Assembly (NCBI GenBank): GCA_963677835.2 | Contig: CAXXUX010000001.1 | Location: forward strand, 467,832-499,831 | Direction: 5' to 3' | From: an uncultured Saccharofermentans sp. | GTDB lineage: Bacteria; Bacillota; Clostridia; Saccharofermentanales; UBA5734 | Length of the DNA: 32,000 bases | Shown: in pieces, positions 1-32,000 of the stretch | Layout: every line of letters begins with the position of its first letter | How positions within the stretch are numbered: the stretch's first letter is position 1 | The notes under the pieces: model-generated | Seen by the model: only the letters and a program-made list of their open reading frames with translations | What the model was told of the DNA's origin: nothing | Databases searched by the model: none | Program-made: the position numbers and the translations under genes

Positions 1-100
1 CCATTTCTTCCACAAGTTCTTCGATTTTCTCCCGAGAATAGACGGCAAGACCTAATCCAAAATTGATTGATTTCTCCACAATTTCTTTGATGTCTTTCAT
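1..100 (-). CDS. 5' end of a small phasin-like (COG3937-type) protein; partial, continues past the window start
   Basis: ATG at complement of 98-100, with GGAGG (complement of 109-113) 8 nt upstream. The translation MKDIKEIVEKSINFGLGLAVYSREKIEELVEEM resembles N-termini of phasin-like regulators. Confidence 0.45.
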   Translation of the reverse strand, partial: MKDIKEIVEKSINFGLGLAVYSREKIEELVEEM

Positions 101-362
101 GGTCAAAACCTCCTCGAATATCCCTGCAATGGGGAATGGCAAGATGGTATCTGGTTGATTTAATTATACCACAGACAAGCCAAGAGAAATATCCGGAAGT
201 GTGTTTGAATATTTTGCGATGGACAGCACGCAAAAAAACCATGACACATTGAAGACGATGACAACCACAAAGTGCTTTATTCAAGCGTCTTGTTGCTTGA
301 CAAGAACCCGATCTTATTTTTCAACAATATTGCATTTATTTTACATTAATAATACAAAATGC

Positions 363-391
363 TTGATTAGCCAATTTTCACGTGATAAAAT
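363..391 (+). promoter_or_regulatory. Candidate sigma-A promoter for the adhesin leader
   Basis: TTGATT (363-368), 17-nt spacer, TAAAAT (386-391), with an extended -10 TG at 383-384. Confidence 0.4.
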
Positions 392-497
392 GAAGCCGAC
401 AGCAAAATCTCCCGGATTGTCTTTTCTCCGAGCACCTTGATAATCGAAAACGAAATGGCATAGATGATCTATCATTCCCTCTGCTGCGCTTCGCACA

Positions 498-600
498 GCA
501 ATGGCATGAGCATCTGTAAAAAGCAGCCCAGGTGAAAGCCTGGTACGCAAAGCCGTGAGTCTAATGTGCTTTTTTGCACGATGACCGTCCGGTTGCCATG
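498..600 (+). promoter_or_regulatory. GEMM-I (c-di-GMP-I)-like riboswitch aptamer candidate
   Basis: GAAA-tetraloop hairpin CCAGGU-GAAA-GCCUGG (528-543) is directly followed by UACGCAAAGCC (544-554; the conserved GEMM-I string is GACGCAAAGCC). The second helix (559-585) has a tetraloop-receptor-like internal loop, CUAAU opposite GAU. The 3' CCGGUUGCC can pair with the upstream AUGGCA or GCAGCC. Confidence 0.5.
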
Positions 601-621
601 ACGCCTCATTCGATTATCTAT

Positions 622-650
622 CCGTAAGGGTCTCTTACGGTTTCTTTTTT
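622..650 (+). terminator. Intrinsic terminator, candidate expression platform of the leader
   Basis: CCGUAAG-GGUCU-CUUACGG stem-loop followed by UUUCUUUUUU. Confidence 0.7.
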
Positions 651-854
651 GGCATTTTTGATCGGGTATTTGATTTTTTATCAATTATTTTATAAGCGCC
701 CCTGCAGCTATTGCTTATCTTTTGCCATCAGCCCGGTATCTTGCGGCTGAATATTTTCCATAATCATCAAGGTTTTCAATCATCTTCGCCATTCGTTTTG
801 TAGCAAATTATGCATTATTTGTGTTTTTTGCGAATTCACGGAGGTGATTGACCA

Positions 855-3800
855 GTGAAGACTAAAAAACGACTCAGTATGCTCCTGGTAATTGTAATGA
901 TCTTGTCCTTGCTTCCGACCACAGTTTTCGCCGCAACATCAGTCCACTTAAAATTGAATGATTACGCCGGCACGGTTTACAATAACCCTGCCAATGGCGG
1001 TTATTGCGGCTATTTGCTGATAGACTGGCGATTGATTCTTGAAGCAAATCCAACCGCTGTGTATGAAGATTTCACCAATCTCTGCCCGCTTGACCCTGTG
1101 GCCGGCAAGCCAAATCATGGCCTGGGCACTCTGTTTATCGAGCGGTTATGGGACAATGTTCTGAATGGTCCGGATATTCATTATCCGATGGAATACCGGA
1201 CTGACCTTTTCTTGCTGCCAATGACCACGGCCGGCAATAATGCCACATCTCAGGATGCAGGCACCGATATCACGTATGCGATTTTCGGTGCGATTCTTTG
1301 CCTAAACAATAGCGGCAACCTGTCTTATGGCTACTTCCCTATGCATCAATATGCGCCGGCTGGCAATCAGGGAATTGTGCCTGGCGTTGAAGCCAGCGGT
1401 ACCTTGAATGCCAGCATCGATGGCGTTCCTCTTGATGTTTTTGGGGCCGCCGAACTTCTCAATATTAAAAACAGCGTGCCGGTTCCGAATTCAGAAGTCA
1501 ATCCCGGGAACACGATCACTTATACCATTACAACTAAAAACATGGAAATACCGACCGGAATTCCGGCCATGGACAATTCGCTGATTGCTAAAAACATTGT
1601 GGCAACCGATACCATCCCAGCCGGCACCACCTACGTGCCTGGCTCAATTACGCTGGATGGCGCTCCGCTAAGTGACGCAATCGCTTTTAATGCGACAAGC
1701 AAAGTCATTACCTGGCCGCTCGGCGATATTAACCCGCAGCAGACAAAAACGATGACATTCCAAGTGATTGTCAACCAGCTTCCTGCCGGCCAGAACACCG
1801 GTTCGATCCGGAATTTCGCAATTGTCGACAAAAACGAGACCAATCCTGTCGACCATAGCGTCAAACGGTTAGGCTCGATTCAAGTCATCAAGCTGGATGC
1901 CGATTCTCCGGCCGCTCAGCTTGCAGGAGCTCATTTCAGCCTGACTTATCTGCCGGCCGGTGCGCCGCCTCAAGTCGTCAATAGCGACCTGGTCACCGAC
2001 GCCTCAGGTCAGATCGGATTAAGCAACCTGGCATATGGCAATTATGTTCTGGAAGAGACCATTGTCCCGGCTGGCTATATCCTGCCGGCCGGTGAAGCGG
2101 CCAAAGTCTATTTTACTTTGTCCAGCAGCGATCCCACGACCTACGTGATCCGCTTCCAAAATGCACGGCAGTCTTATCCAATCCGGGTTTATAAATATGA
2201 TGCGATTACCCATCTGCCATTGGCAGGTGTCATTTTTGAACTTTTTGACGGCAACGGTGCCGGAGCCACACGGCTGGCAGAATTGCCGGCAACCAACGCT
2301 TCCGGCTATGCCCAGACCCCAGGCATCTATAAACCTGGAACTTATTACGTCAAAGAAAAATTTGTTCCTGGCGGCTATATTCTTGATCCAAACTATCATC
2401 CCGTAACGGTCAATGTTGCTCAGACAAATGGCATGGCAACCATTGAAATCGGCAACCAGCAGCAGCATTACCCGATTGGCGTTTACAAGGTCGATGATGT
2501 TAACGGCGCTCCGCTTTTGGGCGTCATCTTCGAGCTCTTCGACGGCAATGGCGCCGGAGCCACACGTCTGGCTGAACTGCCGGCAACCAACGCTTCCGGC
2601 TATGCCCAGACCACTGGAACCTACGCGCCCGGAACCTACTACCTCAAAGAAAAGTCGACGATCAACGGCTATGTGCTGGACTCCGGCTACCATGCCGTTA
2701 CCGTCGGCATCGGGCAAGCGGGCGGCGTGGCAACCATCACGGTCCGAAATGCCCGCACGAAGTATCCTATTGGCGTTTACAAGGTCGATGACGTTAACGG
2801 TGCTCCGCTTTCGGGCGTCATCTTTGAGCTCTTCGACGGCAATGGCGCCGGAGCCACACGTCTGGCTGAACTGCCGGCGACCAACGCTTCCGGCTATGCC
2901 CAGACCACTGGAACCTACGCGCCCGGAACCTACTACCTCAAAGAAAAGTCGACGATCAACGGCTATGTGCTGGACTCCAGCTACCATGCCGTAACTGTCG
3001 GCATCGGGCAAGCGGGCGGCGTGGCAACCATCACGGTCCGAAATGCCCGCACGAAGTATCCCATTGGTGTTTACAAGGTCGATGACGTTAACGGCGCTCC
3101 GCTTTCGGGCGTGATCTTCGAGCTCTTCGACGGCAATGGCGCCGGAGCCACACGTCTGGCTGAACTGCCGGCAACCAACGCTTCCGGCTATGCCCAGACC
3201 ACTGGAACCTATGCGCCCGGAACCTACTACCTCAAAGAAAAGTCGACGATCAGCGGCTATGTGCTGGACTCCAGCTACCATGCTGTTACCGTCGGCATCG
3301 GGCAAGCGGGCGGCGTAGCAACCATCACGGTCCGAAATGCCCGCGTCGGATACCCGATCGAGATCTTGAAACTTGATGACGTTAGCGGCGCTCCACTTGC
3401 GGACGTGGTCTTCCGGGTCTATCAGGAAGTCCTCAGTATCAAAGTGCCGGTCACCGGTGATTTGACAACCAATGCCAGTGGCATCGCAACCAGCGGAGCG
3501 CTCGCTCCAGGCAATTATTTCGTCCACGAAATCAGCGTGCCCAATGGTTACGAGCTTGACCCCGACTACCATCCGGTTACTGTCAATATCGGGCAGGCGG
3601 GTGGCAAAGCGCAGATTACAGTTCGGGATAATCGCACGAAGTATCCCATTGGTGTTTACAAGGTCGATGACGTTAACGGCGCTCCGCTTTCGGGCGTCAT
3701 CTTCGAGCTCTTCGACGGCAATGGCGCCGGAGCCACACGTCTGGCTGAACTGCCGGCAACCAACGCTTCCGGCTATGCCCAGACCACTGGAACCTATGCG

Positions 3801-5267
3801 CCCGGAACCTACTACCTCAAAGAAAAGTCGACGATCAACGGCTATGTGCTGGACTCCGGCTACCATGCCGTTACCGTCGGCATCGGGCAAGCAGGCGGCG
3901 TAGCAACCATCACGGTCCGAAATGCCCGTACGCCCTATCGGATCCAGATTATCAAACTTGACCAGCGCGATGAAGAAACGCCATTGCAGGGTGCAGTCTT
4001 TGAGCTGCATGCGGCAGTCGCATCAAATTCGATCGCCTTAGCAGCCTTGCAGGTTGGCGGTTTACTTGAAACGTTGACAACCGATGTCAATGGTCAAGCC
4101 ATCACCCAAAACACTTACGCGCCTGGCCAATATTTCCTGGTAGAAACCAGTGCTCCGATCGGATTCCATCCGATTACCGAACCGATCCTGGTGACTCTGG
4201 ATATTGGTGCAGAACCCGAAGATGGCATCCTGACAATCCGCATCCTGGATAACTTTATTAATGAACCAAGCATCATCGTCGAAAAACGGGTCGCCAATAT
4301 CACCCGCAGCTTCCCGCCGGCCGAGCTGACTGAATTGTACGTCGGCGAGACCGCACAATATTCTGTTACGGTTACCAACAACGGCAATGCTCCATTGACC
4401 AACGTCACTCTGACTGACAATCAGGCCATTGCAGGTACCAGCGTAACGACTTCTGAAGGCGGCACCTTGATCTGGCAATCTGGTGCAGGCGGCATCGCTA
4501 CGCTGAATCTTGGCGATTTGGCAGTTGGTGAATCGCTCGATCTGATCTACAATTACATCACTACTGATGATGATCTGGCCATAGAGCCAATAACCAACAC
4601 CGTTGTCGCTACCGGGCAGCTGCAGCCAACTCCAGATTATCCGGAAGGCACCCAAATCAGTGATGATGACGCTGCTATCATCACCATTACGGACATTCCG
4701 CTTAATCAAGCCGGCATCACCCTCACCAAACTGGTTCAAAACTTGACCCAGGGCGGTGTTCCTGCAGAACTATCCGGTGGTTATCCGGGAGATGTCTTCC
4801 GCTATACAATAAAGATCACCAATACCGGCAGTCTTGATCTGACATCTGTCCAGATTTTTGATGATCGGGTTCGCGTCGGCGGAACAATCAAAAATGTCAC
4901 AAAAAACACGACCTTGACCTGGCTCAGTGATGAAGGAACCCCTTACCTGCCAATCGCAGATCTGGTTCCGGGCGAGTCCGTCACCTTCACCTATGAGTAC
5001 ACCAGCACGGCTGCCGATATCAGCAGCATTCGGGTCAACACAGCCAAAGTCCTGGCTACGGTTGCCATTACGCTGGATGATCCTAACCGGATAGTCATTG
5101 AAGCTGAAGATGCTGCCCAAGTTGCCGTAGATGAAATCCCAATAACCGGCGAATCCGGCGAAACCGGACTGATTGGCCTAACGCTGCTGCTTGGGGCCGC
5201 TGCACTTGTTCTGTTCCGCAAACGCCGGGAGGACAAAGATCTTGAAGATTTCAACGTTGATGACTAA
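855..5267 (+). CDS. Giant sortase-anchored surface adhesin (DUF11-type repeats plus nine Cna-B/SpaA-like modules)
   Basis: GTG start 10 nt after GGAGG (840-844). Signal peptide MKTKKRLSMLLVIVMILSLLPTTVFA/ATS. DUF11-like segments (NPGNTITYTITTKN, GETAQYSVTVTNNGNAPLTNVTLTD, GDVFRYTIKITNTGSLDLTSVQIFD). Repeated ~98-aa modules of the form YPIGVYKVDDVNGAPL..GVIFELFDGNG...GTYYLKE...GY.LD...H.VTV. C-terminal IPITGESG, then a hydrophobic helix and an RKRRED tail. Confidence 0.9.
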   Translation: MKTKKRLSMLLVIVMILSLLPTTVFAATSVHLKLNDYAGTVYNNPANGGYCGYLLIDWRLILEANPTAVYEDFTNLCPLDPVAGKPNHGLGTLFIERLWDNVLNGPDIHYPMEYRTDLFLLPMTTAGNNATSQDAGTDITYAIFGAILCLNNSGNLSYGYFPMHQYAPAGNQGIVPGVEASGTLNASIDGVPLDVFGAAELLNIKNSVPVPNSEVNPGNTITYTITTKNMEIPTGIPAMDNSLIAKNIVATDTIPAGTTYVPGSITLDGAPLSDAIAFNATSKVITWPLGDINPQQTKTMTFQVIVNQLPAGQNTGSIRNFAIVDKNETNPVDHSVKRLGSIQVIKLDADSPAAQLAGAHFSLTYLPAGAPPQVVNSDLVTDASGQIGLSNLAYGNYVLEETIVPAGYILPAGEAAKVYFTLSSSDPTTYVIRFQNARQSYPIRVYKYDAITHLPLAGVIFELFDGNGAGATRLAELPATNASGYAQTPGIYKPGTYYVKEKFVPGGYILDPNYHPVTVNVAQTNGMATIEIGNQQQHYPIGVYKVDDVNGAPLLGVIFELFDGNGAGATRLAELPATNASGYAQTTGTYAPGTYYLKEKSTINGYVLDSGYHAVTVGIGQAGGVATITVRNARTKYPIGVYKVDDVNGAPLSGVIFELFDGNGAGATRLAELPATNASGYAQTTGTYAPGTYYLKEKSTINGYVLDSSYHAVTVGIGQAGGVATITVRNARTKYPIGVYKVDDVNGAPLSGVIFELFDGNGAGATRLAELPATNASGYAQTTGTYAPGTYYLKEKSTISGYVLDSSYHAVTVGIGQAGGVATITVRNARVGYPIEILKLDDVSGAPLADVVFRVYQEVLSIKVPVTGDLTTNASGIATSGALAPGNYFVHEISVPNGYELDPDYHPVTVNIGQAGGKAQITVRDNRTKYPIGVYKVDDVNGAPLSGVIFELFDGNGAGATRLAELPATNASGYAQTTGTYAPGTYYLKEKSTINGYVLDSGYHAVTVGIGQAGGVATITVRNARTPYRIQIIKLDQRDEETPLQGAVFELHAAVASNSIALAALQVGGLLETLTTDVNGQAITQNTYAPGQYFLVETSAPIGFHPITEPILVTLDIGAEPEDGILTIRILDNFINEPSIIVEKRVANITRSFPPAELTELYVGETAQYSVTVTNNGNAPLTNVTLTDNQAIAGTSVTTSEGGTLIWQSGAGGIATLNLGDLAVGESLDLIYNYITTDDDLAIEPITNTVVATGQLQPTPDYPEGTQISDDDAAIITITDIPLNQAGITLTKLVQNLTQGGVPAELSGGYPGDVFRYTIKITNTGSLDLTSVQIFDDRVRVGGTIKNVTKNTTLTWLSDEGTPYLPIADLVPGESVTFTYEYTSTAADISSIRVNTAKVLATVAITLDDPNRIVIEAEDAAQVAVDEIPITGESGETGLIGLTLLLGAAALVLFRKRREDKDLEDFNVDD
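2175..3935 (+). repeat. Six in-frame tandem units of 291-294 bp, each encoding one Cna-B/SpaA-like module
   Basis: Unit starts (the Tyr codon of YPI) fall at 2175, 2469, 2763, 3057, 3351 and 3642, and the following divergent module starts at 3936. Units starting at 2469, 2763, 3057 and 3642 are near-identical at the DNA level; units at 2175 and 3351 are divergent. Confidence 0.9.
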
Positions 5268-5312
5268 TTCAAAACGGCTGCCATTGTTACCATTAACTGA
5301 TTAATCATCCCA

Positions 5313-5352
5313 AAGGGAGAATAGGCTGCGGTTTATTCTCCCTTTATCATTA
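5313..5352 (+). terminator. Intrinsic terminator after the adhesin gene
   Basis: AAGGGAGAAUA (5313-5323) pairs with UAUUCUCCCUU across a 9-10-nt loop and is followed by a U-rich tract, UAUCAUUAUUUUG. Confidence 0.55.
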
Positions 5353-5377
5353 TTTTGCTTGCAGGAGGCAAATCACT

Positions 5378-5821
5378 ATGACTTTTCATATGCAAACTGC
5401 TGTCAGGACGGAAAGGCCGGGGCATCCAATGCCGACACCCTGGCAGCTAAGACAACGTTTGATGCGCTTTTTAACCATCGTCATCGTTGTCGTGGTTATC
5501 CTCTCTTTGGTAATTGTCTGGCAATACCAGAATCAAAAAGCAGCTGAGCGAATTGTTGGCAGCTGGTATTGTGTCGGAGAAGAAATTAAATATACTTTCG
5601 AAAGCGACGGCAAATTCAGCGCCGGCAATGGTCAGCAAATCCTGCTGACCGGCACCTGGAAAGCAGGATGGCAAAGCAACAATTTGCTTCTCATTTACGA
5701 ATTTGAAGGTCAGGAAATACGCGAAGAAACCAGCTATGCTTTAGCTGATGCAAATAGCCAGCTGATTTTTAAGGATATCCAGACCAAAAGCCTGGTCATG
5801 AATCGTCTTAAGGACTCATGA
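5378..5821 (+). CDS. Small membrane-anchored protein with a lipocalin-like extracytoplasmic domain
   Basis: AGGAGG lies 8 nt upstream of the ATG. One TM helix (FLTIVIVVVVILSLVIVW) is followed by a GSWY...TFESDGKF...GTW...N.L.L pattern typical of small lipocalin-like domains. Confidence 0.6.
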   Translation: MTFHMQTAVRTERPGHPMPTPWQLRQRLMRFLTIVIVVVVILSLVIVWQYQNQKAAERIVGSWYCVGEEIKYTFESDGKFSAGNGQQILLTGTWKAGWQSNNLLLIYEFEGQEIREETSYALADANSQLIFKDIQTKSLVMNRLKDS

Positions 5822-5870
5822 CTCCATATGGATTCACATGATCATCAGGTTTGCGGCTGCAGGCCTGATG

Positions 5871-7118
5871 TTATTTCAGCATATCGCTAGCCGGCGTCAA
5901 CTGTTCGCCGATAAAATCGCGGGCATACAATAAATTGACAGCGTCAAGCTGCAGACAGACGATATTGATCTTATCTCCGGACAATACTGCCTGGCGGACA
6001 GTCAATGCCGGCATCGCCGGTTTATTCAGATAAACATTGAAGCGGCTGCCGTCATGCAGGATCTGGAAAGTATTGAGATCATAGAAATAAATGCGGTCGT
6101 CGTCATCCTGGTTATCGGCTATGACAAAACGGTCAAAGTGGATGACCAGCGTTTTGTCGTCCCAGTTGGTAATCTCCCTGATCTTCATATGATAGGACTT
6201 ATAAAACAGCCGTTTACGATTGCTGTCGCCAATGTGCCGATCCAGCCGGTAGAGCATTTCCCATTGGCGGAAACGGTCGACGACCGGCATTTCCAGGTGA
6301 TCCCACAGACGGGAATCCGAAGACCGGCCTAGAAGGCTGGCCAGTTTTTGCTGCTGCAAGGGTCTGGGCGCGCCAAATCGATCCAGCAAAGCCAGGTTGA
6401 TCGGCTCCCATGCGGGCTGCAGCCGGTAGTCCTGCAAATAATGGCTGATAATCGCTATTTGTTCTTTTTCTTCGTTGATCTTGACGGCATGGATAAATAA
6501 TTCGGCATTGTCCTGGATCGACTGGTCAGGGCAAGCCTTGAAATATGAAGCAAGCAGGCTGGCGGCAAATGGGCTATCCGGCAAAATAGTCATTTTAACC
6601 AGATAGTCGCTGACCGGCTCACTCGGTTTAGCCAGCAGCCGGGCAGCCATGCGGTCCGGCAAGGTGTCGTCAATAATCGGCAAATCCGCAACCTGGGCAA
6701 TCGCCCGCAAATAGGGCTGGTCTGCGCTTTTTTCAGCCAATTCGCTTACTATAGCCGATAATACCCGGCTCATCCGGTCATTGGGGTAGTGATGCTGGTA
6801 AAAAGCCCAGCCGGTTTCCGCGAGAGAAGGCGTAATTCTAAGCGTCATAATATTCAGCAAACGCGCTACGGTTGACTCGCCTGATGCTGCCGACATGACT
6901 AGAAGCGCACCAAAAATGTCGTTCAACCGGCGGCGTGGCAGCAGCGTTGTAAAAGACTGCAATTCTTCTTCATTTTGGCAAGCCATGACATCCGCTAAAA
7001 ATTCATGTGCAAGCTGCTCATCAAAAGAACTGGACATTTCTTCCGGAAAAGCAACCTGTCTGCTGATCTGCTGGCGGATACTATGGATCTTGGCATCGGA
7101 TAATTGAAGCATGGTCAT
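5871..7118 (-). CDS. Hypothetical soluble protein (415 aa), downstream partner of the coiled-coil membrane protein
   Basis: Long ORF with a GGGGAG RBS and no TM segments. I recognise no family motif. It is on the same strand as, and 156 nt downstream of, 7275..9899. Confidence 0.6.
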   Translation of the reverse strand: MTMLQLSDAKIHSIRQQISRQVAFPEEMSSSFDEQLAHEFLADVMACQNEEELQSFTTLLPRRRLNDIFGALLVMSAASGESTVARLLNIMTLRITPSLAETGWAFYQHHYPNDRMSRVLSAIVSELAEKSADQPYLRAIAQVADLPIIDDTLPDRMAARLLAKPSEPVSDYLVKMTILPDSPFAASLLASYFKACPDQSIQDNAELFIHAVKINEEKEQIAIISHYLQDYRLQPAWEPINLALLDRFGAPRPLQQQKLASLLGRSSDSRLWDHLEMPVVDRFRQWEMLYRLDRHIGDSNRKRLFYKSYHMKIREITNWDDKTLVIHFDRFVIADNQDDDDRIYFYDLNTFQILHDGSRFNVYLNKPAMPALTVRQAVLSGDKINIVCLQLDAVNLLYARDFIGEQLTPASDMLK

Positions 7119-7274
7119 TCATCTCCCCAAAATGAGCTGTCAAGGTAACTCTAAAAACAGCCTAGATTTATCATACTACCGGAAGAAGGCCCATGCAACT
7201 ATGCCTTGCTAGAATGAGAGGCTAACCAGATGTCAAGCGATTGAAGCATTTATCGGTCAAGAGCCTTTTAAAGC

Positions 7275-9899
7275 TCATGCTACCGGCGTAGACTGGTTGT
7301 TGGAAATACCGGGCTGGGAGGCATGCCGAATGGCTTCCGGCAAGGCTTCCACGGCGTCGCCCAACTCGGTGGCAGAGCGCGCCAGGCGACGGACAACATC
7401 CGTCACTTCCGTATCAAACTGGCCGAGAATTCCGGAGAGCTCCGAGCGCATGCCCTGGTTGAAATCACCAACGGCACTGCGCAGATTTTCGTTCAGCTTA
7501 TCAATGTCCATATTGATTTCTTGCGCAAACAAGCTCATGCTCCGGGCTTCATCGCCCATAATTTCGGTCAGGCTGCGCAAACTGCCGCCTAAAGTGTCGT
7601 TTTGAGCAATAATCGACGTATCAATATTCTTGACCAGATCCTGGGTCAGGTTGGTAAAGCCCAGCATCAGTTCATCGATGCGGGTAGCCATCTCGTCGGA
7701 AAGAAGGCTGATCTGCTCTCTGACCGCATCCAGATGCTTCTGGTTGATTTCATAGGTTTCCAGCGACTGCGTCTGCATGAGACGAGTCTGTTCGGCCGAA
7801 CCGGCCATGACTGTGCTGAGCACGTCTGACAGGCGCATCAAATCATTGGACATCTGGCTGATCGCTTCACTCAAACCGGACTGGCTGCCGGCGTAAACAC
7901 TGCTCATGACATCCGACGCCTTGCTCATCACACCGGCTGAAGCTTTCAGCGAAACAAGGTCTTCCGTCATCGACTGCCTGGTTTCAACCAACTGGGCAAA
8001 GAGGTTGCGAATGCTCTCCTGCAAAGTAGTCGCCGATTCATTCTGAAGCTTCAGAACATCCTTGACATCCTTGGCATAGACTTGAGCTGCAATCAGTGAA
8101 TCGGACGAAGCCTGCAAGCGTTCGGAAATCGGATCCATATAGACGGCCAGTTTGCCGGATATCTCACCTGCAAAACTGTCGGCCAGCTGCTGCAGCGCCT
8201 CCTGCTGACGGCGGGTCATCTCCGTCAGGGTCTGGTCTTGCGAACGGCGGACATCCATCAGGCTCGATTGCTGAATTGTCATCAGTTTATTCAGAGCAGA
8301 GGCTTGCTGATCATTAACCTTCTGCAAAGCAGACATCTGCTGCTCATTGATCGACTGTAAGGTTTGAGATTGCCGTTGGTCAAGGTTCTGCATGATTTCC
8401 GTCTGGCTGCTGGTTAGGCTAAGGATTGATTCAGAATGCTGGGCCTTCATCTGTTCCAGGCTGTCCTGCTGGAATCGGGAAGCCTGCTGGTAGGCTTGCT
8501 GCTGCTGGTCGGCAATCGACGTAAAGGATTCTTTCTGCTGGTTCAGGAGGCTGTCATAAGCCTGGCTCTGCCGGTCAGCCAGCTTTTGCCAGATGTCGCT
8601 CTGGGTCTGGCGCAGCTGCTGCAGAATACTGTCATATTGATGGGCCAGCGTAGCCGAAGTCTGTTCGCCGGTTGTCGAGATCTGGAGTAAAGTCTGCTGC
8701 TGCTGGTCATTGAGATTGGTCAGCAATTTGGTCTGGCCTTCAGACAATTGGCTGATAATCTGTGTCAGTTTTTCCTGGAGAAGCGACCAGGCTTTCTGGC
8801 TGGAACTGTTGACATGAGTCAGCGTTTTTGTCTGCTCCTCGACAATTTTTTCCAGAGCAAATTTCTGAGCCTTGCCCAAATCATCGACCAGCCGTTCTTC
8901 GCTTCCGGTTATATTCTTTAACATGGCGGCCTGCTGATCAGTCAGTACTTCTGAAATCTCCTGATAACGCTTCAGCCAAAGTTCCGATTGCTTGTGCTGT
9001 CTGGTCTCCAGATCGGTATAAAGCTTCACTATGGCGTGATCCGACTTCTGGAGCTGTTTGTCCAGCTGCTGGGCCAGAAGCGCCAGCGCCTCCGTGCTCT
9101 TGATCACCGCCGGGGCCACTGTTGCGGACATGACGTATTTGACCGAATTAGATATGGCATCGGTCAGTTTATTCGAGACCAGATGCTGGACTTGCTCGGC
9201 CAGGATTTGTGTTGATTGGGACATCCTGGCGTCATAATCCTTCATTTGATTTAAAATGATGGCTGTTTCAGCCGCCTGACTATAAACCGGCAGCCGGCGT
9301 TCCAGCGCAATCATCAGCCGCTGCCAGGCATGGCGGACCTGCCGGAAATAGGCGTCGCTGCCCTGATATAAAACAAGCATGCACAAAGCGGATGCTACAA
9401 ACGGCATCAGCGCGATAAATCTCAGGAAAGCCGCATCCGCCAGCGAACCATTCAGAACAAATCCTGAAGACAACGCCATGGCTGAAACTGCGATGCCGCC
9501 CAAGATGACTGCCGATCCGGTTGACTTGTGAAAGGAAATCCGGGTCGGCTCGGGCAATGTTTCCTGAAGCGGCAGCCGGCTGGCAGGGTCCGGAACCCAT
9601 ATCGACCCAAACATGAGATTGCTGTCTTCCACCAAACGGTCAAATTGCAGCTTGAATTCCTTATTCATCTGCTCGTCGACCAGGGTTTGAACAATAGGCA
9701 GATTTTCAATCCGGCAGCTGGTCAGGGCATCAACCTCCTGTCCCAGCCGATTCAGTTTATTTTTGGCTAAAGTAGCCATGCCATGCATCGTGACAAAAAA
9801 GATCACCGCCAGGGCAATCAGTCCGGCCGTTGACAGCAAAACCAAGATCACCCAGATAATGCCAACTTGTTGAATCAATTCCTGCCACATCTCAATCAT
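7275..9899 (-). CDS. Three-TM membrane protein with a ~690-aa cytoplasmic coiled-coil tail (874 aa); function unknown
   Basis: GGGAGG RBS. TM1 is about aa 13-37, followed by a K/R-rich ~90-aa loop, then a TM2-TM3 hairpin at about aa 128-178, then a Gln-rich alpha-helical tail. Hydrophobic residues recur at exact 11-residue spacing from aa 327 to 569. Confidence 0.8.
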   Translation of the reverse strand: MIEMWQELIQQVGIIWVILVLLSTAGLIALAVIFFVTMHGMATLAKNKLNRLGQEVDALTSCRIENLPIVQTLVDEQMNKEFKLQFDRLVEDSNLMFGSIWVPDPASRLPLQETLPEPTRISFHKSTGSAVILGGIAVSAMALSSGFVLNGSLADAAFLRFIALMPFVASALCMLVLYQGSDAYFRQVRHAWQRLMIALERRLPVYSQAAETAIILNQMKDYDARMSQSTQILAEQVQHLVSNKLTDAISNSVKYVMSATVAPAVIKSTEALALLAQQLDKQLQKSDHAIVKLYTDLETRQHKQSELWLKRYQEISEVLTDQQAAMLKNITGSEERLVDDLGKAQKFALEKIVEEQTKTLTHVNSSSQKAWSLLQEKLTQIISQLSEGQTKLLTNLNDQQQQTLLQISTTGEQTSATLAHQYDSILQQLRQTQSDIWQKLADRQSQAYDSLLNQQKESFTSIADQQQQAYQQASRFQQDSLEQMKAQHSESILSLTSSQTEIMQNLDQRQSQTLQSINEQQMSALQKVNDQQASALNKLMTIQQSSLMDVRRSQDQTLTEMTRRQQEALQQLADSFAGEISGKLAVYMDPISERLQASSDSLIAAQVYAKDVKDVLKLQNESATTLQESIRNLFAQLVETRQSMTEDLVSLKASAGVMSKASDVMSSVYAGSQSGLSEAISQMSNDLMRLSDVLSTVMAGSAEQTRLMQTQSLETYEINQKHLDAVREQISLLSDEMATRIDELMLGFTNLTQDLVKNIDTSIIAQNDTLGGSLRSLTEIMGDEARSMSLFAQEINMDIDKLNENLRSAVGDFNQGMRSELSGILGQFDTEVTDVVRRLARSATELGDAVEALPEAIRHASQPGISNNQSTPVA

Positions 9900-10247
9900 G
9901 GCCTCCCGTTAAGATTAGCGCTTCTGCTGTGCAGATGATATGCTTTTGCTTTGTCTCGGCCAGTATCCGGTTTATCAGTTTATATCCCTCAAACTAACAA
10001 AATCGTGGTCAAATCTGGCAACAAACAAAAAACCGACATTCACGCCCAAAAGCCGATGTCCATTTTTTTTGCAGATTACAGTAAATCATAATTATTTTAT
10101 TCATTATACAACACCTTCATCCTCCTGGACAACCGCTTCAAATCCTGGAATTCAGGCAAAAATCAACTAGTAGCCAAAATGTAGCATGATTGTCACACCA
10201 ATGTGCTTTTGAAATAAAATTGTTTTGCATGATTTGTCATGAAATAG

Positions 10248-10275
10248 TTGAATTCCTCATAACACCTGTTATAAT
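10248..10275 (+). promoter_or_regulatory. Strong sigma-A promoter of the major pilin gene
   Basis: TTGAAT (10248-10253), 16-nt spacer, extended -10 TGtTATAAT (10267-10275). Confidence 0.6.
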
Positions 10276-10411
10276 GGTATTTGCAAGGCTATCCTGATAT
10301 CACTATCACTATCACCTCATGTAAATAGTCTTATCACCGAAGCTAGGCAGCCATCGGGGGGCAGCTCCGAACCAAACAAGCTGATTAGAGCAAAAAACGG
10401 AGGTAAGAAGC

Positions 10412-10792
10412 ATGAACAAAAACATGAAGAAAAAGAGCAAGAAAGGCTTTACCCTGATCGAACTGGTTGTTGTTATTGCCATTTTGGGCATCCTGGCCGC
10501 CATTTTGATCCCGGTCATTGGAGGATTTATCACCAGAGCCAGAATTTCAGCAGATGAAGCCAATGCCAGAAACCTTTACAACTGCGCATCAATGGCAATT
10601 GCAACTGGAGCAACCGCAGCAGACGTTGCTTGTTCAGGTTCAGCCACAGTGCCTGCAGTAATCCGGCCTTTGTTTGGCGCGACCATCCCAGACGGCCATT
10701 CCATTACCATTGTTGTAACAAGCGGCTTGGTTGCATCTGCAACTTATAGCGACGGCACCAACAGCGGCACCTACTCGAGACCGGTATCCTGA
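10412..10792 (+). CDS. pilA: Type IV major pilin (PilA-like)
   Basis: GGAGG 8 nt upstream. Class III signal MNKNMKKKSKKG/FTLIELVVVIAILGILAAI with Glu at +5. The gene has its own promoter and a strong terminator. Confidence 0.85.
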   Translation: MNKNMKKKSKKGFTLIELVVVIAILGILAAILIPVIGGFITRARISADEANARNLYNCASMAIATGATAADVACSGSATVPAVIRPLFGATIPDGHSITIVVTSGLVASATYSDGTNSGTYSRPVS

Positions 10793-10812
10793 TCATTTTT
10801 GTGATTGACCAG

Positions 10813-10847
10813 GGAGCAGCCTCTTGTGAGGTTGCTCCTTTTTCTTT
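10813..10847 (+). terminator. Intrinsic terminator directly after the major pilin gene
   Basis: 11-bp stem GGAGCAGCCUC / GAGGUUGCUCC with loop UUGU, followed by UUUUUCUUU. Confidence 0.8.
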
Positions 10848-10905
10848 CCCTGTTTTTTCCATTGGCATTGTGAAAACATCAGATTTTGGTTGAAGGAAAT
10901 GACAT

Positions 10906-11310
10906 ATGTTATCAAGAAAAGGTTTCACCTTATTGGAACTCATCATTGTGATAGCGATACTAACTATCCTGGCGACTCTCTTATTGCCAATGTCCATGAA
11001 TTTCATCAAAAGGGCCAACGAAGCGGCCGACCTGGCCAATGCCAATCTGATCTATACGGCTTCAGCCATTCAAGTGGCGACTACTGCCGGCGATATTGAT
11101 CAAACTTACCAGGCCAATGCCGATGGTTCCAGCCCGGCTTTCTACAAGGAGTTTATCGGGGATCCCTGGCCGCATCCCAAATTATCCGGTACAGCTTCTT
11201 TTGAAGTGGCAATCCAGAAAATCGGTATAACCCTCCCATCGATAAAAATATACCGCATCGATGGCAGCGAGCGGCAGCTTTATGTTCGCGACCAGAATTG
11301 CTTTCAGTAA
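10906..11310 (+). CDS. Second type IV pilin
   Basis: Prepilin signal MLSRKG/FTLLELIIVIAILTILATLL. GAAGGAAA RBS. Confidence 0.8.
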   Translation: MLSRKGFTLLELIIVIAILTILATLLLPMSMNFIKRANEAADLANANLIYTASAIQVATTAGDIDQTYQANADGSSPAFYKEFIGDPWPHPKLSGTASFEVAIQKIGITLPSIKIYRIDGSERQLYVRDQNCFQ

Positions 11311-11458
11311 TTCATTTATATTGAAGATTTGATAATCCCAGTTGATTAATCATTGGCGATTATGTAACATAGGTTTCGTTTTGATTATTTAAAATAATTT
11401 ATTTGTCATGTTCTGTCATTTTCTGAAATTATGGTGTATAATTAAGATATTAGTGAGA

Positions 11459-11493
11459 ATTTCTTCAAGTATGTTAAGCATACTTGAAGAAAT
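11459..11493 (+). promoter_or_regulatory. Perfect 15-bp stem, 5-nt loop hairpin in the leader of the minor-pilin genes
   Basis: AUUUCUUCAAGUAUG-UUAAG-CAUACUUGAAGAAAU with no U-tract after it. Preceded by a candidate promoter, cTGTCA (11413-11418) - 18 nt - TATAAT (11437-11442). Confidence 0.5.
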
Positions 11494-11547
11494 GAATCAA
11501 ATAAAGTTTGCAGAACTGCTTATATTGACCGGGAGGGGTGCAGGCGT

Positions 11548-12804
11548 ATGATGAATATATTTTCCACCAGACCAAGATGGCGTTCAAAGCACGGTAATGC
11601 CCTCGTTATGGTTATGGTGCTCTTTCTGGTCATGACCATATTTTCCGTTGCTTTGCTTTCAGTAGCCTATACCAACGGCAATCTGGTCATGGCTCAGGAA
11701 AAAACAGACAAGGCCTATTACATCGCCCGCTCGGTATCTGAAGCGACTGCCGACTGGATCAGTCACAATTACTACGACTATGCCAACTGGTATAAGGTGG
11801 TTCCCTTCGCTGACCGCCTGACTCAGGCCAATGCGCGGATCACCGAAGGCACATTGGATGGGCAGGATTATACGATGAAAGTCTGGCGGACCGACTCGAA
11901 GACCATCATGATTTCCGCCTCCACGACTTATCAAGGCTATACGGCCGACAGCACCGTGCAGGTTGATATGAATATCAGCGCCAATTCGATCTTTGACTAC
12001 GCCGTGTACTCGATTGACCTGTTTGAAGTCGATGGCACCATGAACATCATCCATGGCGGCGGCGCCGGAACCAATGAAAGCAAGCCGGCAAAGAATTTCA
12101 AGGATTTTACCTATGATCCCAGCACCTATCAGTCCGAATTTGATTTGAACAATTCGTACAATGCCATCGATATCAATGAATATGATGCATCCATGGTAAC
12201 CTTGCCGGCGACCGCGGCCGTCTTTGATGCGGCAAACACGATGACTATCGCCGCCAATACCCGTTTTGAGGATCTTAATCTGGTCAATAAGACACTGGTT
12301 ATCGAGAATTATGACACAGCCACTAGTGCCGCACGGGACGTGACCATCTATGTTTCCGGGAGAATTGACGGCACCGGCACCATGACCATTGGCGGCGCGA
12401 CCGGCACGACGATCCGGGTAACCGAACCTGATCCGGATATAGGCGGCAAGGTCTTTATCATTGTTGACACCATTTTCGAAGCCTCGACCAATAACAATAA
12501 ATTCACGATTGAGGGACTGCCCTATCGGGAACCGCTCCTTTACCTGTTTATCAACAGCCCTTCGGCAATTGATACGCGAGGCGGCACCTGGAATATCAGC
12601 GCTTATGTCTACATGCCGTTTTCGTCCTTTAAGAATTCCGGCGGTCTTTATCTGAATGGCGCCATCATTTCCGGCCATTATCAGGCAAACGGCAATAACG
12701 AAGTTTATTTTGTCCCGCCGAGGGAATTGCTCAATACCCCATTCTCGTCAATGATTCAGGATAGTCGGATCATCAGCATTGAAAAGACGACCTGGCGGCC
12801 ATAA
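11548..12804 (+). CDS. PilX-N-domain-like pilus protein (large pseudopilin or tip-associated protein)
   Basis: GGGAGGGG RBS 9 nt upstream. The N-terminus RSKHGNALVMVMVLFLVMTIFSVALLSVAYTN matches the PilX N-terminal pattern (G-x-ALV, hydrophobic helix, no Glu5). It sits within the pilin operon. Confidence 0.7.
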   Translation: MMNIFSTRPRWRSKHGNALVMVMVLFLVMTIFSVALLSVAYTNGNLVMAQEKTDKAYYIARSVSEATADWISHNYYDYANWYKVVPFADRLTQANARITEGTLDGQDYTMKVWRTDSKTIMISASTTYQGYTADSTVQVDMNISANSIFDYAVYSIDLFEVDGTMNIIHGGGAGTNESKPAKNFKDFTYDPSTYQSEFDLNNSYNAIDINEYDASMVTLPATAAVFDAANTMTIAANTRFEDLNLVNKTLVIENYDTATSAARDVTIYVSGRIDGTGTMTIGGATGTTIRVTEPDPDIGGKVFIIVDTIFEASTNNNKFTIEGLPYREPLLYLFINSPSAIDTRGGTWNISAYVYMPFSSFKNSGGLYLNGAIISGHYQANGNNEVYFVPPRELLNTPFSSMIQDSRIISIEKTTWRP

Positions 12805-12826
12805 GATAGAAGGAAGTGACTGTCCT

Positions 12827-13744
12827 ATGATCCAAAAGCATAAAAATCAACAAGGATTTACCTTGATCGAAGTTATTTTGGCCTTAGCGCTGTTGGGAAT
12901 TGTTTCCCTTTTAATGACGCCGGTTCTGGCCAGCGCTTATCGACAGGTCGCCTATAGCGGCGATCGCAGCCTGGTGGAAAAAGAGCTTACGGGCAATGCC
13001 GAAAATGTCTTTGCCGGCGGAACGCCAGATATAACAGCAGGAGAATTCCCAATAACAATTTCGACAACTGGTTCACCTGGAGATACTCCAATTTCAGTCA
13101 ATGCCGACAAAGTTCCCCTGGAATCCGACAGTAAATTGGGACAATCGTCAATCAATCTTTATGATCCAACCGAGATTCCATTTTTCAACCGGCCGATCGA
13201 TTTCAATAACGTCAGCATTTCAACGGTTGGCTGGAACTCGGCAAGCAAAGACGGCGTCTATGTTGATTTGGGAAGTCTGGCCGCAGAGTATGATGGCCGG
13301 ATCAAATATGCCTTGTATAACGCGACAACCAACTCCGTCATCATCAGCGAAACAATTTACACCGGAACTAATCCGCAAATTCCATTAGACAATCTGGAAA
13401 GCAGCATCAGTTATAATGTCGAGCTGGTCGAGATTGCCAATCCCGAAAACAAGCTGGTCATAACGATCCCGAGAGCGCCTCATCTTAAAGCGGTAGCCGG
13501 GAGCGGCAATAAAACCTACATCAAAATCGACCGGGATCATACCGGTATCTTTTCCGATCTTCTGGAAACCGATATGATCAGATATTCAACGACCATAGAT
13601 GGATCCTATACATCATTGATTTCCAGTTCAGTTTCTGTGGCCACCAGTGTGGCCAATGCCAGGACCTATTTTTTCAGGACACGTGAATCGTCCTATACGG
13701 CTAATACGCGTAATGCTGAATCAATCTATGTGCATCCAGAGTAA
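12827..13744 (+). CDS. Minor pilin / pseudopilin
   Basis: ATG at 12827 preceded by AGGAAG. Signal MIQKHKNQQG/FTLIEVILALALLGIV. The ORF-track start at 12779 overlaps the previous gene and is less likely. Confidence 0.75.
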   Translation: MIQKHKNQQGFTLIEVILALALLGIVSLLMTPVLASAYRQVAYSGDRSLVEKELTGNAENVFAGGTPDITAGEFPITISTTGSPGDTPISVNADKVPLESDSKLGQSSINLYDPTEIPFFNRPIDFNNVSISTVGWNSASKDGVYVDLGSLAAEYDGRIKYALYNATTNSVIISETIYTGTNPQIPLDNLESSISYNVELVEIANPENKLVITIPRAPHLKAVAGSGNKTYIKIDRDHTGIFSDLLETDMIRYSTTIDGSYTSLISSSVSVATSVANARTYFFRTRESSYTANTRNAESIYVHPE

Positions 13745-13770
13745 CCTCTGATTTTTGACAGGTGGCCAAA

Positions 13771-14352
13771 ATGTTATTAAAAGCTCTAAAACATCAGAAC
13801 AAGCGTGGTTTTACCTTGGTTGAAATAGCCGTCACTTTGCTCATTCTTGGGATTGTAACGGCAGCGATCATGACTGTATTCGGGTTTACCAACCAGTCGT
13901 TTATCAGCACCAGCGTCAGGTATGATACCCAGGTAGAGGCAAGAAGATTAATGGAGGGCTTGAGAAATGAACTGGGTTATGCCACTTCAGTCACGCTCCA
14001 TTATGCAAAGCCAACAACGCTTCCAGATGCCGCATCCCAAAAAGGATATTGCTATGGCTCCGGCAGCAACCTGGCTGTTCACCGTTTAGCCAATCAGCGT
14101 GTTAATTATTACTTTAACCAGGTGACTCAACCCATCAATGTCTCGATTACTTTTACTCCCAAGGCCCCTGACAATAGCACGAATCATAAAATCAATGTTA
14201 TCCAGGTCACCATCTCCTCTGATGTGTTTACCCTGGCATCAGATATCTTTGTCCAAAATCTCGGTTCCAGCGATTTTGCCTATGTCAATACCAGCGAATA
14301 TCCTAACAATGAAATCACCCATTGGGCCTATGTCGAATATACCCTGCCCTGA
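13771..14352 (+). CDS. Minor pilin / pseudopilin
   Basis: ATG at 13771 lies 6 nt after AGGTGG (the ORF also opens at GTG 13762). Signal MLLKALKHQNKRG/FTLVEIAVTLLILGIV. Confidence 0.75.
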   Translation: MLLKALKHQNKRGFTLVEIAVTLLILGIVTAAIMTVFGFTNQSFISTSVRYDTQVEARRLMEGLRNELGYATSVTLHYAKPTTLPDAASQKGYCYGSGSNLAVHRLANQRVNYYFNQVTQPINVSITFTPKAPDNSTNHKINVIQVTISSDVFTLASDIFVQNLGSSDFAYVNTSEYPNNEITHWAYVEYTLP

Positions 14353-14381
14353 TACGCCAGGGGTTTACCGCTAGAAACATT

Positions 14382-14410
14382 GAGATTGCCCACGAGCAGT
14401 CTCTTTTTTT
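14382..14410 (+). terminator. Intrinsic terminator of the pilin operon
   Basis: 8-bp stem GAGAUUGC / GCAGUCUC with a 6-nt loop, followed by UUUUUUU. Confidence 0.7.
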
Positions 14411-14600
14411 GCTCAAACGATGATTGCAGTGATCAATATAATAGACCCGCATAGGCATCCCATCGAGCGAGTCCCACAAAATGCGTTTGACAATCGTGGA
14501 CTTGTTTGCGCGAACGGGAGATCTATGCGGATCTGATTTATTAGCGTCACTTTATTTTAGAGGCAATAATATGTTCAAGGGGGGTCAGTCAATGGCTCAT

Positions 14601-15398
14601 TCAGGGCGTTGTTTTTGTTGTTTCCTGAGGCGAGGAGTACTGATAGGGATTGGCCGAACCGCCATCATATGGAGCCCTGCTCCACTGGGTCAAATCATCG
14701 TTTCTCGGCTCAAGCGATTTGATGCCGATAAAGAATAGTGAAATATCGACATTCAACGATTCTGCACTCGTAGAATTGATTTTCAGGTCTGAAACGATAA
14801 TTGAACGGTTTAATCCCTTGAGATCATCGAGCAATTGCAAAATTTGTGCATAAGATGTTTCAGCATTGATTTGGATCGTCAGTTGCTCGACCGCATCACT
14901 GTCCTGATTTTCTTCACTAGGCGTTGTACTCGGCTGGTTGTCAGCCGGTTCGGTCTCCTTGGGAGCGTTGGTTTCGGTATTCTTGTATTGTTCGGCAAGC
15001 TGACCCAGCTGATAGGTCAATTCATTGATATCCAGTTGATTGGGAACCAGGCTGGCGCCTTCAATCATGGATAAGGTATAGGCCGAAGGCAAAAAGCCAT
15101 TTCGCTGCATCAGATCGTGAGTGAACAATAAAAGTGAATCTGATTTCAGGCCGTCAATAAAGGGGGCCGACAGGGTTTCGATCTGTTTCAGGCTCTCATC
15201 ACGCTTCTTGGCAAAAACTTCAGCCATTTTTAAATTCAGGGTGATTTCATCAATCTGCGCATCTAATTCAGCCTGCTTTGTCGTCAATTCATTGAAATGG
15301 TCAAGGCCAGGCGCAAACACAAATTGATACTCGAGATAAAACAATCCGATGATAATCAAAAGTGTCAGTAAAATTATTTCTCGCTTTGAAAGCTTCAT
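14601..15398 (-). CDS. pilO: PilO-like pilus assembly protein
   Basis: N-terminal TM (IILLTLLIIIGLFYL) then a coiled coil. Its start overlaps the pilN stop by 4 nt. The position after pilM-pilN supports the call. Confidence 0.6.
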   Translation of the reverse strand: MKLSKREIILLTLLIIIGLFYLEYQFVFAPGLDHFNELTTKQAELDAQIDEITLNLKMAEVFAKKRDESLKQIETLSAPFIDGLKSDSLLLFTHDLMQRNGFLPSAYTLSMIEGASLVPNQLDINELTYQLGQLAEQYKNTETNAPKETEPADNQPSTTPSEENQDSDAVEQLTIQINAETSYAQILQLLDDLKGLNRSIIVSDLKINSTSAESLNVDISLFFIGIKSLEPRNDDLTQWSRAPYDGGSANPYQYSSPQETTKTTP

Positions 15399-15955
15399 GG
15401 TTGTTCACCTCCGACAATCTGCAAACTGATGGTAAAACTGGTTACACCGTTTGCCGCATCAGTATTCAGCTGACCCAGGATAACATTGGTGAACAGCGGA
15501 CTTCCCAGCAAAGCATGATACATGTCAAGCGGGTCGGTATTATTGCTGCTTTGGCACTGCAAATCCAGAGAATTGCCAATCAGGGAGCTGGCCGTAAATG
15601 CAGTGGTCATTGGCGTCAACTTCCGTAAATCATTTAATAGGGCGCTGTCAACAATATCCAGCTGATTGTATTTATCGGACGCTGCCTGCAGCAGTGTCAA
15701 ATATTTTGCCGTAAGCTCCGCTTCACTTTTGGTTTTGGCAGCGGCATCAATCTTGGCTTTGGTGTCTGAGGAATTGATATATTCGGTCTTTTCGTTAATA
15801 GACTGCTCCATTTTGTTGAAAAGCAGCAGGCCTCCGCCGATCAGCAAGGCATTAACCAAAACAAACAGTGCAAGAAAAACCAGGACAAAGATCCGAAAGC
15901 CATTGTTTTTCGCACGCCTCTTTTTGTATATTGAGAAAAAGTTGATATCGTACAT
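15395..15955 (-). CDS. pilN: PilN-like pilus assembly protein
   Basis: The N-terminal YDINFFS peptide resembles the INLLP PilM-binding motif, followed by a basic stretch and a single TM. It lies directly downstream of pilM. Confidence 0.7.
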   Translation of the reverse strand: MYDINFFSIYKKRRAKNNGFRIFVLVFLALFVLVNALLIGGGLLLFNKMEQSINEKTEYINSSDTKAKIDAAAKTKSEAELTAKYLTLLQAASDKYNQLDIVDSALLNDLRKLTPMTTAFTASSLIGNSLDLQCQSSNNTDPLDMYHALLGSPLFTNVILGQLNTDAANGVTSFTISLQIVGGEQP

Positions 15956-15974
15956 AAAAATGCTTTCCTCCTTC

Positions 15975-17003
15975 TTAACCCTGGTAGCGGATCATGGCGC
16001 CTATGGCATTGATATAGGGCGCGATCGGTTGGTCCTGCGGCATGGTTACTTTGCCCAGCTTGCGGATAACCTCGGTCGGAACGCCGAAAGCCTCGCCCAT
16101 TGTTTTTTCTAAGCCGTTGAAAACCGCCACACGGCCGTACAAATAAATCATTTCAACCCTGCCGTTTTGCAGGCGGCCGGAGAGGAATTGCTGAATCCGC
16201 TGAATGCCGTCGTTGACTGTCGTGACCAGCGGCCGAACCGCGTTACCCAGCGGTTCGTCGCTTCGCAGGCTATTTAATGACAGGTCCAGTTTCTCGATGT
16301 TGATCTGATCATCGGCCGTGGCATCATTATTGTGGGTGGCGACATAGCGTTCAATGTCAATGCCGCCAGCTGGAATAATCCTGGTATAGGTGATTTCACC
16401 ATTGGTGATGATGTAGGCGGTCGAGGTCACGGCGCCCATGTCCAGGTACATGACGCTCGCGCCTTCCCTTTGCGACCGGTCATTGACATCGGTTCCGGCC
16501 AGGGCTTTGCATATGGCATTGGGATGAATATCCAGGGCTATTGGGGTCAGTCCGCAATTGCGCAACAGCTTGTTGTAATCGTTGATGTAGTCCGTCTGCA
16601 TGGCCGAGGCCCGGATATGCAAAAGTTCCGGCTTGTCCGGGATTTTCTGCTTGGAGACGGTATATTCTACAGCGACATCCTTATTGGCGGACATGGAAGA
16701 CTGGACCTCAAAACTCACGACATCGTCCAGCACCTTGGGTTTGGCGTTGGGCACATCCAGCTCGCGGGAATAGATGTGGCTGCCGTTGATCGTCAGAATA
16801 CAGGAACGGTCATGAATCCGGTTTTTAGCCAGCATATTTTTCAGAGCCATTTCCAGGCCGCCGAATTCACGGATGATCCCGTCCTGCATCAGGCCGGATG
16901 GAATCGGTTCAATAAAGGCCTGTCTGATCGAGACCGAAGACCGGCTGGCCTGGCCTTGAACCAGATGAATGGCGCGTGTTCCAATATCGATGGCAATTGA
17001 CAT
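15975..17003 (-). CDS. pilM: PilM, actin-like ATPase-fold pilus assembly protein
   Basis: MSIAIDIGTRAIHLV phosphate-1-like N-terminus, 342 aa, located between pilC and pilN. Confidence 0.85.
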   Translation of the reverse strand: MSIAIDIGTRAIHLVQGQASRSSVSIRQAFIEPIPSGLMQDGIIREFGGLEMALKNMLAKNRIHDRSCILTINGSHIYSRELDVPNAKPKVLDDVVSFEVQSSMSANKDVAVEYTVSKQKIPDKPELLHIRASAMQTDYINDYNKLLRNCGLTPIALDIHPNAICKALAGTDVNDRSQREGASVMYLDMGAVTSTAYIITNGEITYTRIIPAGGIDIERYVATHNNDATADDQINIEKLDLSLNSLRSDEPLGNAVRPLVTTVNDGIQRIQQFLSGRLQNGRVEMIYLYGRVAVFNGLEKTMGEAFGVPTEVIRKLGKVTMPQDQPIAPYINAIGAMIRYQG

Positions 17004-17024
17004 AGTGTATCCTCCTTCAGTCGG

Positions 17025-18233
17025 TCAGGCAATGGCCCCGTACATGGTAAACATGGGCAGGGCGATTGAAATGACGATGAATCCAATGATGATGGCCATA
17101 AAGACAATCATGAGCGGTTCGAGAAGTCCAACGAGCCGGGTGATGGCCGCATCGCTTTCTTCATCAAAAAAGGCTGCGGTTTTGGTCAGGATATCATCCA
17201 GGAGTCCGGACTCCTCGCCGACGCTGATCATATTGTAGATCATTGCCGGGAACTGCTCGGTCTTTTTGATGGCAACGGAAAGCTGTGTGCCTTTGCGAAT
17301 ATCTTCGGTCACGATCAGCAGTTTGTCATGAATAAATTGATTGCCAACGACCCGGGCAGTGATTTCAATGCTCTGCAGCATCTGGATGCCGCTGGACAAT
17401 AGCGTGGAAAGCGTCCGGGCAAAGCGGGCGGCATAGATCATTTTCAAGGACTTGCCGACAATCGGCATAACCAGCTTTTTGGAATCCCACCAAAGGAGAC
17501 CCTTTTCGCTGCGTTTAAATCCGCGCCAGCCGATGATGATGATGATCAGGCCACCGCCGATCATGTACCAGTAACTGGTGATGACATCGCTAAGGCCCAG
17601 CAAAATGCGTGTTGGCAGCGGGACTTCACCGCCGCCTGCCAAAATGATACCGGTAAAGCTGGGTAAAACAACAACCAGCATCAAAACGACTACGACCACC
17701 GTCAGGACAGTCAGGACCATCGGGTAAACCATGGCGCCCTTGATTTTGTTTTTGAGCTTGTTTTCTTTTTCGTAGTGCTCAGCCATGCGGATAAGAACCG
17801 AATCCAGGTTGCCGGCGCTTTCACCCGTCATAACCATGTTGATAAATAATTCCGGGAAAGCGGCTCCCTGTTTGCGGAAAGCCTCGGACATCGCCTCGCC
17901 CTTCTGGACGGCTTCATAAACCCGGCCTATGCAGGCACGAAGATTTTTGTCCATCGTCTGCTGGTAGAGGATGTCCAGGCTCTTGACCGCCGTAATGCCT
18001 GCATTGATCAAGGTAGCGAACTGGCGGCAAAAAATGGCCAAAGGCTTTAGTTTGATCTTTTTGGACATGCTGGCCAAATTACGGGTGCTGGTCTCGACTT
18101 TATCCTCGGCATCCAGGATGAACAAGCCCTTTTCTTTGAGCTTTAAGATCAGCTGGTTTTTGTTGGCGGCCTCGAGGCTGCCCGCAAGCCGCTTGCCGGC
18201 TGCATCGATCGCGGTGTAAGTGAATTGCGGCAT
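17025..18233 (-). CDS. pilC: PilC / GspF-family platform protein
   Basis: 402 aa with two GspF-type repeats and three TM regions. The start MPQFTYTAIDAAGKR..G is typical of PilC. Confidence 0.9.
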   Translation of the reverse strand: MPQFTYTAIDAAGKRLAGSLEAANKNQLILKLKEKGLFILDAEDKVETSTRNLASMSKKIKLKPLAIFCRQFATLINAGITAVKSLDILYQQTMDKNLRACIGRVYEAVQKGEAMSEAFRKQGAAFPELFINMVMTGESAGNLDSVLIRMAEHYEKENKLKNKIKGAMVYPMVLTVLTVVVVVLMLVVVLPSFTGIILAGGGEVPLPTRILLGLSDVITSYWYMIGGGLIIIIIGWRGFKRSEKGLLWWDSKKLVMPIVGKSLKMIYAARFARTLSTLLSSGIQMLQSIEITARVVGNQFIHDKLLIVTEDIRKGTQLSVAIKKTEQFPAMIYNMISVGEESGLLDDILTKTAAFFDEESDAAITRLVGLLEPLMIVFMAIIIGFIVISIALPMFTMYGAIA

Positions 18234-18277
18234 GCAATCCCTCCTGTCTTAATGGATGATTTGCGCAGGATGCTTTT

Positions 18278-19417
18278 TTAGAACATCGCGGAATCGCTGA
18301 TCAGATAGCGCTGCAGCGTTTCCGGATCCTGGCAAAAGGAGAAGGCGGTCTCATTGCTGATCCTGGCCTGGCGAACCAGCTGGGCCAGCGAATAGTCCAT
18401 CGACATCATGCCTTGTTTGAGGCCGGTCTGGATATAGCTCTGAATCTGGTGGACTTTGCCTTCGCGAATGGTGTTTTTGACGGCATCGGTTCCGAGCAGG
18501 ATTTCAAGGGCGGCCACACGGCCTTTGTTGTCGGCCGTGATCAATAATTGCTGGGCGATGATGCCCTGGATAACGCTGGCCAGCTGAACCCTGATCTGGG
18601 TTTGCTGATATGGCGGGAAAACGTCGATGATACGGTCGATCGTTTGGGCGGCGCTGGTCGTATGCAAGGTCGACAGAACCAGATGGCCGGTTTCAGCTGC
18701 GGAAATCGCCGTGCCGATGGTTTCCAGGTCGCGCATTTCGCCGACCAGAATGACGTCGGGGTCTTCGCGCAAGGCTGCCCGCAAGCCATTGGCAAACGTC
18801 TGGCTGTCATCGCCGACTTCCCGCTGGTTGATCATGCTCTTGCGGTGCTTATGCAAATACTCGATCGGCTCTTCCAGCGTCAGGATGTGGCAGCTGCGAG
18901 TGGAATTGATAAAGTCCACCATGGCGGCCAAAGTCGTTGATTTGCCGGAGCCTGTAGGGCCGGTGACCAGAATCAGGCCACGGGGCTTGAGCGCCAGATC
19001 TTCCAGGACTTTTGGCAGTTTCAGGCTGGCGATGGTCGGAATATTGGTCATAATGATACGGATCGCGGCGCCAAGGCTTTTGCGCTGCCGATAGACATTG
19101 ACGCGGAACCGGCTGACATTGGGGATGCCATAGGAAAAATCGACTTCGCCTTTGGTCGCCAGTTCTTCTTTTTGTTTGTGGTTGAGCATCGAAAGGCAAA
19201 GGCGCTCCGTGTGCTCCGGACCCAGAATGTACTCGCGCATGGGAACTAGCAGGCCGTTAACTCGCATCATCGGCGGCAGCGCCACCGTCAAGTGAACATC
19301 CGAAGCCTTGCTTTCCAGCGCCTCAATCAATAGCTCATTCAGAGTCGAGTCGCTTATGACCGCAAAGGACTCCATGTTCATGTCCAGATCCAAGTTGAAA
19401 TTAATCGAGTTGTCCAT
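18278..19417 (-). CDS. pilT: PilT-type retraction ATPase
   Basis: Walker A GPTGSGKSTT. Asp box ALREDPDVILVGEMRD. His box LVLSTLHT. Start chosen at ATG 19417, 8 nt after GGGAAG; GTG 19426 and ATG 19423 are alternatives. Confidence 0.9.
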   Translation of the reverse strand: MDNSINFNLDLDMNMESFAVISDSTLNELLIEALESKASDVHLTVALPPMMRVNGLLVPMREYILGPEHTERLCLSMLNHKQKEELATKGEVDFSYGIPNVSRFRVNVYRQRKSLGAAIRIIMTNIPTIASLKLPKVLEDLALKPRGLILVTGPTGSGKSTTLAAMVDFINSTRSCHILTLEEPIEYLHKHRKSMINQREVGDDSQTFANGLRAALREDPDVILVGEMRDLETIGTAISAAETGHLVLSTLHTTSAAQTIDRIIDVFPPYQQTQIRVQLASVIQGIIAQQLLITADNKGRVAALEILLGTDAVKNTIREGKVHQIQSYIQTGLKQGMMSMDYSLAQLVRQARISNETAFSFCQDPETLQRYLISDSAMF

Positions 19418-19435
19418 TTTCATCACTTCCCTTTA

Positions 19436-21112
19436 CTACTTAGCCTCATCGACTGAATAGGTCACCTTGAGCATTTCCTGCGTCGTTGTAATGCCATCGA
19501 GAACCAGTTTGATACAAGTATCCATCAGGGTTGTCGTCCCCTGACGGATGGCCACAGTTCTGATTTGATCGTCAGAAGCCCGGCGATCAACCAATTCGCG
19601 GATTTCCTTCGTGACAACCAGGATTTCATGAATAGCCGTCCGGCCTTTGTATCCACTAAAGCCACACTCCGGGCAACCGGCGCCGCGAAACAGCGGACGA
19701 GGTTCGCGCATTTTGAGCTGCATGGCTTCGGAGTGGGATGGTTTGTAGGTCTCTTTGCAGCGCGGGCAGATTTTGCGGACCAGGCGCTGTGAAATGATGC
19801 CGACCACTGAAGACGATACCAAATAGGGATCGACGCCCATGTCAACCAGACGCGTCACTGTCGAAGCCGAATCGTTGGTGTGGATGGTGCTTAAGACCAA
19901 ATGTCCGGTGATCGAGGCACGAATGGCAATTTCAGCGGTTTCGCCGTCACGGATTTCACCGATCAGGATGATGTCCGGGTCCTGGCGAAGAATCGAACGG
20001 AGGCCGCTGGCAAAAGTCATGCCGGCCCTGACATTGACCTGGACCTGGTTGACGCCCGCCATGCGGTATTCAACCGGGTCTTCGACGGTGACAATGTTGG
20101 TGGTCGGCTGGTTAAGGTCTTTCAAAACCGTATAGAGGGTCGTCGTTTTACCAGACCCGGTCGGTCCGGAAACCAGGATGATCCCATGCGGGCTTTTGAC
20201 AATGCGCTCGAACAATAATTGATTGGTCTCCGAAAGCCCGAGCATATCGCGGGACAAGGCCACTTCACTGCGCCCCAGGATACGGATAACGACCTTTTCG
20301 CCATTGACCGTCGGCAAGATCGAAAGACGCAGGTCAACCTGGCGTCCGGCGATCACTGTTTCGACACGGCCGTCCTGAGGAATGCGCTTCTCGGCGATAT
20401 CCATGCCGCCGATGATCTTGATGCGGGTGATGACCGCCGCGTGGGCGTTTTTCGGGGCGTTCATGACTTCCTGAAGCACGCCGTCCAGCCGCAGGCGAAC
20501 CCGCATCTGGCCTTCGGTCGGTTCGATATGGATGTCACTGGCATTGATCTTGATGGCATGCTCGATAATCGAATTGACCAGCTTGACGACTGGCGCATTG
20601 GCGACCTCGTCCGTGATCTGCTCGGTAATCCGGACCATCTCGTCGACGTCAAATTCCTTTTCGAGTTCCTGAGCGGCCTTTTGGGCATTTTCCTTGCCAT
20701 AGCTGGCATCGATGGCCGCAAGGATCTGCCGGCGGGTACTCATTTTCGGCAGGATATCCTTACCGGTCAGATAGCGGATTTCATCGATGATGATAAAGTC
20801 CAGCGGATCATTCATGATGACGACCAGTTGGCCATTTTCAAAACCAACCGGTATCGCGCAATACTTTTTGGCATTTTCTTCGCTGATCAGACCAGGCGCC
20901 GCCGAGTCGATCCGAATGTCAGCCATGTCGATATACGGAATCCGGCACTGGTACTCCAGCGCCTTCATGATTTCAATATCGGTCAGCAACCCCATCTCGA
21001 TAATCGTATCGCCCAGCTTATGACCTGTAGTCTGTTGCTGGAACAAAACTTCATCAAGCTGCTCTTGGGTCAACAAACCAGATTCAATTAAGATGTCGCC
21101 AAGTTTCTTCAT
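19436..21112 (-). CDS. pilB: PilB / GspE-family assembly ATPase with an N-terminal MshEN domain
   Basis: Walker A GPTGSGKTTT. Tetracysteine CPRC...CPEC. Tandem MshEN motifs sit at the N-terminus. Start chosen at MKKLGDIL (21112); the ORF stays open to 21160 but has no RBS there. Confidence 0.9.
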   Translation of the reverse strand: MKKLGDILIESGLLTQEQLDEVLFQQQTTGHKLGDTIIEMGLLTDIEIMKALEYQCRIPYIDMADIRIDSAAPGLISEENAKKYCAIPVGFENGQLVVIMNDPLDFIIIDEIRYLTGKDILPKMSTRRQILAAIDASYGKENAQKAAQELEKEFDVDEMVRITEQITDEVANAPVVKLVNSIIEHAIKINASDIHIEPTEGQMRVRLRLDGVLQEVMNAPKNAHAAVITRIKIIGGMDIAEKRIPQDGRVETVIAGRQVDLRLSILPTVNGEKVVIRILGRSEVALSRDMLGLSETNQLLFERIVKSPHGIILVSGPTGSGKTTTLYTVLKDLNQPTTNIVTVEDPVEYRMAGVNQVQVNVRAGMTFASGLRSILRQDPDIILIGEIRDGETAEIAIRASITGHLVLSTIHTNDSASTVTRLVDMGVDPYLVSSSVVGIISQRLVRKICPRCKETYKPSHSEAMQLKMREPRPLFRGAGCPECGFSGYKGRTAIHEILVVTKEIRELVDRRASDDQIRTVAIRQGTTTLMDTCIKLVLDGITTTQEMLKVTYSVDEAK

Positions 21113-21256
21113 GATTTCTCTCTGCCTTTTCCTGCTCAACGGCATGACTAATAATGACAATTATTAATACAAGTCTTATTATACTAATATCAAATGATAA
21201 ATTGAAGGGTTCAGCACAAAATAAGTGCAAATGTCATGGACAAATAATATTTCTGT

Positions 21257-21304
21257 ATAAAAACCACCGCCATTCAGCATTCATTCAATGGAACAGCGGT
21301 GGTT
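21257..21304 (-). terminator. Intrinsic terminator after fucU
   Basis: On the - strand, AACCACCGC ... GCGGUGGUU (9-bp stem with a structured loop) is followed by UUUUAUAC. Confidence 0.6.
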
Positions 21305-21388
21305 GCAATTTAAAAAATATTCGATTTACAGCAAAATAAAGACATTCAAATGGTTGCCCGGCAAGAAAACCCATGATCAAGGTTATCT

Positions 21389-21826
21389 TTATTTTTCGAT
21401 AACAACACCTTTTTTAAGAATAATGTTGGCATAGAGCGCTTTTTCTCCACTGGAAAGCACAGCATAGCAACGTCGGGCGCGGTCATAAAAAGCAAAGCGT
21501 TCGACCTCGCCAACCAAGGCAGCGCCACGCGAATCATGCTTCTGGATAATCGCCTTGAATTCATCCCAGATGGGCGTCTCGACCGTATCGCCAGGTGTAA
21601 CCTGCATCAGAGCTACCGGTTTCTCAACAAAGGTGTCCAGCGGGAAAAGCGTTAAAATTGCCTCGAGCAAAGCCGGAACGCCATGGCCATCGCAACGGAC
21701 GACACGGCTGTTCATGCTCGCATGCGGAAAATTGCCGTCACCGATGCAGATTTCATCCCCATGACCCATCTCCATCAGGATTTTCAGAAGTTCAGGCGAC
21801 AAAATCGAAGGTATTCCTTTAAGCAT
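21389..21826 (-). CDS. fucU: L-fucose mutarotase (RbsD/FucU family)
   Basis: MLKGIPSILSPELLKILMEMGHGDEICIGDGNFP...RFAFYDRA...YANIILKKGVV closely parallels E. coli FucU along its length. AAAGGAG RBS before ATG 21826. Confidence 0.85.
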   Translation of the reverse strand: MLKGIPSILSPELLKILMEMGHGDEICIGDGNFPHASMNSRVVRCDGHGVPALLEAILTLFPLDTFVEKPVALMQVTPGDTVETPIWDEFKAIIQKHDSRGAALVGEVERFAFYDRARRCYAVLSSGEKALYANIILKKGVVIEK

Positions 21827-21940
21827 ATAGACTCCTTTCGCCAGTAAATAACTATTCGCCGGCATGAAATATTTTTTATCAGATCAATTGATGAACCATC
21901 AAGAAAATTATAGCTTAATAACCTTTGCAGTCAATAAACT

Positions 21941-23227
21941 TCATAGATTAAAATAGCGGTCCAATTCCGCCATTTGTTCCTTGCTTAAGGGTTGCAAATC
22001 CGATAGCTGCGGAACTGACAGCTGCGTCCTGGCAGAAAATTCAGCCACTTCAAAGCGGTCAAACGCCTGCATCAGGTTATGGCCGGTAGTAATGATGCCG
22101 TCGTTTTCCAGCAGTACGGCCGGTGATTCGGCGGACAGCATGCTGACGACCTTCTTGGGCTCGGTATAATTGATGCCATAAGGAGCCATGGTCAGTTTTT
22201 TAAGCTGGAGGTAGCTCTCCGGCATCAAGTGGGTATTCAGCTCGGCGGTTGTCAGGGTAAAAGCCATCAGATGGGACGGTTGGGCGCAAATAATGGCTTT
22301 AATATCCGGGCGGTGATGATAAATCAATTCATTCAAAAAGACAGCTCGGCTGGGTGATTTCCCTTCTTCTTTCATGCCGCGGCGAACCAGAACCAATTGT
22401 TCTTCCCTGATTTGCCGCCGGTCGGCGCCAAAAGGAGTAATCAAAAATGAACCGTCGCTCAAACGCGTCGAGATTGTCCCCTGTGAGCTCGTAAAGAGCT
22501 GTTGCTCCAACGCCCGGTGAATCATCCGGGTCATATCCCTGCGCAAGGCCAACTCTTCGCTGCTGTGCTGGCGCGGCTTGAATTCGCTAAGCCGAATATG
22601 CGCTTCCGTTCTGGCCAGGTCAATCTGGTGGTCGGTTAATACTTTGGGCTGACCAATGCGCCTGGCGAGCAATTCACTGCGGGCAGCGTATTCAAGCGTC
22701 TCGAAAATCATATAAGCTTGGCCGATTGTATCGGCGGCAACGCACACGCCATGATTCTCCAATAAAACCGCCGAATGGCCTTTGAGAAATTCCGCAGCCA
22801 GATTCTCGCCAAGTTCCGGCGAGCCAATTCTGGCATATGGCGCCAGGCCGACTGAACCGCACACCAGCCGGGTGTTGGGGATCAAATTGATGGTTGGCAC
22901 CTGGTTCATCACGCTGAAAGTGACCAGAGCCGGCGAATGAGCATGCAAGATAGCCCGCGTATTGCCACAGGCTGCGTATATCGCTTGATGGAACAGAAGT
23001 TCGGAGGTTGGTTTTTGGTGTCCATGCTGGCTGCCATCCGGATGGAGGCAGACGATATCGCTGCGCGTCAAATTTCCTTTGTCCACGCCGCCTGGCGTAA
23101 CCCACAAATCACCGTTGGCTTCCCGAATCGAAAGATTGCCGCCGCTCATGGTCGTCAATCCGCCAGAATAAATCCGATTCATAATGGTAACCAATTGGTC
23201 TGCAGGATGCATCATATCGACATGCAT
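21941..23227 (-). CDS. Fused double class II aldolase/adducin-domain protein (FucA-like N-domain, degenerate C-domain)
   Basis: GGGAGG RBS before ATG 23227. Domain 1 has the SE..FH, HAHS and ENHG zinc and catalytic motifs. Domain 2 aligns but reads CAQPSH and ENDG at those positions. Confidence 0.8.
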   Translation of the reverse strand: MHVDMMHPADQLVTIMNRIYSGGLTTMSGGNLSIREANGDLWVTPGGVDKGNLTRSDIVCLHPDGSQHGHQKPTSELLFHQAIYAACGNTRAILHAHSPALVTFSVMNQVPTINLIPNTRLVCGSVGLAPYARIGSPELGENLAAEFLKGHSAVLLENHGVCVAADTIGQAYMIFETLEYAARSELLARRIGQPKVLTDHQIDLARTEAHIRLSEFKPRQHSSEELALRRDMTRMIHRALEQQLFTSSQGTISTRLSDGSFLITPFGADRRQIREEQLVLVRRGMKEEGKSPSRAVFLNELIYHHRPDIKAIICAQPSHLMAFTLTTAELNTHLMPESYLQLKKLTMAPYGINYTEPKKVVSMLSAESPAVLLENDGIITTGHNLMQAFDRFEVAEFSARTQLSVPQLSDLQPLSKEQMAELDRYFNL

Positions 23228-23343
23228 AAGTTTGCCTCCCATTCAATTGTTAAAGATTTTTGAATTGGCAAATGAGCACATACTTTAAATTTTTCTATTT
23301 TAATTCTAACATAATCCACATCAAGAAAGAATCAATTCAACCT

Positions 23344-23379
23344 CGAAAAAGCAAAAAGAGAATCTCGCGATTCTCTTTT
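23344..23379 (-). terminator. Intrinsic terminator following leader-motif copy 1
   Basis: On the - strand, AAAAGAGAAUC-GCGA-GAUUCUCUUUU is followed by UGCUUUUU. Confidence 0.75.
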
Positions 23380-23390
23380 GCCGCTTGATG

Positions 23391-23448
23391 TTCTGGAGTC
23401 AAGCACTCCTTTTTCAGCCTCGCTTTTATGGGATAAACGGGGTTAACC
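23391..23448 (-). promoter_or_regulatory. Conserved leader RNA motif, copy 1 (orphan: own promoter at 23469-23498, terminator at 23344-23379)
   Basis: - strand: GGUUAACCCCGUUUAUCCCAUAAAAGCGAGGCUGAAAAAGGAGUGCUUGACUCCAGAA. Near-identical to copies 2 and 3. Confidence 0.6.
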
Positions 23449-23510
23449 CATCCTTATGCACTAAAAACAGTATAGCACCGCTCACGCCAATGAATCAATA
23501 GAAGTCTGGT

Positions 23511-24524
23511 TTATTGCTTTTCAGAGGCTTTGCTGCGATAAACGATCAAAGTCAGGCTAGCGGCCAGAGCCAATAAAATTGTGCCAATCAATGCCGCATT
23601 CCCTGATTCGCCGGTCTGCGGAATGTCTTCATCGCCGATGGTGGTCGTGGTCGTCGTTGTTACCGAAGCTCCAGGAATCGACGGATCGGTCAGGATGACC
23701 TCCGATGATTCTTCTGAAGTTGTGGTCGCTGTCACGGTCTCCTCAGAAGGAGCCGTATTTGTGGTCGTGACTTCCTGGGTGGTAGTCACTTCCGGCGTTG
23801 TCGTGGTCGTCACTTCCTGGGTGGTGGTCACTTCCGGCGTTGTCGTGGTTGTGACTTCCTGGGTGGTGGTCACTTCCGGCGTTGTCGTGGTCGTCACTTC
23901 CTGGGTGGTGGTCACTTCCGGCGTTGTCGTGGTTGTGACTTCCTGGGTGGTGGTCACTTCCGGCGTTGTCGTGGTTGTGACTCCCTGGGTGGTGGATGAA
24001 TCCCCAGTTGAACCGTTTTTATAAAAAATGGTGAAATGGCTCAGGTTAGCGATGCTGTTGTTGTTTTTCGGGCTATACAAATGGCCGTCGGAATTATTAG
24101 TGCCGTCATAAGTATAAACCAGATAATTGCTTCCGCCTTTAGCCATGAAATAATAAATGCTGATGTTGATGGCATCCCAGCGGTAAATGTAAACAACGCC
24201 TTCAGAATCTTTGGCCAGCCATACTTCCACTTTTTGGGACGGATCGCTGGGATTGACATTAAAGGTGAATTTCACAGGACCATTCTCTGTGCTGCCCAGC
24301 ACAAATCCATCTTCATTGTAATTCTGCTTGAAAAATGAAAATCCGGTCATCGAATCTGGCGTATTCGGCTCATCGACATATTCAGGCAGGACGTTGTCGT
24401 TGCTGCGCGCGTATTCGAGGCTGTAGCCAGGATCCGACGTTGTCCATGCAGACATGACCGACGCCAGGGTAAAAATAATCGAGATAATGACAACTAGAAC
24501 AAGTAATTTTTTAATTCTAAGCAT
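23511..24524 (-). CDS. Sortase-anchored surface protein, paralog A (unrecognised N-terminal domain plus Thr-rich stalk)
   Basis: ATG 24524 lies 7 nt after GGAGG. Signal/TM MLRIKKLLVLVVIISIIFTLASVMSAW. The conserved domain is shared with 24948..25745. Five TTTTTPEVTTTQEV repeats. C-terminal IPQTGESG, then a TM helix and an RSKASEKQ tail. Confidence 0.85.
   Translation of the reverse strand: MLRIKKLLVLVVIISIIFTLASVMSAWTTSDPGYSLEYARSNDNVLPEYVDEPNTPDSMTGFSFFKQNYNEDGFVLGSTENGPVKFTFNVNPSDPSQKVEVWLAKDSEGVVYIYRWDAINISIYYFMAKGGSNYLVYTYDGTNNSDGHLYSPKNNNSIANLSHFTIFYKNGSTGDSSTTQGVTTTTTPEVTTTQEVTTTTTPEVTTTQEVTTTTTPEVTTTQEVTTTTTPEVTTTQEVTTTTTPEVTTTQEVTTTNTAPSEETVTATTTSEESSEVILTDPSIPGASVTTTTTTTIGDEDIPQTGESGNAALIGTILLALAASLTLIVYRSKASEKQ
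23761..23995 (-). repeat. 42-bp in-frame tandem repeat (5.6 units) encoding the Thr-rich stalk
   Basis: Units start at 23761, 23803, 23845, 23887, 23929 and 23971. Units 2 and 4 are identical, as are units 3 and 5, which gives an 84-bp higher-order repeat. Confidence 0.9.
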
Positions 24525-24590
24525 AAAAATACCTCCAGTAAGCAAATCAACAAATATCACTCAAAATTAATATCTGTTGTTTGCTTGCGT

Positions 24591-24649
24591 TTCTGGAGGC
24601 AAGCGCTCTTTTTTCAGCCTCGTTTTTGACAGGATAAACGGGGTTAACC
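24591..24649 (-). promoter_or_regulatory. Conserved leader RNA motif, copy 2 (5' UTR of paralog A)
   Basis: - strand: GGUUAACCCCGUUUAUCCUGUCAAAAACGAGGCUGAAAAAAGAGCGCUUGCCUCCAGAA. CCUCCAG is complementary to the gene's SD region CUGGAGG (24530-24536). Confidence 0.6.
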
Positions 24650-24890
24650 TTTATTCTCTTTTATGATGCCAGTCAGCTTCTGTGCTTGTAACGTCCTCAA
24701 CAAGCATTGAAATGGGGTATCGTTACAACTAGTATAATCATATATGATTATTTAAAATTTGTCATCATCTTTTTGCAAAAAATCTTGATATTTATCAATA
24801 AATTTGTAATCAACTCGTAATATCGTAAAATATGAAGCTATTTGGCAAAATAGGATTACCGATCTTCCTGTTATCAATCAAGCAATCATT

Positions 24891-24917
24891 AAAAGGGCGG
24901 TTACTGCTAACCGCCCC
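24891..24917 (-). terminator. Intrinsic terminator after paralog B
   Basis: On the - strand, GGGCGGUUA-GCAG-UAACCGCCC is followed by UUUUAAUGAUU. Confidence 0.75.
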
Positions 24918-24947
24918 GGTGAATGTAAACTGGATTAGAAATTCAAA

Positions 24948-25745
24948 TTATTGGTGGTTTTTCTTTTGGCTACGGTGCAATAGGATTGTCAGGCTGCCAG
25001 CCAAACCGAGCAAGATCAATCCGATAAGCAAACCGTCGTTGCCACTCTCGCCAGTTTGCGGGATTTCTTCGTCAAGGATGGTAGTCGTCGCTGTTGTTTG
25101 GGTTTGAGTCTCATCTTCTGGCTCGGTAGTCGTTGTTGTCGCTTCTGTGGTGGTTGTCTCAGTTACTGTCTCATCTTCGGGTCCGGTCGTGGTGGTCGTT
25201 GCTTCTGTCGTGGTTGTTTCTTCAGGAGCCGGTTCAAAAACCAGGTCGATATGGCTGATGTCGGCTATATTCTGATCATTGACACCAACCCGCGGGGAAA
25301 TCAGATGTCCGTCATAATCGAAGGTTTCATTATAAGTATAGACAAAGAAATTTTCGCCGCCTTTGACCATGAAATAATGGACCGCGATATTATCTGTTTC
25401 CCAACGGTAAACATAGGTTTTGCCGTCCCCTTCATGATAGGCCAGCCAGACACGAAAGACTTTCGTATTGTCCTCGGGGTCGGGGTAGAATGTGAACAAA
25501 ACCGGCTCGGTCTCCCCATTCAGATGGAATCCGCCGCTGCCATAATCCTGTTTGAAGACGATCAAGCCATCAACAGTACCGGGTGTATTCCCTTCAACAA
25601 ATTCCGGCAAAATCCCCCGGTCGCTTCGGGCAAACTCCAAATCGTAACCCGGATCGACTGCGGTCCAGCCGGTTACAAGATTGACCAAGGTAAATACGAT
25701 CGCTACGGCGATTATCAATACAAGAAACTTTTTCGTTCTTCCCAT
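24948..25745 (-). CDS. Sortase-anchored surface protein, paralog B
   Basis: GGAGGC RBS. Signal/TM MGRTKKFLVLIIAVAIVFTLVNLVTGW. Same conserved domain as paralog A (DPGY.LE.ARS, LPE.V, VY.YRW, YFM.KGG.N..VYTY, DGHL.SP). Thr/Glu-rich stalk. IPQTGESG, then a TM helix and an HRSQKKNHQ tail. Confidence 0.85.
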   Translation of the reverse strand: MGRTKKFLVLIIAVAIVFTLVNLVTGWTAVDPGYDLEFARSDRGILPEFVEGNTPGTVDGLIVFKQDYGSGGFHLNGETEPVLFTFYPDPEDNTKVFRVWLAYHEGDGKTYVYRWETDNIAVHYFMVKGGENFFVYTYNETFDYDGHLISPRVGVNDQNIADISHIDLVFEPAPEETTTTEATTTTTGPEDETVTETTTTEATTTTTEPEDETQTQTTATTTILDEEIPQTGESGNDGLLIGLILLGLAGSLTILLHRSQKKNHQ

Positions 25746-25800
25746 AAAAATGCCTCCTTACTAACAAGTTAAACACTTCAAATCAAGGTTTGACTTGCTA

Positions 25801-25860
25801 TTCTGGAGGCAAGCGACTCTATTTTCAGCCTCGCTTTTAGTCGGATAAACGGGGTTAACC
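25801..25860 (-). promoter_or_regulatory. Conserved leader RNA motif, copy 3 (5' UTR of paralog B)
   Basis: - strand: GGUUAACCCCGUUUAUCCGACUAAAAGCGAGGCUGAAAAUAGAGUCGCUUGCCUCCAGAA. UGCCUCC is complementary to the SD region GGAGGCA (25751-25757). Confidence 0.6.
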
Positions 25861-26202
25861 GGATGATGAGCCTAAAAATCTCCCAGAACTTTTTGTATCA
25901 AACAGCCGCGCAATTTCTAACATCTCAGTTCTGTTCTCCCTTTCTGCTGCATAGATGACTGGCTTCATATGAATGTTAACCGATCATCTTGTTTATGCCT
26001 TTATTATATTCCCTTTTTCATGAATAAAAAAAACGCATTGGTTACGAAAACAGGCATTCACGCAACAAATAGTCTGTTTTTTCCGTTTTAAACATCTGAT
26101 TCGCCAATAAAAACAAGCTGAAAGACTTTTCCCCTTACTGGATATGTCCTGAAAATGCCCCACCCTGTACCTCAGGCAAACTGGCCAAAAGGGAAAATAT
26201 CG

Positions 26203-26231
26203 TTGACAGCCACGGGCTTACTGATTATAAT
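26203..26231 (+). promoter_or_regulatory. Consensus sigma-A promoter of tRNA-Lys
   Basis: TTGACA (26203-26208), 17-nt spacer, TATAAT (26226-26231). Confidence 0.75.
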
Positions 26232-26254
26232 AGCACTGTTCGCAAGAACGTCAT

Positions 26255-26330
26255 GCGCCTTTAGCTCAGTTGGTAGAGCAACTGACTCTTAATCAGTGGG
26301 CCCCGGGTTCGAGTCCCTGAAGGCGCACCA
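26255..26330 (+). tRNA. tRNA-Lys (anticodon CUU), CCA encoded
   Basis: Acceptor stem GCGCCUU / AAGGCGC. D-arm AGCUCAGUUGGUAGAGC. Anticodon loop CUCUUAA. T-arm GGGUUCGAGUCCC. Discriminator A then CCA. Confidence 0.95.
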
Positions 26331-26338
26331 CAAAAGAA

Positions 26339-26373
26339 ACCCTACAGCCAGAATGAAGGCTGCAGGGTTTTTT
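26339..26373. terminator. Bidirectional intrinsic terminator (serves tRNA-Lys on + and the ydj-like operon on -)
   Basis: ACCCUACAGCC / GGCUGCAGGGU stem with one mismatch and an 8-nt loop. UUUUU follows on the + strand and UUUCUUUUG on the - strand. Confidence 0.75.
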
Positions 26374-26409
26374 GCTGTAAAATCGCAATGCGTTTATACG
26401 GGCTTTTTC

Positions 26410-26814
26410 TTAGGAAAATAAAAATTCGGTAGAATAATCTTCCCGGGTATTAACATAAAAAGTAAACGAATAGGCGCCAAGATCATCAACCGTTAAGTCC
26501 TCAATATTCATCGCAACTAGCAGGTCGTCAGCATCATTAAAGCAGACGCCAGCGGGGATCTGAATTTTGGGGTCAATTTCTTTTGTATCGAGTTTGACCA
26601 CACCGTTGGCATTTTTGACTACAAGACGGAATGTTCTGAAGGTAAAGGACTCCGTCTTCTGAATGACAATCAGGGCAGCTAAGGAAAATAAAGCGGGCAC
26701 ACACGGCACTTGGCCGCGTGAGAGAATATGAAGGGCATTTTGTTTGATTTCATGATCACTGATTTGATCTGTGGTGATTTTTTCGCAGAATATTACATGA
26801 GCAATGTGTCCCAT
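26410..26814 (-). CDS. Small beta-rich hypothetical protein (134 aa), last gene of the SPFH/TPM operon
   Basis: GGAGG 8 nt upstream of the ATG. No TM or signal peptide. Alternating beta-strand-like pattern; possibly a DUF6941-like fold, recalled from memory and unverified. Confidence 0.55.
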   Translation of the reverse strand: MGHIAHVIFCEKITTDQISDHEIKQNALHILSRGQVPCVPALFSLAALIVIQKTESFTFRTFRLVVKNANGVVKLDTKEIDPKIQIPAGVCFNDADDLLVAMNIEDLTVDDLGAYSFTFYVNTREDYSTEFLFS

Positions 26815-26867
26815 TAGAACGCCTCCAAATATGTTTTAATGACATTATGATAACATGGCTGTCAATC

Positions 26868-27713
26868 TTAAAATTTCCGGCCGCCGCCGCCGTGGGTCCG
26901 GCCGCTGCTTGACGTGTGGGTGGAACTGCCGCCCATGCCGCCTGGGCCGTTGGCGCGAGGGATTGCCCGCGATGTCACAAAGGTGTTGGTCAGATTGTCG
27001 GTGACGATGCCTAAATTGACGAAGCTGTTTTTTTGATATTCAAAAATTGCGCGGCCGGGTTTCCCCTTGTACTGGCTTTTGGTGCCGGCAAAAAAGCCGC
27101 CGCCCAGAAGGCCTGAAGCGGCCATGCCCAGGATGATGTCTAAAGCCGACAGGGTATTGGGCGGCGTCACCGGGATTCCTGCAGCCAGAAAAGCCGCAGT
27201 GGAAGAAAGAAATGTCCTGGCGGCGCCAAAACTGTCTTCCCGCACCGATCCTGCATTCATGACATCATCGAGGATGCTGTCGATCCGGGCATCGGTCAGA
27301 TATTTGATCCCGCTGCCGGATGTCGAAATATAAATTTCCCCGTTGTCAAAATCAATCAGGAACAATAGGCCGTCCCGATCGGAGCCAACGCCATAGCCGT
27401 TGTAGTCAAAATAATCATCGGCATATTCCATGGGCTTTTTGCCTTCGGCATTTTCGGTGGTCACGATGACCAGATCCATTGCATATTGGGTACCCAGCTG
27501 TAGCGCCGATTGTTCGAGCTGCTCTTCCTGCGTTTCAGTAAAAACGCCGGCCAAATCAACCACCAGGCCTTTTGCGGCATGTACTTTGCCGGGACAAGCC
27601 AAAACCAGTGTCATGGCAAGAAACAGGACAAGGAGCAGGATCGAAACGGGGGTGATGCGCTTTGAAAAGGTCAATGGTCTGCAGCTTGATGATCCGGGCT
27701 GTTTTTTCACCAT
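26868..27713 (-). CDS. TPM-domain protein (YdjH-like) with a Gly-rich C-terminal tail
   Basis: N-terminal signal/TM with a possible lipobox, LVLAC. TPM pattern VVDLAGVFTETQEEQLE...DLVIVT...DGLLFLIDFDNGEIYISTSG. C-terminal TM and a GGMGGSS...GGGGRKF tail. Overlaps the upstream gene by 7 nt. Confidence 0.8.
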   Translation of the reverse strand: MVKKQPGSSSCRPLTFSKRITPVSILLLVLFLAMTLVLACPGKVHAAKGLVVDLAGVFTETQEEQLEQSALQLGTQYAMDLVIVTTENAEGKKPMEYADDYFDYNGYGVGSDRDGLLFLIDFDNGEIYISTSGSGIKYLTDARIDSILDDVMNAGSVREDSFGAARTFLSSTAAFLAAGIPVTPPNTLSALDIILGMAASGLLGGGFFAGTKSQYKGKPGRAIFEYQKNSFVNLGIVTDNLTNTFVTSRAIPRANGPGGMGGSSTHTSSSGRTHGGGGRKF

Positions 27714-28789
27714 ATCAAAAGCCCTCCGATGATCGCCAGGGCAAACAAGCCGGCAGCCAGAAGACCGGAAGTCAGTCCGAGTTTTCTGCGGTCCACCGGC
27801 AATTCGCCAAAAGCCTTGCCGTTTTGGCCATTGACGGCATAGATATAGGTTTTCCCTTGATAAAGGTAGGTCAAAATCCAGGCCGGCAAGAGCGCATAAT
27901 TCCAGCCCTTGACCGAAATGTCCAGATCGGAACGGTCCAGTTTGACCTGCCCGTACTGCCCCAAGGTTTGCTGCATCATGTTGGTGGTATAGGTTCTGGC
28001 CTCGCGTTCGATTTGCGGCTGGACTTCTTCTTTGGCAATGTCGTATTTTTCGGCAAAAAAGCCGCTTAAATAGGACATGGAAAATTCCACTGCCTGGGTT
28101 TCATCGTAAGGCGATATGGAATCGATCAGCCCTTTGTCGATTTTATGCATGGCGACCTCATGCACATTGTTGACGTCGATCGTCCCCTGCCGCTCGATCG
28201 AAAATTCGGTATGCTCCGTATATTCCGTGTCGCCGACCCGCCAGACCCGCTGGTTGATCCCTTTGCCGGAATAATTGATATCGGCCTTGACATCAGCCAT
28301 CCAATACGGAATATACAGGCCGGTTATTTTTTCCAGCTGCGAGGCGCTGTAAAATTCCCTGGGCACAAATTTTCTTTTCTGTGACCAGGCTAAAAAGCTT
28401 TTGATCGCCTTATCCTTGTCATAGACAAAGGGAATGATCCGGGTGGGCTTGAATTCGCCGGTCAGCCGGTCGGTCAATAATACAGGATTGTGGCAATAGT
28501 AGCAGAAGGTCGCGGAAGTTGTTTCTTCAGTCACGACCTCGGCACCGCAGCTGTCGCAAATATAGCCTTTCAGGTGCGCTTCGCCAAAGCCATCTGCCGG
28601 TGGCTTTTGGTCTTCATGCGCTTGCGCGGTCTGATCGGCATCTTTTTCCGCCAGACTCTGATTGATCGCGGCCAGCTCTTCATCCGAAAACTCGCTCAGG
28701 CAGTATTCGCATTTTGATTTTTGAATATCAGGCTTGAATTGCAGCGGTCCGCCGCAATTTGGGCATTTATAAGTCACTGTCGCCATCAT
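27707..28789 (-). CDS. Double zinc-ribbon protein with a C-terminal TM anchor (YdjG-like)
   Basis: CPNCGG...CEYC and CDSCGA...CYYCHNP zinc ribbons, with a C-terminal helix LTSGLLAAGLFALAIIGGLLIW. Confidence 0.75.
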   Translation of the reverse strand: MMATVTYKCPNCGGPLQFKPDIQKSKCEYCLSEFSDEELAAINQSLAEKDADQTAQAHEDQKPPADGFGEAHLKGYICDSCGAEVVTEETTSATFCYYCHNPVLLTDRLTGEFKPTRIIPFVYDKDKAIKSFLAWSQKRKFVPREFYSASQLEKITGLYIPYWMADVKADINYSGKGINQRVWRVGDTEYTEHTEFSIERQGTIDVNNVHEVAMHKIDKGLIDSISPYDETQAVEFSMSYLSGFFAEKYDIAKEEVQPQIEREARTYTTNMMQQTLGQYGQVKLDRSDLDISVKGWNYALLPAWILTYLYQGKTYIYAVNGQNGKAFGELPVDRRKLGLTSGLLAAGLFALAIIGGLLIW

Positions 28790-28870
28790 TTTTCTCGCTT
28801 TATTCTATTGGCAAAACCCGGCCTTTTCGATGGGTCAGGTTTGGCTGGATGCAACAAATCCATAAAAAGC

Positions 28871-30112
28871 TCATTTGTTATAGTGGTTTGCCGCATTCGG
28901 GGCAAATTTCGCCGTAATGCCGTTGAGTGAATAACCGCAATGGGGGCATTGTGCAGCCTGCGGCTTTTTAGTTCCGCAATTCGAACAGAATTTGCCCGTG
29001 TTGACTGTTCCGCAAGCGCAGGTCCATTGATCGGCAGCAGCGCCTGCCAAAGCTTGCTGAGCGGATGCAGCCGGTTGGGCTTGCTGCTGTTGGCCAGCTT
29101 GCTGCTGTTGCTGCTGCATTTGCTGCAGATTGGTCTGCGACGCGGTTCCCATGAAACCGCCTCCGGCCTGCATGCCAATGCCCATGCCCATGAAAGTCGC
29201 AGCGCTTCCGGCTTCGTTCGATCCGGCAGCTTCCAATCCTCTGGCAACCGACCCCTGGACGTAGCCTTCCCGGACGCTGGCATCGCCGAGCATGGCGCCT
29301 TTGTTGCGCATATTGATCAATTCCTTGGACTCGTCGTCATAAGAAATGCTGGCTATGCCAACGGCCTGGATTTCGAAGCCGCGCATTTTCTTCCAGGCTT
29401 CGTCGAGGGTGTTGGCCATATACTGGCTGAGTTCCCTGCCTTTGGAGGCGACGTGGGAGATCCGGATGCCATCGACGGACATCTGGTTCATGGTCGACTG
29501 CAGGGCTTCCAGAAATTCCGACAGATACTGGGCATTGATGTCTTCGATATCGACCCGGGCCTGGTCTCTGGGAATGGCTTCGCGGAAAAAGAGCAGCGGG
29601 TCGGTGATTTTGATCGAATAGGTGCCATGGGTCCGCAGGAAGAGTTCGGCGTTGTAGAAATTGTCAAAATAATTCAGGGCATTGGGGGTGCCGAACTTGA
29701 TCCCCTTGATTTCCTGCAGGTTGATAAAGAAGACCTGCTGAGCTTTGGGCGTGACGCCGCCGAATTTGATCCGGTTGAAGGATTCTTTCAAGGTATCGCC
29801 GAATTGGCCGTTGAACAGCGAAGGCAACGACGAGTCATCAACCGTGTAATAGCCTTCTTCGGCGGTGTAGTCAACCACCTTGCCGCCATCGAGGAGCATC
29901 ATGAACTGATTGGGATAGACATGGATGACCGAGCCATTGGATACCGTGTTATCAGTTCCTTTGACATTTGCATTGCGCCGGTCGTCTTTTCTGACCTTGA
30001 CGCCGCTGGTAAAGACAATGGTATCGCTCATATTGTCCGGTTCAAGTACCTCCAGCCACTGGTCGGCCAATGAGCCGCCGATTGCACTGGCTATAGCTTT
30101 AATAATTCCCAT
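28871..30112 (-). CDS. SPFH/band-7-like protein with a C-terminal zinc ribbon (COG4260 / YdjI-like); 3' end frameshifted
   Basis: AAGGAGG RBS. MGIIKAIASAIGGSLADQWLEV...FMMLLDGGKVVDY matches the YdjI / virion-core-like SPFH family. Gln-rich linker. CACG...CSNCG and CPHCG are present; the final CPECGKPL is encoded only in the -1 frame. Confidence 0.8.
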   Translation of the reverse strand: MGIIKAIASAIGGSLADQWLEVLEPDNMSDTIVFTSGVKVRKDDRRNANVKGTDNTVSNGSVIHVYPNQFMMLLDGGKVVDYTAEEGYYTVDDSSLPSLFNGQFGDTLKESFNRIKFGGVTPKAQQVFFINLQEIKGIKFGTPNALNYFDNFYNAELFLRTHGTYSIKITDPLLFFREAIPRDQARVDIEDINAQYLSEFLEALQSTMNQMSVDGIRISHVASKGRELSQYMANTLDEAWKKMRGFEIQAVGIASISYDDESKELINMRNKGAMLGDASVREGYVQGSVARGLEAAGSNEAGSAATFMGMGIGMQAGGGFMGTASQTNLQQMQQQQQQAGQQQQAQPAASAQQALAGAAADQWTCACGTVNTGKFCSNCGTKKPQAAQCPHCGYSLNGITAKFAPNAANHYNK

Positions 30113-30174
30113 ACACTTGCCTCCTTATGTATTGTAAAATTGGTCGGATCCTCGTCGCATGGCTGGACCAAGCC

Positions 30175-31593
30175 CTATTCTGTTGGTTTTCCCGTTTTGC
30201 CAGGTTCTTCGATTTTTCCCAGAATGCTGCGGGCAGCAATGACGCCGCTGGCCCCTGCCTGGGAAAGCCCGCGAGTGATGCCGGCGCCGTCGCCGATGGC
30301 GTACATGCCGGGCAGGACAGTTTCAAGTTCGTCGCTCAGTTCCAGGCGTGAACTGTAGAATTTGACTTCAACGCCATACAGCAGCGTATCATGATTGGCT
30401 GTGCCTGGAGCAATTTTGTCTAGTGTTTCAATCATTTCAATGATATTGTCAAGATGGCGTTTGGGCAGGACCAGGCTCAAATCGCCGGGGGTTGCCTCCA
30501 ACGTCGGCTGGACAAAGCTCTGGCCCATGCGATGGGCGTTGCTTCGGCGCCCGGTGATCAAGTCGCCGAAACGCTGCACCAGGACGCCGCCGCCCAGCAT
30601 GTTGGAAAGAGAGGCAATTCGCTTGCCGTACTGGTAAGGCTCACGGAATGGGGATGTGAACTTGTTGCTGACCAGCAAGGCAAAGTTGGTGTTTTCGCTG
30701 CGCAAAGCCGGGTTATTGAAACTGTGCCCGTTGACCGTGATAATGCCATCGGTATTTTCGGTTACAACATAGCCGTAAGGGTTCATGCAGAAAGTCCGGA
30801 CGATATCCTTATATAGCTTGGTTCGGTAATGGAACTTGGCCTCATAGACGGCATCGGTAATCTCCTGGAAAATGATCGCCGGCAATTCGACCCGTACGCC
30901 GATATCAACCTGGTTATTAATCAAATTGAGGCCAAGCCGATGACATTGGTCGCTGAACCATTCGGCTCCGGCCCGGCCTGGAGCGACAACCAGATAGCGG
31001 CAGGCAAACTCGCCGCCCGAGGTTTCCAGGCGGTAATCCTTTGGGCCAACCGGATTGATTTGATTGACCTGGGTATCGCAAAAAAGATCCAGTCTCGTCC
31101 GCAGGTATTCATACTGGGCTGTAATAATTTCCCGGTTCCGTTCGGTTCCGAGGTGCTTGCAGCGGGCATCCAGAAGATGCAGGTCAAACCCGATGGCCTT
31201 GTGGCGGATCAGGTCGGCAGCCGGGGAAAAAGTTGAATAGAATTGGTCGGTCGCGCCAAATTGCTGGTTGACGCGGTCGACATATTCGATGAGTTCCATG
31301 ATTTTTTGATCGGGCAGGTAGTCATTCAGCCAACCGCCAAACTGGGTCGTGAAATTGAACTTGCCATCGGAAAATGCTCCGGCGCCGCCAAAACCGCGCA
31401 TAATCGCACAGGATTTGCAGTTGATGCAGCTTTGGACTTTCTTTTCAACGATCGGGCAGCTGCGCCGCCAGATCTCGGGGCCTTGTTCCAGCAAGGCGAC
31501 TTTCAGGCCCGGGTTAAGGGTAACCAGTTCATATCCGGCAAATATGCCTGCAAGCCCGCCTCCGACGATAATGACATCATAGCGCTTTGCCAT
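30175..31593 (-). CDS. FAD-dependent oxidoreductase (COG2509-like)
   Basis: Dinucleotide-binding motif YDVIIVGGGLAGIFAG at the N-terminus, C-terminal GDGAG motif, 472 aa. Confidence 0.8.
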   Translation of the reverse strand: MAKRYDVIIVGGGLAGIFAGYELVTLNPGLKVALLEQGPEIWRRSCPIVEKKVQSCINCKSCAIMRGFGGAGAFSDGKFNFTTQFGGWLNDYLPDQKIMELIEYVDRVNQQFGATDQFYSTFSPAADLIRHKAIGFDLHLLDARCKHLGTERNREIITAQYEYLRTRLDLFCDTQVNQINPVGPKDYRLETSGGEFACRYLVVAPGRAGAEWFSDQCHRLGLNLINNQVDIGVRVELPAIIFQEITDAVYEAKFHYRTKLYKDIVRTFCMNPYGYVVTENTDGIITVNGHSFNNPALRSENTNFALLVSNKFTSPFREPYQYGKRIASLSNMLGGGVLVQRFGDLITGRRSNAHRMGQSFVQPTLEATPGDLSLVLPKRHLDNIIEMIETLDKIAPGTANHDTLLYGVEVKFYSSRLELSDELETVLPGMYAIGDGAGITRGLSQAGASGVIAARSILGKIEEPGKTGKPTE

Positions 31594-31619
31594 AAAATCA
31601 ACCCCTTGGCCCGATGCAA

Positions 31620-32000
31620 TCAGAAAAGAGGCGGCGGCGCTGGTGCAGCCGGCTCAGCGGGCGCAACCGGCGCTGCTGGCACTGCTGGATTGATCGAGGG
31701 TTGTTCAACTTTGACATAACCAAATTCCTCCATCGTGCAAAAGCCGCTATTGACGCCAAGCGTGCGCAAGGCAGCAAATAGTTCGGCCTGGACAGCCAGA
31801 TAATAAGGCATGACAAACAAGATCCCGATCCCGAAAGTGATTGAGCCAAGCAAAAACCAGCCAATAAAGGACAGGTCCAAAATGAACATGCTCCATTTGT
31901 GGCCCCGGGTCAATTCCCTGGAAAGCTGCAGAGAACGGCGAAAGCCAATCTGCGGGTTGTCCGCCAGGATCCATGGGGTCATCCGGTAACTATAGGTCTT
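31620..32000 (-). CDS. DUF975-family integral membrane protein; C-terminal part, partial at the window end
   Basis: The frame is open to base 32000. ILADNP...SRELTRGHKWSMFILDLSFIGWFLLGSITFGIGILFVMPY matches the DUF975 pattern. Pro/Ala-rich tail. Confidence 0.65.
   Translation of the reverse strand, partial: KTYSYRMTPWILADNPQIGFRRSLQLSRELTRGHKWSMFILDLSFIGWFLLGSITFGIGILFVMPYYLAVQAELFAALRTLGVNSGFCTMEEFGYVKVEQPSINPAVPAAPVAPAEPAAPAPPPLF

Follow-up and report, generated by a model that had tools for sequence, protein, structure and literature searches.

The window analysed here, a stretch of 32,000 nucleotides to which all positions refer, carries a pair of minus-strand genes, A and B, whose identity as relatives of the Zorya anti-phage machinery is well supported, and whose function I infer from homology and gene context. 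A is a remote homologue of ZorA, and B resembles the core of ZorC. The reading that I favour, at somewhat better than even odds, is that the pair is a type I Zorya relative lacking ZorB and ZorD that works with the pilus machine. The two genes and the features that bound them are:

5843 to 5870, no strand: terminator-like hairpin with a 12-bp stem, directly past the B stop codon and between convergent genes
5871 to 7118, minus strand: gene B, soluble acidic ZorC-core-like partner (ORF, homologues, AF2, Foldseek, hhalign)
7119 to 7274, minus strand: A-B spacer of 156 bp (locus comparison, site scan)
7275 to 9899, minus strand: gene A, ZorA-like membrane protein ending in a long helical tail (ORF, homologues, fold and profile links to ZorA)

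Both reading frames appear in the ORF list as the initial annotation gave them, A with 874 and B with 415 codons; in database gene calls each starts at its second ATG (9890 and 7112), which gives 871 and 413 residues. A has 11 close homologues, and an exhaustive homologue search, which was needed to recover the family since a word-indexed search with the A head alignment returned 4 proteins only, yielded 117 family representatives (at least 117 clusters at 50% identity). For B, 32 homologues were found. None of the libraries searched holds an annotation for the A/B family. Protein A divides into the following segments, all on the minus strand:

9789 to 9863: TM1, residues ~13-37 (hydropathy; AF2 helix 2-57; alignment to EcZorA 21-47)
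9519 to 9788: cytoplasmic head domain, residues 38-127 (AF2, hhalign and HMM alignment to ZorA 66-135, conservation)
9360 to 9518: TM2-TM3 hairpin, residues 128-180 (hydropathy, HMM and hhalign alignment, conservation)
8700 to 9359: post-TM3 linker and proximal tail, residues 181-400 (alignment, conservation)
8100 to 8699: variable Q-rich mid-tail, residues 401-600 (alignment, periodicity)
7320 to 8099: conserved distal tail and tip, residues 601-860 (identity, ZorA1 models, EcZorA alignment)

The three-TM layout proposed in the initial annotation is recovered by hydropathy, with TM1 at ~13-37 and a TM2-TM3 hairpin at ~128-180. The intervening loop had been described as K/R-rich and cytoplasmic: the charge after TM3 and homology to the membrane-proximal cytoplasmic domain (MPCD) of ZorA place it in the cytoplasm, but it contains 10 K/R against 12 D/E and so is not K/R-rich. 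By analogy with ZorA, TM1 would be a peripheral helix. The head domain, counterpart of the ZorA MPCD, is modelled by AF2 as two helices with a beta-bridge element, and bears the conserved motifs CRIENL, EDS and WxPDP. The domain borders of A (38-127, 128-180, tail from ~208) are close, almost residue for residue, to those of EcZorA, in which the MPCD (48-127) is followed by TM2/TM3 and by a tail that starts at residue 223 (PMC11946911). The tail of A comprises 667 residues, only five of them prolines; in the AF2 model, residues 156-344 are helical except for short breaks at 203-207 and 243-247, with a low-confidence stretch at 243-265. Its hydrophobic period of 3.66, an 11/3 periodicity, fits the right-handed ZorA tail. 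Conservation along the tail is uneven. Within the narrow clade, residues 181-400 are 60-66% identical and include the near-invariant motifs LPVY (P204) and VAP (P263), which are shared with Shewanella ZorA; the mid-tail falls to 43-45%, with indels, and its length varies in 11-residue units; and the distal tail and tip, at 71-77%, form the most conserved stretch of the protein.

Homology between A and ZorA was assessed by fold and by profile comparison. When the predicted head was compared with the PDB using Foldseek, the ZorA chains 8qyk, 8qyd and 8qyh came out on top (E 8e-4 to 1e-3, probability 1.0, TMt 0.59-0.63), followed by ExbB, TolQ, PomA and MotA and by nothing else, in line with the ExbB/ZorA-type head suggested initially. 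The suggestion of a ZorA-like long tail is likewise upheld by chains of profiles: in hhalign, the narrow A clade matches intermediate clusters (P 1.4e-26) and these match the ZorA head in a head-only comparison (P 7.5e-10), against P 0.14-0.6 for reversed or unrelated control profiles, while the A family profile matches ZorA PDB chains at 1e-20 and 1.2e-14, head domain included. At the other end of the protein, the last ~80 residues are in register with the ZorA tail tip, residues 783-857 correspond to the C-terminus of the PADLOC and NCBIfam ZorA1 models, and the distal tail aligns to EcZorA 446-727. The narrow-clade profile alone gives no link to ZorA by hhalign or, for the head, by PDB sequence search, and the homology therefore rests on the intermediates, the fold and the tail tip. 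A PDB search with the full-length profile returned just weak sigma-factor and apolipoprotein noise. Pfam accepts no family for A and gives no match to PF01618 MotA_ExbB at E up to 1, in agreement with the earlier remark that this signature is not evident; among 67 relatives of A, one matches it (3.4e-4). The NCBIfam ZorA models (NF041794, NF033914-7) score A at 18-19 bits against cut-offs of 500-750, and the PADLOC ZorA model matches the family at E 7e-6 to 1e-2 in the tail region only. A shares with the A subunits of 5:2 motors (ExbB, TolQ, MotA/PomA; PF01618) the fold of the membrane domain and the G-x3-S/T of the pore-lining helix, but differs from them in the lack of a detectable PF01618 match and of any ExbD/TolR/MotB-type gene nearby, and in a tail of some 650 residues that is known in ZorA alone.

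Site by site, G135xxxS139 in TM2 aligns with ZorA G143xxxT147, with S or T at position 139 in 75% of main-cluster members; in TM3, the near-invariant P166 lies opposite ZorA G183, and F167, a position that is hydrophobic across the family, lies opposite S184. In ZorA, Thr147 (TM2) and Ser184 (TM3) are the ion-filter residues facing ZorB Asp26. At the ZorA Ca2+ site (Glu86/Glu89), E81 of A stands opposite E86, and L84, a variable position, opposite E89.

The relationship of B to ZorC rests on independent evidence. B has no hydrophobic segment, carries a net charge of -12 and is modelled by AF2 with a pLDDT of 88. Foldseek ranks ZorC (8r68) first in the PDB with a probability of 0.99, the runners-up reaching at most 0.5, with TM-scores that are low (0.35-0.37). 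In hhalign, ZorC is the sole profile match of B, with P 2.1e-5 over 338 columns spanning ZorC 62-469 (controls, P 0.45-0.8), and the PADLOC ZorC model matches 3 of 23 B family members. Neither Pfam, including PF15611 EH_Signature, nor NCBIfam matches B, and PDB sequence searches with two B profiles gave nothing relevant. The EH_Signature network was examined residue by residue (Glu400 and His443 with Asp332, Arg335, Trp339 and Trp458), in a segment that aligns with the EH-signature core of ZorC:

6069 to 6236, minus strand: B residues ~295-350 (hhalign; broad-family conservation)

There hhalign pairs K302 with R335, F305 with W339 and D335 with E400 (FVIAD/FVEFS), so that Asp replaces the signature Glu; K302, F331, D335 and Y346 are conserved across the broad B family. 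His443 falls in an alignment gap and Trp458 lies opposite V394, neither having a counterpart in B. Finally, B stops at the equivalent of ZorC ~469 and does not include the C-terminal globular domain. In ZorC, this domain (487-560) is required for DNA binding. Taken as a whole, the alignment and the model suggest that B corresponds to the ZorC core only. The comparison with EH_Signature/ZorC that the initial annotation called for thus gave a divided answer: ZorC is the best fold match and the sole profile match, but B does not reach the PF15611 cut-off and half of the EH motif is absent.

The two genes travel together. Wherever a related locus reaches beyond A, in six sequence clusters, a B-like gene comes next after the A-like one, and the co-occurrence on which the proposed pairing depended was seen in every locus examined. 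The spacer ranges in relatives from 151 bp down to overlapping stop and start codons, from which A and B probably form one operon; no terminator-like site was detected in a minus-strand scan of the spacer. By contrast with type I Zorya, neither ZorB nor ZorD accompanies them. HMMs built from four plasmid Zorya loci were used: that for ZorB matched no ORF of at least 40 codons, and that for ZorD nothing at all, whether in the window or among 24 related loci; a ZorB copy unlinked to the pair may exist elsewhere in the genome. No small ZorB-like TM ORF was detected between or beside A and B, and no helicase or nuclease domain across the window, so that the earlier statement that the window has no MotB/ZorB-like or nuclease/helicase gene holds and extends to every locus examined. 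As stand-ins for ZorB, PilN and PilO from the window were considered and rejected: neither has an acidic TM residue. In E. coli Zorya, every gene, Asp26 of ZorB and peptidoglycan binding are all essential (PMC11946911), and a ZorA relative devoid of a B subunit is therefore without precedent.

Set against the type I references (ZorA-ZorB-ZorC-ZorD of E. coli NCTC9026 and Shewanella ANA-3; PDB 8qyd, 8vvn, 8r68), the pair has the same order of a ZorA-like then a ZorC-like gene, the same 3-TM head whose cytoplasmic domain separates TM1 from TM2, a very long 11/3 tail with a similar tip and a partner akin to the ZorC core. It differs in the absence of ZorB (the axle, a single-TM protein encoded next to zorA, with Asp26 and an OmpA/MotB-like domain as peptidoglycan anchor) and ZorD (Snf2-related helicase/nuclease effector), in the lack of His443 and the C-terminal domain in B, in scores far under the NCBIfam and Pfam thresholds, in its Gram-positive host and in its flanks, which are housekeeping and pilus genes rather than defence islands.

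These flanks are the main guide to function. In the window, the gap between A and the first pilin gene is exactly 512 bp, as initially reported, and leads into a pilus locus:

9900 to 10411, no strand: divergent control region, 512 bp (consensus scan, alignment of seven loci)
10103 to 10132, minus strand: A-side promoter-like site, TGTTGTATAAT (consensus scan)
~10214 to 10241: conserved ~28-bp element between the two promoter-like sites
10248 to 10275, plus strand: pilin-side promoter-like site (consensus scan)
10412 to 21160, no strand: type IV pilus locus (Pfam)
10412 to 14352, plus strand: pilins and minor pilins (Pfam)
14601 to 21160, minus strand: PilO, PilN, PilM, PilC, PilT, PilB (Pfam)

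The back-to-back promoter-like sites are kept in relatives, as seen in the alignment of seven loci, and in the narrow clade the pair is divergent from the pilins at 7 loci. Elsewhere it adjoins pilD-pilB-pilT in one lineage and pilB-pilT in another, and in a further one it forms the last genes of a pilC-pilin-pilMNO-minor-pilin operon. Pilus linkage is therefore found in four of the seven lineages with readable flanks, which are divergent in sequence and display three different arrangements; in the other three, the pair lies after fabD, near znu/fur or after aroD. The linkage could in part stem from shared ancestry. No recognisable defence gene stands beside the pair in any lineage examined, its flanks being housekeeping genes (e.g. 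fab, UbiB, TsaD, SmpB), unlike those of mobile defence islands. The pilus link that the initial annotation had left open is supported to this extent; as to its question of whether the pair travels with pilus loci or with defence islands, the pair lies by pilus genes in four lineages and by recognisable defence genes in none of those examined.

In the favoured reading, A would form, like ZorA, a pentameric membrane-anchored stalk, through its head and tail, that reaches ~90 nm into the cytoplasm, and its conserved tip would hold or recruit B, as the ZorA tip recruits ZorC and ZorD. The output is probably not DNA degradation, since there is no nuclease and no ZorB axle and since B is acidic, ends before the DNA-binding domain of ZorC and has no signature His. 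Most likely, the pair cooperates with the type IV pilus machine of the Gram-positive cell, acting as a sensor, as a scaffold or as a relay that would carry signals between the cytoplasm and the pilus base or the envelope, and it would be co-expressed with the pilins from the shared divergent control region. Like pilus accessory and alignment proteins (PilM/N/O, FimV-type organisers), A and B are encoded in or beside pilus operons, and A is membrane-anchored with a large cytoplasmic part; unlike them, they have no sequence or fold relation to described pilus components and are missing from the pilus neighbourhood in some lineages.

ZorA and ZorB are common to all Zorya systems described so far. 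Since, in addition, all components are essential in E. coli, a conserved, vertically inherited A/B pair without ZorB or nuclease is unexpected. Its presence in Gram-positive bacteria, embedded in pilus operons, points to a use of Zorya-type machinery so far undescribed, and suggests that the ZorA stalk and the ZorC core are an older functional unit, workable without a peptidoglycan-anchored axle. The pair offers a handle on the roles of the tail and of ZorC, on the origin of Zorya and on a possible undescribed clostridial pilus accessory.

A stand-alone immune system is less likely than a pilus-linked module. It is nonetheless conceivable, at perhaps one chance in a few, that the pair is a minimal anti-phage Zorya variant for a single-membrane cell, in which A would sense attack and B relay it to an effector encoded elsewhere. 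The only known relatives, ZorA and ZorC, are defence proteins, and the tail tip, which Zorya needs for effector recruitment (PMC11946911), is conserved. Against this, no nuclease/helicase and no ZorB occur in 25 loci; all four E. coli Zorya genes are essential (PMC11946911); B lacks the DNA-binding domain and His443; and the pair, with no recognisable defence neighbour, keeps a syntenic position between housekeeping flanks down to 35% identity. The pilus is a receptor for many phages. Sensing might take place at the pilus, and pilin co-regulation would have the defence ready at times of receptor exposure.

Less probable still is a general housekeeping role in the envelope or membrane, unrelated to pili and serving for example membrane/lipid homeostasis, with the adjacency to the pilus a historical accident kept in some lineages. 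In two lineages fabD immediately precedes the pair on the same strand; this, the znu/fur and aroD contexts and the apparently vertical inheritance of the pair would all suit such a role, but pilus flanks in four divergent lineages and three arrangements are hard to obtain by chance or inertia, and one lineage has the pair as the final genes of the pilus operon itself.

An ion-driven or mechanosensitive module that serves the Gram-positive type IV pilus, with the pair as its core, is a reading that I consider improbable. The pentamer would then retain the Ser/Thr of the pore lining, opposite which the B-subunit carboxylate normally lies, and the place of ZorB would be taken by a pilus TM helix, such as the N-terminal helix of a pilin with its conserved Glu5, or by an unlinked ExbD/MotB-like protein enclosed in the same way; membrane potential or pilus load would be coupled to the cytoplasm through the tail. 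Were this so, Zorya immunity would either be a use derived from a housekeeping accessory of the pilus or stand as a sister to it.

Least credible of all is that A is unrelated to ZorA, a generic membrane-anchored coiled coil whose matches reflect helical composition: most HMM matches to ZorA models do sit in the tail, and the same profiles match myosin, apolipoprotein and chemoreceptor coiled coils, but a model of the head alone, which contains little coiled coil, finds 5:2 motor subunits only, ZorA first, the head-only hhalign value stands far from its controls, the tail tip matches end to end in register and the partner has its own, independent match to ZorC. Readings of A as an EzrA, a chemoreceptor or an apolipoprotein are likewise discarded, since head, tail tip and partner are all Zorya-specific; no unrelated family claims A, and neither EzrA nor MCPsignal matches it, EzrA and a chemoreceptor being the examples that the initial annotation gave of a family that would refute its reading.

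As to its spread, the pair was recovered at one locus in a metagenome scan and was not found in scans of viral contigs; its inheritance looks vertical. The idea of a decayed Zorya remnant was rejected, as both reading frames are intact and conserved over more than 100 clusters.

The two genes described in the initial annotation were recovered as open reading frames, here called A (a ZorA-like membrane protein with a long helical tail) and B (its soluble partner, which resembles the core of ZorC).

Window 7275-9899, minus strand: A, ORF of 874 aa
Window 5871-7118, minus strand: B, ORF of 415 aa

Public gene calls use the second ATG (871 and 413 aa, respectively), and a GGGAGG or GGGGAG ribosome-binding site lies upstream of the start in both genes. 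Hydropathy places TM1 of A near residues 13-37 and a hairpin of TM2 and TM3 near 128-180, and detects no hydrophobic segment in B. The loop at 38-127 of A had been called K/R-rich but is not, holding 10 K/R versus 12 D/E. The tail (667 residues) is Q/L/S-rich, contains five prolines and has a hydrophobic periodicity that peaks at 3.66 residues (11/3), not 3.5. Identity within the clade is highest in the distal tail of A (71-77%), the values being 50-54% for the membrane helices and 43-45% for the variable mid-tail. Tail length varies by 11-residue repeat units, through QSLQTISxQQx inserts (window 8100-8699; related proteins P0002 and P0008), and about eight SLQEISxxQKx copies occur in the A tail of one related locus (L003:3317-6190). 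These length steps agree with the 11/3 periodicity, and such changes of unit number suggest that the length of the putative stalk may be tunable. In some MAGs the genes are split, A into 592 + 251 aa and B into 323 + 90 aa, or B into fragments in two frames (L002:10001-12474, the same as L013; L001:12650-13884; L017:2500-3450); these frameshift splits may stem from errors of assembly or from pseudogenisation now and then.

Pfam gave zero matches for A, and the NCBIfam ZorA models rejected it, with 18-19 bits versus cut-offs of 500-750. When an AF2 model of the A head (pLDDT 74) was searched against the whole PDB, the top matches were ZorA chains 8qyk, 8qyd and 8qyh (E 8e-4 to 1e-3, probability 1.0, TMt 0.59-0.63) and nearly all others in the top 50 were ExbB, TolQ, PomA or MotA, which upholds the ExbB/ZorA-type head originally proposed. 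E. coli ZorA comprises, in order, TM1, a cytoplasmic domain (48-127), TM2 (Thr147), Pro163/Glu164, TM3 (Ser184) and a tail from residue 223 (PMC11946911), and A corresponds to this layout nearly residue by residue. G135xxxS139 of A aligns with ZorA G143xxxT147, S or T occupying this position in 75% of the main cluster, but P166 and F167 align with G183 and S184; likewise, E81 aligns with E86 but the variable L84 with E89. A thus appears to keep one half of the ion filter and one half of the Ca2+ site. The final ~80 residues of A align end to end with the C-terminus of the ZorA1 models and of E. coli ZorA.

Searching exhaustively with a profile of the A head (residues 1-345) yielded 117 representatives at E <= 1e-3, grouped in one large and five smaller clusters. 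Alone, the close relatives of A, or narrow clade, do not reach ZorA at the sequence level. In head-only hhalign comparisons, for which four ZorA sequences from annotated plasmid Zorya loci served as targets, the narrow clade matched the smaller clusters with P 1.4e-26 and these in turn matched the ZorA head with P 7.5e-10 (probability 96.5%), as against P 0.14-0.6 for reversed or unrelated controls. The chain from A to ZorA via intermediates is solid. The smaller clusters do not represent canonical Zorya; each of the four that were checked has a B-like partner and no ZorB. The family profile matched the PDB ZorA chains at 1e-20 (Shewanella) and 1.2e-14 (E. coli), and these matches take in the head (27.9 bits, residues 21-217).

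For B the AF2 model was confident (pLDDT 88, pTM 0.82), and its best PDB match was ZorC 8r68 (probability 0.99, 359 aligned columns, TM 0.35-0.37), the remainder being armadillo/HEAT-repeat noise with probability <= 0.5. Pfam and NCBIfam returned nothing for B, and the PADLOC ZorC model touched 3 of 23 B family members (best E 0.0045). In hhalign a broad B alignment matched four ZorC sequences with P 2.1e-5 (reversed ZorC, ZorA, ZorB and ZorD gave 0.45-0.8), B 35-406 covering the cryo-EM core of ZorC (62-469). In this alignment K302 falls at Arg335, F305 at Trp339 and the near-invariant D335 (FVIAD) at Glu400 (FVEFS), while His443 meets a gap and Trp458 a valine. B lacks the C-terminal domain that ZorC requires to bind DNA, and has a net charge of -12. 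B is therefore predicted to be ZorC-like in fold but falls outside the EH-signature definition, and DNA binding by it is doubtful. A and B point independently to components of the same four-gene system, Zorya, and this is strong evidence for a relationship to it.

The other two components were sought with HMMs built from four plasmid systems, which recovered their own genes at E < 1e-119. Translated in six frames, the window and 24 related loci contained no ORF that these HMMs recognised as ZorB or ZorD, and the proteins encoded in the window include no MotB/OmpA-like protein, helicase or nuclease, as had been noted from the sequence. There is no small TM ORF between or beside A and B, and the TM segments of the window PilN and PilO contain no acidic residue. 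A 147-aa protein with a single TM segment, encoded convergently (window 5378-5821, plus strand; weak TIGR03066 match, 9.9e-5, under the cut-off), is not ZorB-like; tblastn gave no match to it above the length filter in related loci. The pair is well supported as a relative of type I Zorya that lacks both ZorB and ZorD at its locus, although an unlinked gene for a ZorB-type subunit might lie elsewhere in the genome.

Close homologues of A (35-65% identity) and B (38-77%) occur on the same contigs in Clostridiales, Clostridia and Saccharofermentans MAGs. In loci from seven lineages, wherever the sequence reaches past the A-like gene, the next gene matches the B profile (20 to 276 bits for full-length partners, 14-28 for the split L017 fragments). 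The A-B spacer ranges from 151 bp down to overlapping stop/start codons, which suggests a single operon. In L003 an unannotated 925-aa protein immediately follows B.

Pilins and minor pilins, followed by PilO, PilN, PilM, PilC, PilT and PilB, make up a type IV pilus locus in the window, which also contains the gene of an LPXTG surface protein as well as unrelated genes. Throughout the narrow clade (window, L001, L002/L013, L003, L009, L011, L012) the pair diverges from major pilin genes that belong to a complete pilus locus, while the flank on the other side of the pair varies (LPXTG protein, IS605 or UbiB-BacA-TsaD-SmpB). In three further clusters pilus genes again adjoin the pair, in different arrangements.

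Arrangement 1: A-B, then pilD, pilB, pilT
Arrangement 2: A-B, then pilB, pilT
Arrangement 3: pilC, sigma factor, pilin, pilM, pilN, pilO-like gene, minor pilins, then A-B, same strand

In the remaining lineages the pair lies after fabD, near znu/fur or after aroD. No recognisable defence gene was present in any locus opened, and searches of viral contigs detected no family member. The pair appears to be inherited vertically, among housekeeping or pilus genes.

By analogy, I infer a mechanism in which A would probably form a pentameric membrane stalk of ~90 nm (scaled from E. coli ZorA, 507 residues = 70 nm), and the conserved tip of its tail would probably bind B. I favour a role for the pair alongside the type IV pilus machinery, as sensor, scaffold or relay. 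Taken as a whole, this reading of a Zorya-relative pair has somewhat better than even chances. A stand-alone immune function, as in Zorya itself, is rather unlikely: the pair has no peptidoglycan-anchored axle, nuclease or ZorC DNA-binding parts and seems to have been passed on vertically alongside housekeeping or pilus genes, which favours the pilus role. An envelope role independent of the pilus, with which the fabD, znu/fur and aroD contexts might be reconciled, is less likely still. The Ser/Thr kept at the position contacting the Asp of the motor B subunit (ZorB/ExbD/MotB type, distinct from gene B) leaves room for an axle of another kind; that one, possibly from the pilus system, takes the place of ZorB is a long shot. 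Despite the NCBIfam rejection, a spurious resemblance to ZorA is highly improbable in view of the fold and profile matches. ZorA and ZorB are described as common to all Zorya systems (PMC11890865), a generalization from which a ZorB-less, pilus-linked ZorA-like protein departs; I found no paper on a ZorA-like protein lacking ZorB or linked to pili.

Several neighbouring genes deserve mention. In two separate lineages the pair comes directly after fabD, in the same orientation, and borders the fatty-acid synthesis cluster (L006:7046-11628, L018:3047-7181, L019:5808-9942); fatty-acid-like density has reportedly been seen in the E. coli ZorA tail. In two lineages a gene of the sigma-70 family, limited to regions 2 and 4, lies within the pair-bearing pilus locus (L016:7914-8618, L020:964-1689); the window has none. 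Relatives carry, one or two genes beyond the pair, a small phasin-like protein (90-111 aa) and then a UbiB/ABC1 kinase (L002:14003-16083, L003:11470-13485, L004:3867-5882, L005:3992-5970), an arrangement that the window lacks. The window LPXTG-anchored protein (855-5267, plus strand; 1470 aa) has eight SpaA-type domains, several almost identical in protein sequence, and its homologues flank the pair in L009; on the other strand, a 663-aa ORF (2019-4010) that lies within these repeats and is itself repetitive in the same way looks like a chance ORF. DUF6941, TPM-domain, double-zinc-ribbon and zinc-ribbon SPFH/Band7 proteins (26410-30112, minus strand) look like a membrane-associated module unrelated to the pair.

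The gap between A and the first pilin gene does measure 512 bp, as initially annotated, and carries back-to-back promoter-like sites, each with an extended -10 box (TGTTGTATAAT on the A side, TGCTATAATG on the pilin side). Within it (9900-10411), a divergent control region at 10103-10275 is conserved in seven loci. Between the two promoters, at ~10214-10241, is a conserved ~28-bp element beginning CATGACAAATCATGCAAnACAA, which may act as an operator common to both or as an UP element.

Follow-up and report, generated by a model that had tools for sequence, protein, structure and literature searches.

We found that three copies of a short motif in the 32,000-nucleotide stretch of DNA analysed here (the window) are members of a structured RNA that is widespread in Clostridia-type bacteria and apparently undescribed, and whose units probably control whether the ribosome starts translation of surface-protein genes. 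An earlier note on this DNA had read the copies as a conserved, structured cis-acting leader RNA, and this reading is supported. The family, its four helices, its association with surface-protein genes and its complementarity to the Shine-Dalgarno (SD) region are established here. The covariance-model search proposed in the earlier note was run: a genome scan and a metagenome scan, one of each and together a small sample, combined with one covariance model, yielded at least 176 units in at least 140 leaders of Clostridia/Bacillota. Members scored 50-81 bits with the model and chance pattern matches at most 27 bits, and about 25 nucleotides per unit are near-invariant.

In the window, three units of about 70 nt lie on the minus strand (23451-23383, 24650-24583 and 25861-25793), which matches both the positions and the consensus described before. 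The 18-nt block at their 5' end, GGTTAACCCCGTTTATCC, has exactly three occurrences, all free of mismatches (shuffle mean 0.02 matches; 0 of 100 shuffles reach 3). The extent of about 58 nt given earlier was too short, as it cut off the 3' strand of hairpin P3, so the real ends are about 23383, 24583 and 25793. Pairwise identity among the units is 77-82%, while the upstream flanks are about 50% identical, which equals the alignment baseline and agrees with the claim that the flanks are unrelated. For comparison, the coding DNA of paralogues A and B is 58% identical and their proteins 46%. Paralog A also carries a Thr-rich tandem repeat (42-nt x 5.6). The units and the two genes are listed below.

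25793..25861, minus strand: unit 3, leader of paralog B (from the sequence; model score 73.2 bits; helices backed by family covariation)
CGG 25861-25859 with CCG 25844-25842, minus strand: unit 3, S1
UUAA 25858-25855, minus strand: unit 3, L1
CCCCGUUU 25854-25847 with AAGCGAGG 25836-25829, minus strand: unit 3, S2
CUGAAAAU 25828-25821, minus strand: unit 3, linker
AGAG 25820-25817 with CUCC 25808-25805, minus strand: unit 3, P2
GCUUGC 25814-25809 with GCAAGU 25798-25793, minus strand: unit 3, P3
24583..24650, minus strand: unit 2, leader of paralog A (model score 76.6 bits)
AGG 24650-24648 with CCU 24633-24631, minus strand: unit 2, S1
24643-24636 with 24625-24618, minus strand: unit 2, S2
24617-24610, minus strand: unit 2, linker
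AGAG 24609-24606 with CUCC 24598-24595, minus strand: unit 2, P2
GCUUGC 24604-24599 with GCAAGC 24588-24583, minus strand: unit 2, P3
23383..23451, minus strand: unit 1 (copy 1), stand-alone or 3'-UTR unit (model score 76.5 bits)
AUGGG 23451-23447 with CCCAU 23432-23428, minus strand: unit 1, S1 (5 bp)
23442-23435 with 23425-23418, minus strand: unit 1, S2
23417-23410, minus strand: unit 1, linker
GGAG 23409-23406 with CUCC 23398-23395, minus strand: unit 1, P2 (full 4 bp)
GCUUGA 23404-23399 with UCAAGC 23388-23383, minus strand: unit 1, P3
24948..25745, minus strand: paralog B, 265-aa surface protein (signal peptide, Thr-rich linker, sortase signal IPQTGESG, then TM helix and basic tail)
23511..24524, minus strand: paralog A, 337-aa surface protein (N-terminal domain as in B with 46% identity, IPQTGESG)

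Covariation was examined across the family, and four helices (S1, S2, P2 and P3) show compensatory changes, which supports a predicted fold of two consecutive H-type pseudoknots: PK-A, in which S1 crosses S2, and PK-B, in which P2 crosses P3, joined by the invariant linker CUGAAAAN. The earlier architecture was a single hairpin, CCCCGUUU/AAARCGAGG, with 4-5 variable nucleotides in its loop. This hairpin exists as helix S2, which covaries heavily and is 95% paired in the family alignment (none of 500 shuffles attains these values), and the position where a G/A difference was said to keep the pairing is U-A 57, C-G 25 and U-G 23 times. However, S2 is only one of the four helices, and the variable nucleotides are more than a loop, since they contain the 3' strand of S1. 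This helix covaries even within the three window copies (AUGGG/CCCAU, AGG/CCU, CGG/CCG); at least 3 bp form in 72% of cognate pairings and 25% of non-cognate ones (none of 2000 permutations does as well). For P2, an alignment that was not fitted to this helix gives 92% pairing, a value that drops to about 40% when the partners are slid by one column. One of its pairs is A-U 59, G-C 17, G-U 5 and C-G 3 times, and its covariants include GGAG/CUCC, GGGG/CCCC, GAGG/CCUC, GCCG/CGGC, GUCG/CGAC and CCGG/CCGG. In P3, both sides change at 6 of 6 pairs. The CUCC segment, described earlier as an anti-SD, is mainly a pseudoknot strand whose partner is the upstream RGAG block. Since this block often reads AGAG and varies in step with its partner (GCCG/CGGC, GUCG/CGAC, CCGG/CCGG), it is not a CsrA site with GGA-loop recognition. 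Besides, PK-A and PK-B look like homologues of each other.

The claim that no known riboswitch or leader class fits the copies agrees with our comparison to Rfam 15, in which none of the 4227 models matches the units and only tRNAs, c-di-GMP-I and chance sub-threshold matches (IS009, SNORD48, isrJ) were returned. Identity with c-di-GMP-I (RF01051) or c-di-GMP-II (RF01786) was rejected: the three copies are unmatched at the gathering score or at E<=10, type B/C arrays have no c-di-GMP-I/II match at E<=1, and the same searches recover genuine c-di-GMP-I aptamers elsewhere.

To summarize the genes behind the units, a same-strand SD and ORF lie downstream in 127 of 132 leaders among the matches listed, at a median of 31 nt. 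Signal-peptide-like products are encoded by 87% of the downstream ORFs compared with 33% of control ORFs, and they comprise LPXTG, TED, FctA, SpaA, DUF11/DUF7507, LRR_5, cohesin and dockerin proteins, that is, adhesins, pilins and the like. The motif had been thought dedicated to the IPxTGESG family, but this family has only 5 members, and the units precede very diverse secreted or surface proteins across Bacillota. Tandem arrays of 2-4 units are found, and PK-B-only repeats also occur. In the leaders L054 and L037 a unit stands downstream of a c-di-GMP-I riboswitch and its terminator, and therefore forms a separate, additional control layer and not a c-di-GMP-I variant.

The following expression platforms were located in the window.

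24522..24557, minus strand: expression platform of paralog A (OFF-helix 3' strand AUAUUUGUUGAUUUGCUUACUGGAGG 24557-24532; SD CUGGAGG 24538-24532; ATG 24524-24522)
25743..25770, minus strand: expression platform of paralog B (SD GGAGGC 25757-25752; ATG 25745-25743)

It turned out that the 7-nt complementarity to the SD claimed for both genes is present, CCUCCAG (24599-24593) pairing with CUGGAGG (24538-24532) for paralog A and UGCCUCC (25811-25805) with GGAGGCA for paralog B. In paralog A, the OFF strand pairs with the P3 3' strand and the following bases (24588-24570) and with CCUCCAG; the leader has an MFE of -38.2 kcal/mol (z = -4.46; none of 200 shuffles reaches this stability) and the cognate duplex -19.7 kcal/mol. 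In paralog B, the partners of AACUUGUUAGUAAGGAGGC (25770-25752) are GCCUCC and the P3 3' strand, with an MFE of -39.5 kcal/mol for the leader (z = -3.95) and -17.8 kcal/mol for the cognate duplex. In constrained folds computed on nested helices, the OFF fold reaches -39.5 kcal/mol versus -20 to -29 kcal/mol for the nested parts of the unit. Because CUCC is the core of a strong SD-sequestering fold in the two window genes, the switch logic of the earlier note was essentially right. Of its three states, the alternative folds between CUCC(AG) and the SD are strong in both window leaders, but GAGGC did not hold as the competitor (GAGGC-GCCUC): it is engaged in S2, it is partnerless in most family members, which read ACUCC, and the competing partner of CUCC is the RGAG block of P2, downstream of GAGGC.

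Family-wide, the CUCC(AG) segment prefers its own SD region over those of other members, a preference matched by none of 5000 permutations, with a small mean advantage (-8.96 vs -8.24 kcal/mol, cognate vs non-cognate). Co-evolved extensions of the SD pairing are also found, such as CCUCCAGAAUAAUG with CAUUAUUUUGGAGG in L010. Some terminal units have CGGC as P2 strand, which is incapable of the anti-SD role, indicating that SD sequestration is common and not universal. Generally, expression platforms vary, most of them sequestering the SD and a few being terminators.

The claim that the three copies are surface-gene leaders holds for copies 2 and 3, but copy 1 is a separate cassette 3' of the paralog A stop codon, followed by an intrinsic terminator and upstream of genes for a class II aldolase and FucU. 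Its elements are as follows.

23469..23498, minus strand: promoter-like site before unit 1 (-35 TTGATT 23498-23493; extended -10 TGCTATACT 23477-23469; promoter scan)
23346..23380, minus strand: intrinsic terminator right after unit 1 (CAAAAGAGAAUC-GCGA-GAUUCUCUUUUUG, then CUUUUU)
23303..23311, minus strand: second conserved extended -10 TGTTAGAAT, a candidate assignment from the invariant block ATTATGTTAGAATTA in the three-genome alignment

Three genomes have kept the promoter-unit-terminator cassette: in their alignment the promoter-like site is kept at the orthologous loci L001 and L002, and the terminator is kept there with compensatory changes. Judging from the sequence, the second extended -10 is likely the aldolase gene's own promoter, which would make unit 1 and its terminator a separate small predicted transcription unit. 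Five genomes hold such cassettes or 3'-UTR units with a U-tract, their transcripts being predicted, and these units are more stably paired: 6 of 6 terminated units have full P2 (GGAG/CUCC) and a longer S1, while 6 of 6 gene-leader units have AGAG/CUCC.

From these features we infer in which direction the switch works and what kind of effector acts on it. In gene leaders such as those of copies 2 and 3, the P2 3' strand (CUCC and the following AGAA) and the P3 3' strand can pair instead with the SD region. Since the same strands are used in both, the folded unit and the SD-sequestering helix are mutually exclusive: a folded unit would leave the SD free and translation ON, while an unfolded unit would bury the SD and turn translation OFF. 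On nested-helix energies the OFF fold would be the default ground state, so that something would have to stabilise the folded unit. This effector would most likely be a trans-acting factor, probably a protein that serves as a global post-transcriptional regulator of surface proteins and recognises the invariant platform UUAACC / GAGGCUGAAAA / AGAA. The terminated units with their firmer pairing, copy 1 among them, would then be putative decoy small RNAs. We favour such a protein with decoy RNAs over a small-molecule ligand, in line with the arrays of 2-4 units, the PK-B-only repeats, the fuller P2 of terminated units, the conserved copy 1 cassette and the place of the unit behind c-di-GMP-I in L054 and L037. 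Against it count that no protein family recurs among the 84 neighbours of the units, that the mean SD-pairing advantage is small and that P2 strands such as CGGC are unfit as anti-SD; moreover, a small-molecule aptamer would be just as good a match for the compact pseudoknotted fold and its invariant junction nucleotides. As for the joint reading, a modular double-pseudoknot leader family with SD gating by unit folding, a trans-acting protein effector and decoy units, our confidence is evenly divided.

Each unit or pseudoknot might instead be the aptamer of a true riboswitch that signals when to make adhesins, with a small-molecule ligand that locks PK-B and frees the SD; candidates include nucleotide second messengers, and the RNA might be a third c-di-GMP class. 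We regard this as possible but rather unlikely. In preQ1-I, SAM-II and guanidine-III, a small H-type pseudoknot makes up the complete aptamer, and the family offers a compact, covariation-backed, aptamer-like fold in the 5' leader, its near-invariant nucleotides, varied expression platforms and, in the window leaders, an alternative pairing that overlaps the aptamer, although this effect is small family-wide and some units are incapable of it. The downstream gene class is that of c-di-GMP riboswitches, the window's own c-di-GMP-I (512-600) preceding a SpaA/DUF11/DUF7507/LPXTG protein, and no co-localised protein partner recurs among 84 neighbours, at most 2 of which share a family. Yet arrays of 3-4 units are atypical of riboswitches, as are PK-B-only repeats that lack an expression platform of their own; stand-alone units with a promoter and a terminator are difficult to account for, and the downstream genes share a cellular location and no ligand-indicating metabolic pathway. 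In L054 and L037, where the leaders are already under c-di-GMP-I, a second c-di-GMP sensor would be redundant, though a two-input gate is possible. A constitutive structural module without any switch, which would protect against RNase J 5'-to-3' decay, enhance translation or localise highly expressed mRNAs of secreted proteins, appears improbable; it would be akin to viral exonuclease-resistant RNAs or to the tandem pseudoknots of tobamovirus UTRs. It would account for tandem arrays of rigid pseudoknots, for their link to an abundant extracellular protein class and not a pathway, for composite leaders in which the unit follows an independent sensor (c-di-GMP-I), and for copy 1-type units that begin about 12-20 nt past the predicted transcription start; but the co-evolved complementarity to the own SD and the very stable OFF fold point to conditional behaviour, and P2 is systematically weaker in gene-leader than in terminated units, as expected of tuned bistability. 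Moreover, in L054 and L037 a distance of more than 120 nt separates the unit from the 5' end, and terminated stand-alone copies have nothing downstream that needs protection.

We find it very improbable that a trans-acting small RNA (copy 1-type, with its own promoter or in a 3' UTR) is the functional form, with the leader copies as its targets or relatives via RNA-RNA pairing, e.g. of the anti-SD loop with the SDs of other mRNAs. Conserved promoter-unit-terminator cassettes, units ending in P3 and a U-tract, and complementarity between the CUCCAGAA element and the UUCUGGAGG typical of SD regions in genes of the family would suit it, but terminated units are only 7 of 176 among the matches listed and restricted to the window's clade, and CUCC is paired in P2 of the folded unit, with the full 4 bp in exactly the terminated copies, so the proposed seed would be hidden. 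A DNA-level or selfish element, be it a REP/MITE-like repeat, an alternative sigma site or promoter, a coding repeat or a uORF, has next to no probability in our judgement and is already largely refuted. The units are repeated, sometimes in tandem and with a 69-nt period in some arrays, and their 5' half (AACCCC...CGA) may loosely resemble sigma-I-type -35 and -10 elements; nevertheless, strand and position are strict, sigma-70 promoters lie upstream of units, and compensatory changes in four helices matter only in single-stranded RNA. REP, BIME or MITE elements were rejected as the units are co-oriented and strictly upstream of ORFs, 87% of them for signal-peptide proteins; no phage association of units was found, and where the earlier note had allowed for a repetitive extragenic element blind to gene context, we saw cross-genus conservation with compensatory changes. 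A leader peptide, uORF or coding repeat was rejected too: open frames occur in 76% of leaders and 80% of shuffles, only 13 of 140 leaders among the matches listed have an in-frame SD and start, and array periods range from 55 to 125 nt and are not multiples of three.

Several known systems share parts of this design. Like the units, the SD-sequestering riboswitches preQ1-II/III, SAM-II/SAM-V, guanidine-III and NAD+-II consist of small H-type pseudoknots whose third loop is A-rich; in them, a pseudoknot strand doubles as anti-SD and couples folding to SD access, and they act in cis within tens of nt of the start codon. However, there is no covariance-model match to them, and the units have two pseudoknots each, arrays of up to four, PK-B-only repeats, and downstream surface proteins in place of a biosynthetic or transport pathway. 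c-di-GMP-I/II (GEMM) riboswitches serve the same gene class (LPXTG adhesins, pilins, type IV pili) in the same genomes, but their sequence and fold are unrelated, and in L054 and L037 both RNAs occur in succession. The protein-titration circuits of CsrA/RsmA with CsrB/RsmZ and of EutV with the EutX/Rli55 decoy likewise use a repeated recognition element close to the SD, often several to one RNA, together with separate small RNAs that carry the element (possible decoys in our case) and a regulon set by lifestyle and not by pathway, whereas the unit is a double pseudoknot of about 65 nt, compared with the GGA hairpin of Csr and the ANTAR dual hairpin of EutV. Flavivirus xrRNAs and the tobamovirus upstream pseudoknot domain are also head-to-tail arrays of pseudoknots of about 35-70 nt with conserved loop nucleotides, an architecture compatible with exonuclease resistance; the units differ in being bacterial, in lying in a 5' leader beside the SD and in having a co-evolved SD-sequestering fold. 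Finally, the processive antitermination RNAs, EAR of Bacillus eps operons, which has a pseudoknot, and HK022 put, are structured leader RNAs upstream of extracellular or biofilm genes in Firmicutes, but the units have no Rfam match, their downstream genes are mostly single and often short, and they abut the SD, while EAR and put sit far upstream of a long operon.

This new RNA class would add a widespread structured member to the short list of orphan bacterial cis-regulators, with an unusually well defined fold (four covarying helices, two pseudoknots) and a clear regulon of adhesins, sortase pili, BspA-type LRR proteins and cohesin/dockerin enzymes in gut, rumen, termite-gut and digester Clostridia, proteins that determine attachment, biofilm formation and fibre degradation. 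To our knowledge, post-transcriptional coordination of such surface proteins is largely obscure outside c-di-GMP riboswitches. With about equal weight for and against, the units may be cis 'tags' of an unrecognised global post-transcriptional surface regulon of Gram-positive bacteria, read by a dedicated RNA-binding protein with decoys or by a new ligand and riboswitch class, with arrays that set sensitivity and sometimes a two-step control together with c-di-GMP-I; such a regulon would cover sortase-anchored adhesins, pilins and cellulosome components. Besides, the modular arrays, half-units and stand-alone copies are unusual and could teach how regulatory RNAs are built. At least three matches come from named organisms, the cultured Sinanaerobacter chloroacetimidivorans BAD-6 and Sporosarcina sp. 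179-K and Ca. Formimonas warabiya DCMF (complete genome), which makes the coordination of surface-protein synthesis directly testable.

The element found upstream of surface-protein genes is a new, widespread and modular double-pseudoknot leader RNA. As a cis-regulatory leader with gating of the Shine-Dalgarno (SD) sequence it is of a known kind; what is new is its fold, modularity and regulon. In the window, three copies of the unit had been reported on the minus strand, and we recovered them at the positions given; the complete units run as follows:

23451-23383 (-): copy 1, behind paralog A (past its stop codon); an intrinsic terminator comes next, then a class II aldolase gene and FucU
24650-24583 (-): copy 2, 52 nt upstream of paralog A
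25861-25793 (-): copy 3, 41 nt upstream of paralog B

Paralogs A and B are paralogous sortase-anchored proteins with IPQTGESG, and their family has 5 members. The 3' boundaries of the copies, which had been set at CUCCAGAA, had to be moved downstream to include a hairpin's 3' strand. Copies 2 and 3 form this hairpin from GCUUGC...GCAAGC and GCUUGC...GCAAGU, respectively, and copy 1 from GCUUGA...UCAAGC, with a compensatory change. The 18-nt 5' block is the same in all three copies and absent from the rest of the window, while shuffled sequences gave 0.02 matches on average. Identity among the units is 77-82%, with about 50% (the alignment baseline) in the upstream flanks; the paralogous genes are 58% identical in coding DNA and 46% in protein sequence, indicating that the RNA is more strongly constrained than the genes. 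In two metagenomic orthologous loci, the motif exists at both orthologous positions, and the hairpin carries compensatory changes. A TTTPEVTTTQEV threonine-rich linker of paralog A is encoded by a tandem repeat of 42 nt (23761-23995, -; 5.6 copies, 95% identity), which is shorter and degenerate in paralog B. Besides, a tRNA-Lys(CUU) gene (26255-26330, +) is divergent from copy 3 and keeps this position in comparison loci L001 and L002; tRNA genes near units in L045, L046, L077, L119 and L131 may be a coincidence.

The RNA matched no described family in our searches. The window copies had no match in Rfam 15, either at the gathering thresholds or at E<=10, and neither had the most divergent relatives of the unit; the same searches did recover a c-di-GMP-I riboswitch at 512-600 of the window. 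No description of such an RNA turned up in the literature searched or in RNA-motif catalogue papers, although its absence there does not prove novelty. When genomes were scanned with two invariant blocks, 70 loci came up. The 5' block, for which they had not been selected, was also present in about 46 of them, all from Bacillota (including Sinanaerobacter chloroacetimidivorans, a Sporosarcina isolate and Ca. Formimonas warabiya), and about 24 were chance matches in other phyla. The covariance model gave 50-81 bits to members and at most 27 bits to chance matches. In the complementary metagenome scan, in which the 5' half was fixed and the 3' half free, the units came mostly from termite-gut and digester samples among the matches listed. 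In total, at least 176 units in at least 140 leaders were collected. Scanning the loci for short blocks with loosely set mismatches gave only noise, and direct sequence reading and the covariance model took its place. A phage or mobile origin was rejected, as all 5 viral pattern matches were chance hits (at most 14 bits). Typical units also lie on two contigs of non-Bacillota MAGs: L046, which is labelled Solirubrobacterales but is AT-rich and has a tRNA array, and L053, labelled Dehalococcoidia. The labels are probably binning errors rather than a true occurrence outside Bacillota.

Four helices, S1, S2, P2 and P3, are supported by the collected units. The hairpin proposed in the earlier note is real and corresponds to S2 (CC-N-CGYUN / NARCG-A-GG), which is 95% paired and covaries (U-A 57, C-G 25 and U-G 23 at one pair; G-C 76 and U-A 9 at another), with none of 500 shuffles reaching the observed values; its conserved N.A mismatch turns into G-C in locus L063. 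S1 is formed by the 3-5 nt before UUAACC and the nucleotides right after the 5' strand of S2, and thus crosses S2. Under an anchored rule, S1 of at least 3 bp was found in 72% of cognate vs 25% of non-cognate pairings (0 of 2000 permutations as good), with pair types CGC/GCG, CGU/ACG, AGG/CCU, CGG/CCG, GGG/CCC, UGG/CCA and UGC/GCA among others, and it covaries even among the three window copies. P2 pairs the RGAG block with CUCC, the segment that had been noted as an anti-SD. When the 3' half was unconstrained, P2 appeared as GGAG/CUCC, GGGG/CCCC, GAGG/CCUC, GCCG/CGGC, GUCG/CGAC, CCGG/CCGG, GAAG/CUUC and AGAA/UUCU; on an alignment that had not been adjusted to P2, it is 92% paired, vs about 40% when the partners are shifted by one column. 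P3 crosses P2 and shows changes on both sides at all six of its pairs. Therefore the unit consists of two consecutive H-type pseudoknots, PK-A (S1 and S2) and PK-B (P2 and P3), joined by CUGAAAAN. Both share one layout, namely a covarying stem, (UU)AA, CC-N-C, the partner strand, an A-rich loop and G-A-GGC, and PK-B modules are also found repeated alone.

The first cognate/non-cognate helix test was weakly positive because of the low diversity of the pattern-selected genome set, and it was rerun on the enlarged set. The P3 register of the model fits type-A units only, so that P3 was 41% paired on the metagenome alignment before re-registering. Folded as single sequences, the 58-75-nt cores did not exceed shuffles in stability (z -0.1 to -0.8), which is expected since pseudoknots are beyond ViennaRNA, and was not counted against the structure. 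A "type C" variant (L088 5359-5567, L112 111-313, L153 112-316, L129 and L085) has the PK-B loop CCCUAnAUAG in place of CUCCAGAA and AGG(A)/(U)CCU as P2, indicating that the unit varies more freely in its 3' half than in its 5' half.

Generally, the unit stands directly before a gene. A same-strand SD and ORF lie downstream in 127 of 132 leaders, at a median distance of 31 nt among the leaders listed, and signal-peptide-like products make up 87% of the ORFs downstream of the unit vs 33% for the remaining ORFs of these loci. These proteins include LPXTG-type sortase substrates, thioester adhesins, proteins with FctA/SpaA pilin domains, DUF11/DUF7507 proteins, BspA LRR proteins, RCC1-repeat proteins and cohesin/dockerin enzymes. 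A coding or uORF reading of the units was rejected by a test of coding potential.

The SD is sequestered in the minimum-energy fold of each window leader (z = -4.5 and -4.0), through pairing of CCUCCAG with CUGGAGG for paralog A and GCCUCC with GGAGGC for paralog B. In this OFF fold the 3' strand of P3 moves into a long downstream helix, and the fold is incompatible with P2 and P3. In a set of 108 leaders, pairing of the P2-3'/L3 segment is better with its own SD region than with those of other members (0 of 5000 permutations). With a mean of 0.7 kcal/mol the gain is small, and several segment/SD pairs have long co-evolved extensions. The logic would be of the ON type, in which the folded unit would have to outcompete the OFF fold. 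As the OFF fold has -39.5 kcal/mol vs -20 to -29 kcal/mol for the nested part of the folded unit, the unit can prevail only with the help of its crossing helices, of tertiary contacts and probably of an effector. The earlier observation is confirmed and extended, and its interpretation is supported in part: a structured leader with a three-element SD switch stands in spirit, except that the anti-anti-SD is RGAG and not GAGGC: the alternative GAGGC:GCCUC pairing fails because most members have ACUCC, and GAGG is paired in S2. In some terminal units P2 is GCCG/CGGC, which is unable to serve as anti-SD, so the SD platform is common, not universal.

What the unit responds to can be approached from its arrangement. 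At least 24 leaders contain arrays of 2-4 units with a period of about 64-70 nt, and half-units are present too. Signal-peptide ORFs are immediately preceded by three to five tandem units or half-units in L133 (3929-4208), L139 (1179-1427), L140 (2632-2846), L152 (224-438) and L110 (149-475); helices covary between units of one array, for example GGGG/CCUC, GGAG/CUCC and GGGG/CCCC in L140. Only 7 of the 176 units listed are followed by a terminator. In five related genomes, the terminated units form a distinct class: in 6 of 6, P2 is a complete GGAG/CUCC helix and S1 is longer, and all 6 gene-leader units of the same genomes have AGAG/CUCC. In L012 such terminated units lie in 3' UTRs, where P3 and a U-tract make a predicted terminator. 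The cassette of copy 1 (extended -10 promoter, unit, terminator) is kept in three genomes, and after it a second conserved extended -10 lies ahead of the aldolase gene. Two loci have composite leaders in which a c-di-GMP-I aptamer and its terminator come first and the unit follows, with a spacer of 35-55 nt between terminator and unit:

L054 1878-2094 (+): c-di-GMP-I aptamer, intrinsic terminator, spacer, unit, SD, start codon
L037 4892-4630 (-): the same order of elements

Judged by this order, the composite leaders would be a two-layer control architecture. They disfavour the unit as a redundant c-di-GMP aptamer; a two-input gate of unit and c-di-GMP is possible, and no c-di-GMP riboswitch was found in 60 further loci. 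Taken together, arrays, terminated class, copy 1 cassette and composite leaders point somewhat more to a factor recognising the folded unit, with stably folded stand-alone units as decoys, than to a riboswitch of the classical single-ligand kind. A small-molecule ligand may instead be the effector, which we regard as less likely. For a factor with decoys, the neighbourhood of the units offered no recurrent gene family and no conserved neighbour as candidate partner.

The c-di-GMP-I riboswitch of the window (512-600, +; 61.5 bits) lies upstream of 855-5267 (+), which encodes a 1470-aa SpaA/DUF11/DUF7507/LPXTG surface protein, a class that follows the unit in other genomes. Between this adhesin gene and a type IV pilus gene cluster there are two large ORFs without Pfam match, 5871-7118 (-; 415 aa) and 7275-9899 (-; 874 aa). 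The pilus cluster follows the aldolase and FucU genes on the same strand (together 14601-21160, - and 21389-23227, -) and includes PilB-like and PilT-like ATPases and then ORFs annotated as PilC, PilM, PilN and PilO-like in the matching locus L003; in L001 the gene order is the same from the aldolase up to the pilus ATPases.
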